Shown: positions 1 to 64,000 of the stretch, one piece after another
How the letters are laid out: each line of letters begins with the position of its first letter
How positions within the stretch are numbered: position 1 is the stretch's first letter
NCBI GenBank assembly: GCA_965223665.1
Contig: OZ245011.1
Span: forward strand, 2,208,001-2,272,000
Direction of reading: 5' to 3'
Length of the DNA stretch: 64,000 bases
Source: Nitrospinaceae bacterium
Lineage (GTDB): Bacteria > Nitrospinota > Nitrospinia > Nitrospinales > Nitrospinaceae
Notes under the pieces: generated by a model
The model's database searches: none
Seen by the model: the letters and a program-made list of their open reading frames with translations, nothing else
Told to the model about the DNA's origin: nothing
Made by a program: the position numbers and the translations under genes

Positions 1-2
1 AT

Positions 3-383
3 GGCTTTCATCTACTCAATATTTTTGCAGATGATCTCGACCTTTTAAACACCACGCAGAAAAAAACTTTAGTGAAAACCTTAAAAGAGATTTATCCTCA
101 GCTGGAAGATTCGGCAACCTGCGTCGTGGCCAGTGAAATTGTGATTGAGGTCATGAGCCCTGAAGACGCCTGGGAAACTCTGAAACTTTGGATGGCCGAC
201 AGCCACCCTGCAGCTCGGGAAATCCTTCCTTATGCGTTAAGTTATTTTTACGATGAGTGTTCCCATGAAACTTTAAGAAAACGGATTTTAACCTCTCTTA
301 AAAAAATGACAACCGACCCTAATCCAAACGTTCAACTGGAAGCCGAGTTCAATTTAAAAATGCTGACCCATAAGTATTCTTAA
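3..383 (+). CDS. HEAT-repeat-like hypothetical protein, 5'-partial
   Basis: The frame of ORF 72..383 is open back to the window start; C-terminal DPNPNVQLEA resembles a HEAT repeat. Confidence 0.55.
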   Translation, partial: GFHLLNIFADDLDLLNTTQKKTLVKTLKEIYPQLEDSATCVVASEIVIEVMSPEDAWETLKLWMADSHPAAREILPYALSYFYDECSHETLRKRILTSLKKMTTDPNPNVQLEAEFNLKMLTHKYS

Positions 384-413
384 TTTTCGAAAATTTTTTA
401 CATACTCTAATTC

Positions 414-731
414 TCACCTTGAATAAAACGCTATAAAACCACCAACATAGGCCAGAATTCCTACTAAGTTCAAACCCACTCCCAAACCTTTGTATTTTTC
501 TTTACTTTTAAGAGCTGTAATTAATCCAGTGAATAAGAAAATTAAAGATGCTAAAAACATTAACCACAAAAATACTGTAGCCCATAATACGCTTGAATGA
601 CTTCCCCAATTAAAATTTAAATTAGCGTACACAATTAAAACACCCGTTAAAATTAGCCCAACGCTTAAACTAAAGTACTTCACCGATAACGGAAGTTTTC
701 CTAGGCTTGGATTTTCTAGGTTATTTCGCAT
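414..731 (-). CDS. Small membrane protein (3 hydrophobic segments)
   Basis: 105-aa ORF filling the gap between neighbours; hydrophobic helices. Confidence 0.6.
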   Translation of the reverse strand: MRNNLENPSLGKLPLSVKYFSLSVGLILTGVLIVYANLNFNWGSHSSVLWATVFLWLMFLASLIFLFTGLITALKSKEKYKGLGVGLNLVGILAYVGGFIAFYSR

Positions 732-850
732 TGAAACAGTCTCGCACGTTTTCCTGTAAATTTCTGGTAAAATAATTACTGGAAATTAACTCAGGGTCGC
801 AGCATGAGTCCTGAACGTTTTTTGCGATCGATCAAAACCTGTGGGTCGTT

Positions 851-1099
851 ATGCAAATATTCATTACAATTCTGGCTACCTTTTTTCTTGTATTGGGTTT
901 TTATTTTGTGAATACCCAAGGCCCGGATGCTTTTTCCTTCATGTTGTATTCTATGGAATGCGGTCTCCTGGCGGCGGTCTTTTATTCGTACAATCTTAAA
1001 AAAGTCCAAGGTGGGTTTAGAGTTGCAATGTACGTGGGAATTGTTTTAGCCAGTATCCAGTTCCTCTATTCACTCCTGATGTTTATTTTAATGGCATAA
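851..1099 (+). CDS. Small membrane protein
   Basis: 82-aa hydrophobic ORF with ATG start. Confidence 0.6.
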   Translation: MQIFITILATFFLVLGFYFVNTQGPDAFSFMLYSMECGLLAAVFYSYNLKKVQGGFRVAMYVGIVLASIQFLYSLLMFILMA

Positions 1100-1462
1100 A
1101 AATTATTCCGGATGGTGCCATCAGAGGAACCCAAAACTCTCCCTGTACCCAGCGCGAACATGTCCATTGAAATCCGAGTTCCTCTTCCCTGCAAAGACAT
1201 AAATTAATTTCGCATTCAAACAGTATCGCATCCCGCTCCCAAAATTCCAACCTGCCTAAACGAAAAGGTTTGTAAAACCGCCTCCTAACCATCCCCCCTT
1301 GCTATTCAACCTATTTTGTCTGACACTGAAATTATCGAGATAAACATCACAATAATTTTGGGAATCGCCAAAACCCTTGGCGTGGGTTTCAAGTCTTTTT
1401 TCTGCAGAAAGTAAAACCCGCCCCCAAGGACCACAGCCCTTCTCTCTAAATGGAGGTGTCTT

Positions 1463-1789
1463 ATGACATGTCGCATTTCTTCGAACCTGGGTTTCATCAA
1501 ATCCTGGATCCTTTACCAGTTGGCAGAGGAAAACTCTCCTCAAAAAGAAAGTCTGTTATGGACGGAAGAAAAAATGAAAGCCATGGTGACTTCGGAACCT
1601 GAACTGGCCCTCAGAACTTTCGGCGATATTTTAAAACTGGATTCCAGTGATCCGATCTGCACCTGTCTTGCCAACGGCCCTTTACACGAGTTTTTAGTTT
1701 TGCATGGAAATCAATTTACGAAACAACTGGATGAACTGGCTCACAAAAATGAAAAGTTTAAACAATTGCTGAGCAGCGCTTGTCATTAG
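1463..1789 (+). CDS. DUF6869-like protein, paralog of 2288..2653 (C-terminally shorter)
   Basis: Shares WILYQxAEExSP, EPELAL, ILKLD, LAxGPL, FxVLHG with 2288..2653; GGAGG upstream of the start. Confidence 0.65.
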   Translation: MTCRISSNLGFIKSWILYQLAEENSPQKESLLWTEEKMKAMVTSEPELALRTFGDILKLDSSDPICTCLANGPLHEFLVLHGNQFTKQLDELAHKNEKFKQLLSSACH

Positions 1790-1809
1790 ACTGCACCCAA
1801 CATTAAAGG

Positions 1810-2043
1810 ATGCCTTTCCATTTAATTTCGATCGCCGAGGTTATATTAGAAATCATCTCTTCTTTTCTCTGGCTTTACCGCGGGTGGGCGTTTTTAATTT
1901 CCTCGAAATACAGAACGTCCTGCTTACAGGAGTGGAAAAAGTCGAGCCTTCTCTGGAAATTTTTTGATGTCCTTCTTACCCTGGTTTTTTTCATCGCGGA
2001 ATGGGTATTGCTTTATGATTTATTTAAATTACTTCTGATATAG
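1810..2043 (+). CDS. Small membrane protein
   Basis: 77-aa ORF with two hydrophobic segments. Confidence 0.5.
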   Translation: MPFHLISIAEVILEIISSFLWLYRGWAFLISSKYRTSCLQEWKKSSLLWKFFDVLLTLVFFIAEWVLLYDLFKLLLI

Positions 2044-2287
2044 AGTTTCCCCTTCAATCAGGTAGCTCAAATCCCATCCTTCCCTATTTCCATAATTCTA
2101 CCCACACTGAAACTTATTGAAAAAAAATGGCTTTAAATCAATATCTTGCCTTTTCCGATATTTTATTCGATAATAAAAATAGTCTTTATAGGGTGCGTCT
2201 TGAGGGGAGATGGGCCATTTGGACCTTTTGAAACAAAGGTTCCTGGGACATCACCGGACCCCTGATTAAACACACCACCACATTCAA

Positions 2288-2653
2288 ATGAACACGAAGT
2301 TTATTCACGCTTGGATTCTTTACCAGATGGCGGAGGAGAAATCTCCTAACCAGGAAAAATACTATTGGGCCGAGGAAAAAATGCAAAACCTCGTTTCCTT
2401 TGAACCTGAACTGGCCCTGGTCACTTTTTTAAATATTTTAAAACTGGATGTCAGCGAGCGAGTGCTTTCTTATCTGGCAACAGGTCCTTTGTTAGATTTT
2501 TTTGTTCTTCATGGATCCAAGTTTATTAGCTACGCAGAAGAACGGGCTCAAAACAATCCCAAGTTTAAGGAATTGTTACGCCATATGGATCAAAATACAA
2601 TTTCCGAAAACGTTTGGAAACGCATCGTCTCATTGAGAAGTGAGGATGAATAA
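2288..2653 (+). CDS. DUF6869-like putative immunity protein
   Basis: LAxGPLxxF...HG..FI...E..A..NP.F..LL and C-terminal VWKRI motif. Confidence 0.7.
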   Translation: MNTKFIHAWILYQMAEEKSPNQEKYYWAEEKMQNLVSFEPELALVTFLNILKLDVSERVLSYLATGPLLDFFVLHGSKFISYAEERAQNNPKFKELLRHMDQNTISENVWKRIVSLRSEDE

Positions 2654-2785
2654 ATCTATTGACGCCCAGATGAAAGGGTAGAAGAAGAAACCTGACTTTC
2701 AACCCCATTTGTTTGTAAGTATCACCACTAAACTACGATTTTTATGAAAACTTTTCTGTCCACTCATCCAAACCGTATTCAAAGT

Positions 2786-3412
2786 ATGGACAAGAAAACT
2801 GAATTCAAAAACCTGATCACCGAAGCGTATTTCTTACTGAAGAAATTCGGTTTTAAAAAGCGGAAGGAAACGTTTTATCTTTTACAGGATGACAATTGGG
2901 GACTGATCAATTTTCAGACCAGTCAAAAAAGTTGTCAGTCGGAAATCATTTTTACCCTCAACGTCGGCATCATGTCGCGCAGACTGTATCAATTTTTAGA
3001 ATCGAAAGCACTGCCCGATTTTCCACCCTTGCTGGATTGCCATTTACAACAGCGTGCGGGAATCTTATTGCCGGAGCGCGGCGACAAGTGGTGGCTCCTC
3101 AACGCAAACCATTCCACAAAAGATTGCTTCACTCAAATTAAAACCGCTTTGGAAAAATGGATCACTCCTTACCTTCAAAAAAATATGACGGATTCTAATT
3201 TGATTGAGCTGTGGGAAGACGGCACCTCCCCGGGTTTGACGGAGTTTGGACGGCTCCTGAACCTGTTAATTTTAAAAACACTCACGCTCACAAATCCGGA
3301 CACTGCACCTCTGATTTCTCAATTGAAAAAAGAGGCAAAAGATAAACCCATGGAAGACTATTTAGACACAGTGTTAAAAAAACTCAAACATTTTGAAGAC
3401 AGTCAAACTTGA
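2786..3412 (+). CDS. DUF4304-like protein
   Basis: LKKFGFKKRK.TFY...INFQ.S...FTLNVGI pattern; start MDKKTEF chosen over upstream ATG 2744. Confidence 0.7.
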   Translation: MDKKTEFKNLITEAYFLLKKFGFKKRKETFYLLQDDNWGLINFQTSQKSCQSEIIFTLNVGIMSRRLYQFLESKALPDFPPLLDCHLQQRAGILLPERGDKWWLLNANHSTKDCFTQIKTALEKWITPYLQKNMTDSNLIELWEDGTSPGLTEFGRLLNLLILKTLTLTNPDTAPLISQLKKEAKDKPMEDYLDTVLKKLKHFEDSQT

Positions 3413-3486
3413 ACAATCCTTTCCTGTCGCATCCGTTTTACCCACGGCCATTTTGAATTATTTGCGGACAAGAGGAACATTCCTTT

Positions 3487-3915
3487 ATGGATAAGATACA
3501 TTTCCAACTGGGTAACGTAAATCAAATTCACCAACCCAATTTTCATGACTCCCACCTTTATAAACTGGAATTCATGGAAGACGCCGTCGAGCTGGGTTTC
3601 AGGCTGGCGGACGGTGCGTTGTATCGCCTTCTCCTCTCAGGAAAGGTCGTCTTTAAAGGAAACGGTCTCAGAGAAGGAAATATTATTTTCAATATTACGA
3701 TTGAAGAAGGGGAGAACGCAGACCTGTCCCTGTTGAATGAAATTTTAGATATCCGTCCCGATACCACTATTAAGCAACAACACAATTATTTGCAGAATAC
3801 CCGGGATCAAGTTAAGAAAAAACAACTCAAGGTCATTTATATCAGCCCGTCCTATGGGGCAGAAATCATGGCTCTGTGTAAAACCATCGAAGTGTTTCCG
3901 GTGGAACCTGAGTGA
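3487..3915 (+). CDS. Hypothetical protein (immunity-like, FHD...GNII...PSYGAE)
   Basis: 142-aa ORF with upstream AGAGG. Confidence 0.65.
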   Translation: MDKIHFQLGNVNQIHQPNFHDSHLYKLEFMEDAVELGFRLADGALYRLLLSGKVVFKGNGLREGNIIFNITIEEGENADLSLLNEILDIRPDTTIKQQHNYLQNTRDQVKKKQLKVIYISPSYGAEIMALCKTIEVFPVEPE

Positions 3916-3927
3916 GTTTGTTTAAAA

Positions 3928-4374
3928 ATGGGAATTAATCAGACCATAAAAAACAACCGAATTCGAAAAGGATTAAGTGAAGAAGAACTGGCACAAAAAA
4001 TCGGGCTCACTCTTATGGAATATCACGACATAGAAGCCTACCCCGACGAAATAAAAACCGTGACTCATTTAAAAGAAGTAAGACTTTTATGTAAGGCCTT
4101 GGACATAAATTTATTGGATCTACTTGGAGTGGGTGAAAAATTTAGAGATGAAAAGGATTCCATTCCCCGCAATCAACTTATCCAAAGATCCAGAGAAAAC
4201 TTAAATCTATCCAGGGAAGAATTAGCAGATAAAATCGGATTCGAAAAAATTACGGTGCAAGAGATTGAAAATGATGAAAGCTTTTTGGAGCAATGGTCCA
4301 TTGAACTCATATCCAATCTCGCTAGGGAATTATATCTTCCCATTGAGCGTCTTTTGAATAAAAAGAGTAACTAA
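3928..4374 (+). CDS. XRE-family regulator with two tandem HTH domains
   Basis: Two copies of LS.EELA.KIG......IE. Confidence 0.85.
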   Translation: MGINQTIKNNRIRKGLSEEELAQKIGLTLMEYHDIEAYPDEIKTVTHLKEVRLLCKALDINLLDLLGVGEKFRDEKDSIPRNQLIQRSRENLNLSREELADKIGFEKITVQEIENDESFLEQWSIELISNLARELYLPIERLLNKKSN

Positions 4375-4375
4375 A

Positions 4376-4840
4376 ATGAACCGTTATACCTATGACACCT
4401 TTTCCAATATTGAAGGAGAGTTGTATCAATCCCTTCTCCATGTGGGAATGCAGTTTGCTAATCAGGGGGGATTTGTAATTCGGTCTCAGGGAGAGACGAT
4501 TAATCAAGTGCTGGAGGAATTTTTACCCTACTTCATCGAAGACTCCCTGCAATCCGCCTGGCCCGGAACCCAGTTGACTTCGAGCCAGGAAAGAGTGATC
4601 CTCTTTGAATTGAACCCAACCACTTTGGAATTGCTACAGCAAAACTCAAACTCTATTTTTTCCTGGATCCTACCGGACCTTCCTGAAGATTTATTTTTAT
4701 TGAGAGAAGACGGCACTCCCTGGATGGGTTCCGTAGCGCACGAGGAATACATCTTTTTTGAATTCACCGAGGAAGAATCCCGAATATTTTTTGAAGAATT
4801 CCCCACTCTCAAAAAACGCCTCACCAAATACAATCGTTAA
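4376..4840 (+). CDS. Hypothetical protein (WPGT...LPEDL...DG...SVAHE family)
   Basis: 154-aa ORF starting 1 nt after the upstream stop. Confidence 0.75.
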   Translation: MNRYTYDTFSNIEGELYQSLLHVGMQFANQGGFVIRSQGETINQVLEEFLPYFIEDSLQSAWPGTQLTSSQERVILFELNPTTLELLQQNSNSIFSWILPDLPEDLFLLREDGTPWMGSVAHEEYIFFEFTEEESRIFFEEFPTLKKRLTKYNR

Positions 4841-4961
4841 CGGGAATTCACTCACCAAAGAGACTTCCTTATTCCCACTCCCCCTTGCCTTTTTTGAAAC
4901 TCTGTTTGATACTAAAACTAGATTATTTTGCTTGGATACGTTTCATCAAGGATTAGTTTTT

Positions 4962-5282
4962 ATGAACATCAAAACTATGTACCCGCTAACCCTCAAAAAC
5001 ATTGGCATTGATCTCCTGATCCTTGGGTTGTGCGCCACGTCCATTTTAATTGCGAGAAACAATACGGAGTCTCCGGCTCCCATGTGGCATTTCTATTTGA
5101 TGGTTTTTGCCGGTGGGGTGTTTTTATTTCGCTGGACTTATTTGTCCTACGCCTACTTTTATGGAAAGAACCAGCCGTCGCACCAAAGTTTATTTTTCAA
5201 AGCGCATCGTGCTTTTATGACCCTAGGAGCCGTATTGGCCTGCGGTATGTACTTCACCTTTATATTTATATTTTTGCTTTAA
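4962..5282 (+). CDS. Membrane protein
   Basis: Three hydrophobic segments; ATG 4962 follows AAGGA and avoids overlap with the upstream gene. Confidence 0.55.
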   Translation: MNIKTMYPLTLKNIGIDLLILGLCATSILIARNNTESPAPMWHFYLMVFAGGVFLFRWTYLSYAYFYGKNQPSHQSLFFKAHRAFMTLGAVLACGMYFTFIFIFLL

Positions 5283-5300
5283 GCACTCTATACATTAAAA

Positions 5301-5564
5301 ATGAACCACAAATATATGAAGCCTATTTCAACAATTGTTTTGGTATTGCTAGTGGGATACGGATGCATCCGCAGTTACGCAAGCCTTTCCAAAGGATATC
5401 CTTGGGAAGAAATGGATTGGAATAACAATGGGTCCACGTCTCCCTGGGAATTTTTACAAGCGAGTGACATAGGAATGCGACAAGTCAAAAGAAACGGAAG
5501 CAACTGCAAAGAGTATTACGCCTATAAAGATGGGTTAACCCTAAAACAGGATTGCGATTTATAA
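5301..5564 (+). CDS. Small exported protein with EF-hand-like DWNNNGST motif
   Basis: N-terminal hydrophobic stretch; MDWNNNGSTS..E; C..YYAYKDGL. Confidence 0.65.
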   Translation: MNHKYMKPISTIVLVLLVGYGCIRSYASLSKGYPWEEMDWNNNGSTSPWEFLQASDIGMRQVKRNGSNCKEYYAYKDGLTLKQDCDL

Positions 5565-5624
5565 ATAATGGATTGTTTTAGAATCATGATCAACTCCCTG
5601 ATCCTTGCTCAAGAATGAAGGATT

Positions 5625-6320
5625 ATGAATTACATTTTCACCTATAAAAGTATTTATATATTTTTACTGACCTTGAATCTGGCAATTTTTACAGCATTTA
5701 TGAGTAAATATCCGATAAATTGGTTTGTATTTCTTCTGTTTTCCCAAATTGCATTTTATATTGGACTCAATTCATTCATACTTTGGAAAATAAAAACTCG
5801 GCGGGTGGGTGCCTTTATTTTTAAAGTGGATCGGGCAATTTCGTTATACAGGATGACGGAAGTCATCCTTTCTGGATGCTTAATGGTCGATTATTTTCTG
5901 AAATTGGTGGAATTACGTTCTCTAGCTCCTTTCTTTTTCTTCAATCCATTATCTTTAGTTTTCGTGGAGCCGGCTATGTTAATTTTAAAACTGGACGATA
6001 GGGTTTTCTATTTCTACCTATTACTGGGAATTCTTTTTTCTCTTGAGTTGATCAATTTTAAACTTTTAAAAAAGAACCGACAGGAACTGGAAAGCACTTT
6101 AAATCCAAAAATAGAAACCATTCCTGTTTATCCCATCAAAGTAAAATACCTGGAAGACAATGAAGAGTCTCTCCATTTAGACGAAATCGATCTCACCTGC
6201 GACCTGGAGTGGATTGACAGTGAAAACCCAGAAGAACAGGTAATGGTAACCGACGCTTTGGGCCGCGAAGTGATTTTAAAAATAGAATCCTTGGAACTTC
6301 TTAAGTTTGAATTGAAGTAA
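5625..6320 (+). CDS. Membrane protein with an acidic C-terminal domain (possible fusion)
   Basis: Hydrophobic first ~150 aa, then acidic DLEW.DS...VTDALGR.V.L.IE domain. Confidence 0.55.
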   Translation: MNYIFTYKSIYIFLLTLNLAIFTAFMSKYPINWFVFLLFSQIAFYIGLNSFILWKIKTRRVGAFIFKVDRAISLYRMTEVILSGCLMVDYFLKLVELRSLAPFFFFNPLSLVFVEPAMLILKLDDRVFYFYLLLGILFSLELINFKLLKKNRQELESTLNPKIETIPVYPIKVKYLEDNEESLHLDEIDLTCDLEWIDSENPEEQVMVTDALGREVILKIESLELLKFELK

Positions 6321-6349
6321 ATATTTTTGGAATGGATGGGAAATTGCTC

Positions 6350-6478
6350 ATGAATAACGGAGAAGATCATAAATTTTTTTTAAAGATACTTTTCGCTGCA
6401 ATGCTAGTTGCCTTTATTCTAGCTTATCTCGCCCCTTTCTTAGGTGACCTGGGAATTTGGCCGACGGTAGAACAGTAG
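6350..6478 (+). CDS. 42-aa single-TM peptide (below ORF-track cutoff)
   Basis: Manual translation MNNGEDHKFFLKILFAAMLVAFILAYLAPFLGDLGIWPTVEQ*. Confidence 0.4.
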   Translation: MNNGEDHKFFLKILFAAMLVAFILAYLAPFLGDLGIWPTVEQ

Positions 6479-6543
6479 AAATAACTTATAAATATTCTAT
6501 AGCCATGAAATCAACAATGTATTTAATCTCAAATTAAACCATC

Positions 6544-7494
6544 GTGTCTCCCAAAACTATCCACAAACTAATTTCCGTTTTTTTAATCCTCGTTTTTGCT
6601 CCATGGATCTTAATCTTTTTTTTACCCAATATAAAAGTGGACTATCCTAAACCTTCTATTAAATTAGGGGGAGAGATCATCTGTGCTTGGGGAGGAATTG
6701 ATATTATTGGTTTTGATCTAAATAATTATCAGAGAGAGGATTTAAGATATTTCACAAATTATGATTCTACTCATTTCGTCCAGGATATTACCATTGGCCC
6801 TGAAAACAGTTTTTTGTTTTCCGATTTGGACGAGTGCTATTTAAGACAGGTAGATTTAAGCAATAAAGAAAAGATCCACCATGTTGGCAAAGCCTGTCAC
6901 CCGACTTATTTAAAAGATGTCGACAAACTTTTCTATTACTTACATGACAGGAAACGAGGTTGGGAGCTTTGGGTTTCTGACGGTTTGCCCATTCGAAAGA
7001 CAAAACAAATTCCTCTGGATATATCGAATCAAATTGGTCCTTATCAGGGGTATGGTGCCATAATTTCTGAGGTGGTCAGGATTTCGGCAGAGGAAATTGT
7101 ATACACTGGAAAAAATAGCCAATTAATTTCATATAATTTTATTAATGGTGAAATTAAGTTCTTTAAGATCAACGATTGCATTCCCGAGGCATGGAGAACA
7201 AAACAAAATAAGCTCGTGTGTAAAGATTTAAACCGGAGAAAAATTTCTTACTTTCAAATAGACCTTAAAACCCTGGTGAAGGAAAACCTACCGGCCCTTG
7301 AAGAATCATCAGGGCTTATTTACCTTCCACATGTGGATGGGTTTATTTTCGAAAGCCATCCGATCGAATTTTTGGAGTACATTCAAGTAATGCCTCACTG
7401 GGTGCTTTATCTTCACCGACCGGACCAACCTGTTTTACGAATCGGCTACGGATCTTTGCGCAGGGGAATTTGGGTTTCGCATGGGGTCCTCTGA
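6544..7494 (+). CDS. Membrane-anchored, possibly beta-propeller protein
   Basis: 316-aa ORF with an N-terminal TM helix and beta-rich body. Confidence 0.65.
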   Translation: MSPKTIHKLISVFLILVFAPWILIFFLPNIKVDYPKPSIKLGGEIICAWGGIDIIGFDLNNYQREDLRYFTNYDSTHFVQDITIGPENSFLFSDLDECYLRQVDLSNKEKIHHVGKACHPTYLKDVDKLFYYLHDRKRGWELWVSDGLPIRKTKQIPLDISNQIGPYQGYGAIISEVVRISAEEIVYTGKNSQLISYNFINGEIKFFKINDCIPEAWRTKQNKLVCKDLNRRKISYFQIDLKTLVKENLPALEESSGLIYLPHVDGFIFESHPIEFLEYIQVMPHWVLYLHRPDQPVLRIGYGSLRRGIWVSHGVL

Positions 7495-7719
7495 AAAAAA
7501 TTTTTTCTGCCGCACCTTTCACTTTGGATTCAGTACCGATTGGTCCACAACTCTGATTAATAACGACTTAATCGAAATTTCCCTCTAAATGCCACAATTT
7601 CAATGTTTTAAAGCAAACCGAAACTGTCACAATCCCTAAAAAACCTCTTGAATTCAATATATTTTTAATATATTCCTTCCTATATCACTAGACAATTGAG
7701 GGGAGATGGGGGCAACAGT

Positions 7720-8649
7720 ATGAGTACATTTTTTACCTTTGGGGGGAATTCGCTTGGCGGACGATTCCACCTGGGGCTTAGGGGAGAAAACCGCATGTCG
7801 GTCGCGTGGGCAGTTCACGATGGAGACACCGTTCACGTTCAACCGGAAGCCAATTTAAGCATCCGCTTTTTGGCGATCGATACTCCCGAAGTATCTTTTC
7901 AGTTTCCCGGCACCAGCAGTTTTGTCAAAATCTCTGATGAACGCTGGGCCACCTATTTGTCCGATCTGCCTCCCACGATTAACATTTCACCGGAACTCCG
8001 AGAATATTTGGCATCAAAACTAGGTCCCGATTGCGCACAGAATCATGCCACTCATGCCGAGGCGGCGCATCGTGCACTTGAACGAATCATGACCGAAGAC
8101 CTGGAGGCGCTGAACCATACGATAGAATCTTTCAAATTTTTTCTGGCGTTCGCTTACGAAGCGCTCGATACTTACGGTCGCCTTCTCGCTTACGTGCACC
8201 CGAACCAACCCAACACGGCCGCAGAAGACCGTCTGGATTCATATAATTTTCGAATGCTGGAACAGGGGCTGGCGGTTCCCTATTTTATTTTTCCGAACAT
8301 TGATCCGTTTCGGTCCCCGGGGACACTGGTCAATTCCGTGGAAGGATTACACAACCCGGGGGATATATTAACCCGCGCTCCTAAACTGAGAGAGGCCCGC
8401 GAAGCCGTGCAACGCGCACGCGCCGCTTCCGCCGGGGTGTTTAACGCAGAGAATCCCCTGCGGCTTTCCCCCTTTGAACTCCGGATGCTCGCGCGGGCAC
8501 AACTTCCCAACCGGTTTCTCATCAACCTGGGAAATCCCGAAGACAACATCCTTCATCCTCCGGGTGAGTACTTCCGCTTCGTGGAAGAAAACCGACTGTG
8601 GATTCCCGAAGAGTTCGTTCCCCTCTTTCAAGGCCACGGGTGGAATTGA
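7720..8649 (+). CDS. Thermonuclease (staphylococcal nuclease) family protein
   Basis: DGDT, IRFLAIDTPE, DTYGRLLAYV, MLEQGLA motifs. Confidence 0.85.
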   Translation: MSTFFTFGGNSLGGRFHLGLRGENRMSVAWAVHDGDTVHVQPEANLSIRFLAIDTPEVSFQFPGTSSFVKISDERWATYLSDLPPTINISPELREYLASKLGPDCAQNHATHAEAAHRALERIMTEDLEALNHTIESFKFFLAFAYEALDTYGRLLAYVHPNQPNTAAEDRLDSYNFRMLEQGLAVPYFIFPNIDPFRSPGTLVNSVEGLHNPGDILTRAPKLREAREAVQRARAASAGVFNAENPLRLSPFELRMLARAQLPNRFLINLGNPEDNILHPPGEYFRFVEENRLWIPEEFVPLFQGHGWN

Positions 8650-8650
8650 C

Positions 8651-8950
8651 CTCTAACTAGCCGTTAGAGGCAGCGGGCCAGCGCCCGCGGGCAACTTTAA
8701 TTCTCGATGACTGGCTAGCCGCCAGAGGCAACTTTATTCTTCGAAGAGTGAGTGTGTATACAGAATCCTCAGAACCCTTTCTAAAGTAAAGTTGCCCTTT
8801 AGAAAAAACTATTGAGAGAGAACGATGTACTCCCTCTTTTCCCAACCTGGCGATTGGATGCAGCAGGAATATTCATAAAGTTTCTGACCATCCCGTTGGC
8901 AGGCAAACCCATCGAAGATAAATTCTGGCAGCGAGGCCTACCCCGCGGCT
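8651..8950. repeat. Cluster of REP-like hairpins (stem-YRRC-stem-RRGCARC family)
   Basis: Hairpins at 8651, 8673, 8711, 8842; similar to 14437-14805 and 26968-27105. Confidence 0.7.
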
Positions 8951-9350
8951 TTTTTCGGGTCCAATCTATTATTTTTTTCAAGCACTTCGGAATTACGATG
9001 TTTTGGCTCAAAATTCATAATTCCCTGTTTTTGTTAATTTTAAGCTCATAGATTCCCTATATGCCAAAAAAACTTAGGAGGAATTTAAATTTATCTAACA
9101 GTTTTTAGGTGAATTCCCTATTTTCTTCAGGTAGACTGAATCCAATCCAATTAGGGTACTGGAGGGAACCCGGGTTGGTGGCGATCTTTTTTTTCGTAAA
9201 GGCTTGTTTTACGCCTAATGAGAACACAGGCCAAACACCGTTTTCATCTCCCTCTAGTGCTGCCCAGGCACGACCCTTTTTAGTCTGGCTCGATAAAAAT
9301 TTTGTTGAGGATAATCAGGGCGGATTACCTCATACCACAAAGAGACTACT

Positions 9351-10357
9351 ATGGCTGGTACTTTTATTATTTCATTTGATTGCGAGGGGAAGTGGGGAAT
9401 CTCCGATTGTCTCAAATCAAAACACAAAGACATCCTTACCAACTCCAAACTGTTTACGGCTTATAAAACATTACGGAAATTTTAGAAGACAATGAGATTA
9501 GAGCGACCTTTGCGTTTGTAGGGGCTTACACTTTAACGATTGACGAATACCTGAGTCACCCGGAGTGGTTTTCCGACCTGGGAGAAAACAGGGATCGTTG
9601 GCTTTCGGCATTTAAGAACGCGGCCCAGCAAAATGATTTTGATGGTTGGTTGAACCCGAAAGTATTTAACTGGATTGCCAAAAGACAGGAACATGAAATT
9701 GCCTCGCATGGGTTCAGTCATCTTCCTCTCGGTGAATCGGAGGTAACACAAAGTGAGTTTTGCCAAGAGATGGAACTGATTGGACAGGTGGAAAAACTCA
9801 AAAAGATTGAATTCAAAACCTTCATTTACCCGCGCAATTTAGTAGGTTATGTCGATCAACTTCGCGATTATGGATTTATCGGGTACCGGGAAAACTTAAA
9901 AAGAAAATACGACAATCCTCTGCTGAAAAATATATGCACTCTTCTGGGAGAGTTCGATCTAAATCCCATCCCGCAAAGTCATCCGGAGAGTGAAGTCCCC
10001 ATCCAAATTCCTGCGGGATACTTTTTGAACTGGCGGTACCGGCTTCGAAAAACCATTCCTCTGGAAGTCACCTACAAACGATGGACCAATTTAATTTCGC
10101 GTGCCATTCGGCAAAACAAGGTGGTGCATCTCTGGACCCATCCCAACAATTTTATTGACGGCGAAAATATGTATTTTCTTTTGGATAAAATTCTTCAATT
10201 TGTCGGTCAGGCTCAAAAGCGCGGCGAGATTGATGTTCTCACTCAAAGTGAATATTCCACCCGAAGAATTCTATTGGAAAAACCACCCACTCGGGTGGAG
10301 TCTCCCCAATTGAGTATTAAAATGGAAAATCCTTCGACCTATCCGCTGAGTTCTTAA
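9351..10357 (+). pseudogene. Polysaccharide deacetylase (NodB-like), frameshifted
   Basis: MAGTFIISFDCEGKWG from 9351 stops at 9483-9485; one extra base near the A4 run 9465-9468 joins it to ...IRATFAFVG...HEIASHGFSH...FIYPRN...HLWTHP. Confidence 0.8.
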
Positions 10358-10360
10358 CGA

Positions 10361-11713
10361 TTAAAATGCCAGCTTGATCTCTTCGCGGGACTTCTCTTCC
10401 CATAACCGGATCTGGCCGGACGTTCTCTCGCAAAATATATTTTCTTTTCCCACGCGTTTATAAACAAAATCCAAAATCGGTTCCTGGACTGATAAAGGAA
10501 GGTCCGCAATGAGTTTGTATTGAAAAGGTTTCACCTGGCCATAGTCACCCATGTAACCACGGGTGTTGGGAACAGGTGAGCCGGAGGCTTTACGACTCTT
10601 CCTTTTGGCAAAACTTCCCAGCGCCTGTTTGATTTTATGGTTGAATCCCTTTTTGCGACCCCACACTTTCGCACGCAAATAAGTGGAATCCCATTTCATG
10701 ACACATCGGTTTTTGAAAGACGGGTTGGGTATAAACAAATAACGTGAGCTCTCTTTCTTGCCCTGCGCCCAGGCCTTTTTGTCAATAGTCTCTCCTTTAG
10801 AAAAATCATAAATTTGAATTCCCATTTCCCGACACGGGTCAAACGAAAGGCTCCGGTTCAATTGCCCTAACCGAAACGGCGCAAACGCAGGATGAAACGC
10901 AATGATGTATTCGAAAAAGGTGGTCCCAATTCGAAATCCCAAAGTGAACATTAAATGCTCTCCGTCCAGGCTGGAGATGAAACCAAGAATATGGGATTGC
11001 TTCGCATGTTGAATCAAATCGGTGAGGAACTGTTTATTTTCCTCTTCACACCAGGCATTGCCCGTTCCCAAATGACGTTGTTCATGCAAGGCAAAGAGAT
11101 CCTTGATCAACCGCAAGGCTTCTTCCCGGTCTTCATCAAAATCGACAATCGTAAATTCAAACCGGCCCATTTTTTTTAATTTTTTGTGGTTGCCTCGAAG
11201 CCGCGACAAAAAACGTTTTTGCGAGGAAGAACGTTTTTGTTTTTGTTCCACGGTCAAATCTCTATAGGGATAGAAATAGAGCGGAATTTTTTCAAAATGA
11301 GGAAACAACGACGAGTCTGCAAAAACTTTGCTTAATGGATTCGACTCGGAAATATCGTTGAACGAAAAGATGGCATCGGGGAATTCCTTGAGAACTTCAT
11401 CCACCACTGCCTGAAGCATCGGGCCATCCACCGGACCCACAAATCCTAAATAATCGGACAATCCGTCACCCAGAAGTTGGACCTGCGGAACTCCTCCCAC
11501 CCGGGGCTGAATGGTTAAAGGTGCCAGAGTGGTGATCTTTTGGTCTTGATAAACTCCGACCAGAAAAAGCTGCTTGCCCGAAGACTTACCAAAATGGTTC
11601 CAATATTTCCAAAGCCAGTCAAAGGTCGAGAACGGAACACGATTGTGATTTTCCAAAAAAGGTCGTCCCTCCCCTTCGCAACTCTCGAAAGATTTCCAAA
11701 CTCGAATTTCCAA
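10361..11713 (-). CDS. GNAT family N-acetyltransferase (CelD/BcsL-like)
   Basis: PFSTFDW..YW, SDYLG, YDFSKGE..DK..W motifs. Confidence 0.8.
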   Translation of the reverse strand: MEIRVWKSFESCEGEGRPFLENHNRVPFSTFDWLWKYWNHFGKSSGKQLFLVGVYQDQKITTLAPLTIQPRVGGVPQVQLLGDGLSDYLGFVGPVDGPMLQAVVDEVLKEFPDAIFSFNDISESNPLSKVFADSSLFPHFEKIPLYFYPYRDLTVEQKQKRSSSQKRFLSRLRGNHKKLKKMGRFEFTIVDFDEDREEALRLIKDLFALHEQRHLGTGNAWCEEENKQFLTDLIQHAKQSHILGFISSLDGEHLMFTLGFRIGTTFFEYIIAFHPAFAPFRLGQLNRSLSFDPCREMGIQIYDFSKGETIDKKAWAQGKKESSRYLFIPNPSFKNRCVMKWDSTYLRAKVWGRKKGFNHKIKQALGSFAKRKSRKASGSPVPNTRGYMGDYGQVKPFQYKLIADLPLSVQEPILDFVYKRVGKENIFCERTSGQIRLWEEKSREEIKLAF

Positions 11714-12212
11714 TCTCTTTCCTTATATATAGAACGTTTAATTCCCAGGAGTTTTTCCATCCACCCCTGGCAAAAAGTCCGATATTTGAACTGGATTTTC
11801 TATAATGAAAAGGGTACCCTTTATGGACTATATCTCAATTGACCTCATTTCGTCCAATGAATAAACGACCTCAAATTGAATTTTTCTCCTCCGCAGGAAA
11901 TCTCAATTCAAAAGGAGATCATTTGAGGATATTGAATTTTGATTTATTTCAATTTTTTAAAATTTTTTTCTTTGAAAATCCAGAAGGTTGCAACTACTCT
12001 TAAGGTAATGAATTGGCTCCCATTTAACCTGTTTTGCCAGTATCGGATAAGTTATATTGCTGATAAATTTGTTTTTACGCCTTAGGAAATACTTCGAACG
12101 GTTTTGAAATTCGCTCCAAATTAAACTGACTATGTATTGATTCCCGGCTGTCCGGGCTTAACATTTTTCACTTCAATCTCTTTAAACATCTCGGTGTTTT
12201 AAATTAAAAACA

Positions 12213-14195
12213 ATGAGTTTTCACAGTTGGTCACTGAAGACTTTTCTTGTCGTCAGTGTATTTTTTATATTTTCAACAAAAAGTTTTGCAGAGCCCCATC
12301 CTCCTGTCACTGCTGACGAGGATGAAGAACTCGAACATCTGTTGAGTTTGGATCTGGAAAACCTCAAAGTCTTTGCGGCTTCCAAACGTGAAGAAAAACT
12401 GACTCAGGCTCCGGGAATTATCACGGTGATCACTCAAGATCAAATTCGCAAATTCGGTGCGCTGAGTTTGCGCGATATCTTGAATCGTCAAACCAGTATT
12501 CAGATTACGGGAAATCATTTTCAACAAAGAGCGCGCACCAGTTTACGCGGTGTCGGCAATGAACACCATGATCGCAAAGTCTTGTTGCTCCTCAATGGCC
12601 GACCCATGCGCGAAGCAGGTACCACCGGCATCAATATAGATATCTACGCAGGATTCCCTGTCAATGCAATTGAGCGCATCGAAATCATTCGTGGACCAGG
12701 CTCTGTTTTATATGGAACCAACGCGGTATCCGGCGTCATCAATATTGTTACGAAATCTCCAGACGAAGAATCCGAGTTCTCCGGTGCTGTCACCTACGGC
12801 TCGTATCACCGCCGACAATTGACTCTGAACGGGGGCGGAAAAATAGGGGAGTTGGAAATGTACGGCAGCGCCAATCTATTAAACAGCGGCAACGTCAAAG
12901 TCAAAGGAATTCGTGATCAAACCTTGACCACCGGGGACTGGCCCATGGGGGAAGAAACGTTTCAAGGAGTCCTCACCGCCAAATGGAAAAACTTAAAACT
13001 GAATGCTTATGCCAATCGACATGTCTTCTCCAGCCTTCCTCTTGCCGCAGTCACCTTTCCTCCGCAGGATAATATTACGGAACGCTACTTTTTTGATGTT
13101 GGCTACACCCACTTTTTTAACAGCAAGTGGCAAGCGTCGATCAACACCCTCTACCACCAACATAAAATCGAACGCTACTTATTGTTTAACACGGTTCCTT
13201 ACAACCAGGTGGCTCGCAACCTATTAACTGAACTGAGTGTCCGCGGCCAAATAATGAAAAACCTGGACGTACTGTTCGGTGGATTTTATGACCACCAAAA
13301 CGGGGACCTGGAAATCGAACCGGGGGCACTAACCGACTTTTGGGACATCACCAATCATAATTTGTATGGTCAATTGGAATACCAGGTGGCCGAATGGGTT
13401 CGCTTCATCGGCGGACTCCAGTGGAACCAGCGCAAAGATGGGCCCAGTCGGATTTCTCCACGGGCGGACTTGATCTTTTTCATCGATAAATTCTGGCACG
13501 CCAAGTTGTCTTATGGCGAAGCGTTTCGGTCGCCGGTGGCGGAAGAATTTCAAAGAGTCGTCCCTCCTCTGGGCAATCCAAATCTCTCGCCCGAAACGAT
13601 TAAAACTCTCGCCGCGCAAATTTCATTCAATCACGTAAAAGGGAACGTTGCGCTAACTTTTTATTACAGTTGGCAAAAAAATATTATCGGAGGAACTGCC
13701 GTTTACAACAACAGTGGCAACATTCGTTACCATGGTGTGGAACTGGAGGGCAAATACCTGGTGACACCTCGGCTTACTCTCATCGGCAACGCCACTTATC
13801 AGAACAACCGCGATCAAACCGGGAATTATCAGACCACCCTCGCTCCTTCATGGATGGTGAAAACTGGAGCGACGTATTCCTTTCCCATCGGAATCATCCT
13901 CAGTGTATTCAACAATTACTTTGGCGCGCCTCCGCGAAACAATGAATTCGTCGCCGGAGTGATCAACGCCAATCCGCCACCGGATTCGTATTCGCTTCTC
14001 ACAGCTAATGTGATTTTCGAACTCGGTAAACTCACTCATCAATCCTGTCTGGATGGCGTGAGCTTGTCCATCTACGGAGACAACCTGCTCGACGAAGATG
14101 TCTTCTTCCCCAACATCAATCCGCAAACCTTCAATAGCATTCCCTTTCACCAGGGCCGAGGCGTCTTCGCCACTCTCCGCTTCGAAACCAACTAG
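12213..14195 (+). CDS. TonB-dependent receptor
   Basis: Signal peptide, AP..ITVIT...I, IERIEIIRGPGSVLYG.NA.SGVINIVT plug motif, GNPNL.PE. Confidence 0.92.
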   Translation: MSFHSWSLKTFLVVSVFFIFSTKSFAEPHPPVTADEDEELEHLLSLDLENLKVFAASKREEKLTQAPGIITVITQDQIRKFGALSLRDILNRQTSIQITGNHFQQRARTSLRGVGNEHHDRKVLLLLNGRPMREAGTTGINIDIYAGFPVNAIERIEIIRGPGSVLYGTNAVSGVINIVTKSPDEESEFSGAVTYGSYHRRQLTLNGGGKIGELEMYGSANLLNSGNVKVKGIRDQTLTTGDWPMGEETFQGVLTAKWKNLKLNAYANRHVFSSLPLAAVTFPPQDNITERYFFDVGYTHFFNSKWQASINTLYHQHKIERYLLFNTVPYNQVARNLLTELSVRGQIMKNLDVLFGGFYDHQNGDLEIEPGALTDFWDITNHNLYGQLEYQVAEWVRFIGGLQWNQRKDGPSRISPRADLIFFIDKFWHAKLSYGEAFRSPVAEEFQRVVPPLGNPNLSPETIKTLAAQISFNHVKGNVALTFYYSWQKNIIGGTAVYNNSGNIRYHGVELEGKYLVTPRLTLIGNATYQNNRDQTGNYQTTLAPSWMVKTGATYSFPIGIILSVFNNYFGAPPRNNEFVAGVINANPPPDSYSLLTANVIFELGKLTHQSCLDGVSLSIYGDNLLDEDVFFPNINPQTFNSIPFHQGRGVFATLRFETN

Positions 14196-14436
14196 CAGGC
14201 TAGCGCCTGCAGGCAGCATTTCATCTTCGATGTGTTTTCTTACAAACCGTATTGTCAGAATCTTTTCGAATATTCCTTTTGCATCCAATTGCAAATTGGC
14301 GGGGAAGGCCCCGCAACCAGAATTTCATCTACGATGTGATTCCCTGCAAACTGAATCGTCAGAATCTTTGCGATAATTCTATTTCACTCAATCCTAAAAA
14401 CTAAACTCCGCTAAAGGGGGGCATTTATTTTCGATG

Positions 14437-14805
14437 GCAGCGGGCCAGCGCCCGCGAGCAACTTTAATCCTCGATAGGTTTGCATGAATTTTTAATCCTC
14501 AGACCTTCTCATAAATTTTACATACCTTTAGAACCAAACTAGAAAATGGGAGTCGATGATCGCCCTCTTTCCTAAAGAGGGCTGGGGTGATTGACCACTT
14601 GGGTTTTTACTTGTTTCTATATATAGACTTTCTTTAGAAAATTTTGCTGAAGGAAAGATCCATGCGTCCCCCTCTTTTCCAATCTAACGATTGGAGGCAG
14701 CAGAGATTTTCGTATAGTTTCTGGAGATACCTTAATGGCAAACATTTCTGAGAATGAATTTTACTTGCAGGCGTTGCCTGCGGGCTGGGGTGATTCACCT
14801 TCAGG
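14437..14805. repeat. Composite REP-like intergenic repeat cluster
   Basis: GCAGCGGGCCAGCGCCCGC at 14437, CCCTCTTTCCTAAAGAGGG at 14563, long form 14670-14805 similar to 26968-27105. Confidence 0.75.
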
Positions 14806-15081
14806 AAGCACTCGCTGTGACAAAGTTGAATATCTTCATTCGATTTTGCTCTAAACGAATAGATTTGCTTGCCGTATTTCTACTACATAAATTTCGTAAT
14901 TCGAACGATTTTATATTCTTTTAATTTAACTATACTTTGTGGGTAATTCTGAAAACATTAAGGATCCTTTTAAGGAAGACTTAATTTCAACCCAGACAGA
15001 AATATGAAAACTTTTTCCTGCTCAGGATTCAATAATTTTCATTTAAATGTAACTGATAAATTTTTATTAAAAGGAAACGTC

Positions 15082-15594
15082 ATGAACAAAACATTAAAAG
15101 TCAATGCAGCATTATTTGTGGCAATAGCCATGTTTTTATTTTTCGTGAGTGGGCTGAATGCTTTTGAGTCCTCGGATCAGCCAAAAACAATGGAAGAAGT
15201 AAAAAGGGAATTTGGTCCCGTATTAAAACTCAAGGGAGTGGCAAAGAAAGAAATCAACGCAATAGCAAAATTAATTTCTCCGGGTTCGAAGCTGGTTGCA
15301 ATCGATGCCACCAGTGCCAGTGGTGAATATTGCATGCTGGAAACCGTCACCAAACATAACATGACTCATTTCTCAAGTAATCCTGAAAAAACTCATGAGG
15401 ATGTAGTGTACTACATTAACCCGGCTACATTTATTGCAAACGGTTTAGACGTAAGCAAACTTCCCAAACAACCGAAAGAACTCGGGAAAATGAAACCACT
15501 GCAGTGGTACTACTACGATGGAACCTACGTGGAACCACATCAGGGAACAAGAATGAATAAAGAGTATGTAATCATGGCGGTAGATGTCATTTAA
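15082..15594 (+). CDS. Exported hypothetical protein
   Basis: AAGGA RBS before MNKTLKV; signal-peptide-like N-terminus. Confidence 0.75.
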   Translation: MNKTLKVNAALFVAIAMFLFFVSGLNAFESSDQPKTMEEVKREFGPVLKLKGVAKKEINAIAKLISPGSKLVAIDATSASGEYCMLETVTKHNMTHFSSNPEKTHEDVVYYINPATFIANGLDVSKLPKQPKELGKMKPLQWYYYDGTYVEPHQGTRMNKEYVIMAVDVI

Positions 15595-15601
15595 CTATTA
15601 T

Positions 15602-15641
15602 CGAAGACACCCCTGGTTTTCGAAACCACACGGTGTCTTCG
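15602..15641. terminator. Hairpin between convergent genes
   Basis: CGAAGACACC...GGTGTCTTCG inverted repeat just after the stop at 15594. Confidence 0.55.
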
Positions 15642-15788
15642 GTTGAATATCTTGAGGGAAGGGAAGTTGGGACTTTAGAGAAAATCACTAAGAAGGAGGA
15701 TGGACAGGGGGGATTTGCCCCAAAACTTCTCAACAAAATTCTCTAAAGCCCTTTTTAGATTTTATTCAAAACTAATATTTCAATCTAT

Positions 15789-18716
15789 TCATTTAGATTT
15801 CGTTTGGTTAACAATACTTTGCAATTCATTAGAAAGCTTGGATAACTCCATTGCCGCATTGAGAGAATCATTCGCTCCCTGAGTGGTGCTTTGTGCCGCG
15901 CTGGCCACTCCCGTAATGTTCTCATTGATTTCGGCGCTTCCCTGATTGGCATCGGATGCGCTTCTTCCAATTTCAGATGTGGTGGCCGTTTGTTCTTCCA
16001 CTGCACTGGCAATGGTTGAGGAAATATCATTAATCTGATTAATCACCTGAGTGATTTCCTGAATGGCCACCACCGACCCTTGCGTGTCTTCTTGAATCGC
16101 CCTTATTTTGTCACTTATTTCTTCCGTGGCTTTAGCCGTTTGATTCGCCAGTTCTTTCACCTCATTGGCCACCACTGCAAACCCTTTGCCGGCTTCACCG
16201 GCGCGAGCTGCTTCAATGGTTGCATTGAGCGCCAGCAGATTGGTTTGCTCTGCTATGGAGGTGATCACTTTTATGACCTGACCAATCTCATCTGAGCTTT
16301 CACCCAACCGGGAAATCGTTGAATTGGTTTTTTCAGCAAGTTGTACCGCCGTGCTGGTGATCTGTGCCGCTTCATTCGAGTTTTTGGCAATTTCTTTAAT
16401 GCTCGCACTCATTTCATCTGCCCCACTCGCCACGGCTTGAATATTTTTACCTACATTTTCACAAACAGAGGAGACGACATTTGCTTGAGCAGAAGTTTCT
16501 TCGGCATTCGTTGTCATTTGCTGACTGGTCGCCGTTAACTCCTCCGCCGATCCGGCTAAAGTTTGAGCCGTTTCGGCTACACGCGCCATCACTTCCTTTT
16601 CTCTTTCTTCCATGGCTTTTTTCTCGGTTACCACTTCCCAGGAAACCATGGGTCCCTCGTATTCGCCCTCATTATTGTAAACCGCCGAAATTGTCAGATC
16701 GAAAACTTCGGGACCGACCTGGACAACAGCCCTATGCGGCAGGTTGCTGGGGTCGGCAAGAATCTTACGTTGATATTCCGGATTTTTATGGAACACATCA
16801 ATCGGTTTCCCCACTAAATCGGACACGTCCACTGAAAAATATTTCTGCAGACTGGTTAAAAGTTTTTTCGTAGCTGGGTTTATATATTTAATGTTCAGAT
16901 CCTTGTCCGCCAACATTAAATTAATTGGAGCATTGTCCACCAAAGAAGAGACAGACTGAATTTTTTCCTGGTAAGCCAGTTTTTCAGTAACAATATCCCA
17001 GGTCAGCATGTTCCCTATATGCTTCCCGTGTTTATCATGAATATCCGCAACCAACAGGTCCAAAGATTCGGGACCTACTTTGATAATGGTTTGAATGGGG
17101 AAATTTCTCGCATCCGACAGCAGGCTGCGTTGATGCGATGGATTTTTATGAAATATATCAATGCTCTGACCCACAATATTTTTTGGATCTATTGGAAGAT
17201 GTTCTTTAATTTTGTCCAGAGTTTTTATCGATGCAGGATTCGCATACGTAATATTAAAATCCATATCCGCATATAATACGTTGGATCGGGAACTTTCAAT
17301 AATCGCCAAAGACCGATAGGCCTCCCGTTCGGAGTTCTTTTTTTCATCAACGAATTTAATAAATTTATTCAATTCTTTTTTGAAGTCCCCTTCCAGTCCC
17401 AGCCCTTGAGAAGATCGCGTTTCACCTACTAATACTTTCTGTGAATGGGTCAAATAACTTTTGAAAGTTGCCAGAAGCTTTTCAAATGAATTTTTCAGGC
17501 TTCCATATTCATCTTCGGTTTTTATTTTTAATTCCTCAATGGCATCGATTTCTCCAAGGGAAAGTTTTTCTAATTCCCTTTTCAGTGAAACAATGGGTTT
17601 CGTAATCAAACCGGAACTCCAGAGACCAAAAATTGAAATCACTCCGGCAAAGACGGCAATCAACATAAATAACTGCGACTGAATGGAATTGATCGATTCA
17701 TTAACAACAGAATCCGGCGCCCGCACCAATACCGACCAATCCATTCCGGGGAATCCCAGGGCTCCGTTGAGATGGGCATACCCGGCGGCCTGCTCAATTT
17801 TTTTGCGAGCATGAAACGCATATTCAAATCCGGTTTGTTTTTTTTGAGCCGAATTGATCGCAGCGGTTACTCCTTTTTCAGCTAAATTAAATTTCATCAA
17901 AACATCCAGGTCATGACTGATGGAAGAATCATTGCCCTTGCCTGCACTCGGATCATAATCGATGATAATATTTCCTTTTCCATCCAATAAGGTGAGCTCG
18001 GTTTGCCCCAATCCCTTTTCTTTTAAATCTCCAAAAGCATCTATAAAAATTTCTTCCACCAGGGAAAACTTGGCGTAATTGTGCCAAACCGCCATCACGT
18101 CACCATTGGCATCATATACAGGCGCCGCAAACCCCAGGGTCAGTCCTTCATCGTTCTTGTAAACCTTTTTCACGTCCTGATCTATATGAAGAGGAACCAC
18201 CACGGTGCCGGTAAAACTTCCGCCTCCTCCCACATTTCCTTTCTGGCTGGTATAGAACCGTTCACGAATGACATCTTTAAACCACTGAGTATTTTTATAA
18301 TTTTTCCCATAGAAATCCGCAGTGGAAATAGAATTTCCATCCTGATCTTTGCTGTTAACGGAAATCACATTACCCTGCAGATCGACAAGAAGCGTCAGGT
18401 AATAAATGTCATAAGTATCGACATATTTATTCATTGCCGTCTCAATGGGGGACCCGGGCTGATGCCAGTATTCTTTTTTCTGGAGGACGGTGTTTAGGCC
18501 AAACGCCTGGACATCGCCATATCTTTCGAACAGGTTTCTATCGATTTTATCAGCAATGTTTTTTGCCATCCCTTGAAAGGACTCTGCATTGAGATCTTTG
18601 ATTTCTCTAAAGGCTACTTTATTAAGAACAAATACAGAAATTAAGGGAATTAATCCGGCTACCAGCAATAGACAAACTTGTTTCCATTTAATACTAAGTC
18701 GACTCCAGAAAGTCAT
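15789..18716 (-). CDS. Methyl-accepting chemotaxis protein (extracellular sensor, HAMP, 2 PAS, MA domain)
   Basis: [37 protein letters not shown]; two PAS repeats (G..ID.FHKNP..QR). Confidence 0.95.
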
Positions 18717-19290
18717 TAGTTTCCTCCATAAACCATTTTTGAAAATGAACGGCGCAAATTTTATTAATTAGATTTTTGAAATTGAATTTTTCGGTATGCG
18801 AAACAGAATAAAGGCAAGCCTTTGAATTTAAATGTTTAATTTAAACTCAAAACCAAAATTATGACTTTCTGATTTTTTTCATTGAAAAATGGGCAATTAG
18901 GTTCGCAGTAAACACAAACTCTGCATGTAGGAAAACACCTGCCCTGCTAGAAATCACCCCAATATGACTATAAGGATAAAACCAGATCGGATTTACCCCC
19001 GGCAGAAGACCTGAAAAACCGTCCTTTAAAGAAAGGGGATAAGAAATAATTTGTTAGTCTAAATTTTTTATCACAAAATTTTGCAAGGCCAAAAAAATTC
19101 CCCTGTTTAATGCCCTCCCTTTAATCATTAAAAATCATAATTGAGTGGGTTCTATATCTATAGATAATCTTCAGAAACAACTAACAGAAGTACAGACAAT
19201 ACGTTCCCCATTTTCCAACCTGGCAATTGGAAGCAACTCACCTATTCGAAAATCTTTGTGGATTCTGCATTCACACCAACTCATCGAAAA

Positions 19291-19321
19291 TAAAAGCTGC
19301 CCGCGGGCGCTGGCCCGCTGC
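19291..19321 (-). repeat. REP-like hairpin copy
   Basis: Reverse complement of GCAGCGGGCCAGCGCCCGCGGGCAGCTTTTA, matching 8670 and 14437. Confidence 0.75.
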
Positions 19322-19335
19322 GGGGATTTCCCTGC

Positions 19336-20187
19336 TTAAACGTTTCCGCTCTTTGAGCACTGCAGGCTTTTGCCCTGCCAGAAGGTTTTGACTTTTTCCA
19401 CCGAGTGCAGAGTTTTGCCGTCCAGGGGATCCCAGATCTCCGCCTGCCCTGCCTGCATCCCCATGAACGCCACGGCGTGAGTTTCCGGCCCGAGTTGGGC
19501 ATTGTCGATGAACAGCATTGCCGGTGCGGTCAATTGGGTGATGTCTGAATCCATCACCCACTTTTTGGAACAACTCACACCCACCTGGCCCAGTGCATGG
19601 ATGGCGCGGCCGGCGTTGGTGCCGGTCATTTTGGTGGTGCGCATTCTAAGGGCCATTTCCTTTTCTGTTTTTTCGATCCCTAACCAACCGGCAATGTTGG
19701 CTCCCGAAGCGGCGACACAGGTAGAAGGATGACTCTGCAATATGACTCCCTTGACCTTCAAATGGTTCAGCTCCGGAACCACCAAGTCCGAGTACTGCCA
19801 ATGGAGAATGGGAAAAATGGCGACCAGCATCACGGAAGCCATGGCGATGGCCCACTTCTCCTTATGCCCGGTTTTGAAGGCGACGCAGGAAACCAGCGTG
19901 TATAGAAAAGCAAAACACGCGATGACGATTCGGAAACCGGCGTCATTGGCGTAAAGATCGAACCAAATGGGAACCTGCCACCTCAGGGTTCGGTTGACCA
20001 TGGGGACGCCAACGATGGTGAACACCAGAAGAAGGATCGCAATGATGAAATAAATGTATCTGGCCTGGTGATGCAGCGTTTCCAGTTTTACGTTTTGGTG
20101 CTTCGAATGAAGCCGCTGGCCCGCCCGCAGACCCAGCACGCCAAAGATCAATACAATCGCAACATTAACGATCAGGTGAAGGTTCAT
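19336..20187 (-). CDS. Membrane protein with a C39-family cysteine peptidase domain
   Basis: 4 TM helices, then LQS..STCVAAS...HAVAF...IWDP. Confidence 0.8.
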   Translation of the reverse strand: MNLHLIVNVAIVLIFGVLGLRAGQRLHSKHQNVKLETLHHQARYIYFIIAILLLVFTIVGVPMVNRTLRWQVPIWFDLYANDAGFRIVIACFAFLYTLVSCVAFKTGHKEKWAIAMASVMLVAIFPILHWQYSDLVVPELNHLKVKGVILQSHPSTCVAASGANIAGWLGIEKTEKEMALRMRTTKMTGTNAGRAIHALGQVGVSCSKKWVMDSDITQLTAPAMLFIDNAQLGPETHAVAFMGMQAGQAEIWDPLDGKTLHSVEKVKTFWQGKSLQCSKSGNV

Positions 20188-20308
20188 CTATTTTATTTTT
20201 CCTTTCGCGTGTTAAGAGTCTGATTGGGATTCCCATCGGTATAGAGAGCTTTGCATAACCAAGGATTATTGAATAAACAGGTCTAATTAAAAACCGGAAA
20301 CCCATGGT

Positions 20309-20356
20309 CTCCCTCTTTCCTAAAGAGGGCCGGGGTGATTCACATTCAGGGGTTTT
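20309..20356 (+). repeat. Short REP-like element CCCTCTTTCCTAAAGAGGG-cGGGGTGATT
   Basis: Matches 14563, 25133 and reverse copy 44321-44369. Confidence 0.7.
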
Positions 20357-20742
20357 CTTATTTTGTAGTTACACAAAAGTCTCCCGGTTATAAGGGCCGC
20401 CCCTGAATCGGAATTTTAAAAACCAGGTTCCTTTTTATTCCTCGGGACATCCCCATTCAATTTTTGCTATGAATTCAGGTTAATTTAAGGATGGGATAAA
20501 AACAATACCAAAACCCGGCAGGCCTGTTTTTTCGGGTTTTGAAGTGCGTTCTATAACAATATCAAGGTCAATCATTAAAATAAATGCGGATACGAGAAGG
20601 ATTCATTGTTCATTTAAGTGAGATAGGAGAATTTTACCTTCAGAGATTTTACTTCGAATCCTCCACCCCACCCGGCCTGCGGTTTTGAACAAGGCCGGGC
20701 TTAGGTGAGGTTTTATTCCTTACAGTTTCGAAACACGTTTCG

Positions 20743-21933
20743 CTAATTAGGTTCCGACAGACTACCGGCGGCCCAGTTGTTGTCATTGGGTGCGGTGCGA
20801 CCAAACCCGCCGCTGACGCTGGACGAATCTCCATCGGCAATATTCTCGGCGCCGCCACTGACACTGGATTGCGAATCTCGGGCGCTGTTAAACAGACCGC
20901 CACTCACGCTGGCCCCTTCCCCGCTGGCAGTGTTGCGTCCACCGCCACTGACACTGGCGCTGTGACCGCTGGCAACGTTCGCCGCGCCTCCGCTAACCGT
21001 CGAATAAGGTCCGGAAATCTCGTTGACATCGCCGGCCACCAATCCGCCAAAGCTGGAGTAATTGTGACCATTGCCGATCACTACATTGTGCGAACCGGTC
21101 TTGTTGGAGGGACTGATTCTGGAGTCTTCATCGTATCCCACAATCAAATTACCCAGTCCATTGACTTGCGCACCGGCTGAGAAAGGGCTGTTGGGGTTTG
21201 CCGGGTCGCCATTGGTCGCGCCCAGACCATTTCGAATACGAACATTCATCCCATCAAAATTCAAATTGTTGCCGGTGCGGGTGATCCCCGCCAACAAAGC
21301 TTTAAGCCGAATGATTTCTGCGGTGAGTTCTTCATTCGTTAACGGTCTCGCAGTGAAGGTTACTCTCAAACCAGGTTCGCTAGGGCCAAACTCTCTGGAG
21401 ACCAACGAAATTCCATCGTTAGTTCCCGAAGTGCGAATCGCGAATCCATTATTAGGAATAGATCCATCCACCCACCCCTGCAACACGGCCAAACCGGCAC
21501 TGTTTAAATTTAATCTTAAATCACCCACAGATCCGGCCGGAATCACACCTAAGACATCCGTGTTTGTGGACAGATCGGTCCAATTCACTGTAGTCTCTGT
21601 CCACGGATTCAACTGCTGCAAAATATGGTACGGCTCCCCACTGGAATTGCGGACGAAAAAATATAATTCCGCCCCCGTGATTACAGAAAACGGAGGGATC
21701 GCAGAAACATCCCATTGCACCAGGCTGACCACTTCCCCAAAAGTTCCATTGGCCGGGTCCTGGCTCACACCATCGGCAATTAAAATATTTTCAGAACCAT
21801 AATTGGTGGAGGGCGAGGTTTCTCTCACATAACTATCCTGGATAACGGGGGCTATGTTTTCTGTTGCTAGCGAAGGGACACTCATAAAAATCAAAAAGAC
21901 TGGCAGAACAAAAATCTTGAATAAGCTTTTCAT
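20743..21933 (-). CDS. Secreted protein: DNRLRE/CBM96-like domain, coiled coil and SVSGG..N.A beta-roll repeats
   Basis: Signal peptide; DSYV.E..P.TNYG, W.E..V.W, NNGF; several 14-aa SVSGG repeats. Confidence 0.8.
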   Translation of the reverse strand: MKSLFKIFVLPVFLIFMSVPSLATENIAPVIQDSYVRETSPSTNYGSENILIADGVSQDPANGTFGEVVSLVQWDVSAIPPFSVITGAELYFFVRNSSGEPYHILQQLNPWTETTVNWTDLSTNTDVLGVIPAGSVGDLRLNLNSAGLAVLQGWVDGSIPNNGFAIRTSGTNDGISLVSREFGPSEPGLRVTFTARPLTNEELTAEIIRLKALLAGITRTGNNLNFDGMNVRIRNGLGATNGDPANPNSPFSAGAQVNGLGNLIVGYDEDSRISPSNKTGSHNVVIGNGHNYSSFGGLVAGDVNEISGPYSTVSGGAANVASGHSASVSGGGRNTASGEGASVSGGLFNSARDSQSSVSGGAENIADGDSSSVSGGFGRTAPNDNNWAAGSLSEPN

Positions 21934-22114
21934 TGTTTTTCCTCCTAACTGAAATTGGCGCGCGGGGTTTGAATTGCCCTATTTAGGCATAAAGAAAAGA
22001 AGCTGTCAAGAAAAGTATCGATTTAAGACAATTTAGGTGAAATCTCAAATTTTCTTCGTTAAACTATTAAGACAAAATAAATTATTTTCACTGAGTTGAT
22101 CTCGCTAGAAAATT

Positions 22115-22882
22115 ATGAAAGCCACACTTTTCTCCATAGGATGTATTGGCCTCTTTTTGTTTGGTTTATGTTTTATTTTAACCTTTTCGGCACCCGGTAC
22201 ATTTGAAGAGTCTGCAAAAGAGTTTGTGAAACAACAAATAGAGAAGGAAATTAAGGAAAAGTATCAAGAGGTCAAAGCCTCTTCCTTTGTGGGGAAAGTG
22301 AGTGCTTTGGTAAACCAGTTTGGGTATCATGAACAGCAATTGCGAGAGGCCATTGAGAATGGGTTACCTGAAAAAATTGGAAATGTGCTCGCCAGGATGT
22401 GTGGCTATGACTGTGAAAAAAAGAAAAGTGTTATTCAATCGATTAAAAATACTTATTTAGAACAAATTTCCAATTATGATTCCGCTCAGGAAAGACTTAA
22501 GGAAATCATTAAGAACAAATATCTTACTATCTTTGGGAATTTAAAATCAGACTTAAGGATTTTTCTTGGTTCCAATACCCTTGTATTTTCTCTTTTACTG
22601 TTGATCTCAGCACTAAAACCAAGGGCCTTTGTCCAGTTATCTATTCCGGGAATACTATTGTTCATCGCCACTATAGTTTCGGTGGCATTATATGTTTTTG
22701 GACAAGATTGGTTTTACACATTGGTTTACAACGATTTTATGGGATGGGGATACCTGGCTTACATAGGTGTAATATTTTGCTCTTTAACGGATATAGTTTT
22801 TAACAAAGCAAGAGTGACCACAGAGGTCGTCAATTTCTATTTTAACCTTATAGGCTCAGCCATATCAGCGAGTCCGTGTTAA
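22115..22882 (+). CDS. Hypothetical membrane protein
   Basis: 255-aa ORF with one N-terminal and three C-terminal TM segments. Confidence 0.75.
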   Translation: MKATLFSIGCIGLFLFGLCFILTFSAPGTFEESAKEFVKQQIEKEIKEKYQEVKASSFVGKVSALVNQFGYHEQQLREAIENGLPEKIGNVLARMCGYDCEKKKSVIQSIKNTYLEQISNYDSAQERLKEIIKNKYLTIFGNLKSDLRIFLGSNTLVFSLLLLISALKPRAFVQLSIPGILLFIATIVSVALYVFGQDWFYTLVYNDFMGWGYLAYIGVIFCSLTDIVFNKARVTTEVVNFYFNLIGSAISASPC

Positions 22883-22947
22883 AAGAAAAAAAAGAGAATT
22901 TCATATTAATCTTGAAATAAAGGCAGCCAAGAATCGAGAGAGTCCGT

Positions 22948-23322
22948 ATGAAAGGGATGTTCCTGAGAACGTTCCATAGCACCCGTTACTTTCTCCTGAA
23001 CCGTTTTCGAAGCAGAAATTATTTGAATTTCCCTTATTTCATTGCCTGCAATGAACTTTCACAAGAATATAATTATGCACTCTCCATCCTTGAAAAGAAA
23101 TTTGAGAATCTGACTTTTCCGGTAGATCGTTTTTATTGGTATGCATCGAATTCTTTAATTGCTGCCAATCAAAACCGCAATAATGATGCAATTGAATTTG
23201 CTAAACAGGCTCTCGAGGCAGCCCAAGTAAAAAAATCTGGATTCCGTTACCATCAGAATATAGGGCTGGTTGGAAAGGAACATCAAAAAGTGATTAAAAA
23301 ACTTGTTAAATTAGTGGGTTAA
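22948..23322 (+). CDS. Hypothetical helical-repeat protein, probably an N-terminally truncated remnant
   Basis: C-terminal FP..RF...A..AL.AA....SGFRYH...GLV looks genuine; the first ~25 aa do not. Confidence 0.45.
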   Translation: MKGMFLRTFHSTRYFLLNRFRSRNYLNFPYFIACNELSQEYNYALSILEKKFENLTFPVDRFYWYASNSLIAANQNRNNDAIEFAKQALEAAQVKKSGFRYHQNIGLVGKEHQKVIKKLVKLVG

Positions 23323-23475
23323 AATTAATTATTCAAGATCACTTAAACTTCCTGTACTCACCGCCCATGATCCCCAACCGGCACCCGGAGGTAACTAAAC
23401 TATTCAAAAAGTTTCTGAAGAACCCGCACTCGCCACCGAACATCGCAAATAAATTTTCCCAATGGCCGGGGGCCA

Positions 23476-23871
23476 TTAGTCTTTGCGTTTTTCGAGTTTT
23501 TTGACTTTTTCGCGCAGGACGGAAATTTCGGAAGAGAGGTTGCGGATCATTTCCAGCGCTTCTTTGATGGCGATTCCATCGGGATGAATCACGTTGCCCG
23601 GGAGGGCATTTTTTTCAATTTCCATGACTCCCCGACCGGTCAGCATCCAGTCAAGTGATACTTTACGCGAGACGCAGAACGCCACGATGGTGTCTGTGGG
23701 AAAGTAATCCTGCTCTTCATAATTTTTGATACTTTGCCGAGAGATCCCGAATTCTCGCGCCATATGAGCCTGTTTCAGGTCTTCCACACCCAGGACCTGC
23801 CCCACCCGCTTGGCGATGACCGCAAACGGCTTAAAAACCTTCTTGTGCTGCTGTAAATTTTTATTTGACAT
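23476..23871 (-). CDS. Phage CI-like HTH repressor with C-terminal coiled coil
   Basis: QAHMAREFGISRQSIKNYE HTH; VSLDWMLTGRG.M. Confidence 0.85.
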   Translation of the reverse strand: MSNKNLQQHKKVFKPFAVIAKRVGQVLGVEDLKQAHMAREFGISRQSIKNYEEQDYFPTDTIVAFCVSRKVSLDWMLTGRGVMEIEKNALPGNVIHPDGIAIKEALEMIRNLSSEISVLREKVKKLEKRKD

Positions 23872-23893
23872 ATGTCAGGTTTTAATTTACATT
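23865..23893 (+). promoter_or_regulatory. Sigma70-like promoter overlapped by a 12-bp perfect palindrome (candidate operator)
   Basis: TTGACA(23865)-17 nt-TACATT(23888); TGACATATGTCA at 23866-23877. Confidence 0.65.
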
Positions 23894-24354
23894 GCTCTCG
23901 TAGGCACATTGCCCCGGAGGACGCGGACGAAATGGAAAATCCCGACAGTATCACAATTCCGGATTCCAAACAAGGTTCCCAACCTGGCGGTTGGCAGCGT
24001 GATGCTGGCCACTCGCCGTGGCGGCAGAATTTATTCGCGATGTTCGGAGGTAAATACAAAATACTCTGAAAATTTTCGGAGAGTTTACTTTCCATTGATA
24101 AAACTCCCGGGTCGCGAGGACAACTCTATTTTCCATGGACCTGTGGCATGTGCCGAGCACTCAAAAATTTTTTAATAATAAAGTTAGCCTTTAGGAAAAA
24201 ATTTCCCTGCCGGCATAAAGCCTGCCGGTCTCATCTCCCTGGTGGGGGTTTTTCACCCTCCCGGAACTCCCGCCGGGGAGGCTTTAAAAATTAAGAATGA
24301 ATCAGTGAAAAGATTCTGATGATCTCGTTTGAAAGTAAATAAAGGAGCATCCGT

Positions 24355-24729
24355 ATTCACGACTTTGACACATACCAAACCCAGGTGCAGCAACGAATCG
24401 ACCAGATCGGTCTGGTGGAACCACATGAAGTGGCCGCACCGGATGCCATTTTGCCGCAACTTAAAAAACTGGTTTCGTTATGGAATGAAGTGGAGGACTT
24501 TCACCGCATTGCTGAAGACAATTTTGATGAAGACGATATTTACACCGCCCTCACCGCCATCGCCATAGGCTTTGATGAAGTGGGGAACCAATGCATCGAC
24601 GCCTGCGAGCAGATTGCGCTGATACGGGACCAGATTCAGAACCACCAGGGCCACATGTGCGCTGAATATAACGAGGGCACTCGCCTGTCTCAACAGGAGG
24701 ATGAATGGGAACAGAGACATTACTATTAA
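24355..24729 (+). CDS. Acidic hypothetical protein; start uncertain (ATT 24355 or GTG 24385)
   Basis: AAGGAG lies 7 nt before an in-frame ATT; ORF track gives 24385..24729. Confidence 0.6.
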   Translation: MHDFDTYQTQVQQRIDQIGLVEPHEVAAPDAILPQLKKLVSLWNEVEDFHRIAEDNFDEDDIYTALTAIAIGFDEVGNQCIDACEQIALIRDQIQNHQGHMCAEYNEGTRLSQQEDEWEQRHYY

Positions 24730-24803
24730 GAGTTGTTCTGGGTGGCATTACCGGACTGTTAGTGTGGATTTTTTGGGACGAAATTGAGGAGTTGTTTCGA
24801 TGA
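24705..24803 (+). CDS. 32-aa single-TM peptide
   Basis: AGGAGG RBS; MGTETLLLRVVLGGITGLLVWIFWDEIEELFR*. Confidence 0.55.
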   Translation: MGTETLLLRVVLGGITGLLVWIFWDEIEELFR

Positions 24804-24901
24804 ATATTCAATGGACGCTGCTGCTTCTTGGCACTCTATGGTGTTTCGCCCTTTCCCTGTGGGCGTGGAAGCGGTTGTGGGACATCGTGTCAAGGCCCTG
24901 A
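24800..24901 (+). CDS. 33-aa single-TM peptide
   Basis: ATGA overlap with the previous ORF; MNIQWTLLLLGTLWCFALSLWAWKRLWDIVSRP*. Confidence 0.5.
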   Translation: MNIQWTLLLLGTLWCFALSLWAWKRLWDIVSRP

Positions 24902-25284
24902 TCCTTTAAGCTTGCGGTACAGGCTTCCGTTAGTTCGAGAAGGGTTGTCTGCTCAATAATATTGGGTCGAAAGCGAACCAGGGTGGGGCCAGTGGGGTTT
25001 ACGCAGGCGTGCGAGTTTCCCCCGAGCAAACCCTCGCGAAAGACAACCAACAAGCCTACAACTTTTTCGAGATATCAGCTAGCCATAATGAAAGAACAAA
25101 ACAATAAATTAAAAATAAAAAGCAAATGCGTTCCCTCTTTTCTAAAGAGAGTTAGGGTGATTCACCTTCAGGGGTCTTCACTTATAAAAATAATTTATTC
25201 TTTCAGCAAGAATGATGACACGCGTTTTTTTAAGCGCAAATTTAATTTTTCTAAATTTTCAAAACAAAAAAATCATCTCTTTTT

Positions 25285-25575
25285 ATGGAGCCCGGCCACA
25301 TGATCTTCGAGTGCAAAGTATTTTCAGCCCAAGGCGAGTTGAAACAAGTATTGGACCCGGAACGAATTATCAAAAAACATTGGGAAGGATTTTGGTTAGG
25401 CGAAGGACCCAGCGATAACCGAAACTTTCCCCTGCGAAACTGCGAATTATGCCAGGAGGAATACAAACCCACATCCAGCACTCAGAAAATTTGTCTCACA
25501 GAAGCGTGCCGGGTTCGGCTCCGCCGATTGAACCGCAAACGCGCCCAACTGCGCAAACAACAGCAACTGAATTAA
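25285..25575 (+). CDS. Small Cys-containing (Zn-ribbon-like) protein upstream of the integrase
   Basis: CxxC...QKIC...C motif and basic tail. Confidence 0.65.
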   Translation: MEPGHMIFECKVFSAQGELKQVLDPERIIKKHWEGFWLGEGPSDNRNFPLRNCELCQEEYKPTSSTQKICLTEACRVRLRRLNRKRAQLRKQQQLN

Positions 25576-25582
25576 AAAATAA

Positions 25583-26713
25583 ATGCCGCAACATCAATTG
25601 AAACAGGATGTGGTACCATGGGGTCATCCAATGAACCACAAAGCTTGCCCTTATAACGATAAGGAGGGTGAGCCCATGAGAATGCGATTGAAAGGAAACC
25701 GCTGGTACGCGGCGTTCCGATGGAAAGGCCAATGGCGCGGCGATTCGCTGGAAGCGTTTGCACACCAAACGATGAAAGCCCAGATGAACCTCGGCCGCCT
25801 GATAGAAAGACTGGAGAGAGGAGACGACCCCAAAATCACCAAAAAGCCGATTGCCTCGGCTCAGAAATTGTACGCAGAGCAGATCCGGCATCGGTCCCAG
25901 TCCGTCAAGTTACGCAGCACATCGATTTTAAAACTGCACATCATTCCTTTTTTCGGTGAGACTCCGTTTGAAAAAGTCCCCCCCGACATGGTTGCCCACT
26001 ATAAGGAAAAACGGGAAGCCAGCGGCACCACGCAGAGTACGCTGCAAAAAGAGTTGCGCGTGCTGAAAGAAGTCATGCGCCTGGCAATAAAAGATTGGGA
26101 AATACCGACCGCCAGAGAAAGTGCGCGGATGGTTTTCAAGAATCCCGGAAAGACGCCGCAACAAGTCCTGCAGCTGGCGGATCTGAAGCACGCCGCACCG
26201 TGGGTGCCAAAGCAATCCGCAAGGTACGGAGAACAATATTTAAGAGCCTTCTGGTTTATGGCCTTCACCGGATTGGACGCGTCCGACGTATTGAAAATCA
26301 CCCCCGGGCATATCAAGAACGGATGGATAGAAGGCAAACGCGGAAAAAATAAGAAACCCTATTTCATTTATATCTCCCGATCATTACATGGGTTGATCGA
26401 GTCCATGCCCAGTCCACTGACCGAGGATCAGCCCTATCTGACCGGCATCAAAAGCAATCCCCTGTGCAAGGCGATCAAGCGAGCGTTTGTGAAAGCCGGG
26501 CTGGACTGGGCCAATACCAAAAGCCTGCGACACTTTTTTGCGTCGTACCTGCACAATGCCGGGTTGCCGAAGCAAGTCATCGCCGAAGCCGTGGGGCACG
26601 CCGAGAACTCGAAATGCACCCCGGTGTATTTACATTTATATAAAGATAACCTGAAGGCCGCATTTGAAGTCTTCGACCAGACCGTCGACCCCATGCTGCC
26701 ATTCGAAAAATGA
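25583..26713 (+). CDS. Tyrosine recombinase/integrase with atypical active-site motifs
   Basis: TLQKEL.VLK core-binding helix; FTGLD, KSLRHFFAS, VGHA, VY; true start may be ATG 25676 after AAGGAGG. Confidence 0.85.
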   Translation: MPQHQLKQDVVPWGHPMNHKACPYNDKEGEPMRMRLKGNRWYAAFRWKGQWRGDSLEAFAHQTMKAQMNLGRLIERLERGDDPKITKKPIASAQKLYAEQIRHRSQSVKLRSTSILKLHIIPFFGETPFEKVPPDMVAHYKEKREASGTTQSTLQKELRVLKEVMRLAIKDWEIPTARESARMVFKNPGKTPQQVLQLADLKHAAPWVPKQSARYGEQYLRAFWFMAFTGLDASDVLKITPGHIKNGWIEGKRGKNKKPYFIYISRSLHGLIESMPSPLTEDQPYLTGIKSNPLCKAIKRAFVKAGLDWANTKSLRHFFASYLHNAGLPKQVIAEAVGHAENSKCTPVYLHLYKDNLKAAFEVFDQTVDPMLPFEK

Positions 26714-26809
26714 GAGGACGAATAGTGAAAAAATAGATTCAGAAAATTCTAATTAAGCTTAAAGAGGTGAACAAAATAAACTCAATCGGCGACCAGATTT
26801 TTAGAGAAA

Positions 26810-27494
26810 GCTCCATCTCGTCGAAGATGAGACGGATGAAGGGTGGCCGGACAACGTCAGGATGGAACGAGGAAATGGGAAAAGAACTTCAATTTAATTC
26901 TAAGATTTACAAAATTTAAAAAATGTTCACTCTTTTAGAAAAAAAAGTAAGCGGAAAACGATGTGCTCCCTCTTTCCCAACCTGGCGGTTGGAGGCAAGA
27001 AAAATTTTCGAAAAGTTTCTGATGATTCTGTCATCTTAGAAATTTACCGAAAATGAATTTTACTGGCAGGCGTTGGCCTGCGGGCTGGGGGGATTGACCT
27101 CCAGGGTTTTTATAAAGTAAGAATGAAGAAAATCCTTCTAGCCGCGGTCCCCGACAGCTGTGGGATTCACATTCAAGAGAAGAAATTTTTATGGGAAAAG
27201 ACGATGCGCTCCTTCTTTTTAGAGAAAGCTCCATCTCATCGAAGAGGAGACTGGCGAAGCCGGGCCGGACACCGTCCGGATGGAGCGTTGAAAGTGGAAA
27301 TAAGAAGGGGACTTCAAACGGGTTGGACATTCCATTGAATCAAAAATTTAAAGAAGAGTTCTGGAAAACGGTATTTTTAAAAACCGCAACAAACAAATTA
27401 AAAAAAATTTGTCCGTTACCAACTTTTTAGGAAATGCTCCATCTTATCAAAGATAAGACAGGCGAAGCCCGGCCGGACAACATCCGGATGGAGT
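26810..27494 (+). repeat. Three dispersed copies of a 59-nt multi-hairpin element (26810-26868, 27228-27286, 27436-27494)
   Basis: GCTCCATC...GATGGAGC-type outer stem with internal hairpins; same length in all three copies. Confidence 0.85.
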
Positions 27495-27685
27495 AGAAAA
27501 AATCGAAAAATATCACGAACAACCTTAATAGCTCTAAAGAAAAACACCTTGGGAGAGGGAAAAGCCAGCAACAAACTAGAAGTTACCTGACAAAAAAAGC
27601 GACTTTCTGAATAAAATTAAGGGTAGAGAAATAGGAGAGTTTCCAAGTAACCATAAGGATCAAATAGAATCGGTACAAAGAGAAG

Positions 27686-28331
27686 AGGAAGGTGACGTTT
27701 GGATCGGTGACGAGAAGTGTTGACCGAATGTGAGCCAAGTATAAACATGGCTTCCTGAATAAACCCAAATCGTGGATAATGGTGATAATTTTCAAATATT
27801 ACTTAGCCATCAAAGAGAAACTGGGCAAAGACTATAGGAAGGTGACGTTTGGATCGGTGACGAGAAGTGTTGACCGAATGTGAGCCAAGTATAAACATGG
27901 CTTCCTGAATAAACCCAAATCGTGGATAATGGTGATAATTTTTAAATATTACTTAGCCATCAAAGAGAAACTGGGCAGAGACTATAGGAAGGTAACGTTT
28001 GGATCGGTGACGAGAAGTGTTGACCGAATGTGAGCCAAGTATAAACATGGCTTCCTGAATAAACCCAAATCGTAGATAATGGTGATAATTTTCAAATATT
28101 ACTTAGCCATCAAAGAGAAACTGGGCAGAGACTATAGGAAGGTGACGTTTGGATCGGTGACGAGAAGTGTTGACCGAATGTGAGCCAAGTATAAACATGG
28201 CTTCCTGAATAAACCCAAATCGTGGATAATGGTGATAATTTTTAAATATTACTTAGCCATCAAAGAGAAACTGGACAGAGACTATAGGAAGGTGACGTTT
28301 GGATCGGTGACGAGAAGTGTTGACCGAATGT
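27686..28331. repeat. Tandem array, 150-bp unit, 4 full copies plus 46 bp
   Basis: AGGAAGGT(G/A)ACGTTTGGATCGGTGACG starts at 27686, 27836, 27986, 28136, 28286; only a few substitutions between copies. Confidence 0.97.
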
Positions 28332-28392
28332 TGCCGATAGAAAAATGAGCATTCTCAAAATCGCAATAACCGGAGCAAAAACAAAGGAGGGA

Positions 28393-28436
28393 TGGCGTCC
28401 CCAGCGGGATTCGAACCCGCGTCGCCGGCGTGAAAG
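28393..28436 (-). other. att site: displaced 3' half of tRNA-Glu(TTC), left prophage boundary
   Basis: Minus strand reads CTTTCACGCCGGCGACGCGGGTTCGAATCCCGCTGGGGACGCCA (anticodon loop to CCA); no 5' half; 85 bp from the integrase stop. Confidence 0.9.
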
Positions 28437-28521
28437 TTACCCACCCCAAAAATCGACCCTTGTTTTTGATACTCTTCTACTTTTTTTGAGAATCTCAACT
28501 GCACGTTTCTCCCACGTTAGC

Positions 28522-29562
28522 CTAAAATGCCTCATTAAATGCTTGCTTCAAAGTGTCTTCATACACCCCCGGATACACCTCCGTAATCCTCGATCCGGGA
28601 GAATGCCCCAAGGCTTTTGCGATCCAATCCAAGCTGTATCCCGCATCCAACAACCGACTGGCCACATACCGCCTGAGGTCCTTCGCGGAATACTCTTTGT
28701 ACCCAATTTTTTCAAATGCCCGTTTCACTTGCTTGGCAAATAACCTGGCATCAAACCCGGGCAATATTTTTTGATCGGCTTTTAAAGGAAACGGAACCTT
28801 CTTCAATTTTTCCTGCAACCCCTTACACACCGGAACCTGAATCATCGGTTGGGATTTGTACCGACTGGATTTACTCCGAACCTTTTTGATCAATCCATCC
28901 TTGAAATGACCTTTCTCCAACTGCTCAATGTCTTTCGGTTCCATCCCGGTATAGGCCATGATCCAAAACCCGATTAAACTTTGCTCTTTCATGTGAGTGG
29001 CCGCCAGGGCAATCAGTTCCGGGGTTAACGGAGCTTTCTGAATGCTGCTCTTCTTTTGCACATAAGAATACCTGGGCAATTCCCATTTGGGCATCCCCCT
29101 ACAAATAACCGTCTTTAAAACTCTCAGTTCTTTATCTAAAGTAGATTTAACGCCAAAGGGTTTTCCGTCCTTTTGCCCCCACCGATGCACGATATAACTT
29201 TCAATCAATTCCCGGGTAATATCTTTCACATAATATTCCCCAAAGAACGGTTTGACATTAGTCTCCCAAATACTAATCCCCCGCGGATCTTTCTCCGGGT
29301 ATTTCATGGTTTTAAACTTTTTCCGGCTGGTGATGGGATCTTCACCCCGTTCCAACCGTTCCCGCAAAGCCCCCAGGTTTTTTAACGCTTTCCAGGGTTC
29401 TTTTTCGTAGGCATCTAAAGACACCTCAATCTTTCGACCCTTGAAACGGAAATTAGAGACCCACTTGCCGTCCTTAAGACGCATCATCATAGGCTCACCC
29501 CCACTATTTAAAAAAGGATGGGATGATTTTAACACAGACTGTTTTGGGTCTCTTAATTCCAT
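28522..29562 (-). CDS. Prophage tyrosine integrase with atypical active-site motifs
   Basis: STLDKELRVLK; YTGME, KDLRRYVAS, LGHS, ITEVY; adjacent to att; related to 25583..26713. Confidence 0.88.
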   Translation of the reverse strand: MELRDPKQSVLKSSHPFLNSGGEPMMMRLKDGKWVSNFRFKGRKIEVSLDAYEKEPWKALKNLGALRERLERGEDPITSRKKFKTMKYPEKDPRGISIWETNVKPFFGEYYVKDITRELIESYIVHRWGQKDGKPFGVKSTLDKELRVLKTVICRGMPKWELPRYSYVQKKSSIQKAPLTPELIALAATHMKEQSLIGFWIMAYTGMEPKDIEQLEKGHFKDGLIKKVRSKSSRYKSQPMIQVPVCKGLQEKLKKVPFPLKADQKILPGFDARLFAKQVKRAFEKIGYKEYSAKDLRRYVASRLLDAGYSLDWIAKALGHSPGSRITEVYPGVYEDTLKQAFNEAF

Positions 29563-29608
29563 TGATTTGCTTGAAACTCCTGCTTAATCCGGAAACCAGA
29601 AAAAAGAT

Positions 29609-29866
29609 TTATCCAACCGGCGATTCTGCTGCAACGGGTGGAAGAGATTCGAGGTCCAAATAAAACTCTTCCCCTACTTTTGGCAATTCACCTTTGTAAT
29701 GATGCTTATCCATGGAAAAGTTTAACGTTCCCGACGGCGTGAACTTCCAAAACAAGGAATTCTCATGGTTCTTGTCATTGTTGTGAAACACAGCGGACAT
29801 TTTACAAATCCAACCGTGCCGATGTTCTTCCACAGAATCACAAACAAACTTGCAACGCGTTTTCAT
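29609..29866 (-). CDS. Small phage protein (R.KF.C...EN..FW..TPSG.L family)
   Basis: GGAGG RBS; paralog of the neighbouring gene. Confidence 0.8.
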   Translation of the reverse strand: MKTRCKFVCDSVEEHRHGWICKMSAVFHNNDKNHENSLFWKFTPSGTLNFSMDKHHYKGELPKVGEEFYLDLESLPPVAAESPVG

Positions 29867-30120
29867 AATTCCTCCTTTTCATTTAATGGATTATCCATTG
29901 GGGTGATGTCGACATAATATTCGTCCCCCACCGTTGGGAGTTCGCCTTTGTAATGCGATGTTTCTGGACAAAACTCTAAGGTGCCTGGAAAATTGTAATT
30001 CACGAATTTATAATTTACATGTTTTATATAACGTTCCGGGTGGACCGGTTTGAACTCAACCTTCACATTATGTATGCGGCGACTAACTTCTACACACTTC
30101 ATTAAAATTCGAGCTTTCAT
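29863..30120 (-). CDS. Small phage protein, paralog of 29609..29866
   Basis: Shared GTL.F.....HYKGELP.VG.E.Y.D. Confidence 0.8.
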   Translation of the reverse strand: MKARILMKCVEVSRRIHNVKVEFKPVHPERYIKHVNYKFVNYNFPGTLEFCPETSHYKGELPTVGDEYYVDITPMDNPLNEKEEL

Positions 30121-30422
30121 TCGCTCTCCTGTTTTACGCGGACGGCATCGATCTCTTCATCCAACCCTTTTTGCTCTTTCAGTTCTCTGTTCTTCAAGTC
30201 CAATAACCACTGGGGACAATAAAACCCGTCGGACTTTTCAGAAATCCTTTGCTCGGGAAACCACATCCGCCATTGCCGGCGCTCTCCCTGAGAGTTTTTC
30301 AACTGAACCAACAGGTTGATGCCCTTCCCTTTGATCTCAATTTTTTCCGCATCGATTAATCTGAAATAAATGGTTCGCTTTTTCGTTTTTTTACTTTTGA
30401 TTTTTGTTTTTGTTGAAACCAT
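30117..30422 (-). CDS. Hypothetical phage early protein
   Basis: ATGA overlap with the downstream gene; WFP...I......F.CP.WL. Confidence 0.7.
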   Translation of the reverse strand: MVSTKTKIKSKKTKKRTIYFRLIDAEKIEIKGKGINLLVQLKNSQGERRQWRMWFPEQRISEKSDGFYCPQWLLDLKNRELKEQKGLDEEIDAVRVKQESE

Positions 30423-30445
30423 TTCAAATACTATTCGCTCCCAGA

Positions 30446-30676
30446 TTAAAGACGGCCCGGCGTTTCCGGGAGGGTGAGAAACGCCGGGCCCAAGAGCCCA
30501 TCCAAATAAACAGGGGCCTCAATATTTCTGAAATAAAAGTTTTCCATTTTGTATTCAGTACCAAAAGCATCCGCCGCCCAGGCAATGACAAGGACAATAG
30601 AAAGCCAAAACACAATCAATAAAATCAGGGGCCAAAACAAATCATGAAAAGGATCCTGAGGTTTTTGGTTACACAT
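30446..30676 (-). CDS. Hypothetical small membrane protein
   Basis: One TM segment; in the leftward early operon. Confidence 0.5.
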   Translation of the reverse strand: MCNQKPQDPFHDLFWPLILLIVFWLSIVLVIAWAADAFGTEYKMENFYFRNIEAPVYLDGLLGPAFLTLPETPGRL

Positions 30677-30881
30677 TGATTTCCCCCGCGGCGGGGCTCC
30701 GTAAATAAGAAACCCGGATTACCGATGCCTTGAGGAGGTAAGCAATAATCCGGGCCGAGGAGAATTTGATTTCAAATGCAAAGGCTGAAATCAAAAAAAT
30801 ACCCAAGAAAGTGAGGGTTACGGGTCCCTTCTCGCTTGGGCAACGTAATTGATTGAAATTTTGAAATATGGTAGTGTGCAT
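30669..30881 (-). CDS. Hypothetical protein, first gene of the leftward operon
   Basis: GGGGA RBS; position next to the leftward promoter. Confidence 0.45.
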   Translation of the reverse strand: MHTTIFQNFNQLRCPSEKGPVTLTFLGIFLISAFAFEIKFSSARIIAYLLKASVIRVSYLRSPAAGEINV

Positions 30882-30987
30882 AGTTCCCCGTAATTAGTGT
30901 TTGAACTAGCGTGATTCCCTATACGAAAAATTCGTTAGGGCTTACCACCCAAACCCGATCCATACTTGAAATTAGGTGGTATACGCG

Positions 30988-31037
30988 AATATATTCCTAT
31001 CACGAATAACTGTCAAGAAAATATTCGTAAATGAATA
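30988..31037 (-). promoter_or_regulatory. Leftward sigma70-like promoter with TATTC-N6/7-GAATA candidate operators
   Basis: Minus strand TTGACA(31016-31011)-17 nt-TATATT(30993-30988); palindromes at 30992-31008, 31022-31037 and 31183-31204. Confidence 0.6.
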
Positions 31038-31483
31038 AAAAAACTGAGAACTACAGTAACCCTAATATGGGAAAAATCATTTCTGAAATCCGCGGAAGCC
31101 TTAAACAAGAAGAGTTTTGCGAGATCATAGGAACTACCCAGGGTAATCTATCGAAAATTGAAAAAGGAATGGTCCCTAGCTTAGATATTCTTATACGAAT
31201 ATCTGAGTATGGTCAGGTAAGCATTAATGATCTCTATAAGGGAATTAACAAGAAATATCGGAGTAACCCTCTTGATTCGGCGCACCATGAAAAGATAGAA
31301 TCGGAAGACGTTGATAAATGGTATGTTGAAGGTCCACAGGGGGAAGAAATGCGGAATTTTATGGAGCGGTTGGTCGATAAACTGAGTGAAGCCAATGTCA
31401 AGATTAATGAATTAGAGAAGGAAAACGCCCACCTTAAGGAAGAATTGGCTAAAGCGAAAAAGCAAAATTTCGCCCAGGGTTGA
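31031..31483 (+). CDS. Prophage repressor, XRE HTH with C-terminal coiled coil
   Basis: LKQEEF..IIG.TQ.NLSKIEKG..PS; divergent from the early operon. Confidence 0.85.
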   Translation: MNKKTENYSNPNMGKIISEIRGSLKQEEFCEIIGTTQGNLSKIEKGMVPSLDILIRISEYGQVSINDLYKGINKKYRSNPLDSAHHEKIESEDVDKWYVEGPQGEEMRNFMERLVDKLSEANVKINELEKENAHLKEELAKAKKQNFAQG

Positions 31484-31590
31484 CGGCCATTACCCCCAGG
31501 AAAACCGTTGTAAAATCAACCACCCCCAAATCCGCACAAGTGATTGATATTCGGACGAGATAGATTAATTTCAAATCAGGTAAAACTTCA

Positions 31591-32451
31591 ATGAAAAAGA
31601 AATTTTCAGAACGCATAGGTTTAAGCCCACCTCCCAAAATTCAAATTGATGAAATGAACGAGGTTTTAAGGAATTCTATTTGGAATTTTCTTTATGAAAA
31701 TTTTAACGACTCTTCCTCTAGTATAAAAACCAATTGGATAAAACTCGCTAAACACATCGCCGTATTATTCAGGAAAACTCCTGTTGATAATATAAGTATA
31801 AATAATTTCGATTGTTTAAACTGGGTAAAGAGATATTTTTTTAGTCTTAATTGGTATCAAGTTTATGACCTTTTAGAATTTTTATATGGTGAATATAATA
31901 ATATCAGAGGATATTCCTCATGTAATAAAGAAAGGTTTGTAGAGATTACCAATAAAATTTTAAAAGAAGAACTTTCTGGCTATCGTTTTATTGATGGACA
32001 ATTGGCTCCTATTTCAAATGAGACAGAAATTCAGGAAATTGAAGATTCCCTTGAAGCCACTAAAAAAAATGACTTGCACGGCGCCCAGGAGCACATTGAA
32101 AAAGCTTTAAGTTTATTTGGAAAAAAACCAGACCCCGATTATAGAAATTCTATTAAAGAAGCTATTAGTGCAGTGGAATCCGTGGCAAAACTGCTTTCGA
32201 AAAAAAGTTCTGCTGGGGTTTCTGATGCCCTAAAAACTCTACAAACCAAAATGGATTTGCATCCTGCTCTCAAGGCCGCGTTTGAAAAAATGTATGGTTA
32301 TACCAGTGATGAAGACGGAATTCGTCACGCAATCTTAGAGGAATCCGATGTGGGTTTCGATGAGGCCAAATATATGATTGTTGCATGTTCCGCTTTTGTA
32401 AATTTCCTAATTGCGAAAGCCGACTCGGCTGGATTGTTTCCAAATGAATAA
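31591..32451 (+). CDS. AbiJ-NTD4-like protein with a HEPN-like C-terminus (putative abortive infection)
   Basis: FSERIG...IQID.M...LRN.IWN; WY.VYD.LE; DYRNSIKEAISAVE; YGYTSD..GIRHA. Confidence 0.8.
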   Translation: MKKKFSERIGLSPPPKIQIDEMNEVLRNSIWNFLYENFNDSSSSIKTNWIKLAKHIAVLFRKTPVDNISINNFDCLNWVKRYFFSLNWYQVYDLLEFLYGEYNNIRGYSSCNKERFVEITNKILKEELSGYRFIDGQLAPISNETEIQEIEDSLEATKKNDLHGAQEHIEKALSLFGKKPDPDYRNSIKEAISAVESVAKLLSKKSSAGVSDALKTLQTKMDLHPALKAAFEKMYGYTSDEDGIRHAILEESDVGFDEAKYMIVACSAFVNFLIAKADSAGLFPNE

Positions 32452-32557
32452 TTCGAAGTCTGCTTTTTATATACTTACCCTGAGTTAGCACTCCTATTGA
32501 CAATCCCCCAAATTTAACATAAGGTTTTCCGATAAAACAACACTTGTTGGGGGAACC

Positions 32558-33565
32558 ATGGAAAAGCACTCACCGATTCCTGTTTTTGTTTTTATCGCCT
32601 TCCTATTTATTCCAATTTCTAATGCTTATGCAGCTTGTAACAAACCAAGTGGCATACCGCAATTTGACTCAGACTCTTATTACCAATCAGCCATTGGTAA
32701 AACTGGCGATTCGTTAAAATCCGAGTTAAATAAAATTATTAAGAAGCATCATAGACATTCTTATAGTTGCGTGTGGAATATACTTAGAGAATCGGATGAA
32801 GATCCTGATAATCCAGACAATGTAATTCTTTTATACACAGGAAGAAGCCAGGACAAATCAAGAAGAGATCAAGGTGGGAATGATCAAAACGCTTGGAACA
32901 GAGAACATGTTTGGGCCAAATCTCATGGATTTAAAAGTAAAGGGCAACATGCCCATACAGATGCGCACCACTTAAGACCTACAGATAAATCTGTTAACGC
33001 GGATAGAGGTAACAAGGATTTTGCAAACGGTGGTTCTCCCAATAATGAATGTACTTTATGTAAATCCACTTCTACAACATGGGAACCTCCTGATGCTGTA
33101 AAAGGAGACGTTGCCCGAATGATGTTTTACATGGTAGTTAGATATGAAGGAGAGGATCAATCAAGCACACCGGATTTAGAGCTTGTTGAAAGGTCAACAT
33201 TTGTTGGTTCTCCACGTTTTGGAAAACTGTGTGATTTGTACGGGTGGCATAAACAAGATCAAGTGAGTGATTGGGAAAAGCAAAGGAATTCAGTGGTTTA
33301 TTCCTGGCAGGGTAATAGCAATCCGTTTATTGATCATCCAGAGTTTGCTCAGGCAATCTGGGGTGAAAAGTGTCATGACACAGGACCAGTTGAGCCACCA
33401 GTGGACCCTGAGCCTGATCCAGAGATTCCAGATCCTGAGGTTCCTCAACCTGTACCTGACCACCCCGAACCGGAGGAGCCAAATCCCATTGACAAAGAAA
33501 AATTGGATGGAATTATCAAATCTTTAGAAGAGATTCTTGAAGAAATCCGAAAATTGAGAGAATAA
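32558..33565 (+). CDS. Secreted endonuclease I family (His-Me finger) nuclease with a Pro-rich tail
   Basis: Signal peptide; WNREHVWAKSHG, TDAHHLRP, KGDVARMMFYM.VRY, QGN.NPFIDHP. Confidence 0.9.
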   Translation: MEKHSPIPVFVFIAFLFIPISNAYAACNKPSGIPQFDSDSYYQSAIGKTGDSLKSELNKIIKKHHRHSYSCVWNILRESDEDPDNPDNVILLYTGRSQDKSRRDQGGNDQNAWNREHVWAKSHGFKSKGQHAHTDAHHLRPTDKSVNADRGNKDFANGGSPNNECTLCKSTSTTWEPPDAVKGDVARMMFYMVVRYEGEDQSSTPDLELVERSTFVGSPRFGKLCDLYGWHKQDQVSDWEKQRNSVVYSWQGNSNPFIDHPEFAQAIWGEKCHDTGPVEPPVDPEPDPEIPDPEVPQPVPDHPEPEEPNPIDKEKLDGIIKSLEEILEEIRKLRE

Positions 33566-33567
33566 CT

Positions 33568-33756
33568 ATGGCCATCTTTGAACCCTACCGCTGCCACAAA
33601 TGCTTTGAGGAGATTACCTTGGTTCAACCTCAAGCTAAGGATGGTGAGCCCAAAGGAAAAGCAAAGGTTGAATGTATATTTTGTGGATGGAATCAGGAGT
33701 ATCAACTATATAACGGGCAAAAAAATGAGGAATTAATTAATGACAAAAAAGAGTAA
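33568..33756 (+). CDS. Small Zn-ribbon protein
   Basis: CHKC...CIFC; starts 2 nt after the upstream stop. Confidence 0.55.
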   Translation: MAIFEPYRCHKCFEEITLVQPQAKDGEPKGKAKVECIFCGWNQEYQLYNGQKNEELINDKKE

Positions 33757-33922
33757 CGGAGGCAACCGAGAGGAAGTTCCATTGGAAAAAATTGTGATTT
33801 CGAATATGTATAGTATAGAGGGAATAATCAATTTGCTGGTGAAGAAAGAGATAATCACAAAAGAAGAAGTGTTGAAGGAGATGGAACTGGTGGTGAAGGA
33901 GAAGAGAAATACTGAGTCCTAA
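33740..33922 (+). CDS. Small hypothetical protein
   Basis: GAGGA RBS; IINLLVKK.IITKEEVL. Confidence 0.6.
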   Translation: MTKKSNGGNREEVPLEKIVISNMYSIEGIINLLVKKEIITKEEVLKEMELVVKEKRNTES

Positions 33923-34216
33923 AAATGGTTTGAAGGTTATACATTCACTAACGGAGGGCTGCTTTCGACCCAAAGCGAACATTTCCCAGAGATCTGCTTA
34001 ATGATTTGGCAACAACCCATCCCTAAGTTATGGATCCACTCAAGCCGCAGTTTGATGAAGAAATCGGTCAAGCTTTCAGGGAAAATTAATATGCCAATTT
34101 TTTCTTGATTACTTATACCCATTGGAATAGGCTTGGGGAAAACCACGAATAAAAGATGTGGTGGCTATCGACCCAAAGCAGACATTAGGCCATTAACATG
34201 AGGTGGAAACGAAGGC

Positions 34217-35380
34217 ATGAAAGAAATTATTACTAAATCCACATCACGAGTGACGGCTCAAGTTTCCGATATTGCTCTTAGGGAGACTATTACTACACGC
34301 TTGATATTTCGTCCCATCATAATAGACAATCCCAATAATCGTGAAGCTTCTATAAAGGGTAATTTTCTATTTCAAAGAAAATCGAAAAACTCTCAATGGG
34401 AAGATTTTGAAACTACCCCTTTATCTAAGCTTAAAAGTGGGGAAGGTTTTAAGCTTGAACTTAAGTCTAGTGAATTACTTAAATTAGTAGATGAGATTAA
34501 ACCTTTATATGATCTCCATAAAAATGAAGGTGTTCCCAGAGGTCAAAAGAAATTCGTTCGCGCAACCCCACAACTTGAACAACTAGCATCTCTTACTGAT
34601 GATGATATTTCCAATTATTTAGATGCTAATACTACGATTGGTGCAACATTATTAACAAAACTATTAAATTGGGCTATAAACCTCGATGATCCAACCCCTC
34701 TAATCGAACGATTGGTTGAGCTTAATCCTAAATCTCTTGAAAAATTAAATGCTGCAGTGGGGCTGCAAAGTCTAAAAACTGCACTCGCTACTTGGCAGAA
34801 AAACGTGTGCAATTCAGATGAAGAATTTTGGCAGAAGACTTTAACAGAACATTCATTCGTACTAGAGCAAGCATTTTCATGGCCAACTTCAATTGTCAAA
34901 GGAAAGGCATATGTAAGTGGAAAGTCTGTATTTAACACAGGCGGTAATCTAGTAGATTTTTTGATGAAAAACAGCCTAACTCAAAGTGCTGCCCTTATTG
35001 AAATTAAAACACCTTCAACAAATTTAGTGGGACCTGAATATCGTACAGGAATTTACAATATATCAAGTGAGTTATCTGGCTCGATAATGCAAATTTTGAA
35101 TTATAAGCATTCATTGCAAGAAGACTTCACCATTTTAACAAAAGAGACACCTGATCTTTTCGATTCTTTTAATCCACAGTGTGTAGTAATAGTCGGTAAT
35201 ACTGGGAACGAACTAGATAATCAAAATAAGACGAAGTCATTCGAGCTATATCGCCATCAGTTCCAAAGTGTAACAATAATCTCATACGATGAATTGTTTC
35301 AAAAAATTAAAAACCTTATTAGATTACTGGAAAATCCTATTGAAAATGAAAGTTTTGACGAAGCTGAAATTCCTTTTTAA
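34217..35380 (+). CDS. sduA: Shedu anti-phage nuclease (DUF4263)
   Basis: EEFWQ..L, VDFL, LIEIKTP, ELSG.I.Q...YK, SFELYR, V.IISYDEL..K. Confidence 0.88.
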   Translation: MKEIITKSTSRVTAQVSDIALRETITTRLIFRPIIIDNPNNREASIKGNFLFQRKSKNSQWEDFETTPLSKLKSGEGFKLELKSSELLKLVDEIKPLYDLHKNEGVPRGQKKFVRATPQLEQLASLTDDDISNYLDANTTIGATLLTKLLNWAINLDDPTPLIERLVELNPKSLEKLNAAVGLQSLKTALATWQKNVCNSDEEFWQKTLTEHSFVLEQAFSWPTSIVKGKAYVSGKSVFNTGGNLVDFLMKNSLTQSAALIEIKTPSTNLVGPEYRTGIYNISSELSGSIMQILNYKHSLQEDFTILTKETPDLFDSFNPQCVVIVGNTGNELDNQNKTKSFELYRHQFQSVTIISYDELFQKIKNLIRLLENPIENESFDEAEIPF

Positions 35381-35530
35381 CATCCGCTTTTAGCCGACAG
35401 CGGTAGTTGGGCGTAATCTCTGTTGAAGGACAGATACCGACCCAAAGCGGGCATCCGTCTATATAATTATTCATGAATTTTTTTTGGAATTTTCAGGTTT
35501 TATTTCTTGAAAGAGGAGCCAAGGCGATTT

Positions 35531-36259
35531 ATGAGTGACGACAACAAAGAAGTTAAGAGCTCAAGCGGTTGTAACTGGTACGTTTTTGTTCCATCATTTT
35601 TATTCCTATTGTCGGGGACATTGTTTTTTGGGGTAAAAGAACAACCCGCAGAAATGGGTCTAGCTATTATCGCCGGAGCCATAGGAATGGCCTTTTCCAG
35701 CCTAGATAAATTTGAGTTTTTTAAAGGTGCCGGTTTCGAGGCAAAAACAAGGGAACTTCGGAAAGTCGTTACCGAGGGGAATGAAACTCTTGAAAGGCTT
35801 AGGACGGTTACACTTTTTTCGGCAGAATCAGTTTTGACGCAAGTCATAGCAATGGGCAGATGGGGGGTGGATCTAAGACTAAGAAATGAAACCAAAGCCA
35901 AGGTGGACAGAATTTTAAAGATTATAAATGCCAATCCAGATGAAATCGCCGAAGTTGAAAAGTATTGGAGGAAATACACAATCTGTGATTACATCTTCCA
36001 TATTTTAGGAGGAAGCACAGTACCGGACGGGTTTGATGGAGACGAAACAAAGGAATGGCAGGAGCTTAGGAGGGGTCTTATAGATAACCCACCCAGCCCT
36101 AAAAAATTACGAGACTTTCTAACGAAGTACGGCATGCTCGACACGGAGAGAGAAGGTTTGATAAAGGATTACGAATATTATCTGGAAAACTCTATCCACA
36201 GGGATGAAGAAGCATGGGAAAACCGAGTTGACAAGAGATTGGTTAAAAACTCTTCCTGA
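35531..36259 (+). CDS. Hypothetical protein with two N-terminal TM helices
   Basis: F..FKGAGFEA motif after the TM segments; ATG 35531 follows AAGG. Confidence 0.75.
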   Translation: MSDDNKEVKSSSGCNWYVFVPSFLFLLSGTLFFGVKEQPAEMGLAIIAGAIGMAFSSLDKFEFFKGAGFEAKTRELRKVVTEGNETLERLRTVTLFSAESVLTQVIAMGRWGVDLRLRNETKAKVDRILKIINANPDEIAEVEKYWRKYTICDYIFHILGGSTVPDGFDGDETKEWQELRRGLIDNPPSPKKLRDFLTKYGMLDTEREGLIKDYEYYLENSIHRDEEAWENRVDKRLVKNSS

Positions 36260-36405
36260 ATTATTTTCTTAAACGTCCGCTTTTGGCCCAAGGTTGAAGC
36301 GCAAGGCCAAAAAAAAAACAAACTCCCTATTCTCTCCTGGCAAAGTTTCAGATTGCACTTCCACCTATCTTGTGCCAAAATGTCAAAAATATTCCCAGAT
36401 GAGGA

Positions 36406-37701
36406 ATGATGGCAAAAAATCAAAATCAGACAGAATTTGCAAAGCTTCTTAAAAACACAGGGTTTTCCAAGGTAGAGCTTGCCGAACGCATCGGATACAA
36501 CGTCAGAACTATTTACCGGTGGGAGAAAGGAGAAACCCGCCCGAGAAAAGCCATCCTGGATCTTGTCCGTGAAGTAGCAGCTTCTTCCGGAAAAATTCGC
36601 AATCGTTCTCCCAAGGAGTTTGGTTTTAATTTCATTGATCTTTTCGCCGGTATAGGTGGACTCCGGGCAGGGTTTGAAAAAATTGGCGGGAAATGCGTTT
36701 TCACCAGTGAATGGAATGAGCCCTGTCTCCATACCTATCGGGCCAACTTCTCTTGTGATCATGAAATTGAGGGAGATATCACAAAGGTTCCTGAGCACAA
36801 GGTTCCACCTCATGATGTTTTACTGGCGGGTTTTCCCTGCCAGCCTTTTTCCATTGCGGGAGTTTCAAAGAAAAATGCCCTTGGCAGACCACACGGTTTT
36901 TTGTGTGACGCGCAGGGGACCCTGTTTTTTGATGTCGCCCGAATCATTGCGCACCACAAGCCCGCTGTCTTTCTCCTTGAGAATGTAAAAAACCTGATAA
37001 GCCATGACAAGGGAAATACCTTTCGTGTGATCAGGAAAACCCTGGAAGAGGAACTTGGTTATCATATTGACTGGCGGGTAATAAATGCCAAACCCTTTGT
37101 CCCCCAGAACAGGGAAAGAATTTTTATTGCCGGTTTCAGGGAAAATACAAGGTTTGATTTTAATGATCTGGTTTTACCCCCCGAAGAAAACTGGCCTTCT
37201 ATGGTTTCCGTTCTCCATCCGGAAGACGGCTCAGAGCCGGATGAACCACCCTATACCATTGGATCGAGGGGAAAGGTTAATCCCAAATACACCCTTTCTG
37301 AAAAATTATGGACCTATCTTCAAAACTATGCCCAAAAGCATCGCGAAAAAGGCAATGGTTTCGGGTTCGGTCTGGTTGGTAAAAACGACGTAGCCCGAAC
37401 ACTGTCAGCCAGATACTACAAGGATGGTTCTGAAGTTCTGGTACGTCAACGCGGAAGAAGGCCACGCCGCCTGACCCCCCGCGAGTGTGCCCGTCTTATG
37501 GGATTTGATCAGCCAGGGAAACCTCTCTTCCGGATCCCTGTTTCTGATACACAAGCCTATAAACAGTTTGGCAATGCAGTTGTGGTTCCGGTTGTCGAGG
37601 CCGTTGCCGGGTTTATGCTTCCTCATATCCAGCAGGTGATTCATGGAAATTCAAGGCAACAAAAACTTTTTTCTGAAGAGATGCTGTTAGAAGCCGTTTG
37701 A
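36406..37701 (+). CDS. dcm: DNA cytosine-C5 methyltransferase (Dcm/M.EcoRII-like) with N-terminal HTH
   Basis: [53 protein letters not shown]. Confidence 0.93.
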
Positions 37702-37705
37702 AGCT

Positions 37706-38176
37706 ATGGCTGACATTGTATCCCCCGAAACCCGCAGTCGCATGATGTCCGGAATAAAGGGAAAGGATACTCGCCCTGAACTTTTGATCAGAAAAGGACT
37801 TCATGCCAAAGGACACAGATACCGTCTTCATGTAAAAAGTCTTTCCGGCAAACCTGATCTGGTTTTTCCGAAATACAGGGCTGTTATTCTGGTTCATGGT
37901 TGTTTCTGGCATGGCCATAACTGCCATCTTTTTAAATGGCCATCCACAAGGAAGGATTTCTGGCGTCAAAAGATCACTGGAAATCAGAAAAATGATTCCA
38001 AAAACCTTGCAGCCCTGAAAGAAGATAACTGGAGAGTTATGACCATATGGGAATGTGCCCTCAAGGGCCGCGAACGAATTCCCCTGAATGAAATAATCGA
38101 TAAGGCAGCTGAGTGGCTGTTATCAAACAGGCTCGCAATGGAAATCAGGGGAAGAAAAAAAAGAGATCGGGAATGA
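37706..38176 (+). CDS. vsr: Very short patch repair endonuclease
   Basis: RSRMMSGIKGKDTRPE, GKPD, VHGCFWHGH, IWECAL. Confidence 0.95.
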   Translation: MADIVSPETRSRMMSGIKGKDTRPELLIRKGLHAKGHRYRLHVKSLSGKPDLVFPKYRAVILVHGCFWHGHNCHLFKWPSTRKDFWRQKITGNQKNDSKNLAALKEDNWRVMTIWECALKGRERIPLNEIIDKAAEWLLSNRLAMEIRGRKKRDRE

Positions 38177-39390
38177 AAAAAGGTTTTCTGTCCGAATATT
38201 TTGAAGGCGTTGCTGCCAAACGATTGAGTGTCGTTGAAGTTGACCCTGCCAGCTCAAACCAGCATGAATTTAATGGAGTGAAAGCCCTGAAACAACTTCT
38301 CGGACCTGAAAGGTTAAATGATATTCCTGTCCGTTTTGTCTGGCTTGGTGAAGAAAACGAAGGTTTGTCTGAAGATTCCCATGTGACCTGGTATGATTCG
38401 CGGGAAAACCATCCGACAAGATCAGAATACCGCCTTTACTTCAAGTCCAACCCGGTCATGGAAATGGCCCGTGAAGGTGATTTGCTGGTTGTTGCCAAAA
38501 GACCTGGTGGTGAACTGATGATAATTATTGCGAGTCAGGGGACTACTATAGAAAACCAGTTGATATGGCTTTTCGGAGTTTCCGTCCAGATAGGGACAGG
38601 TTTTGAGTTTCGGGAGTTGGATGAGCAACAGGATATGGAAGTTGATTTTGCTGTCCGCTTTATTCTGGAAGAACTCGGAATTGAAATTGAGGAACCGGAA
38701 GCCGACCTGTTTGACAGGTTGCTTGAACCTTTTCAGGGCATGTTCCCCAAGACTGCCGAATTTTCTGCCTTTGCAAGAAAAACCCTCTCTGATGTTTCAC
38801 CCATGGATGACCCGGACGCGGCCCTGATAGCCTGGATAGAAAGAGAGGAAAAACTTTTCAGGAGACTGGAACGACACATTGTTTCTGACCGTTTAAAGGA
38901 AGGATTTGCCGGGCCCGAGGGTGCGGATGTAGATGGCTTTATCAGTTTTTCGCTTAGTGTCCAGAATCGCCGAAAATCAAGAATGGGATACTCTCTGGAA
39001 CACCATCTTGAAGAAATATTTTGTTTGCGGGGTATCCGGTATGACAGGAATAAAGTAACTGAAAACAATTCCAAACCGGATTTTTTGTTTCCAGGACAAA
39101 CAGAATATAGGGACCAAAACTTTTCTTCCCTGAAACTTTCCATGCTGGGTGTAAAATCAACCTGCAAGGATCGATGGCGACAGGTTCTTTCCGAGGCCGC
39201 CAGAATACCGGACAAACATCTGCTTACACTGGAACCCGGTATTAGTGAGAACCAGACAAAAGAAATGATGTCCAACCGGCTTCAGCTTGTCATTCCAACC
39301 GGTCTTCATGAGACCTATCAACCTGCCCAGAAGGAATGGCTTATGAATGTAACAGAATTTATCCAACTGGTTCAGGAGCGTCAGGAATGA
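38173..39390 (+). CDS. Type II restriction endonuclease, EcoRII-like
   Basis: SNQHEF, NRRKSR.G.SLEHHL, KPDFLFP, KSTCKDRWRQ; ATGA overlap with vsr. Confidence 0.9.
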   Translation: MKKGFLSEYFEGVAAKRLSVVEVDPASSNQHEFNGVKALKQLLGPERLNDIPVRFVWLGEENEGLSEDSHVTWYDSRENHPTRSEYRLYFKSNPVMEMAREGDLLVVAKRPGGELMIIIASQGTTIENQLIWLFGVSVQIGTGFEFRELDEQQDMEVDFAVRFILEELGIEIEEPEADLFDRLLEPFQGMFPKTAEFSAFARKTLSDVSPMDDPDAALIAWIEREEKLFRRLERHIVSDRLKEGFAGPEGADVDGFISFSLSVQNRRKSRMGYSLEHHLEEIFCLRGIRYDRNKVTENNSKPDFLFPGQTEYRDQNFSSLKLSMLGVKSTCKDRWRQVLSEAARIPDKHLLTLEPGISENQTKEMMSNRLQLVIPTGLHETYQPAQKEWLMNVTEFIQLVQERQE

Positions 39391-39507
39391 AAATGATTTG
39401 ACGAACAAGAAATGATCACCCTACGCCTAATAGGACATGGGGTTTATTGTCCTTTCGCCCACGTCCCGTTAACACTACCCTTCCTTTTTTTCATCTCCGG
39501 CTTGGGC

Positions 39508-39536
39508 TTGCATCCGTAAACCGAAAGGAGTAGGAT
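39508..39536 (+). promoter_or_regulatory. Sigma70-like promoter of TPR gene 1 (copy at 42186-42214 for TPR gene 2)
   Basis: TTGCAT-17 nt-TAGGAT conserved in both duplicated upstream regions. Confidence 0.6.
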
Positions 39537-39601
39537 TTGGAGTAATTTCCGTTCTATATTATATGGGCTTAGAAATCTGTTAATCCTCATTGGAAAATTT
39601 G

Positions 39602-41788
39602 ATGGCTGAACCTAGTTCCAAAAATCAGGATTCCAAAAACACCAAAACCCACGACACCGTCATGGGCGATAAAGTCGTGGGAGACAAAGTAATAGGCGAT
39701 AAGGTTGGAGGTGACAAGTTTACGGGTGACAAATTTGTTATTGGTATCACCTTAGAAGAACATCACGCGTATTTGCAAAAACGGGAAGCGCAAATCCGCG
39801 CAGAGTTGGCGGAAGAACGCGGGAAAGATCAGGATCGGATTCAGGAATTAGAACTGGAGTTAAGTGCCATTGAAGGCAAACAGGCCAACCTGGAACAATC
39901 TCATAAAGATTATATTGAACAACTGGAAGCTACCAACACGGATTTACAGAAATTCAAAGATCAGTTTTCTCCCGAACAAATGCAGCAAGCCGAAGAAGCT
40001 TTAGCAAGAGGTGATTTATCTGAAGCCGATCAGTTATTTAAAGAACTGGAAGAAAATAAAGAGCGACTGATTTTAATTGAAGAACAAGCCCTGGTCCATT
40101 ATAGGAGAGGAAAAATTGCCCAAGATTCAGTGAACTACCGGGAGGCCTTGAAGCAATACGAACGCGCCTCGCAACTGGCACCAGAGAATGGAACTTATTT
40201 AAATTCGACTGGTTTGCTATTTGATACCCTTGGGCAATACGATCGGGCCATTGAATACTACGAGAAAGCGCTTGCCAGTAATCTCAAAACCCTTGGCGAG
40301 AAGCCCCCCAGGGTAGCCTGCATTTGGAATAACCTGGGATTGGCTTTCCGAGACAAGGGTGAATACGACCGAGCCATTGAATACTACGAGAAAGCGCTTG
40401 CCAGTAATCTCAAAACCCTTGGCGAGAAGTCCGCCCAGGTAGCCTACAATTGGAACAACCTCGGAATAGTTTGGGCTGACAAAGGCGATTACGACCGCGC
40501 CATTGAATACTACGAGAAAGCGCTGGGCAATTTTCTCAACACCTTTGGCAAAGAGCACCCTGATGTCGCCCGCTGTTGGAATAACCTGGGATTTGCTTTC
40601 CGAGACAAGGGTGAGTACGACCGCGCCATTGAATACTACGAGAAAGCGCTACACAATGCTGTCAATACATTTAGCGAAGACCATCCTCTTGTCGCCACCT
40701 GTTGGAGCAATCTGGGGGCGACTTGGAATGTTAAGGGTGATCACGACCAGGCCATTGAATACCACGAGAAAGCGCTTGCCAGTGATCTCAAAACCTTTGG
40801 CGAAGACCATCCTAATGTCGCCCGCTGTTGGATCAACCTGGGATTGGTTTTCAAAGACAAGGGTGAGTACGACCGGGCCATTGAATATTACGAGAAAGCG
40901 CTACACAATGCTGTCAATACATTTGGTGAAGACAATCCTCTTGTAGCCACCTGTTGGATCAACCTGGGAGGGGCCTGGAATGCCAAGGGTGATCACGACA
41001 AGGCCATTGAATACTTTGAGAAAGCGCTTCACAGTAATTTGGAAACTTTTGGCGAAGAGCACCCTAATGTCGCCGGCTGTTGGATCAACCTGGGGGCGGT
41101 TTGGAATGATGTCAAGAGTGATCACGACCAGGCCATTGAATACTTTGAGAAAGCGCTGTGCAGTTTTCTCAACACCTTTGGCGAAGAGCACCCTGATGTG
41201 GCCCTCATTTGGATGAACCTCGGAATAGCTTGGGCTGACAAAGGCGATTACGACCGGGCCATTGAATACCACGAGAAAGCGCTTCACAGTAATTTGGAAA
41301 CTCTTGGCGAAAAGCACCCTGATGTGGCCACCTGTTGGACCAACCTGGGAGGGGCCTGGAATGCCAAGGGTGATCACGACCAGGCCATTGAATACTTTGA
41401 GAAAGCGCTTCACAGTAATTTGGAAACTCTTGGCGAAGAGCACCCGGGTTTGGCCCGCATTTGGAATAACCTGGGAGGGGCCTGGAATGCCAAGGGTGAT
41501 CACGACCAGGCCATTGAATACTTTGAGAAAGCGCTACACAATCGACTGGAAACCTTTGGCGAAGATCACCCTGATTTAGCCAGCATTTGGAACAACTTGG
41601 GAATGGCTTGGGCTGACAAAGGGGATTACGACCGGGCCATTGAATATTACGAGAAAACCCTGCTTATTGGTCTAAACACCTTGGGAAAAGATCATCCAAT
41701 GGTGAAATTGGCATTAAAGAATATTGAGGTTATTCATTTAAAAATGAACCCACTCAAATGGTTTTGGAAAAAACTTTGGCCATTTTAA
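39602..41788 (+). CDS. TPR-array protein 1: (xxGDK)5, coiled coil, ~12 x 42-aa TPR
   Basis: Repeats VA..W.NLG.....KG.YD.AIEY.EKAL....T.GE.HP. Confidence 0.92.
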   Translation: MAEPSSKNQDSKNTKTHDTVMGDKVVGDKVIGDKVGGDKFTGDKFVIGITLEEHHAYLQKREAQIRAELAEERGKDQDRIQELELELSAIEGKQANLEQSHKDYIEQLEATNTDLQKFKDQFSPEQMQQAEEALARGDLSEADQLFKELEENKERLILIEEQALVHYRRGKIAQDSVNYREALKQYERASQLAPENGTYLNSTGLLFDTLGQYDRAIEYYEKALASNLKTLGEKPPRVACIWNNLGLAFRDKGEYDRAIEYYEKALASNLKTLGEKSAQVAYNWNNLGIVWADKGDYDRAIEYYEKALGNFLNTFGKEHPDVARCWNNLGFAFRDKGEYDRAIEYYEKALHNAVNTFSEDHPLVATCWSNLGATWNVKGDHDQAIEYHEKALASDLKTFGEDHPNVARCWINLGLVFKDKGEYDRAIEYYEKALHNAVNTFGEDNPLVATCWINLGGAWNAKGDHDKAIEYFEKALHSNLETFGEEHPNVAGCWINLGAVWNDVKSDHDQAIEYFEKALCSFLNTFGEEHPDVALIWMNLGIAWADKGDYDRAIEYHEKALHSNLETLGEKHPDVATCWTNLGGAWNAKGDHDQAIEYFEKALHSNLETLGEEHPGLARIWNNLGGAWNAKGDHDQAIEYFEKALHNRLETFGEDHPDLASIWNNLGMAWADKGDYDRAIEYYEKTLLIGLNTLGKDHPMVKLALKNIEVIHLKMNPLKWFWKKLWPF

Positions 41789-42016
41789 TAAGAAATTTCG
41801 ATACAAAAAAATATTTTGAAAAATAATTAGAATTTCATTAAAGCCATACCTTATAAACAACTTCAGCAGGAAAAAAATGACTGGCGTAACTAATTGGCTA
41901 CACTCCAGCTAATTTTCTCACCTCTCTTATTTAACTTTTGTTGGTTCTGCCAAACCTCTAATTATCTCTCCCTTTTTCAAATTCAATTTTTGTTCTGGGA
42001 AACAGCGAATATTTGA

Positions 42017-42127
42017 TTACTTCCTATCCAATTTGTTTTCTATCCGGTCGAGTTGTTTCCCAAATCGTTCATGGGATTCATCGTTGGATTTGCGGAATTC
42101 CTCAAAGACATCTTTTTCCAATCTCTC
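42017..42127 (-). pseudogene. 3' fragment of a second allele of the 44063..44302 gene
   Basis: Translates ERLEKDVFEEFRKSNDESHERFGKQLDRIENKLDRK*; upstream in-frame stop and no 5' half. Confidence 0.85.
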
Positions 42128-42279
42128 CTTTCTTCATTGCTCCAATGAACCTACCCCCTTCCCTTTTTCCACTCCCGGCTTGGGCTTGCATCCGAAAACC
42201 GAAAGGAGTAGGATTTGGATTAATTTCCTTTCTATATTATATGGGCTTAAAAATCTGTTTATTCTCATTGGAAAATTAT

Positions 42280-44046
42280 ATGGCTGAACCTAACTCTAAA
42301 GATCAAAAATCTAAAAAAGCCAATCCCAAAACAGAAGACACCGTCATCGGCGATAATGTGGTGGGCGACAAAATATTAGGCGATAAGATTGGAGGCGACA
42401 AGTTTACGGGTGACAAATTTGTCATTGGTATCACCCTGGAAGAACACCATGCGTTTTTGCAAAAACGGGAAGCGGAGATCCGCGCCGAGTTGGCTGAAGA
42501 GCGTGGGAAAGATCAAGATCGGATTCAGGAATTGGAACTGGAATTAAGTGCCATTGAAGGCAAACAGGCCAACCTGGAACAATCTTATAAAGATCACATT
42601 GAACAGCTGCAAGCCACCAATACGGATTTACAGAAGTTCAAAGATCAGTTTTCTCCCGAACAAATGCAACAAGCTGAGGAAGCTTTAGCTAGGGGTGATT
42701 TATCTGAGGCCGATCAGTTATTTAAAGAACTGGAAGAAAATAAAGAGCGCTTGTCTTTAATCGAAGAACAAGCTTTGGTTCATTATAGGAGAGGAAAAAT
42801 TGCCGAGGAAGCCGCGGACTATCGTGAGGCCCTGAAGCAATTCGAACGGGCGGCGCAACTGGCACCGGAGAATGGAATTTATTTATCGGATACCGGCGTT
42901 CTTTATTTAACCCTTGGTCAATACAACCAGGCCATTAAATTCCATGAGAAAGCGCTCAAGAGCGATTTGAAAACCTTTGGAGAAGATCATCCTAGTGTAG
43001 CTTATGATTGGAACAACCTGGGTGCGACCTGGGTTAAAAAAGGAGATTACGACCGGGCCATTGAATACTACGAGAAAGCACTTGCCAGTATTCTGAAATC
43101 CTTGAGTGAAGACCACCCTAACGTCGCCGCATGTTGGAACAACCTGGGATTGATTTGGGCTGGCAAAGAAGATTACGACCAGGCTATTAAATACTACGAG
43201 AAAGCGCTCTCCAGTACTCTAAAATCCTTGGGTGAAGAACACCCTAAAGTCGCCACAGTATGGAGCAACCTGGGATTGGTTTGGGCTGGCAAAGGAGATT
43301 ACGACCGGGCCATTGAATACTACGAGAAAGCGCTTCACAGTGATCTCAACACCTTTGGCGAGGATCATCCCAGTGTCGCTACAAGGTGGAACAACCTAGG
43401 AGGGGCTTGGGGAAACAAAGAAGATTACGACCGGGCCATTGAATACTACGAGAAAGCGCTTCACAGTGATCTCAACAACTTTGGTGAAGAACACCCTACA
43501 GTCGCCACAGTTTGGAGGAACCTGGGAGGGGCTTGGGAAAACAAAGAAGTTTACGACCGGGCCATTGAATACTACGAGAAAGCCCTTCACAGTGATCTCA
43601 ACACCTTTGGCGAGGATCACGACAGAGTTGCCGAAATTTGGAGCAACCTGGGAGGGGCTTGGGATAAAAAGGGAGATTACGACCAGGCCATTGAATACTA
43701 CGAGAAAGCACTTGCCAGTATTCTGAAATCCTTGAGTGAAGACCACCCTAAAGTCGCCGCATGTTGGAGCAACCTGGGAGTGGCTTGGGCTGGAAAAGGA
43801 GATTACGACCGGGCCATTGAATACTACGAGAAAGCGCTTCACAGTGATCTCAACACCTTTGGCGAGGATCACCCCAGTGTCGCCACAAATTGGACCAAGC
43901 TTGGAGTGGCTTGGGCTAAAAAAGGAGATTACGACCAAGCCCATAATCACATCGCGAAAGCGTCGATGATTTTTGAGAAGATTGGTTTAAATGAAATTGC
44001 AGTGATGGTACAAAGCGAATTCGATGCCATGAGGAAACAAAAGTAA
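42280..44046 (+). CDS. TPR-array protein 2, paralog of 39602..41788 (~8 repeats plus cap)
   Basis: Near-identical N-terminal region; start MAEPN set by alignment with the paralog. Confidence 0.92.
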   Translation: MAEPNSKDQKSKKANPKTEDTVIGDNVVGDKILGDKIGGDKFTGDKFVIGITLEEHHAFLQKREAEIRAELAEERGKDQDRIQELELELSAIEGKQANLEQSYKDHIEQLQATNTDLQKFKDQFSPEQMQQAEEALARGDLSEADQLFKELEENKERLSLIEEQALVHYRRGKIAEEAADYREALKQFERAAQLAPENGIYLSDTGVLYLTLGQYNQAIKFHEKALKSDLKTFGEDHPSVAYDWNNLGATWVKKGDYDRAIEYYEKALASILKSLSEDHPNVAACWNNLGLIWAGKEDYDQAIKYYEKALSSTLKSLGEEHPKVATVWSNLGLVWAGKGDYDRAIEYYEKALHSDLNTFGEDHPSVATRWNNLGGAWGNKEDYDRAIEYYEKALHSDLNNFGEEHPTVATVWRNLGGAWENKEVYDRAIEYYEKALHSDLNTFGEDHDRVAEIWSNLGGAWDKKGDYDQAIEYYEKALASILKSLSEDHPKVAACWSNLGVAWAGKGDYDRAIEYYEKALHSDLNTFGEDHPSVATNWTKLGVAWAKKGDYDQAHNHIAKASMIFEKIGLNEIAVMVQSEFDAMRKQK

Positions 44047-44062
44047 ACCAAAATATATTCCT

Positions 44063-44302
44063 CTACCGCCCATCCAACTTTCCTTCAATTCGATCCAATT
44101 GTTTGCCAAATCTTTCATGGGATTCATCGTTGGATTTACGGAATTCTTCGAAGACATCTTTTTCCAGTTTTTCATTATCAAGTTTTTCAATCCGATCATG
44201 AGCCCGATCGATTCGATTATTGATCCGCTTCACCAACCAACCAATGGCGGCCACGATTCCACCCCCGATCCACATCCAAACGTCTTTATGATTTCCGTCC
44301 AT
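44063..44302 (-). CDS. Small single-TM coiled-coil phage protein (holin-like)
   Basis: AAGGA RBS; TM WMWIGGGIVAAIGWLV; last gene of the late operon. Confidence 0.7.
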   Translation of the reverse strand: MDGNHKDVWMWIGGGIVAAIGWLVKRINNRIDRAHDRIEKLDNEKLEKDVFEEFRKSNDESHERFGKQLDRIEGKLDGR

Positions 44303-44372
44303 TGTTTTCCTTTAAAAATTAAAACCCCCAGGCGATCAATCACCCCGGCCCTCTTTAAAAAGAGGGAGCTTA

Positions 44373-45731
44373 TCAAGGTGTGTGAACAATTTGATTTCCT
44401 GATTTCCAGTTCGCGGATCCATCCCATGTTTCCAACCGGCCGTCGCTGGTGTTGTAAATAGTTAATCCCCCAAATGGCGCTCCATTAGGCCAAAGAAAAT
44501 CCCGTTCCCCCGAAGTCCAACCTATAGGCTTAAACCAATGGCTGGTCCAAATCGACATATCATCGCAAAAGTAATCGTTTTTACTGGACTCCCAGGTGTA
44601 ACCATAAATTTCTGTTCCACGCCCATCGATCCAGGCGTTCCGCGTATTATCTTCATTGGGGCAAGCAAAAAACCGGTTTTGCTCATTACCGAATTGAGTA
44701 TTGACCGGCGGTGTACGCGTGATATAAATTCCGGTGGGCGTGGCTAAAGGAAAGGTACCAAACTGTATGTTGTCCGCAGTGCAATGAACAAAGGTGTTGG
44801 TGTCGCCGCCCTCGATATGATATGCCACGTTTTCGTGCTGAACCTGGCATTGAATGAACAGGTTACTGTTAACAATCGAAGCCCCACTGATTTTATCTGC
44901 CAGGTAAATCCCCCGGCGGCCGCGTCGAATAACAATATGTAAAAACGTATTCCAATAATGCTGTCCGTGATCTGATTGATTTATTCCATCCCATCCACCA
45001 AACATCACAATGCCATCACTGCAACGTTCCATTTTAATGTTGTGGTAAAACCCGTAAGAATACCGAGCGACCTGGGTTGGACTGTTGACATGGTCGGGAC
45101 AGATCGCCAAGCCAATCACGTGGTCGGTCGTGTTGGTGTTGGGAATCTCACCATTGATGGAAAACCCTCCAACTTCGGCATAAGCGAGTTCGCATCGGAC
45201 GGTAAACATTGCATTGGCGGTGTTACTTCTTACCGGAATTAAATGGGTGAGTCCTGGACCGGCTCCTAATAATTGAACCCGCGGCTCGGTGCTAGTAATC
45301 GTGTTTCTATAATCGGGAATATGGATCCCGTTTTCCAGCGTCTTCCCTTCCCAGATTTCGGTGGCCGTGGGAAGTCCAACGATTTTATATTTTCCGGGTG
45401 GCATGTAAACTTTACCGCCCTTGGGATCCGCCACGGCCGCGTCGATCGCCGCTTGAATGGCGCCACGGTCATCGGCGACACCATCCCCCACGGCGCCATA
45501 ATCCATCACATTGTAGATATGGGCAAACGGTGAGATCGCATTGATCCGGAGTTCATTGGTGAGAACCTCAATATTGATATTAGTTCCGGCCAATAACGAT
45601 TTAAGGTACATGATGAGGCCGGATTTATGCGAATACCAGCCATGACCGGTCCCCAGATTATCCAGGTCGTTAACCTCACCTCCACCCGGACCCGCCGCTA
45701 CGGATCCCCCATTTCCTACCCAATAAGTCAT
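44373..45731 (-). CDS. Tail spike / depolymerase with pectate-lyase-3-like beta helix
   Basis: YNVMDYGAVGDGVADDRGAIQAAIDAA...GGKVY.PPG.Y. Confidence 0.85.
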   Translation of the reverse strand: MTYWVGNGGSVAAGPGGGEVNDLDNLGTGHGWYSHKSGLIMYLKSLLAGTNINIEVLTNELRINAISPFAHIYNVMDYGAVGDGVADDRGAIQAAIDAAVADPKGGKVYMPPGKYKIVGLPTATEIWEGKTLENGIHIPDYRNTITSTEPRVQLLGAGPGLTHLIPVRSNTANAMFTVRCELAYAEVGGFSINGEIPNTNTTDHVIGLAICPDHVNSPTQVARYSYGFYHNIKMERCSDGIVMFGGWDGINQSDHGQHYWNTFLHIVIRRGRRGIYLADKISGASIVNSNLFIQCQVQHENVAYHIEGGDTNTFVHCTADNIQFGTFPLATPTGIYITRTPPVNTQFGNEQNRFFACPNEDNTRNAWIDGRGTEIYGYTWESSKNDYFCDDMSIWTSHWFKPIGWTSGERDFLWPNGAPFGGLTIYNTSDGRLETWDGSANWKSGNQIVHTP

Positions 45732-46040
45732 TTATCGCTCGATGATTTGAAAATAAATTGTACGTTCTGCTTTTTGGCCGTTATCTGTAACAATTTGACA
45801 GGTCAATCCGTGTGTATTATTTAACGTTCCGTCTTTTACGCGAACGGTAACAATTCCATTCGCCTGAGACTCTTGAACTTTGGTGATCCCGCCGGCCTCT
45901 GGTGTAAGCGTAAAATCAAGAATCGATTCCTCTTCCTCCAACCAATCATTCCAATCGATGCTGTAATCCAATTCTTCATCTTTATCTTTAAAAATGGTCG
46001 GGCCGCGGGTTTTATCTTCAAAAAAACTTGTTGTGCTCAT
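45732..46040 (-). CDS. Phage fibre/spike adaptor-like protein
   Basis: KD.DE.LDYSIDW..WL...TCQIVT..G...ERT. Confidence 0.75.
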   Translation of the reverse strand: MSTTSFFEDKTRGPTIFKDKDEELDYSIDWNDWLEEEESILDFTLTPEAGGITKVQESQANGIVTVRVKDGTLNNTHGLTCQIVTDNGQKAERTIYFQIIER

Positions 46041-48460
46041 TGATTCACCTCAACTTTATAAACACGATTTTCATATGGGATCGTATATTTCCGGATCTCT
46101 TCAGGGACCGCATAAGTGCGAAGTGGATCCACATCCAAAATCCAAACCAATAGAGTATTTGGATCTATACCCAAGGCACTAGCAGCTGCAGCCGACGGAG
46201 TTAAAGTGATCGGCCCTAAAAAATAATTCGGATCCAAACTTGTGACGCGAGTTCCGGCCGCTACGGGTTGAATAAAAATTCCGCCGGAAAATACTGAGGG
46301 ATCCACAACCAGTGATTTAGAAACGGCCGGTCCCGGTGAGAGGGTGATCCCTCCTAACTCAATAACAGGATCTTGGCCGATGCTTATAACGTTGGCTGGA
46401 TTGGGTGAAACCGTCAGACCGCCCAGAATTAGATTTCCATCCAAAGCATTGACGATGGCGGCCGCGGATCCCGGATTGAGTACTAATCCCCCTAACACCG
46501 TTCCAGGATCCACGGCCAAGGCTCGCAGCCCGGAAACATTACCACTAATTGTGATACTACCCAAAATAACCACCGCTTCGGTGGCGAATACTTTTGCGAT
46601 CGCAGGATTGGGTGAAATACGAATACTTGTATCCACATTGGGATCGATTACCAAGGCCCGGGAAGCTGCAGTGGTTGAAATGATGGTGATCCCACCCAGC
46701 ACCACACCCGGATCTAAACCCAAAGCCACGGCCGCCGCGGTTCCACCGGTTAAAGTAATTCCGCCTGACTCCACTGTGGGGTTCAGTGCGGCAGCAATAA
46801 CCGACGCGATCGATGGGTTGACCAGGATTCCACCCAGCACTACACCCGGATCCACGCCCTCAGTGCTGACAGCTGCTATTTCACCACTTATTGTGATTCC
46901 ACCTAAAATACTATTCGGATCTAAACCGAGTGCGCGGGCTGCGGCCGGATCCGGATTTAAAACTAAACTTGTGTCCACATTGGGATCGATGACTAATGCC
47001 CGGGCCGCTGCAGTTCCGCCGTTTAAAGTAATCCCACCTAACTGAACTGTGGGATTTAATGCGGTGGCGATGGCGGACGTGATCGACGGGTTGACCAGGA
47101 TTTCCCCAATCACCACTTGCGGATCCACACCCAACGCCTTGGCAGCTGCTATTTCTCCACTAATTGTGATTCCGCCTAAAATAATATTCGGATCAAAACT
47201 GAGTGTGCGGGCTGCGGCTAAGGTGGGCGTTAAGGTAATCCCTCCTAACTGGACTGAGGGATCCATCACTAAGGACCGAGCGGAGGCCGTGTTAGGAATA
47301 ATGGTGATTCCACTCAACACAGTGTTGGGATCCACCACAGCGGCTTTGGCCGATGCCGGTCCGGGTGTGACCGTGACACCGCTGGAAGGCTCCACCACCA
47401 AATAGGCGACCATGTTTTCGATTCTAAGATCCGCCGGACCCACAACTTTTCCACCCATTTGGAAAAACTGGGAAAGTGTCGGCACCACGTTGGCCGCTTC
47501 AGAAACTTTCATCAAAATGGTATTGGTGGCGTTGACGGTGACCACATCTTCCGTGAGCGTGTCCACATTGTTTCCGTAGATTATCGAATAAGTTGTGGAT
47601 CCACCGGTTCCTGCAGAAAAATCACCAATGATTTTACAACCCAGAACGTTGGTTCCACTTGCGTTGGAATCGCCACTCGGTCCTGACCGGGTACCACTAT
47701 TGGTGATCATTTCACCGGATCTCGGATCGCCTGTGTATTCTCCACGGTTACCGGCGCCAGTGGTGAATGGCGCCTGGGAAACTTTGCCCCAATCGCCCAC
47801 GTCAAAGGCGTCGCCCTGATCCTGGGTGCCACCATCGGTTTTTTGGTACATCAAGACATCAACGTCCCCCGCCGGTCCGTCGGTGATGTCTGTGGCATCG
47901 CTGTACCACAACCATTTTGAAAACCTTTGTGTTTTACCACCTCCAGAGGTTTTGAGTTCCAAATAATCGACGGTATTATTTCCGGTTTTGAAATCACAGG
48001 CTACGACGTTTGACACCTCGGTGCCATCGACTTCCATTTTAAAGGCGCCGCTGTTGGCATTTTGGAAGTAAATTTTTAATCGGTGTTTTTGCCCCAACGT
48101 GAACGGGTTGGTGATGGTATCTTTAACCGCTGCTTTAGAATCGATGACCTGGACATCACCGGTGGACTGAATGACACGCAATTCTAAAATTAAATTTCCG
48201 CCGGTATCAATGATATTGATGATATCGGAATCGCCAGTGTGGCCGGTATTGACCCGGGTGTAATAACCAATCACCACATGATTGTCCCCCGCCTTGGCGA
48301 CGGCATCAAAAATCAAAAACCGGGCACGGTCCCCTTGTTCACACACCAATTCGTAATCGCTGCCAATTAAAGAAACGACGGGTGTATTCGTGATCCCGTT
48401 GGTGACATCGGTTAAGTCCTGCGTTAAGAAAGCAAAGATCTGATTTAGGGTGAAAGCCAT
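46037..48460 (-). CDS. Virion fibre-like protein: lectin-like N-terminus and ~25-aa repeats
   Basis: Many DP...LGGIT.....A.A.A repeats in the C-terminal half. Confidence 0.8.
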   Translation of the reverse strand: MAFTLNQIFAFLTQDLTDVTNGITNTPVVSLIGSDYELVCEQGDRARFLIFDAVAKAGDNHVVIGYYTRVNTGHTGDSDIINIIDTGGNLILELRVIQSTGDVQVIDSKAAVKDTITNPFTLGQKHRLKIYFQNANSGAFKMEVDGTEVSNVVACDFKTGNNTVDYLELKTSGGGKTQRFSKWLWYSDATDITDGPAGDVDVLMYQKTDGGTQDQGDAFDVGDWGKVSQAPFTTGAGNRGEYTGDPRSGEMITNSGTRSGPSGDSNASGTNVLGCKIIGDFSAGTGGSTTYSIIYGNNVDTLTEDVVTVNATNTILMKVSEAANVVPTLSQFFQMGGKVVGPADLRIENMVAYLVVEPSSGVTVTPGPASAKAAVVDPNTVLSGITIIPNTASARSLVMDPSVQLGGITLTPTLAAARTLSFDPNIILGGITISGEIAAAKALGVDPQVVIGEILVNPSITSAIATALNPTVQLGGITLNGGTAAARALVIDPNVDTSLVLNPDPAAARALGLDPNSILGGITISGEIAAVSTEGVDPGVVLGGILVNPSIASVIAAALNPTVESGGITLTGGTAAAVALGLDPGVVLGGITIISTTAASRALVIDPNVDTSIRISPNPAIAKVFATEAVVILGSITISGNVSGLRALAVDPGTVLGGLVLNPGSAAAIVNALDGNLILGGLTVSPNPANVISIGQDPVIELGGITLSPGPAVSKSLVVDPSVFSGGIFIQPVAAGTRVTSLDPNYFLGPITLTPSAAAASALGIDPNTLLVWILDVDPLRTYAVPEEIRKYTIPYENRVYKVEVNQ

Positions 48461-48774
48461 TAGTCTTTTATGGGGTTGATGTCAATATCGAAATCATTTC
48501 TTTCGGTGTTCCAGGTCACGGTGACGGTATCGGAGCGGAAAACTATTTTGTCCCCCTCGTAAAACTCTTTTAGCTTTTTAGGATCCGAAGTTTTTCGCGG
48601 GTCTCCCTCTTTGATTTGGCTAATGTCTATTTTGTAATCGATGATAGCCTGCAACCCGATTTGTAATGCCGCGGCCTTTTCGGCGTTGTTTCTTCCGGGC
48701 AATAGGGAATAGTCGATGGACTGGCCATCGACCATAATTCCTTCTTTAGTTCTTTCAATCTTGCGGACTGGCAT
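48460..48774 (-). CDS. Hypothetical phage protein
   Basis: TAATG overlap within the tail operon. Confidence 0.75.
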   Translation of the reverse strand: MPVRKIERTKEGIMVDGQSIDYSLLPGRNNAEKAAALQIGLQAIIDYKIDISQIKEGDPRKTSDPKKLKEFYEGDKIVFRSDTVTVTWNTERNDFDIDINPIKD

Positions 48775-48780
48775 TTAGAA

Positions 48781-49236
48781 CTACTCGGTTAACCGTAGTT
48801 CACAATCCTGCAGAGTGAGTGGTTGCCCATCACTGACAATACGGTTTGAGCCAAGATCAAACCAGGCCAGGATTTCCCGGTTTGCCACCGTCACATTATC
48901 GTCTGTCAAAACTGCATAACGAGCACCATTCCCACTTGCAGGTAAATTTCCCCCGGAAGCCGTCCACACTAAATCCTTAATTTGTATTGATGACAAATCA
49001 CCTGTGTCATCTTCATTGATGACATCAAAATCAGTGGCGTTTTTAGCTAATTGAATTCCACCCGAAAGATAACCGTTACCTGCGGGAATTTCTCCCAGGT
49101 CACTCAGGACGTTAGAATCCGGACCTGGCGCCACCGAATCATCTACTAAAGCCATGTAATAATTTGCCGGGGCGGCCACCCCGCGAAATTTCTCCTCTAA
49201 CATTTTGAATTTTCCTCGATTGGTTACTCCACCCAT
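48781..49236 (-). CDS. Phage tail fibre-associated protein
   Basis: AGGAGG RBS; EI..GNGY..GG..L...WTASGG motif. Confidence 0.75.
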   Translation of the reverse strand: MGGVTNRGKFKMLEEKFRGVAAPANYYMALVDDSVAPGPDSNVLSDLGEIPAGNGYLSGGIQLAKNATDFDVINEDDTGDLSSIQIKDLVWTASGGNLPASGNGARYAVLTDDNVTVANREILAWFDLGSNRIVSDGQPLTLQDCELRLTE

Positions 49237-49248
49237 AGTAATACCTCC

Positions 49249-50517
49249 TTATTGAGAGTTTTTGAGTTTTGCTTTAAAACAACTCACCCCGGCGGGCGCA
49301 CCACGGGTAAGTTCCTGGTTATCTAATTCCACATAGTTTTCATGAAACAATTCCAAAGTGTTTTCCCCATCTCTTTGCATTTGCCCCAGCTGCCGGACAA
49401 AGTCTGAAACCGGATCCACAAGCACCACCGTTTTTCCGGTGAGGTCGTTATTCATGAACGGATGTGGGATTAAGTTCATATCTGCATTTTTGATGGAATG
49501 ATTGATTTCCACCCAATCAAACTTTTCATCCTTTGCCAACAATCCCCCATTGACCAGGCGATCAAGCAATAGAGGTGCGTTCTTGGTTTCTTCCAATGTG
49601 GGTTTGTTCTCATACTGTTTAATAAATTTCTTTTTGGTGATTGGATCGATTCGGTCCGGACGGATTTTTGTCGGGCCATTGTTGGCCCACGGTGGTTCCG
49701 GAGCGTGGTACATGGCTTCGATCTTTCCCGATCCGTTTTCGACCAGGGCAAATAAAAACCCATGCACGTCGCCATCGTTTTGACTTAATTGATAAGGTGG
49801 GGACGCTTGAATGTAACGCTGTTGAGCATCGGCCGTACCTACTGTGCCGCCCTGATAATCAATATACATATTGATCAAGGTCGTATAAGTCGATGGCAAA
49901 ATTGCTAGAGAACCACTCAATTTTGCATTCACCGGTTGAGTGTTAATACTGTGTTTAATTTGCGGATAAAATCCATATTCTCCACCGGGCAGGGTTAAAT
50001 TAACACCCGGCAACCCCAGAAACCCGGTTGATACTTCACCGATGGCCGTTTTTAAAGAGTTTTGATTTACGCTATCCGCCGGTGGAATGAGATCGTCCCA
50101 CACCGGGGTTTGATTGGGACCCGCGCTTTTTAAAATTTGCCCAGCCACACCGGCACCTAAATCGATGGGAACTCCATTGAGATCGTAAACTAAAACACCA
50201 CCCCCCGTTCCATGCGCGATTTTTGCTAACGTGACCGCATCATCCAGGATCAAAACGGTGGTAATGATTCCATTTTGATTCGGTAATAGATTTAAATAAT
50301 CCGCATCAAGAGTCCCAACTTTATTCCAAGCGGTATTCGCTCCATTACGTTTCCAGAGTTCATTGACGTTTCTATTTCGCCACCACATACCCGGATAAGC
50401 CGGGTTGGGCTCATCTGTCCCATCAAACATTGTCACCAAGGCGTCGTTGATATCATTATTTTGCTGACGGAAAAGTGCCCGGGAAATATTTTGAATAAAC
50501 ATGTTTGGCGTGGTCAT
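49249..50517 (-). CDS. Tail fibre protein
   Basis: DINDAL...F.G..EP...YPGMWW attachment motif; follows the tail tip gene. Confidence 0.8.
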   Translation of the reverse strand: MTTPNMFIQNISRALFRQQNNDINDALVTMFDGTDEPNPAYPGMWWRNRNVNELWKRNGANTAWNKVGTLDADYLNLLPNQNGIITTVLILDDAVTLAKIAHGTGGGVLVYDLNGVPIDLGAGVAGQILKSAGPNQTPVWDDLIPPADSVNQNSLKTAIGEVSTGFLGLPGVNLTLPGGEYGFYPQIKHSINTQPVNAKLSGSLAILPSTYTTLINMYIDYQGGTVGTADAQQRYIQASPPYQLSQNDGDVHGFLFALVENGSGKIEAMYHAPEPPWANNGPTKIRPDRIDPITKKKFIKQYENKPTLEETKNAPLLLDRLVNGGLLAKDEKFDWVEINHSIKNADMNLIPHPFMNNDLTGKTVVLVDPVSDFVRQLGQMQRDGENTLELFHENYVELDNQELTRGAPAGVSCFKAKLKNSQ

Positions 50518-53500
50518 TAAAATCCCTCCACGTGATAATTAAATGATTTTTGGATACTAACCTGGCTTGAATCAAAAAACTGGACAGTGAACCCACTGTT
50601 GGTGGCGTTGGTAATTTGGTAAGTGTCACCGCTGCTATTGTCATAAGTGAGCACCGCGAAATTAGGCTCTACATAAAAGGGCCGATCAAAATTAAACGAT
50701 GTTCCCCCGACCTGTGCGGTAAGACCTTTTTTGGTTTCAGTCCGCTTCTTTAAATAGACATGCTGCTTTAAAACGGACACACTGACGTTTTGGTCCACGG
50801 CGTTGGAAATGAGTAACATTCGGGTTTGAATGGCCCTGGCTTTAAAGTCGCTGACCAGGAAGTTTTGCCATGCCGACCATACCGGACTGGCTCCGGGATC
50901 GTCCTCCGTGTAGTGGAATTGCATTTGAATGTTGGCTCGATCCGCGTCTTCCCCATCCCATAATTCGGGACTGTCGACCAAATCTTCCGAATCTATCAAA
51001 TCGCTTTGTAAAAAAGTGACGGCATCAATTTCGAACGCCAGGCGAATGTTTTCATACACGTTCCCTAAGTCCACCACACCTTGAAAATCGTAAGTGGCCA
51101 GCGGGATCACTTCGCTATTCCCATCGAGATCAATTTCCAACTTGGTGGCGTTGACACTGCAATCGGTTTTGGTTCCAAGGAACCCTCCTCCGGATTCATC
51201 ACTTTCCACGGCCAGGTGGAGAAAAGGAATTTCCCCGGTTTGAGAAACCGCAGCGGCCGCATTGACGGAAGCGTTCCCACCCAAATCGATCGCTTTCACT
51301 AAATAAGTTCCGGGTAAAAGGGGCAAGGTCACCTGTGTGTTGTCGGGTGGAACTTCCGGACCAATATCCACGGCCGACGCCCAGGTGGCGCCGGATGTTT
51401 TAGAGGAATGGCGAACGCGGATCCTTCCCCCGTTGGTGACATCGATGTCCGTTACCGGATCCCAACTGAGCACCACACTATGATCGATAATATTCAACGT
51501 GAGGTTTTGAATATCATCGGGTGGTGTGGATCCTCCAATCACTAAATGGTTATTGATTTTACTAAATGGGCTGAACGTTTCGTCTTCATACTTAAACCGC
51601 AAATGGATATCATAAACTTCCTTCTCCATAATATTTCGAATACTGATTTCCCGGGCGTCCGGAGCCACCGGCGGAATCCAGTCCCATCGACCGTTGGTCC
51701 CTGCAGGTCGGATCCTTCCTTCAATGGCCGTAGCATTCGATGGAATATTTTGGGTAAGAGATAAGGAAATCACGATGCGTGGTTCTAAAATACCGGTGGG
51801 TCCAATTTCCATTACCGTTTCATCACTTTTCACCTGGGCGACAAAAGGTTCAGTTAAGACTTGCTCCGGAGTGATTTGGCTATTGTGATCGGGAATCACT
51901 CCACTATCGGCATCCTGAATGGCCGGCGCATGATCCACACACACAAGCCTGGCATTCTTTCCCCCAAGCGGTTGGATCTCTTTGATCAAAAGTTCCACTG
52001 TTTCGGATCCAGTTTGACCAAATGCAACCAGGTCCCCCACCTTGGGAGCATTGGCAATAGGTACCAGGGGCGAAAGGTTCACGGTTTTAGAGGTCCCGGG
52101 AACAGTGGATAAACCCAAATTGACCTGGGTGTTGTCTTCCAACCTTCCACGAATTGAATAATTTTTTCCCGTGAGCATGGTCATTTCCTCATCGAGCACA
52201 ATTTGAGTTACATTGACCGTGTCATCGATGACCTGTTTCACCCGACCCTGGGCAATTCCCCAAAGCGGAACATCATGAACGGCTCGAATGAGATCACCCC
52301 GACGGCAAACCAGGTTTTCCACGTCTGCAGAAAAAGTATAAATCTCCGGCCGCAATCTCAAAGTGGCTATGTGATATCGGGCAAGCTTCCAAATTTGTTC
52401 CGGATTGGTCACGCCCGTGAATTCCATGGTGGCAAACTTCGTGGCGTTGGTTTCGTCGAACCCGTCGTCGTAAACAATCCGTTCGTCCTGGGTAAATTCT
52501 TTTTCTTCATTGATAAAACGAACGCGAAAGCCATGGGGTTTATCACTGTAGACAATCTTTCCGCTAAAGCTTCCCTTTAACATATTGCGCGGGGTGAACA
52601 TTTGACACGGAGTGGTTTGGGGCTGGTCAATGACCACACTCCATTTCCCATCACGGTTCGTGGGTGATGCACGGCCAGCGGCCAGGATATCGCGAACCAT
52701 TTCTCCTACGCTCGATTGGAAATCCACCACAATGTTGAAAGTGAATCCTTTGGCCACACAATAATCGTGAAACGCTTGCAGACCTGGAATATCCACACGG
52801 GTGTCGGGTAAGGGAGAATCGTCCCCCGGGAACTGCCAAACGTGGCGAGCCAATGCACTTGGGTTATTACTCACTTGCTCCACCCAGGCGGATCCATTCC
52901 AGTCCTTCACAATGGATTTCACGGTGGCGCTGTATTTATCGATCACGCCCGAAAGTTGGTCGGTAGCACGGATGCGCAAAGCCGTGGCGGCAACGGGTTT
53001 ATGGAATTGAATCGGGTTTTCGTTGGTAAAGGTGCGGAGCGCAGTCCACATGGCCACACCTGGGTGGAGATTGACATCGGTGGGATCGGGCGTGATCCTG
53101 CGGATCCGTATATCGTATTGACCGCGGCTCGGCATTTTAATCCGTTGCCCTTTACGAAACAGAGTCACTTGATTAGCGGCCACGGCTAAATTTGGATGCT
53201 GGGTCCAGGTTCCGGCGCCGGTGGGACTGGTTTCGATTTCAAATTCTATTTCCGTTAAAGCGGCCGGGTGAAACTTTAGAAACCCAAATTCCATTTGGAT
53301 CCCGCGCGGAAAGGTGAGGTCAAAAGAGATTTCATCACAATCGGGTTGGGTGGTGCGAAGGATCCAATCGTCCACCTGGTGGACGGTAATTTGTAACGCT
53401 TCCTCAAAGACCTGGTCCGGGAATAGGGTGAGGGCTGGATCCGAGTCGAATCCCTGGACCGTTTCGATTTCCACATCTTCAAATTCGTTAATGTCCGTTT

Positions 53501-54182
53501 GCCCGATTTTATGATTGGAAATGTCCAGTGGTCCGTACCCCCAAATCAAAAGCATTCGGAAATATTGATCATCGCCTACGATCTCGGTATAGGTCTTGGC
53601 TCCCAACGGAGGGAAATGGCGATGTTCCCCCAAGACGACAGGAATGGGACCAAACGGAGTTTCAAAATTCCCGGCTCCGGAAATGGAATTACTTTTTTTA
53701 CTGGTACCGGTGAGGGTGTCCAGTTTTGGCCGTGAAGGTGGAATGATGGCGTTGAGTAACAGTTGCCCTCCGATACCGACTGCAGCGGTGATACCGGCGG
53801 ACACTAAAGAAAAAGCGGTGGATCCTTTTACTAAACCCAAAGCCCCTGCAGCGGCCGGACCGGCAAACGCAGCAGCCGCAATGATCGCGATGGATAGAAC
53901 GGTTCGGAGCGGGTCTTTCCCTTCCCCTCCGGAAGGAACCACGCGGATAGTCAGGGTCATTCCCGGCTTGGGTTTCACCTGGCCCCAATAATCCTGAGGA
54001 ATGTATTGATCACCTACAAATATATGGGCATGGCGCCGCAATACCGGGTCCGCTTGCACCCGGGCTAAAATTTCTAACACGGTCAACCCGGCGGGTAAAG
54101 TTAAATCGTTACGTTCCACCTTGAATGGATGCGGACAGGAAAAAACCTGTATCGATCCTTTTTCAGGCGCTAAGACTTCCAT
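50517..54182 (-). CDS. Tail tip / host-specificity protein (lambda J-like, with I-like N-terminus)
   Basis: P.GPIPVVLG, GYGPL, GQYDIRIRR, SNNP, FN3-like C-terminal domains. Confidence 0.9.
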   Translation of the reverse strand: MEVLAPEKGSIQVFSCPHPFKVERNDLTLPAGLTVLEILARVQADPVLRRHAHIFVGDQYIPQDYWGQVKPKPGMTLTIRVVPSGGEGKDPLRTVLSIAIIAAAAFAGPAAAGALGLVKGSTAFSLVSAGITAAVGIGGQLLLNAIIPPSRPKLDTLTGTSKKSNSISGAGNFETPFGPIPVVLGEHRHFPPLGAKTYTEIVGDDQYFRMLLIWGYGPLDISNHKIGQTDINEFEDVEIETVQGFDSDPALTLFPDQVFEEALQITVHQVDDWILRTTQPDCDEISFDLTFPRGIQMEFGFLKFHPAALTEIEFEIETSPTGAGTWTQHPNLAVAANQVTLFRKGQRIKMPSRGQYDIRIRRITPDPTDVNLHPGVAMWTALRTFTNENPIQFHKPVAATALRIRATDQLSGVIDKYSATVKSIVKDWNGSAWVEQVSNNPSALARHVWQFPGDDSPLPDTRVDIPGLQAFHDYCVAKGFTFNIVVDFQSSVGEMVRDILAAGRASPTNRDGKWSVVIDQPQTTPCQMFTPRNMLKGSFSGKIVYSDKPHGFRVRFINEEKEFTQDERIVYDDGFDETNATKFATMEFTGVTNPEQIWKLARYHIATLRLRPEIYTFSADVENLVCRRGDLIRAVHDVPLWGIAQGRVKQVIDDTVNVTQIVLDEEMTMLTGKNYSIRGRLEDNTQVNLGLSTVPGTSKTVNLSPLVPIANAPKVGDLVAFGQTGSETVELLIKEIQPLGGKNARLVCVDHAPAIQDADSGVIPDHNSQITPEQVLTEPFVAQVKSDETVMEIGPTGILEPRIVISLSLTQNIPSNATAIEGRIRPAGTNGRWDWIPPVAPDAREISIRNIMEKEVYDIHLRFKYEDETFSPFSKINNHLVIGGSTPPDDIQNLTLNIIDHSVVLSWDPVTDIDVTNGGRIRVRHSSKTSGATWASAVDIGPEVPPDNTQVTLPLLPGTYLVKAIDLGGNASVNAAAAVSQTGEIPFLHLAVESDESGGGFLGTKTDCSVNATKLEIDLDGNSEVIPLATYDFQGVVDLGNVYENIRLAFEIDAVTFLQSDLIDSEDLVDSPELWDGEDADRANIQMQFHYTEDDPGASPVWSAWQNFLVSDFKARAIQTRMLLISNAVDQNVSVSVLKQHVYLKKRTETKKGLTAQVGGTSFNFDRPFYVEPNFAVLTYDNSSGDTYQITNATNSGFTVQFFDSSQVSIQKSFNYHVEGF

Positions 54183-54660
54183 CTAGTAACCTTTCATGGC
54201 GGTAAAAATTAACGATCCGGTTTTTAAACAAGCGTTGATGATAATTGGCAATACTGGAATCGATTCCTGATTCCGTATGAATCAGAAACCCTGGCGCAAG
54301 GATCAAACCAACGTGCATGTCAGCTGCCATCCACTTGCCTTCCACTTTGTAATACCCTTTCATAAAGGCCACATCCCCCAGGCGCTCTTTACCGTATGGG
54401 ATCAAGTTCCATTCCGGATTGTGCAAACAGTTGTCGGTCAATGTGGCTTGAACTTCTTTTCCGGATTTAGCCGATTCGTAGGTGGTTAAATAATCGGGAA
54501 GTTCGAGTCCAAATTGCTCTTTCCAAATCAACCGACACAGGCCGTAACAGTCGCAGCCGTCGCGACCGCGGCCACGCTCTTTAAATGGGATACCGATATA
54601 TTGTTCTACCCAATCAGAATATACCGACCCGGTTTTCCATCCATAAAGTTCCATAATCAA
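54163..54660 (-). CDS. NlpC/P60 tail assembly protein (K-like)
   Basis: YIGIPF...GR...GCDCYGL...HVGL...FLIH. Confidence 0.9.
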   Translation of the reverse strand: MIMELYGWKTGSVYSDWVEQYIGIPFKERGRGRDGCDCYGLCRLIWKEQFGLELPDYLTTYESAKSGKEVQATLTDNCLHNPEWNLIPYGKERLGDVAFMKGYYKVEGKWMAADMHVGLILAPGFLIHTESGIDSSIANYHQRLFKNRIVNFYRHERLLDGSLSA

Positions 54661-55133
54661 AACAGCGCGGGAAACCCACTTGGCACAAACGCATGGGGCG
54701 GGAACGGTTTGGATTCCAAATGCTCCACCGATAATTCACCCGTAACCACCAATTGGTTGTAATCCGCTTCCTTCAATTTAAAATCCGGTAAAGACATTTC
54801 GACCGTATCCGGTGTGCTGGCCAAAACGATTTCGATCAACACGTCCACCGCCGAGGTGATACTGCGCAAGGCCTGGACGATTTGTCGATCGACGTTTCCG
54901 ATCGTGAGCGTGGCCACCGGCGGCCGGTCTTCACTTTCGTTGGGTAATGGCAATTCAAACGGGAAGGCCTGGAACGTGTTCCCGTTGGAAACCAGGTTCA
55001 CCTTGTCATCACAAACGCGAATCGGTTCGGCCAAATCGGCATGTGAAAGAGTGAGCAAGGTAATAAACGCCTCTTTGGTTTCCTGGGCCGTGACGGCCTT
55101 CATTGCATTGGTTGAAAAACTTCTTCCCGTCAT
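54657..55133 (-). CDS. DUF1833-like minor tail protein
   Basis: LLTLSH...PIR...F.AFPF...LP...L.I.NV...PD.VE. Confidence 0.85.
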   Translation of the reverse strand: MTGRSFSTNAMKAVTAQETKEAFITLLTLSHADLAEPIRVCDDKVNLVSNGNTFQAFPFELPLPNESEDRPPVATLTIGNVDRQIVQALRSITSAVDVLIEIVLASTPDTVEMSLPDFKLKEADYNQLVVTGELSVEHLESKPFPPHAFVPSGFPALF

Positions 55134-55480
55134 GGCAAAATTAAAAGTTGTAAGTTCACTTGATAGTTATCTGCTCCCAAAGCCGAATACTGCGGCGGCT
55201 CGGCAAATCTAAAGTTTTCCAAGTTTTCCCCTGGGCGTTGCCATTCAAAGGACAAAGAACCACCACCCAACGTGGTTCGATAGAACGTTCTCAACGTGGC
55301 CTTTTGGGCAGCGGTTAAATTCATCGATCCGGAAATAGGTTGTTCTGCAGCGGTGAACCGTTGCCGACTTTTTCGCGGGCCCGTATCCATTTCCGTTTGG
55401 ATAGAGGTTTCGGGTTCGCTTTCCGAAAAACTACCGACTAAAAAATCCTGCGGTAAAGTGGCAGGCCAAACGTCCGGCAT
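55130..55480 (-). CDS. Distal tail / minor tail protein
   Basis: WP.TLP...TEMD.G..K.R.RFT...FY..TL..G...F.W. Confidence 0.85.
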   Translation of the reverse strand: MPDVWPATLPQDFLVGSFSESEPETSIQTEMDTGPRKSRQRFTAAEQPISGSMNLTAAQKATLRTFYRTTLGGGSLSFEWQRPGENLENFRFAEPPQYSALGADNYQVNLQLLILP

Positions 55481-55483
55481 GAC

Positions 55484-57682
55484 TTATCCCCTTTGCACGG
55501 CGGGACTCAACCCGAATTGAGTTAATAATTCATTGCGAGTGGCACCGCCCTGGCGAATCTTTTTGGCCACGGTTTGATCGATCATGATTTCTAAATCCAT
55601 TCCGCCCTGGCCATTCGGTCGTTGCTCGGCCTGGACATTGGCGTTGCTGTTATTACTGATAAACACATTGAACTGAATTCCGTTACCACCTTGACGGCCT
55701 AAAGGTTCCACCGTGATGCGTTCGCCACGGGTAACGGGAAAGGAAGCGATATTTTGGTCGGTGCCTCCGGTGCCACCGGCAATAAACGACCCGCCACTGG
55801 CAAAGCCCGGACCTAAGAATCCGGCGCGGGGCGTCACTCCGGGAATCGTCGGCGGTAGGGTCGGTAGAAATAAACTTGTGGCCAGCTGGCCAAAAATCCC
55901 AAGTAATCCGGATCCTGAATTTTCCCCGTTGCCAAAGGAACCTATGGAAAGATTGATTAATTGACTGAGGGCGTTATCGACAAAGCTGTCAACCACCCCT
56001 TCAAAACTTTTGAGTTCGACCTTGCCGGTTTTAATAAAACCCTTGATGGCATTGCCCGCGTTACTGGCGAAGGATTCGAAGGCAGAAACCATCGTGTCTT
56101 TCGCTGCCATGACCGGCTGTACCATGACCGTGTCGAGCCGGTTAAATTCCGCTCCCACGTCGTCGACCAAATCGGGAATGATAGAATTACCAACTACCTT
56201 GTCATATAGATCCGTAAAAAATCCGGTAATTTTATTTAACTTTTCTTTGATGCCATCGACAATGGCATTGAATTTATCGACCAACCAGGTTTTGATGACC
56301 TCAACCGTTATCCTGACAATATTTTTGATATCGTCACCCCAAATTTTCCAAGCGGCCACAATAGCAACGGCGGCGGCAATGAATAACCCGATAGGACCGG
56401 TGGCGGCAATTAACGCAGTCATACTACTGCCTATGGTTCCCAATGCGGTGATGGTTGCGCCTAAGGCTATGGCAAGCGGTCCGATGGCAATGGCAGCGCC
56501 GCCGATAATAGTCCCCCATTTAAGAATGGTAGGATTGACCTTTGTTAATTGCCGAAATAACCCCGCGATGTCTTTAACCAAGTCGGTGGCAAATTTTAGT
56601 AAACCGGAATCGGCGATGGCGAGTTGTGCGCCTTCTAATGCAGATTTAAATTCCCTTAGCGCTCCGTTAAATCCTTTCATTTGGACGGCGGCCACCTCAG
56701 CGGCCCTTCCATCGGAATCTTTTAACCGATCATTAAATTTTTTAAATTTTTCTGATCCTTGCCCCAACAATCCTGCAAACGCTACTGCCGACCTTTTGTC
56801 AACTATGGTGGATATCCCACCAATATCGTCTTTGAATGGCTCTAATCGTTTGACTAATTCAAATAAAGAAACAAGACGTCCTTTACTGTCGGTTAGTTCA
56901 ACCCCCCATCTTTGGAGAGTTTCTCTTGCAGCTTTAGTCGGTGCCAATATACGGATGATTCCAGTTCGTAAAGCGGCACCGGCCCGTTCTGCCTGCAGAC
57001 CGGCATTCCCCATTAAACTTATTGCAGTGGTAGTTTCTCTAAAATCAGTTCCCGCCGCTGCAGCTACCGGACTAGCAAAACTCATAGCATCGCCTAATTG
57101 CTCTAAATTGGTATTGGCACCGGTAAATGAAGAAACAAGGGAATCCACTGCGGGCGCCAAAAACCTTATATCTTTACGAAACCCGGTTAATATATTTGTG
57201 ACAATATCAGCAGATCGTCCCAAATCAATTTGGGCAGAGGACGCGAGTTTTAGGGTTTCCGGAATGGCGGCAAATACTTTATTTGCATCGAACCCCGCCA
57301 TGGCCAGAAAGTTTTGCGCGTCTGCCACTTGGGTTGCAGTGAATTGGGTGGTGGAACCTAAGTCCTTTGCCTGTTTACGAAGTTTCTTAAATTGTTCTTC
57401 ACTCGCTTCGGAAACCACTCGAACCTGGTTCATCTTAGCTTCGAAATCTCCGGCGGCTTTAAGGGTTAGCGCCCCAAAAATACCGGCGGGAACCGATGCC
57501 TTTGCAGTGAACGATTTTCCAAATGAATTAATTGAATTTCCGATTTTCTGGAATCGTTTTCCGACCTTGTCCCCGGTTTTTCCCAAATCGTTCAACCCTT
57601 TTTTGACCTGACTGAACGCTTCCTGGGTTTTATTTTGCGCCCGAATCTTAAAAGTGGCTTCGGGTTGATTGTTTAAAGGCAT
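55484..57682 (-). CDS. Tail tape measure protein (TP901-like core)
   Basis: A.DLGSTTQFTA..VA....FLAMAGF; ANTNLEQLG.AM. Confidence 0.93.
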   Translation of the reverse strand: MPLNNQPEATFKIRAQNKTQEAFSQVKKGLNDLGKTGDKVGKRFQKIGNSINSFGKSFTAKASVPAGIFGALTLKAAGDFEAKMNQVRVVSEASEEQFKKLRKQAKDLGSTTQFTATQVADAQNFLAMAGFDANKVFAAIPETLKLASSAQIDLGRSADIVTNILTGFRKDIRFLAPAVDSLVSSFTGANTNLEQLGDAMSFASPVAAAAGTDFRETTTAISLMGNAGLQAERAGAALRTGIIRILAPTKAARETLQRWGVELTDSKGRLVSLFELVKRLEPFKDDIGGISTIVDKRSAVAFAGLLGQGSEKFKKFNDRLKDSDGRAAEVAAVQMKGFNGALREFKSALEGAQLAIADSGLLKFATDLVKDIAGLFRQLTKVNPTILKWGTIIGGAAIAIGPLAIALGATITALGTIGSSMTALIAATGPIGLFIAAAVAIVAAWKIWGDDIKNIVRITVEVIKTWLVDKFNAIVDGIKEKLNKITGFFTDLYDKVVGNSIIPDLVDDVGAEFNRLDTVMVQPVMAAKDTMVSAFESFASNAGNAIKGFIKTGKVELKSFEGVVDSFVDNALSQLINLSIGSFGNGENSGSGLLGIFGQLATSLFLPTLPPTIPGVTPRAGFLGPGFASGGSFIAGGTGGTDQNIASFPVTRGERITVEPLGRQGGNGIQFNVFISNNSNANVQAEQRPNGQGGMDLEIMIDQTVAKKIRQGGATRNELLTQFGLSPAVQRG

Positions 57683-57683
57683 A

Positions 57684-57839
57684 TCAAGACCTTTTCATTT
57701 TTTCGGTTCTGAATTTAAAATAAGCCATCCAATAATTAAATTCGGATGCGGTCATGAGGCTTAATTCCTCGATCGTTTTCCCCAGTGTTTCAGCGAGGAA
57801 AAACATGTTGTAGAGTTCCACATCCGTTTTTACTTTTCC
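57684..57839 (-). CDS. gpT-like tail chaperone extension reached by a -1 frameshift
   Basis: G GAA AAG just before TAA; -1 frame reads KVKTDVELYNMFFLAETLGKTIEELSLMTASEFNYWMAYF...*. Confidence 0.8.
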   Translation of the reverse strand, partial: GKVKTDVELYNMFFLAETLGKTIEELSLMTASEFNYWMAYFKFRTEKMKRS

Positions 57840-58177
57840 TCTACTTCATCCTCATTATTTCTATCAATGCCAATAATTTTTGCGGCCAACTGAGCAATAA
57901 TGTCGGGATCTGCTTTGCGCAAAAGTTTTGGTTTATCCTGTACGGAAAATAAAGGATTCAAATCTTTATCCATGGCTTTCATGATCAAACAATCAACCAT
58001 AGCGATCACTTCTCCCGATTTGATCGCTGTCTTTTTTAATTTTGATTGCTCATTAATATTGATCGGGGTGAAATGAATGATTAGCGGTTCGTTTTCATTG
58101 GGTCCCCATTCGGGAACCTCAATGGTTTGAACCCCCTTCGAATCAAAATGTGAAAAAATATTTTCTAAAACACTCAT
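57830..58177 (-). CDS. Tail assembly chaperone (gpG-like)
   Basis: Position between tube and tape measure; IEVPEWG motif. Confidence 0.85.
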   Translation of the reverse strand: MSVLENIFSHFDSKGVQTIEVPEWGPNENEPLIIHFTPININEQSKLKKTAIKSGEVIAMVDCLIMKAMDKDLNPLFSVQDKPKLLRKADPDIIAQLAAKIIGIDRNNEDEVEEK

Positions 58178-58211
58178 AAAAAATTCCTTTTGAATTTATT
58201 TAAAAATCAAA

Positions 58212-58601
58212 TTAAGCGACGGTTTGTTCGGCCAAGGCCCCGTTGCCTTCAAAACTGAAAGAGGCTTCTACCATCCCATCGACACCGGCACTCTTATTAA
58301 TATTGCTGACAATTGCTTGGCCTTGAAAGTAAGTGTCACCGGTAGCATCACCTTCGGGATATAAATCGAGAGTCACTTCGGCCCCTAAGATCAAAGCCCC
58401 CTGGCCATTGGTATCGGATTCATCCCAAAAACATTCCAACGACCCTTTCCATTCCTTGGTCCCGGATTTTTTGGTTTTCCAATCATCCTTGAGTTCCGTG
58501 TCGTCAATAATGTTGACACTTTCTTCCATATTCCAGTTTTTAACCTCTGCAATTGTATTGGCGCCAATTTTGACGCACCCTTCGCTGCCTTTATGATTCA
58601 T
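58212..58601 (-). CDS. Major tail tube protein
   Basis: W......G.K.W.GS.E.FWD..D..GQ...SF.F.G.GAL. Confidence 0.88.
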   Translation of the reverse strand: MNHKGSEGCVKIGANTIAEVKNWNMEESVNIIDDTELKDDWKTKKSGTKEWKGSLECFWDESDTNGQGALILGAEVTLDLYPEGDATGDTYFQGQAIVSNINKSAGVDGMVEASFSFEGNGALAEQTVA

Positions 58602-58770
58602 TTTCGGTTTCTCCTTTCTCTAAAGGGGTGGAGGGTGGGGAAGGTTCAAATGCTCCCTTCTCTTTCCACCCTTTTCGTTTGAGTAATTCCGCCTGTGCCC
58701 GGTTGACTTGTATCGGTTTATCGTTCGGGTTGTTGGATGGCGGGTACAGTTCCACCATTGGGTTTCCCAT
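58591..58770 (-). CDS. 59-aa phage protein missed by the ORF track
   Basis: AAAGGA RBS; MGNPMVELYPP...LLKRKGWKE...ENES*; fills the operon gap. Confidence 0.6.
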   Translation of the reverse strand: MGNPMVELYPPSNNPNDKPIQVNRAQAELLKRKGWKEKGAFEPSPPSTPLEKGETENES

Positions 58771-58783
58771 TTTGGTTTCCTTT

Positions 58784-59254
58784 CTAAATCATTTGATCGG
58801 GAACACCTTCCCGAGTGCGGTATTGGACCACCCAGGTCATGACACCGGCGATCGCCTTTTTCTCACCCTCGACAACCTCTTTGGATCCGCCGTCCGCAAA
58901 AAAATCTTTTACGTTCCGTGTATTCATTAAATCTTGAACCAAACCGTTCAAGGTGACGTCTGCTTCCAACTTGGGAATAATTTCCTTAAACACAGCACTC
59001 ACTAAATCTTCCACCGCACCAGTATTTTTGATTAACACCTCGATTCGAACCTCTAACACGTGAGTTTTCCCCCTGGGCCGGGTTTGCGTATCGAGTTCCA
59101 TATTTTCCTGGCCGGTATAAACCAAAATGGCCTGGGGAATATCCACCGACATCGGGTAATATCGATGGGGATAAACATCATTGGTGATCAAAGGGATTTC
59201 ACGAAGTTTGTTAACGATCGCGTCACGGACTTGTTGTTCTGCAACGTCTGCCAT
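58784..59254 (-). CDS. Tail terminator-like protein
   Basis: Synteny between head-tail joining and tube genes; V.YRT C-terminus. Confidence 0.75.
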   Translation of the reverse strand: MADVAEQQVRDAIVNKLREIPLITNDVYPHRYYPMSVDIPQAILVYTGQENMELDTQTRPRGKTHVLEVRIEVLIKNTGAVEDLVSAVFKEIIPKLEADVTLNGLVQDLMNTRNVKDFFADGGSKEVVEGEKKAIAGVMTWVVQYRTREGVPDQMI

Positions 59255-59557
59255 TTACTTTTCCTCAAGCTTTATTAAAACCATTCCCGTTCCATCCGGT
59301 TGAACACCCACCACGCTATAAGCTTTTCCGCTAAGGGTTAACGTGTCGCCTTGCCTGGCGCCAATCAGGTCGCACTCTTTCCCAAGGAACATTGGCTGGT
59401 TCCCCTCCATCCCAGCCGTTCCGACATCTAGATCGAGATACGCATGATCAAAGATTCCCTCGATCGTTTTCACTTGCCCGGACTGCCAGGTATAAACAGC
59501 GCATCCGGCAAAATCATCCGGGTTCGTGAAGGAATCAAAGTTTTCCTGAAAAGGCAT
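59255..59557 (-). CDS. Head-tail joining protein
   Basis: GIFD...GDTL...Y.V..VQPDGTG...I.L. Confidence 0.85.
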   Translation of the reverse strand: MPFQENFDSFTNPDDFAGCAVYTWQSGQVKTIEGIFDHAYLDLDVGTAGMEGNQPMFLGKECDLIGARQGDTLTLSGKAYSVVGVQPDGTGMVLIKLEEK

Positions 59558-59565
59558 AGCGTTCC

Positions 59566-59802
59566 TTATGCAGCCGGTTTCTCGACTTTTTTAGATTTAC
59601 CCTTTTTTACTGCATCAGAAATTCGTTTAGCCTCCTTGGAATCTGCAAGCACCCACTTTTTACCCATGAGGACATTGGCGTCTTTTTCCCTTAGTTCAAT
59701 TTCTTCGCCAATTTCACAAAGGTGTCTGCCTTCATCCTCACCAAAGTTGACGTAGCAATTTTTTTTGATCATGACTTTGACTTTCTTATTTGACTTTTGC
59801 AT
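59566..59802 (-). CDS. Small phage protein downstream of the capsid gene
   Basis: AGAGGA RBS; GE.IEL...DA..L motif. Confidence 0.7.
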   Translation of the reverse strand: MQKSNKKVKVMIKKNCYVNFGEDEGRHLCEIGEEIELREKDANVLMGKKWVLADSKEAKRISDAVKKGKSKKVEKPAA

Positions 59803-59874
59803 CGCTGTTTTCCTCTTTATGAAATATTTTATTGAGGGCCGGACTGAACCGGCCCTTGTTTGATGGCCTAAAAA

Positions 59875-61803
59875 TTAGTTGGTGCTGTAATCCGTCACCG
59901 CAGAAAAACTTTCCGGATGCCGGATCGCCAAATCCATAGAGCGGAAAATAATCACACGAATTCCCCCACTTAATGATTTGGTGAAAGGATCCACAAGGAT
60001 ATCCACCGCTCCCCAGTAACCCTGAATCAAATCAGCCCAGTTACCAAAGATCATGGCAGAAAGATTTGTGCCGGCTCCTTTAGTAAGGTTGCCTGGAATC
60101 TGGTTGGTGAACCCGGCGCGGTATCCATTCAATTGACTGAAAGGTCCGCCGTTTCCTTCACCCATTAAGAAAATACCGGTGTTGGTGGCTTTCTCTGTGG
60201 TTTTTAATTTTCCGCGCATAGAGGCGTTAGTGAGGTAACCGAGGTTTCCTAACAACGCATTGTCGATCGCCACTTCGGTTTCCAGATCCACCACGTTTTG
60301 CCAGGTGGGTGGACCGCCATCAGGATTACCAGCAACCACCGCGCCAATTCCAGAGGTGTTTAAAATTCCGGTCGGTTCGTTTGCAGCACCGCCATCGATG
60401 GAAACGCGGTCCACTTCCAAAGCTACCACTTTAGCCAGTTCCTGACGGACAAAGGCTTCAATGTCGATGGAAGATTGAAGCATCAATTGTCGTGAAATTT
60501 CTGTATAAGCGCCGACATGTTTCGGGGTCATCCCTAATTGATCAAAAGCGGCTTGGGATGCTGCGGTGATATCCGTGGACTCAGGCAACCAATACGCAGT
60601 GGCACCACTGATTTGTCGTGGAATGGCTATGTCGCCGACCAACCCATTGAACACGGTCGATCCCATTTGCGAAACCAAAGGCATATTGCGCAAGAGTTCA
60701 ATCAAGGATCCTGACATTAGGGTTGTATCCACCAGGTGCCCACCGTCAGCAGGAACCCCCGCGGTCATTTCACGGAGCAAGTTAACTTTTGAAACTTCAA
60801 AAGGAACAGAAAAGCGATTAGCTTCGCATTCGTCCAGTTTGTATTTCTTACGAACCTCATCGGAACACTCTTTTTCAAAGGGAGCCTTTGACAAATTACC
60901 GGTTTCCAAAACCGATCGCATGGCTTTAAGAATTGAAAACTCTTTGGCTTGTTTTTCTGAAAGACCGATTTCCGGATTGGGATCGGTCACCGGTTTCGCG
61001 CCAATTTGTTCCAACACCGCTTGACGGAATTCGTCGGCGGATTTTCCATCCTGAATAAATTTGCGGGCGATCTCTTCCAATTTAAATTGTTGACCGATAG
61101 CGGTAATTTCACGAATGCGGTGTTGTTCCTTTTCAAACGCATCCTTCCGCGCTTCTTCCCGGATTTGGGTTTTTTCCTCTGGGGAAAATGTGGCGGTCCC
61201 GCCGCTTTCGTTCCCGGTTTTGTCGGGATCTAAAAATTGTTTGAATTTCATATTCTCTTCCTTTCTTTCCGGTTGGATTTCTTCTTTGTTGTTGTCGGAA
61301 CGACCCACACCCACCGTGGTATCTGCAGGAACGGAAACGATACTGATTTCCATAGGTTCCCAATCGGTCGCGCGGTAGATGTCTGGTTCGTCCTTTTTTT
61401 CTTCTTCTAGCACTAGCTTGTGAATCATGTATCCGACCGAAACGTTTTGCCGGATTCCGTCTTTCACATCCTGGAAGATTTCTTCGGCACGTGCGCCTTT
61501 CCCAAAACGCACAACGGCCCGCCCCTTGCGGTCCTCTCCTATTTTTACCGATTCGATCACTCCAATTTGATCCCGTGAATCATGGTTGAGCAATAAAGGT
61601 CCGGCTTGCTTTAATCGGCCCAGCCGAATCGATGCGCTTTTGTGATCCAGAATTTCAGTTCCGAACCATCGTTCGTAAGGCTCCTCGGAAGAAAAACTGA
61701 GTTCCAGCGTTCGCTTTTCACCGTCGACCGCCGAGCGGTCAATGATGATATTGCGCTTTAAACTTTTTCCTTCCAGTTCTATTTCTTTAATCTTTGTCGT
61801 CAT
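59875..61803 (-). CDS. Fused HK97-type prohead protease and major capsid protein
   Basis: PLLLNHD...IGV, VSVGY, WEP.EISIVSVPAD, then capsid GG.LV, P.GILN, FGNW, D..IRHPESF. Confidence 0.93.
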   Translation of the reverse strand: MTTKIKEIELEGKSLKRNIIIDRSAVDGEKRTLELSFSSEEPYERWFGTEILDHKSASIRLGRLKQAGPLLLNHDSRDQIGVIESVKIGEDRKGRAVVRFGKGARAEEIFQDVKDGIRQNVSVGYMIHKLVLEEEKKDEPDIYRATDWEPMEISIVSVPADTTVGVGRSDNNKEEIQPERKEENMKFKQFLDPDKTGNESGGTATFSPEEKTQIREEARKDAFEKEQHRIREITAIGQQFKLEEIARKFIQDGKSADEFRQAVLEQIGAKPVTDPNPEIGLSEKQAKEFSILKAMRSVLETGNLSKAPFEKECSDEVRKKYKLDECEANRFSVPFEVSKVNLLREMTAGVPADGGHLVDTTLMSGSLIELLRNMPLVSQMGSTVFNGLVGDIAIPRQISGATAYWLPESTDITAASQAAFDQLGMTPKHVGAYTEISRQLMLQSSIDIEAFVRQELAKVVALEVDRVSIDGGAANEPTGILNTSGIGAVVAGNPDGGPPTWQNVVDLETEVAIDNALLGNLGYLTNASMRGKLKTTEKATNTGIFLMGEGNGGPFSQLNGYRAGFTNQIPGNLTKGAGTNLSAMIFGNWADLIQGYWGAVDILVDPFTKSLSGGIRVIIFRSMDLAIRHPESFSAVTDYSTN

Positions 61804-63283
61804 CTTCTTTCTCCGGTTCGGGGTTTTCCGGTTTGGGTTTTTGGGTTTGATTGGGTTTTAAATCGACTCCAATTTGCTGGGCTAAATCTTCCTCACCTTT
61901 AATTTCAGTCAACACCTCTTCATAATCGTTGCCTTCTTCCGCTACGATTTGCGATCGCGATTTCAATTTGTGATTTAATGCAGTCACCGAGGCATCCACA
62001 TCTTTTTTAGGATCCACCCAAGGCCAACCACGCGGCCGCCAAACAGGTTGTTTAAACTTTTCAATTCTTGACATGGGGAGGTCGACTTGTTTGGTCAAAA
62101 GCGCCATTAACAGCCAGTCTTCAAAAACCAATTCGTGTAACTGCTCAATGGTCCAGACCTGCAGGGCTTTCCACACTTCCCTTTCTTCCAACGTTCCCGA
62201 TCGAATGGAAGAAAAATTCACGTCGGTTAAATCATTCGCGAGTGTATGGTAAGAAACACACAACCCCGATGCGATGGCACGGAGCATGGCTTTTAAAAAC
62301 GACTCAAAGTTGGACGATGGGTTTCCCGGGTCAAACTTTTCGAACTCATAACCTTGAGGAAGTTTTTCGATCACCCCTGGAGAAAATTCATTTATCGTAT
62401 TGCCGGCGCTGTCTTCCTCATCCCCTTTGTACTCTTCACCCTGTGGCGTTTTTAGAAACCCCATTTTGGAAGCAGTTGCCCGGGCGCCAATCAATTCTGC
62501 TTCCTCTAAACCGCCGACATGTTTAATCCGGGTCAAGGCGGTATGCGCCCAAGGCACTCCACGCACCTGCCCCACACGATCGGGAAGGAACAAGTGAATA
62601 ATTTCATCCGCTGGCACGCGGTTAACCTTGTTCGGAAGAACGGCGCCAAACGAATCGCCCGGGTGAATCTGTAGAAGGTGGTACGCTACCGGTCCGCCCC
62701 ATTCATCAATTTCCACACCCATGCGGATCCGGTTGCCGTTGCTTAAATTTGCGTTGTGATCCACTTGCAGGTGGTCCGCTTCTATGACCTGAAGCGCAAA
62801 CTTGAAGGGATTATCAAACCCGCGCACTTTTCGGATAATAATTTCACCATCTCGGGCCAGACTGCGGAGGGCCATGTTTTGAATATCCAACCAGGATAAT
62901 TTACGAGTCACCGAAGCGTTCTTCATCTTGGCCCAATCTTTAAACCCGCCTTCAATTTTTTTGTTTGCTACCAAATCTAATTCTCCGGTTTTATGCTTCG
63001 CCTTCATTTGCAATTTGATACCGGAATGTCCAATTACATTGTTCTCGACCATTTTGATAAACCGTTTCATATAAGGTTCGTTGATGGCCAGGTTGCGGGA
63101 ATTAGCACGAATCTTATCGAGCGACATTTTGATCGCTTCATTAGCCGAAATATTACTGGTCACCCAATCAGCAAAATGATTCCCCAGGCCAACGGCATTG
63201 AATCCGCTGCGGGGTTGCGCTTTACGTTGGTTACTATTACCTAATGCAACCATTTTTTGACCGAGCCAGTTTAAGATTCCCAC
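61787..63283 (-). CDS. Portal protein, lambda family
   Basis: IR.GVE.D..G.PVAYH, RVPA..IIH, GQVRGVPW, NFSSIR, W.WVDP.KD. Confidence 0.95.
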   Translation of the reverse strand: MGILNWLGQKMVALGNSNQRKAQPRSGFNAVGLGNHFADWVTSNISANEAIKMSLDKIRANSRNLAINEPYMKRFIKMVENNVIGHSGIKLQMKAKHKTGELDLVANKKIEGGFKDWAKMKNASVTRKLSWLDIQNMALRSLARDGEIIIRKVRGFDNPFKFALQVIEADHLQVDHNANLSNGNRIRMGVEIDEWGGPVAYHLLQIHPGDSFGAVLPNKVNRVPADEIIHLFLPDRVGQVRGVPWAHTALTRIKHVGGLEEAELIGARATASKMGFLKTPQGEEYKGDEEDSAGNTINEFSPGVIEKLPQGYEFEKFDPGNPSSNFESFLKAMLRAIASGLCVSYHTLANDLTDVNFSSIRSGTLEEREVWKALQVWTIEQLHELVFEDWLLMALLTKQVDLPMSRIEKFKQPVWRPRGWPWVDPKKDVDASVTALNHKLKSRSQIVAEEGNDYEEVLTEIKGEEDLAQQIGVDLKPNQTQKPKPENPEPEKEDDDKD

Positions 63284-63847
63284 TTAGACGAACCTCGTAA
63301 AAATTTTTTTTCCGGTTGGTAAGCCTTGCTTTAATTTGTCTGCATCTTCTTCACGCTTCAACATTGCTTTCCATTCCAGGTATTCCACACGTAAATCGGC
63401 CAAGGACATTTGGGATTTGGATCGCCCCGAAATGGAATAACTGAGAGTGTCAAAATCTTTCCTCTTAATTTTTCCTGTAAAAAAATCTTCGAACGCCTGC
63501 ACCATTTGTGCAGAGATGGATCGCGCATCGTAACCAGTAGCTAATTTGATGAGATCCGGTTTTATTTGAATTTTTCCGGATTGGTATTGGAATCGCTCAG
63601 TACCATCGGTTAAAAATGAAATCCAATGGTAAATGCCTTCCTTGTAGTCGGTGGTATCTTCCTTAGCGACCTGGATTAGGTGGTCGGTATTCTCGGCGAC
63701 GGATGTCAAAACAATTTGCTTATCTACGAGAGTGAGGACATATTCCATGCTCCAGGTCGGCGCCGGATTAGTTGGAATAATTTTTTTCCATTTCAAGGTG
63801 GTGCCGGCCCAAAAGACAACGGGCTCAACTGTAGCAATGGAGTTCAT
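63284..63847 (-). CDS. Head completion/adaptor protein (gpW-like C-terminus)
   Basis: SYSISGRS.....L..L motif; immediately upstream of the portal gene. Confidence 0.75.
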   Translation of the reverse strand: MNSIATVEPVVFWAGTTLKWKKIIPTNPAPTWSMEYVLTLVDKQIVLTSVAENTDHLIQVAKEDTTDYKEGIYHWISFLTDGTERFQYQSGKIQIKPDLIKLATGYDARSISAQMVQAFEDFFTGKIKRKDFDTLSYSISGRSKSQMSLADLRVEYLEWKAMLKREEDADKLKQGLPTGKKIFTRFV

Positions 63848-64000
63848 AAACGGCTCCTGTATTTGCTCACAAAACCGCCACGTGATTTAGGTTTGTGACG
63901 CTTCGGAGTTTGAATGGTGTTGGGTCGTTCTTCCTCAGGTTCCACTGCAGCGGTTTTCGTTTCCGGCTTTTCAGTTTTTACTTTCTTTTTTCGCCGGCGG
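63844..64000 (-). CDS. 3' end of a probable terminase large subunit (partial)
   Basis: Open frame from the window edge ending ...KSRGGFVSKYRSRL* with ATGA overlap; call rests mainly on synteny. Confidence 0.55.
   Translation of the reverse strand, partial: RRRKKKVKTEKPETKTAAVEPEEERPNTIQTPKRHKPKSRGGFVSKYRSRL

Follow-up and report, generated by a model that had tools for sequence, protein, structure and literature searches.

Two lambda-type tyrosine integrases of a Nitrospinaceae genome with an acidic residue at the Arg I position and a candidate substitute arginine in the catalytic hairpin

The catalytic residues of canonical tyrosine recombinases, among them lambda Int and Tn916 Int, form the set R-K-H-R-H-Y (in lambda Int R212, K235, H308, R311, H333 and Y342; PMC2943603). 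Across the superfamily, the first arginine (Arg I) is conserved at 91.2% and the histidine of box II (His II) at 87.3%, and Gibb et al. 2010 did not decide if the recombinases that lack Arg I, roughly 9%, have lost activity or use a different active-site geometry (PMC2943603). Two described subgroups bear on this question. In the CTnDOT integrase of the IntDOT/IntCTnDOT subgroup, an arginine located downstream takes over the function of the absent Arg I, while in the IntDes subgroup of Desulfovibrio (Smyshlyaev et al. 2021) the first arginine of the pentad is shifted and His II is replaced (PMC8138268).

We examined two tyrosine integrase genes, ORF1 and ORF2, within a 64-kb window, that is, the whole stretch of DNA analysed (Table 1). 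The two proteins are 34% identical (349 columns, E 1e-54). In both, Arg I (the TGxR motif) and His II (the HxxR motif) are absent, and D232/E208 and K313/K294 stand in their places. The first-pass annotation of this DNA had described these rewired motifs, and its reading is correct to the base for the codons, the hairpins, box II, the GH motif and the tyrosine, as is its observation that two diverged copies share an acidic substitution. Its premise that Arg I is essentially invariant was overstated, given the 91.2% arginine at this position (Gibb et al. 2010, PMC2943603). Both proteins pass the PF00589 cut-off of 27.1 bits narrowly, with 32.7 bits for ORF1 and 32.8 bits for ORF2, and 35 of 36 members of the Arg-I-less clade match this family. 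ORF1 also matches phrog_1 (E 6e-32), and ORF2 has a weak match to PF13356 (E 0.029).

Table 1. Coordinates, in window positions, of the two integrase genes, their catalytic motifs and the neighbouring elements
Feature	Position	Strand	Basis or content
Module common to the sister genome: CI-type repressor, small ORFs, ORF1	23441..26715	.	
CI-type repressor	23476-23871	-	PF07022
ORF1, tyrosine integrase, 376 aa, Arg-I-less clade; arm-binding, core-binding and catalytic domains	25583..26713	+	ORF, PF00589, phrog_1, AF2, Foldseek
ORF1 box I FTGLDASD: D232 (GAC, 26276-26278) where Arg I is expected; D235 at the Glu/Asp I site	26276..26287	+	
ORF1 hairpin KRGK: R253-G-K255, proposed relocated catalytic Arg and catalytic Lys	26339..26347	+	
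ORF1 box II KSLRH: K313-S-L-R316, Lys for His II, then Arg II	26519..26530	+	
ORF1 H339 (His III, GH motif) to Y349 (nucleophile)	26597..26629	+	
attL core, 45 bp, 3' half of tRNA-Glu(UUC) from anticodon loop to CCA; displaced fragment, not a whole tRNA	28392..28436	-	
Prophage B, left 35.6 kb in the window	28437..64000	.	Repressor, defence genes, complete siphovirus-type structural module
ORF2, 346 aa, same Arg-I-less clade, integrase of prophage B	28522..29562	-	ORF, PF00589
ORF2 H320 (GH motif) to Y330	28573..28605	-	
ORF2 box II KDLRR: K294-D-L-R297	28672..28683	-	
ORF2 hairpin VRSK: R229-S-K231	28870..28878	-	
ORF2 box I YTGMEPKD: E208 (GAA, 28939-28941) at the Arg I position; D211	28930..28941	-	

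To place these residues relative to solved recombinases, HMMER alignments were used, in which D232 of ORF1 falls on the box I arginine of XerA (4a8e, 5hxy), P2 Int (5c6k) and IntI4 (2a3v), K255 on the lysine of the GKG motif and K313 on His II. The AF2 model of ORF1 has a pLDDT of 90.3 and places the R-G-K of the hairpin in a loop flanked by strands 248-252 and 259-263; it also predicts an N-terminal arm-binding beta-sheet domain (strands 34-59, then a helix) with pLDDT above 90. Foldseek returned a probability of 1.00 for Tn1549 Int, lambda Int, XerA and Cre. The closest matches were Tn1549 Int (6emy, E 2.6e-10) and lambda Int (1z1b, E 4.6e-10), aligned over 315-354 columns, with the full-length lambda Int structure accounting for 354, so that ORF1 shares the three-domain fold of lambda Int and of the Tn1549/Tn916 integrases. 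Searches of the ESM Atlas yielded generic integrase clusters only, a tblastn search of deposited phages with ORF2 yielded no match at E 1e-5, a plasmid search with ORF1 yielded one weak match, and a single-protein scan yielded one locus, in a Nitrospina MAG.

A search for relatives gave 1583 matches, of which the best 150 were considered. A MAFFT alignment of relatives has 174 rows (138 in a first pass), comprising 56 without Arg I and 118 canonical rows with it. In every one of the 56, the second residue ahead of the catalytic lysine (position Lys-2) is an arginine, and 53 carry a lysine at His II, where tyrosine occurs in none. Among the 118 canonical rows, Lys-2 is arginine in 21 and glutamine in 32, while box II has His II in 107 and lysine in 5. 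No row of the 174 lacks both Arg I and the hairpin arginine. At position 232 the Arg-lost rows have Asp or Glu (51), Ser (4) or Tyr (1), all together with the hairpin arginine, and at position 235 all 56 have Asp or Glu. The three Arg-lost rows without lysine at His II read S-R-R, S-R-T and Y-R-I and likewise keep the hairpin arginine; conversely, three R-Q-K rows of the 138-row pass have lysine at His II alongside Arg I. The rest of the catalytic set is retained in the Arg-lost rows (Tyr, Arg II and catalytic Lys in 56, His III in 53), and R253, K255, K313, R316, H339 and Y349 show no variation among the 36 clade members. Of the two features whose conservation the first-pass annotation proposed to test in homologs, the box I acid is present in 51 and R-x-K in all 56 Arg-lost rows. 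No close homolog with the canonical arginine was found; all of those found lack Arg I. Comparison of ORF1 with its ortholog in the sister genome (G001) gave dS 0.49, dN 0.033 and dN/dS 0.067, and ORF1 is under strong purifying selection. The state of the close homologs, the catalytic set of the 36 members and this dN/dS together bear out the earlier suggestion of a family trait rather than decay.

The trait described for the IntCTnDOT group, a downstream arginine when box I is without one, is present here in 56 of 56 Arg-lost rows, as a putative catalytic residue. The likeness to IntCTnDOT, whose members belong to Bacteroidota conjugative and mobilizable elements, is that box I is without arginine in some members and a downstream arginine takes its role (PMC8138268). 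An alignable example is a Parabacteroides integrase of the SAM_5 type, which has alanine at Arg I and whose R-Q-K aligns with the R-G-K of ORF1. For IntDOT itself, Kim et al. reportedly described the residues S259, R285 and K287 in 2010. In contrast to IntCTnDOT, an acid here occupies the former Arg I position (51/56) instead of Ser or Ala, His II is Lys (53/56), and the elements are prophages or islands at tRNA-Glu rather than Bacteroides conjugative transposons. The two groups also have different N-terminal domains. For the Arm-DNA-bind_5 N-terminus typical of IntCTnDOT (PF17293), no match was found anywhere in this genome, whereas a Bacteroides thetaiotaomicron control does match, and among the 36 clade members the core-binding domain PF13102 (SAM_5) is found in 2 and PF14659 in 15. 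The lineage, which has received little study, is separate from the IntCTnDOT group, to whose arrangement it adds the acidic residue and the lysine. With IntDes as described, these integrases share a shifted first arginine and a replaced His II, but the replacement is Tyr in IntDes and Lys here (PMC8138268). Since a relocated arginine is published for IntCTnDOT and a shifted one for IntDes, the active site is less new than the first-pass annotation implied. We found no description of the acidic Arg I variant in the literature searched; the supplements of PMC8138268 may show this group.

Canonical relatives form a sister clade at about 30-38% identity (among the best 150 of 1583 matches) with equal length and domains, but with Arg I and His II kept and Gln at Lys-2 (32 rows). 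On a tree from which the three trait columns were excluded, these sisters (R...Q-x-K...H) interleave with the rewired lineages. This is a "quick" LG+G4 tree of divergent sequences, on which the Arg I state changes 7 times by parsimony, at least 5 of these changes being forced by well-supported (starred) branches. In 5 of 5 independent pairs the hairpin arginine shifts in the same direction (sign test p 0.0625, the minimum possible with n=5 pairs), whereas lysine at His II differs in only about 3 of the 5. An AU test on 68 rows rejected a single clade for the Arg-lost rows (log-likelihood difference 359, p 1.5e-43), the tested group having been named after seeing a tree. A word-index search from a mixed alignment returned 35 matches; the 29 not seen before were all canonical and contributed no independent switch. 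The strict and repeated covariation supports the earlier proposal that the hairpin arginine could substitute for Arg I.

ORF2 lies 85 bp from the attL core, which is identical over 45 bp to part of the intact tRNA-Glu gene (L013 1500-1544) found 42,804 bp away. Prophage B is 42,804 bp in total. Its far end, beyond the window, is at tRNA-Glu, and the portion beyond the window includes a large terminase and a neck protein. In the sister genome the site is empty and tRNA-Glu and tRNA-Lys are uninterrupted, so the insertion is precise. The first-pass annotation was therefore right, in the case of ORF2, that one of the two genes sits beside an att site of a prophage, as seen from the 45-bp tRNA-Glu repeat, the 42.8-kb element and the empty sister site. 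No tRNA gene was found within the 64-kb window, and Rfam gave nothing at gathering threshold there; in 26700-28520 only chance-level matches plus a tRNA-like T-arm were seen. Metagenome contigs from 4 runs of one study bridge the junction between core and phage (X1, 28416-29191; X2, 28407-29373), and loose contig ends at 28436 enter tRNA-Glu-like sequence common to many metagenome organisms. Among these contigs, the stored form of all 4 runs, neither excision nor attP circles were seen, and no RNA run was listed. Of the 34 ORFs of the prophage that were scanned, 28 of them in the window and 6 beyond, ORF2 alone was recognised as a recombinase. From its position, we infer that ORF2 itself catalysed the insertion of prophage B. 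ORF2 borders a prophage that entered a tRNA gene recently, so the altered integrase very probably still works. In adjoining its own att site, ORF2 resembles lambda Int. Two more acid-type integrases (L015 and L025) each have a 3' fragment of tRNA-Glu at a distance of about 100 bp, and canonical sisters share this neighbourhood, standing beside intact tRNA-Glu genes at four loci (L017, L022, L023 and L024).

ORF1 belongs to a different element. The module that contains it is 81-90% identical in nucleotides to a region of the sister genome (G001 L026, 15769-19706) and is the one end that remains of an older island beside the same tRNA-Glu as prophage B. For the left end of this island, a blastn-short search of the window found no second tRNA-Glu fragment.

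Our preferred reading, to which we assign a probability of about 0.7, is that ORF1 and ORF2 are catalytically competent lambda-type integrases with an alternative active site in which the hairpin arginine replaces Arg I. The arginine between beta2 and beta3 (R253 in ORF1, R229 in ORF2) would bring in the guanidinium group with which the scissile phosphate is normally contacted; the acid at the old Arg I position (D232/E208) and the conserved Asp at +3 would most likely anchor it; and the lysine in place of His II would keep the net charge of the pocket constant. Arg II, His III, the catalytic lysine and the tyrosine nucleophile would act as usual. In this reading ORF2 is the integrase of the 42.8-kb prophage, whose recombination target was the 3' half of tRNA-Glu(UUC), and ORF1 is that of the older island at the same tRNA, held intact by selection. 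That the hairpin arginine could reach the Arg I site is plausible in that box I and the hairpin are in contact in known enzymes: in Cre, the Glu at +3 hydrogen-bonds Arg I and the backbone amide of the catalytic lysine, and in lambda Int, Asp215 bonds the residue preceding K235 (PMC2943603). We would like to note that the hairpin arginine is not specific to the rewired state, since 21 of the 118 canonical rows have it; there it may have another role. In addition, Cre reportedly does not tolerate Lys or Arg at His II (PMC2943603), and Lys313 does not readily fit with this.

A related reading assigns the missing positive charge to the box II lysine (K313/K294) and leaves R253 mainly as a DNA-backbone or minor-groove contact that was fixed for other reasons. 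The distribution of that lysine, 53 of 56 Arg-lost rows against 5 of 118 canonical ones, would fit, as would the occurrence of Arg at Lys-2 in 21 of 118 canonical enzymes, where it need not be catalytic. Nevertheless, we regard this reading as unlikely: the arginine is the stricter of the two (56/56 against 53/56), being kept by the S-R-R, S-R-T and Y-R-I rows; it shifts in 5 of 5 independent pairs, the lysine differing in about 3 of 5; and the three R-Q-K rows indicate that the lysine is able to coexist with Arg I. A different chemistry, in which the box I acid pair D/E-x-x-D holds a divalent metal or an ordered water in place of the Arg I charge, seems very unlikely to us. The pair is indeed conserved (position 232 acidic in 51/56, position 235 in 56/56), but 232 can also be Ser (4 rows) or Tyr (1 row) given the hairpin arginine, the acid at +3 is an ordinary structural residue in all tyrosine recombinases (PMC2943603), and we met no metal-dependent member of the superfamily in the literature examined.

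It could also be that ORF1 and ORF2 are catalytically dead DNA binders with a recombinase fold, acting as repressors or architectural proteins, and that another enzyme moved the prophage. Such a protein exists in YopR of SPbeta, which has the recombinase fold and no activity (bioRxiv 10.1101/2022.10.21.513154), and inactivity was raised by Gibb et al. as a possibility for Arg-I-less recombinases (PMC2943603). YopR, however, is without most catalytic residues, including both arginines and both histidines; here the changes are confined to Arg I and His II, in a fixed and covarying manner, while Lys, Arg II and Tyr do not vary and His III is present in 36/36 clade members and 53/56 Arg-lost rows. 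Adjacency to an att core, a tRNA half as target and an arm-binding domain are all traits of working integrases, and with no further recombinase recognised among the 34 scanned prophage ORFs and an ORF1 dN/dS of 0.067, we give the dead-binder explanation very little credence. The idea that both integrase genes are decaying and were inactivated independently by mutation has nothing in its favour beyond the absence of Arg I itself. It is refuted by the shared state of every close homolog, the covariation and the purifying selection on ORF1, and both reading frames are intact, leaving it a practically negligible chance.

The principle of a relocated arginine is already published for the CTnDOT group; what is new here is the acid plus lysine in a separate lineage. 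A bolder extension of the substituted-arginine reading, which we hold to be distinctly unlikely, is that the active site is bistable, with the charge-balanced layouts R...Q-x-K...H and D/E...R-x-K...K flipping repeatedly while the tRNA-Glu target stays constant, and the acid/Lys layout changing chemistry or control. If this were true, strand exchange would be altered, for example in its general acid/base, in a need for metal or in a relaxed requirement for overlap homology, as is reported of IntDOT, and the acid/Lys layout would be a functionally distinct catalytic class.

For annotation, integrases of this kind barely pass Pfam and would be dropped by filters on the R-H-R-Y motif. For the family, the clade offers a natural experiment outside Bacteroidota, in which a strict three-position swap has arisen several times within a group of closely related enzymes, one of them linked to a prophage insertion that is precise and can be dated. 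The recurrence of the swap and the precision of the insertion together make the question of whether Arg-I-less recombinases are dead or differently arranged directly testable, with the substrates (tRNA-Glu attB, attL and attR) already defined.

The two tyrosine integrase genes of the window that lack the box I Arg (Arg I, the Arg of TGxR), here ORF1 and ORF2, are both open frames, and their products share 34% identity across 349 columns (E 1e-54). Both pass the Pfam Phage_integrase cut-off of 27.1 bits only narrowly (32.7 for ORF1 and 32.8 for ORF2) and match the PHROG family phrog_1 'integrase' (E 6e-32 and E 1e-17, respectively). The two acidic box I codons reported in the first-pass annotation are exact, and its remaining motifs (hairpin, box II, GH and Tyr) were confirmed in both proteins by residue. 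In HMMER alignments to solved recombinases, queried with the single protein and with a 36-member profile, the ORF1 Asp falls at the box I Arg in XerA (4a8e, 5hxy), P2 integrase (5c6k) and IntI4 (2a3v), K255 at the G-K-G hairpin Lys, and K313 at the box II His (His II, HxxR). A confident AlphaFold2 model of ORF1 built on the 36-member alignment (mean pLDDT 90.3, pTM 0.80) predicts three domains: an arm-binding beta-sheet at the N-terminus (strands 34-59), a core-binding domain made of helices, and the catalytic domain. R253 and K255 are in the loop that joins strands 248-252 and 259-263. The top structural matches of this model are Tn1549 Int and full-length lambda Int.

Homologs were gathered by word-index searches and exhaustive phmmer, which gave 1583 representatives with E <= 0.001, of which 94 reached 1e-10 or below and 24 reached 1e-30 or below. 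The best 150 of the 1583 were used, a third search added 29 proteins and related genomes another 13 genes, and every row of 280-500 residues was admitted to the alignment. P0147, P0150, P0073, P0123 and L020x were dropped as incomplete or duplicate. L014x, the ortholog from sister genome G001, was removed because it repeats P0001, and P0006 because it is the same protein sequence as ORF2. Across the 174 rows counted, wherever Arg I is replaced, an Arg two residues before the catalytic Lys on the beta2-beta3 hairpin (position Lys-2) is obligatory, and Lys usually stands in place of His II; no row lacks both Arg I and the Lys-2 Arg. R253, K255, K313, R316, H339 and Y349 do not vary among the 36 aligned members of the acidic clade.

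Residues at active-site positions in ORF1, ORF2 and the 174 aligned rows (ORF1 numbering)
Position	ORF1	ORF2	Rows without Arg I (n=56)	Rows with Arg I (n=118)
232 (Arg I)	D232	E208	D 46, E 5, S 4, Y 1	R 118
235 (+3 acid)	D235		D 53, E 3	E 73, N 21, D 19, T 2, Q 1
253 (Lys-2)	R253 of R253-G-K255	R229 of R229-S-K231	R 56	Q 32, R 21, D 18, K 10, T 8, others
255 (catalytic Lys)	K255	K231	K 56	K 116, R 2
313 (His II)	K313 of K313-S-L-R316	K294 of K294-D-L-R297	K 53, exceptions R, T, I	H 107, K 5
316 (Arg II)	R316	R297	R 56	R 118
339 (His III)	H339	H320	H 53, Q 3	H 117, Q 1
349 (Tyr)	Y349	Y330	Y 56	Y 118
317 (next after Arg II)			R 26, H 24, D 6	H 118

Position 317 is thus a fourth position that loosens along with the swap. 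A third type of active site is encoded at a locus in a related genome (L021), with Tyr at Arg I, an R-S-K hairpin and Ile at His II.

The shared acidic substitution had been read in the first-pass annotation as a family trait rather than decay, and this reading is borne out. All 56 rows without Arg I keep the Lys-2 Arg, Arg II, the catalytic Lys and the Tyr, and G001 carries an ORF1 ortholog at the same locus, the pair having dS 0.49, dN 0.033 and dN/dS 0.067. Judged by this residue conservation in relatives and the low dN/dS of ORF1, independent inactivation of the two integrases is excluded. As for the motifs TG.[DE] and R.K, which had been singled out for comparison among homologs, R-x-K is present in 56/56 rows without Arg I, but an acid at position 232 in only 51/56 (S 4, Y 1).

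Maximum-likelihood trees were made with the three trait columns removed (quick IQ-TREE, LG+G4) for 134 and 172 rows, the latter after removal of two rows gapped in the hairpin column. Most proteins without Arg I fall in one starred clade including ORF1 and ORF2; several are starred sisters to canonical R...Q...H proteins (P0074 with P0054; P0059 with P0060; P0079 with P0068; P0085, P0090, P0106 and P0122 with P0072), and one canonical protein, P0020, is nested within the main clade. Parsimony gives 7 changes of Arg I state, of which at least 5 are forced by starred branches. An AU test on 68 rows (the main clade thinned to 21, every Arg-lost row lying outside it, every R/Q row and 6 outgroups) rejects the 30 Arg-lost rows as one group with a log-likelihood difference of 359 (p 1.5e-43), this group being defined by trait, yet after a tree was seen, and trees and test alike applying a simple model to divergent sequences. 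In phylogenetically independent pairs the hairpin Arg shifts in the same direction in 5/5, for which the sign test (p 0.0625) is non-significant on its own, as this is the minimum p from five pairs. We conclude from the trees and the AU test that the swap arose more than once among relatives.

That the hairpin Arg could substitute for the lost one, as first proposed, agrees with the strict covariation (56/56); its role at the Arg I site is argued from this covariation, the published geometry of Cre and lambda Int, and the precedent of the CTnDOT integrase, which together suggest that the Lys-2 Arg would bring its guanidinium into that site. In Cre, the +3 Glu hydrogen-bonds Arg I and the backbone amide of the catalytic Lys, and Asp215 of lambda Int binds the main chain at the residue preceding K235 (PMC2943603), so box I and the hairpin are in contact. 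The acid at position 232 and D235 might anchor the relocated Arg in the way that Cre Glu176 anchors Arg173, although the acid at 232 is not indispensable, since Ser and Tyr variants exist. D/E plus Lys would give the pocket the same net charge as Arg plus a neutral His; in Cre, Lys at His II is reported as not tolerated (PMC2943603).

ORF2 is carried by prophage B, a 42,804-bp element. ARAGORN called no tRNA in the window; a 45-bp stretch 85 bp past the end of ORF2 matches the tRNA-Glu(UUC) 3' half exactly, from anticodon loop to CCA. The whole tRNA-Glu gene, with tRNA-Lys next after it, is found 42,804 bp rightward, beyond the window. In G001 both flanks are joined around an unbroken tRNA-Glu/tRNA-Lys pair, which by this comparison is the empty attB; as G001 retains it, the insertion of prophage B was recent and precise. 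The interior holds a CI-type repressor, a defence-gene block and a full siphovirus-type structural module (portal, fused protease/major head protein, head-tail joining protein, tail terminator, major tail protein, chaperone, tape measure, minor tail proteins, J-like protein and tail spike), with the large terminase just outside the window. Among 34 ORFs scanned (28 in the window and 6 beyond), no second recombinase was recognised, and the natural insertion argues for ORF2 activity. The same scan recognised no replication or lysis genes, so that, of the earlier description of an att site beside an apparently intact prophage, the att repeat by ORF2 stands but intactness cannot be asserted.

Coordinates of features
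Feature	Position	Strand	Remark
Interspersed repeat sites	14537-14619, 20285-20367, 25107-25189, 26949-27105, others		
ORF1	25583-26713	+	376 aa
ORF1 D232 codon	26276-26278		GAC
ORF1 residue 317 codon	26531-26533		
85-nt element, three copies	26798-26882, 27216-27300, 27424-27508		
150-bp tandem array	27686-28331		4.3 copies, 98% identity
tRNA-Glu 3'-half copy (attL core)	28392-28436	-	
ORF2	28522-29562	-	346 aa
ORF2 E208 codon	28939-28941		GAA
Tandem 85-aa ORFs	29609-29866, 29863-30120	-	
Defence and moron block	31591-44046		prophage B, integrase-proximal
AbiJ N-terminal domain	31591-32451		prophage B
Endonuclease I	32558-33565		prophage B
Shedu SduA	34217-35380		prophage B
DNA methyltransferase	36406-37701		prophage B
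Small endonuclease	37706-38176		prophage B
Type II restriction enzyme	38113-39390		prophage B
Two large TPR proteins	39590-41788, 42013-44046		prophage B
L011, tRNA-Glu 3'-half copy	G000:C1:1401885-1401913		source chromosome
L021, integrase gene	G010:C78, ~1248-2264		related genome

Adjoining ORF2 are two tandem paralogous ORFs that share a 51-nt repeat (76% identity) and returned no family match; their placement would suit an excision factor. A third exact tRNA-Glu 3'-half copy (L011) lies elsewhere on the chromosome with no tRNA present, its left flank similar to the right end of prophage B, and may be a remnant att site of a related element.

ORF1 lies ~1.7 kb from the attL tRNA-Glu fragment in convergent orientation and ends a 3.3-kb module (CI-type repressor, small ORFs and integrase) shared with G001. 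We interpret this as the integrase-bearing end of an older island that used the same tRNA-Glu; the left end of that island was not found in the window. Abutting the attL core on the left is the tandem array, each unit of which has three GTGAC-like words; G001 has only a weakly similar stretch (65-71%) in its place, and the array could represent amplified arm-type sites of the older island. The 85-nt elements downstream of ORF1 are the only copies genome-wide. Two of them have a predicted four-way cloverleaf-like junction (z-scores -2.0 and -2.6), and copy differences in the first hairpin appear compatible with kept pairing; they have no Rfam match and were not called tRNAs by ARAGORN. The left-side intergenic DNA of the window also holds several short interspersed repeat families, for example the word TTCCCAACCTGGCGGTTGG and a stem-forming CCCTCTTTCCTAAAGAGGG unit.

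Acid-type integrases in related genome G003 (L015) and a Nitrospina MAG (L025) each have a like-oriented tRNA-Glu 3' fragment ~100 bp away, and canonical sisters of the loci L017, L022, L023 and L024 adjoin intact tRNA-Glu genes; both active-site layouts thus occur at the same kind of target.

Gibb et al. put the share of recombinases without Arg I at about 9% and left undecided whether these are inactive or use another geometry (PMC2943603). In the IntCTnDOT subgroup, Arg I is absent from the CTnDOT, ERL and Tn5520 integrases, with an Arg farther along the chain acting in its stead in the CTnDOT enzyme, and in IntDes the first Arg is shifted and Tyr replaces His II (Smyshlyaev et al. 2021, PMC8138268). 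The top plasmid match of ORF1 comes from Parabacteroides: an integrase with a strong SAM_5 domain, Ala at Arg I and Tyr at His II, whose R-Q-K aligns to the ORF1 R-G-K, so that its relocation uses the same hairpin position. Membership of the acidic clade in IntCTnDOT is ruled out by domain content, as PF17293 has no match in this genome (a Bacteroides control matches) and PF13102 is found in 2/36 members (PF14659 in 15/36); membership in IntDes is ruled out by the Lys, not Tyr, at His II. No description of the acidic/Lys variant was found in the literature searched, subscription papers and the PMC8138268 appendix lying outside that search. The rewired sites are real, and the first-pass interpretation of them was essentially right. 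Relocation as a principle is already published for IntCTnDOT; what is new is a separate lambda-like lineage with the same relocation, a fixed D/E...R-x-K...K-x-x-R triad gained repeatedly among close relatives, and a natural insertion that argues for activity of the rewired enzyme.

Follow-up and report, generated by a model that had tools for sequence, protein, structure and literature searches.

Recurring L and R sites mark the edges of exchangeable gene cassettes in Nitrospinota

Two short sequence elements, here called L and R, mark the edges of exchangeable gene cassettes in a Nitrospinaceae bacterium and its relatives, and are not chance repeats. In the window, by which we mean the whole 64,000-nt stretch of contig OZ245011.1 that was analysed, a Shedu nuclease gene and a gene for a 250-aa protein appear to be two such cassettes, placed one after the other in the accessory part of a prophage. 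We propose that cassettes are exchanged by conservative recombination within the spacers of like sites, with an enzyme acting in trans, in a manner akin to the dif modules of Acinetobacter, and we give this reading roughly an even chance of being right. It draws on the site family, its distribution, the replacement of cargo at a fixed locus and the junctions at spacer and inner arm, from which we infer the chemistry and the enzyme. The original prediction, of a non-integron system of one-gene defence cassettes, stands in part: boundaries, exchange and the distinction from integrons hold, the restriction to defence genes and to strictly one gene does not, and the recombinase is a presumed one. 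The relevant features, in window coordinates, are these.

28522 to 29562, minus strand: integrase of the prophage or island (Pfam Phage_integrase), context outside the cassettes
33954 to 33983, plus strand: L1 site, with degenerate outer arm (33954-33965), spacer CGACCC (33966-33971) and inner arm AAAGCGAACATT (33972-33983)
33984 to 34090, plus strand: 3′ remnant of a gene, adjoining the inner edge of L1
34091 to 34156, plus strand: conserved module preceding L2, recurring upstream of other L sites
34157 to 34186, plus strand: L2 site, with degenerate outer arm (34157-34168), spacer CGACCC (34169-34174) and inner arm AAAGCAGACATT (34175-34186)
34217 to 35380, plus strand: cargo 1, Shedu (SduA) nuclease, 387 aa, from Pfam and PADLOC
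35379 to 35408, plus strand: R1 site, with inner arm AACATCCGCTTT (35379-35390), spacer TAGCCG (35391-35396) and outer arm ACAGCGGTAGTT (35397-35408)
35426 to 35455, plus strand: L3 site, with degenerate outer arm (35426-35437), spacer CGACCC (35438-35443) and inner arm AAAGCGGGCATC (35444-35455)
35507 to 36259, plus strand: cargo 2, open reading frame (ORF) for a 250-aa protein with hydrophobic N-terminal segments
36272 to 36301, plus strand: R2 site, with inner arm AACGTCCGCTTT (36272-36283), variant spacer TGGCCC (36284-36289) and degenerate outer arm (36290-36301)

Read 5′ to 3′, an L site consists of an outer arm, the spacer CGACCC and the inner arm AAAGCGGACRTT, and an R site of the inner arm AAYGTCCGCTTT, the spacer TGGCCG and an outer arm; a cassette would extend from the L spacer with AAAGCGGACRTT to AAYGTCCGCTTT with the R spacer. 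All five predicted sites were re-read at their coordinates, L1 as GCTTTCGACCCAAAGCGAACATT at 33961-33983, and each is matched exactly by its pattern. A position weight matrix (PWM) trained solely on other genomes, without that of the window, scores them at 40.1 (L1), 33.2 (L2), 24.1 (R1), 31.8 (L3) and 27.2 (R2). They occur nowhere else in the window, as had been claimed: a pattern search allowing up to three mismatches returned three L and two R sites, all exact, plus one chance-level three-mismatch match at 7858, and the PWM returned no position beyond the five. Left and right sites are indeed approximate inverted copies, with 16 of 18 positions alike once the R end is reverse-complemented and set against the L end. 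Shedu begins with an ATG at 34217, thirty nucleotides past L2, and its TAA stop (35378-35380) shares bases with R1, whose first position is 35379. R2 begins 12 nt past the stop of the second ORF; R1 and L3 together form the junction between the two cassettes.

Cargo 1 has both the N-terminal and the C-terminal nuclease domain of Shedu (SduA_N, PF21407, 1.8e-40, 137.7 bits; SduA_C, PF14082, DUF4263-type, 2.2e-26, 93.4 bits), and PADLOC assigns it to SduA at 2.6e-130 and 433.1 bits. For cargo 2 neither Pfam nor PADLOC gave a family, and the nearest Atlas clusters are unnamed hypothetical proteins. The short remnant predicted to follow L1 matches, at 84% identity, the final part of a full copy of the gene, a long ORF on contig C5 of the same genome (G000), the homology starting directly at the inner edge of L1. 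The module before L2 contains TTGATT-17-TAGGCT by eye and was not flagged by the promoter scan; it also precedes L sites elsewhere, at C1:3031607-3031707 and at two places on contig C2. G000 has two Shedu genes whose proteins are just 26% identical, yet the flanking module, L and R are common to both. On the left, the strain-specific region around the cassettes is bounded by the integrase gene; gene order shared with the sister genome G001 breaks off near 28.4 kb. Genes for phage tail, capsid and portal proteins are located at 50-63 kb.

Among 45 Nitrospinota cassettes, taken from loci that were seeded with L-site matches so that counts are not unbiased, 30 hold one ORF and 15 more than one, the cargo runs from L to R in 36 and on the opposite strand in nine, and the median cargo is 1192 nt. 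L lies a median of 70 nt upstream of the first ORF and R a median of 49 nt past the last stop. The description of the cassettes as tightly trimmed and one-gene thus fits the 30 with a single ORF but not the 15 with several or the nine with opposite-strand cargo, and they are not defence-specific, since the cargo also includes nitrite/sulfite reductase, transporters, SelO and a PrsW protease. Arrays consist mostly of single same-strand ORFs between imperfect palindromes, which are 40-80 nt long and variable at the centre. The arrays of genome G060 open with an L and close with an R, successive cargos being separated by R-L junctions, all seven of which have an identical 26-nt offset. Lone cassettes have a separate 28-30-bp site on either side.

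Scanning genomes with profiles of both sites, a check that the original prediction had proposed, revealed a widespread family. In G000 (4.35 Mb) the PWM finds 33 distinct positions (24 L-scoring and 38 R-scoring, against one and two in the reversed genome), which cluster in islands, a prophage and small contigs and fall into three regions of the chromosome and two small contigs. Of 41 related genomes, 27 contain the L 15-mer (58 matches, against six for the reversed control), and the L 18-mer, at up to one mismatch, is present in 57 of 120 Nitrospinota genomes, with none in the reversed control; this 18-mer is nearly invariant over four Nitrospinota families and reaches the Proteobacteria. Among the matches listed from 185,579 species genomes, a complementary outer arm (at least 7 of 10 pairs) accompanies 60 of the 121 exact matches that were scored, where a binomial estimate for the same listed matches gives about 5 by chance. 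Carriers of full sites among these matches include strains of Lysobacter, Dyella, Kiloniella and Marinimicrobium. The viral contigs of a phage collection hold two exact L 18-mer matches, each at a contig end. A predicted hybrid site joining TGGCCC to a perfect arm has no exact match in the 120 genomes and ten one-mismatch variants. No close DNA relative of the window's two cassettes was found among the 120 genomes of the phylum. No description of the L and R sites came up in the literature searched, which covered gene cassettes outside integrons, mobile insertion cassettes and the islands of Nitrospina; motif strings matched only unrelated papers, and the motif is missing from the main text of a Xanthomonas integron paper.

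In a complete site, an asymmetric 6-bp spacer lies between arms of 11-12 bp that are mutually inverted copies. Full-length copies, seen at the L047, L076 and G060 loci, are 11-6-11 palindromes, that is, 28-bp sites with two 11-bp arms and a 6-bp spacer, inversely oriented around the module as in dif modules; profiles of the sites were built. In the window and in most Nitrospinota copies the outer arms are degenerate, so half of a canonical core site is weak, which counts against recombination between like sites. In genus g2 the inverted repeat is longer, about 50 nt, and copies at separate loci of genome G002 are nearly identical.

Several sites had been described as small imperfect hairpins. 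A strong hairpin (-11.1 kcal/mol, z -5.1) does form, but it is confined to full copies outside the window; single window sites fold at -0.9 and -2.5 kcal/mol, not better than shuffles, and R1 folds into a 5-bp hairpin. The strong folding of full copies, the placement of L before the first ORF and of R after the last stop, and the conserved module with promoter-like hexamers upstream of some L sites would all suit a purely regulatory or structural hairpin, such as a terminator, an mRNA-stabilising element or a REP-like repeat, with no relation to mobility. We consider such a role very improbable, as the window L sites fold no better than shuffles and the junctions at sites and the exchange of cargo described below would be left unexplained. 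In the window no Rfam family reached its gathering score, and between 33700 and 36500 there were just three weak unrelated matches (E up to 5); a consensus scan of 33500-36600 returned 11 promoter-like and two terminator-like signals, none of them on L1-L3, R1, R2 or the upstream module. REP/REPIN elements are recognised by a RAYT gene and a high, dispersed copy number, whereas G000 has just 33 clustered positions and no RAYT gene.

At one chromosomal locus, between the same two core genes, six related genomes carry six unrelated cargos, and none is empty; L and R are kept in five of them (G002, G017, G015, G006 and G016) and degenerate in the sixth (G012). A 503-nt cassette is common to G002 and G006 at different loci, 91% identical (463 of 509 columns), with homology from ATCGACCC to TTTGGCCG and unlike outer arms, and a KefB-like cargo is 80% identical in two genera at non-homologous loci. 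A 3725-nt contig of the independent public run X5 matches the window's Shedu from exactly 34169, the first base of the L2 spacer, the match stopping short of R1. At an orthologous R site, G002 and G009 have the same spacer and outer arm; the inner arms alone differ, so that the junction falls where the inner arm meets the spacer. The sites thus act as cassette boundaries, as had been predicted: cargo varies among related genomes with junctions at the sites, and the homology of identical cargo ends there.

Not every junction lies at a site. Several do so exactly, but a strain-level junction in run X4 falls at 35067, inside Shedu and away from any site, and an insertion of 2.7 kb that sets G000 apart from G001, bordered by a direct repeat of 12-13 nt, ends 55 nt from one. 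Nor do all homologs carry sites: the pair of small ORFs immediately before L1 has a G001 homolog without them, and the PrsW cargo of G002 occurs in three further genomes with no L or R nearby. A junction inside Shedu is what ordinary homologous exchange predicts, and L and R might be standard connectors, offering 18-30 nt of identity per side to the homologous-recombination or single-strand-annealing machinery of prophage or host, with no site-specific enzyme. The location of the window cassettes inside a prophage agrees with this, as does the failure to find a dedicated enzyme in the genomes and neighbourhoods searched; the junctions, resolved only to the invariant 18 nt, are compatible with homology and with a cut site alike. 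We nevertheless think it unlikely, although by no means negligible, since it leaves unexplained a near-invariant 18-mer over four Nitrospinota families and Proteobacteria, the 11-6-11 palindrome, the two fixed spacer types and the compensation between outer arms. Eighteen nucleotides is, moreover, short for RecA-type exchange. A precedent exists in the promoter-early stem-loops (PeSLs) of T4-type phages, which are reported to be strong promoters with terminators that recombine by homology and shuffle modules (Arbiol et al. 2010, PMC2839356). Like PeSL cassettes as portrayed there, the cassettes studied here place short conserved elements around non-essential genes in plastic regions of phage genomes and undergo modular shuffling; unlike PeSLs, L and R score in the consensus scan as neither promoter nor terminator, are laid out like a core site and are conserved in more than one phylum.

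The relation between the outer arms of one array counts in favour of recombination between like sites, and also bears on a further reading. In 27 arrays outside Nitrospinota, outer arms within one array compensate at 29 of the 96 positions that depart from the consensus; shuffling within groups gives 17.8 +/- 3.3, and 8 of 5000 shuffles reach 29. The outer arm and the adjoining inner arm of the same arrays show no compensation (10 against 8.1). Within Nitrospinota the effect is weak, 36 of 142 against 30.0 and reached in 390 of 5000 shuffles, with rows that include orthologous copies. Mobile insertion cassettes (MICs) carry passenger genes between IS-type inverted repeats and are mobilised in trans. 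A non-autonomous transposon of this type, with cargo between 18-bp terminal inverted repeats and its transposase elsewhere, could have inserted at the centre of a palindromic target whose halves became the outer arms, and the arms of one insertion do compensate as the halves of a split palindrome would. The cassettes resemble MICs in holding one or a few passenger genes between inverted terminal repeats, alike at the 16 of 18 positions noted above, with no transposase inside; same-cargo homology stops exactly at the outer spacer edges, and the longer repeat of genus g2 and the near-identical G002 copies at different loci also fit. They appear to differ from MICs in that no cognate IS with L/R ends was found in the genomes and neighbourhoods searched, no consistent target duplication was seen by eye and the flanks of L and R are palindromic with the ends. 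We judge transposition improbable, for by eye there is no consistent target-site duplication and the dinucleotides adjoining the spacers differ within pairs, no transposase family recurs in 605 ORFs of 72 neighbourhoods, and six independent insertions at one locus are less economical than exchange. Empty palindromic targets were absent from the loci scanned. The one candidate, at C1:1514415 in G000, was rejected, the locus having no counterpart in G001. In genus g17 the flanks are too diverged for an empty-site comparison.

In their mostly single, promoter-poor ORFs, same-strand arrays and imperfect palindromes with a variable centre, the arrays also resemble integron cassettes and CALINs, and their highly diverse cargo, defence genes included, is a further likeness. 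Integron cassettes with defence genes are on record (bioRxiv 10.1101/2024.07.02.601686). The arrays would then be CALINs, integron cassettes without an integrase, in which the R-to-L junction is the attC and IntI acts in trans. This we regard as extremely improbable. IntI scoring above the TIGR02249 cut-off is absent from G000 (best score 82.8 bits, cut-off 265), from all 41 relatives and from all five other carriers, one of which has an N-terminal fragment, in line with the original claim of a non-integron system. Lone cassettes have a site on each side, where integron insertion would put a whole attC at one end. L and R, unlike attC, are conserved in sequence and not in structure alone: the supposed unpaired spacer is fully paired and conserved in sequence, and AAC/GTT triplets are mostly absent, with C in 17% of R sites at the AAY position (n=56) and G in 19% of L sites at the RTT position (n=198, including chance matches).

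The search for a co-occurring recombinase, likewise proposed at the outset, found none. G000 has no serine recombinase and no match to the Y1 (HUH) transposase PF01797, and RAYT/REP and IS200/IS605 elements were rejected on that ground; an IS110-type gene is present in one of five site-rich genomes and absent from the other four. Tyrosine recombinases close to arrays fall into different families, and across the 72 neighbourhoods the most frequent family, a histidine kinase, reaches at most nine, so a dedicated neighbouring recombinase was rejected as well. With no recombinase consistently adjoining the cassettes, any enzyme must act in trans. To that extent the original proposal of a recombinase in trans agrees with the data, although its action is only implied and the X4 junction at 35067 inside Shedu speaks against it. 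The complete genome G024 contains an array and just two tyrosine recombinases, both XerC/XerD-like, and this is the sole tyrosine recombinase family common to all six genomes compared, which permits Xer action without demonstrating it. A host dif candidate, AGTTCCCATAACATATATTATGTTAACT, lies at C1:720379-720406, with a GC-skew extreme nearby at 670 kb; its halves match the L arm at 5 of 11 and 3 of 11 positions, counted by eye, and arms so unlike the candidate make L and R improbable as XerCD sites.

The resemblance to Acinetobacter plasmid dif modules is one of layout. These pdif modules, recombined by XerC/XerD, are described as small accessory modules with inversely oriented 11-6-11 sites and no recombinase inside (PMC13141974). 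L/R cassettes likewise have inverted 11-6-11 sites, a module-side arm that travels along and no recombinase within. They differ in that their arms are unrelated to the host dif candidate, and the arms of a site are one sequence inverted instead of distinct XerC/XerD halves; there are two fixed spacer types, neighbouring cassettes meet at two sites or a composite and not at one common site, and L and R lie on chromosomes, prophage and small contigs of Nitrospinota and Proteobacteria. The original statement that the sites lack attC or dif structure is thus right as to integrons and as to the dif sequence, but not as to layout, which in complete sites is dif-like.

Arms plus spacer have the layout expected of the core site of a conservative site-specific recombinase, and recombination between like sites would work as follows. 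The inner arm moves with the cargo and the outer arm remains at the locus; exchange would take place inside the spacers, L with L and R with R, and the unlike spacers would prevent L from recombining with R. Given such like-with-like exchange, a double exchange would swap the cargo at a fixed docking locus; a single exchange would add or remove a cassette together with its R-L junction and so give rise to arrays.

A broader possibility, which we advance tentatively, is that L/R cassettes represent a third general bacterial gene-cassette system beside integrons and Xer/dif modules, in which heterospecific 28-bp palindromic sites serve as natural docking sites for recombinase-mediated cassette exchange. 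Such a system would be common to Nitrospinota and several classes of Proteobacteria, and would move defence and niche genes, including those for nitrite assimilation in nitrite oxidisers, among chromosomes, prophages and plasmids by way of an as yet unrecognised recombinase. If so, the sites would point to a possible new enzyme with a compact 28-bp target and two naturally orthogonal spacers, orthogonality being a property used in engineered cassette exchange. The site pair also provides a sequence handle on accessory and defence genes of unassigned function, such as the 250-aa neighbour of Shedu, and makes the acquisition of single genes by genomes that have no integron testable. If this is true, a large part of the gene flux on a small scale in marine nitrite oxidisers, a group of global importance, and in some Proteobacteria would use one defined, searchable pair of sites.

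The window contains three sites of a left type (L) and two of a right type (R), exactly as our original prediction from reading its sequence had described them.

33954-33983, site L1
34157-34186, site L2
34217-35380, Shedu gene
35379-35408, site R1
35426-35455, site L3
35507-36259, gene for a 250-aa protein
36272-36301, site R2

A pattern search allowing up to 3 mismatches recovered these three L and two R sites, all as exact matches, with one extra 3-mismatch match at 7858, and a position weight matrix (PWM) trained solely on sites of other genomes found only the same five. Across the whole 4.35 Mb genome, the PWM gave 24 L-scoring and 38 R-scoring matches; with the genome reversed it gave 1 and 2. 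The 33 distinct positions lie at 1.46-1.56 Mb of the chromosome, in the window, at 3.03 Mb, and on the small contigs C2 and C4. The remnant 3′ of L1 corresponds to the final ~100 nt of a gene that is complete on contig C5 (84% identity); homology between the two starts exactly at the inner edge of L1.

The anatomy of full sites was taken from copies in relatives and in Proteobacteria. A full L site reads AATGTCCGCTTT, CGACCC, AAAGCGGACATT, and a full R site reads AATGTCCGCTTT, TGGCCG, A(T/A)AGCGGACATT; in both, an asymmetric 6-nt spacer separates two arms, one the inverted copy of the other. Spacer and gene-proximal (inner) arm form the near-invariant part, and the outer arm, on the locus side, is perfect in many Proteobacteria and degenerate in most Nitrospinota, the window included. 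Because of this degeneracy the L sites of the window fold no better than shuffled sequences, and a Lysobacter copy reaches -11.1 kcal/mol (z -5.1). A rival explanation is that the sites are purely regulatory hairpins. Neighbouring cassettes of an array meet at an R-L junction, R belonging to the first and L to the second. In another genome (G060) the offset is 26 nt at 7 of 7 such junctions, where the outer arms overlap; in the window it is 47 nt. Changes in the outer arm at one end of an array tend to be compensated in the outer arm at the other end: across 27 arrays from outside Nitrospinota, this holds for 29 of the 96 positions that depart from the consensus, against 17.8 ± 3.3 (8 of 5000 shuffles reach 29), which suggests that the two outer arms are halves of one palindrome. 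This compensation is weak in Nitrospinota (36/142 against 30.0, reached in 390/5000 shuffles), and the same test showed no such signal between an outer arm and its adjacent inner arm. Elsewhere on the chromosome, a lone palindromic site (C1:1514415; about 3415 in locus L227) has covarying arms (GTCCAC...GTGGAC) and the spacer CGACCG, whose first three bases are those of the L spacer and whose last three are those of the R spacer. This lone site may represent a docking site that is vacant or scarred.

Three lines of comparison bear out the prediction that the sites bound cassettes. First, at one locus with the same two core genes, L and R keep their outer extensions in five related genomes (G002, G017, G015, G006, and G016) and are degenerate in a sixth (G012). 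Each of the six carries different cargo: a PrsW protease, a methyltransferase with a CDP-alcohol phosphatidyltransferase, a formate/nitrite transporter with a nitrite/sulfite reductase, a 6.7-kb transporter set, SelO, or a KefB-like exchanger. Homology between genomes extends up to the inner edge of each site, and the locus is empty in none of the six. Second, the same cargo occurs at other loci. A 503-nt cassette of G002 recurs on a different contig of G006 at 91% identity, its homology running from ATCGACCC to TTTGGCCG with differing outer arms, and KefB-like cargo is 80% identical at non-homologous loci in two genera. A 3725-nt contig from an independent public run (X5) matches the window Shedu at ~95%, and the match begins exactly where the L2 spacer does, at 34169. 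Contigs from sediment metagenomes (X6) have the 18-nt site alone in common with the window, with unrelated flanks on both sides. Third, an orthologous R site in G002 and G009 has a common spacer and outer arm and different inner arms. Taken together, these comparisons locate the putative point of exchange in the stretch made up of spacer and inner arm.

Several observations count against this reading. A contig from a second sample of one study (X4) is identical to the window over 35067-39136, and its 580 nt upstream of 35067 are unlike the window, a junction inside Shedu; the N-terminal two-thirds of the X4 Shedu appears, by sequence, to be a different allele. X4 also has a variant near 35350. 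An insertion in the window's genome relative to its sister genome (G001) has ends that are not at a site, some cargo genes have relatives without sites, and a predicted hybrid site has no exact copy. The insertion (C1:1554389-1557132; 2389-5132 of locus L154) measures 2.7 kb, adjoins a tRNA gene, carries TPR and HEAT-repeat genes, and has a 12-13-nt direct repeat (GCGGAATA.AAAT) on either side.

Conservative recombination between like sites would best account for the 11-6-11 layout with its two fixed spacers, for inner arms that move together with cargo, and for docking loci always being occupied. Acinetobacter plasmid dif modules are described as working in this way (PMC13141974). A rival is homology-driven exchange, as reported for the promoter-early stem-loops of T4-type phages (PMC2839356). 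No enzyme was found that would be the recombinase acting in trans that we had predicted. Against the rival of a CALIN array, integron cassettes without an integrase, stands the absence of IntI from this genome, its relatives, and the other carrier genomes searched. A further rival is a transposon lacking its own transposase. Y1 transposases and serine recombinases are absent from this genome, and of 5 site-rich genomes only 1 has an IS110-type transposase. The integrases found near arrays represent several different families, no gene family recurs in cassette neighbourhoods, and the tyrosine recombinases of a complete genome with an array (G024) are two, both XerC/XerD-like. The arms are unlike the dif candidate of the window's genome. 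That canonical-looking dif site (C1:720379-720406, outside the window) lies near the cumulative GC-skew maximum (670 kb); the minimum, at 2.92 Mb, is likely the origin.

Synteny with the sister genome ends near 28.4 kb and is still absent at 64 kb.

25104-25194, shorter repeat (45-90 nt), many copies in the sister genome
25583-26713, tyrosine recombinase gene, also in the sister genome
26935-27115, ~170-nt repeat, dozens of sister-genome copies at 72-90% identity, probably a miniature mobile element
28522-29562, integrase (tyrosine recombinase) at the synteny break, then an HTH protein; start of the strain-specific region
36406-39390, Dcm methylase (N-terminal HTH), Vsr, and EcoRII-type endonuclease, a complete set directly 3′ of the two cassettes
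44373-63847, minus strand, prophage structural genes: tail proteins, tape-measure-like protein, capsid with prohead protease, lambda-type portal

The two tyrosine recombinase genes are divergent, lie on opposite strands, and encode products 34% identical to each other. After the HTH protein come, in order, AbiJ-like, endonuclease I, Shedu, the 250-aa gene (function unknown), the Dcm-Vsr-EcoRII system, and two TPR proteins. This layout puts the cassettes within the accessory part of a prophage, as first assumed.

Of 41 related genomes, 27 contain the L 15-mer (58 matches; a reversed control gave 6). In a set of 120 genomes from the phylum, 57 contain the L 18-mer with at most 1 mismatch, and the control gave no matches. 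Carriers fall in a single order (16/20, 36/70, 3/6, and 1/5 genomes in families f1 to f4), with 0 of 18 in the remaining families. A species-level scan (one genome per species) gave at least 119 loci; among the matches listed, 60 of 121 scored exact matches had at least 7 of 10 pairs between outer and inner arms, where ~5 would be expected by chance (an estimate). The carriers among the matches listed include Xanthomonadales, several alphaproteobacterial genera, and gammaproteobacterial MAGs, and Nitrospinaceae and Nitrospina MAGs are also among the motif matches listed. One MAG has an array of small same-strand ORFs with sites between them, and only 2 viral contigs carry the 18-mer.

Cargo was surveyed in 45 L-to-R cassettes from Nitrospinota loci seeded with L matches, with ORFs called by a simple rule: 30 held one ORF, median cargo was 1192 nt, and orientation relative to L-to-R was the same in 36 and opposite in 9. 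Another repeat, ~65 nt long (TGTATCAGCGTCACGC...GAGGGCCAT) and present many times in genus g2, lies on either side of the PrsW gene in G002 and G016.

Locus L020, 5306-5370 and 7083-7130, ~65-nt repeat
Locus L166, 1855-1920 and 4320-4390, ~65-nt repeat
Locus L020, 7270-7600, ~57-nt head-to-tail repeat inside or adjoining a 147-aa ORF of the G002 cargo

A second Shedu gene of the window's genome, on contig C2, has the same flanks as the window Shedu at a protein identity of only 26%. Further cargo there includes a TIR protein, DUF4238, a PIF1-like helicase, a trypsin-like protease, and an MvaI/BcnI nuclease, as well as SUI1, ankyrin, and a cation exchanger; the system is therefore not specific to defence. 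Searches of the literature by motif strings and related concepts, with supplementary files outside their scope, found no description of these sites.
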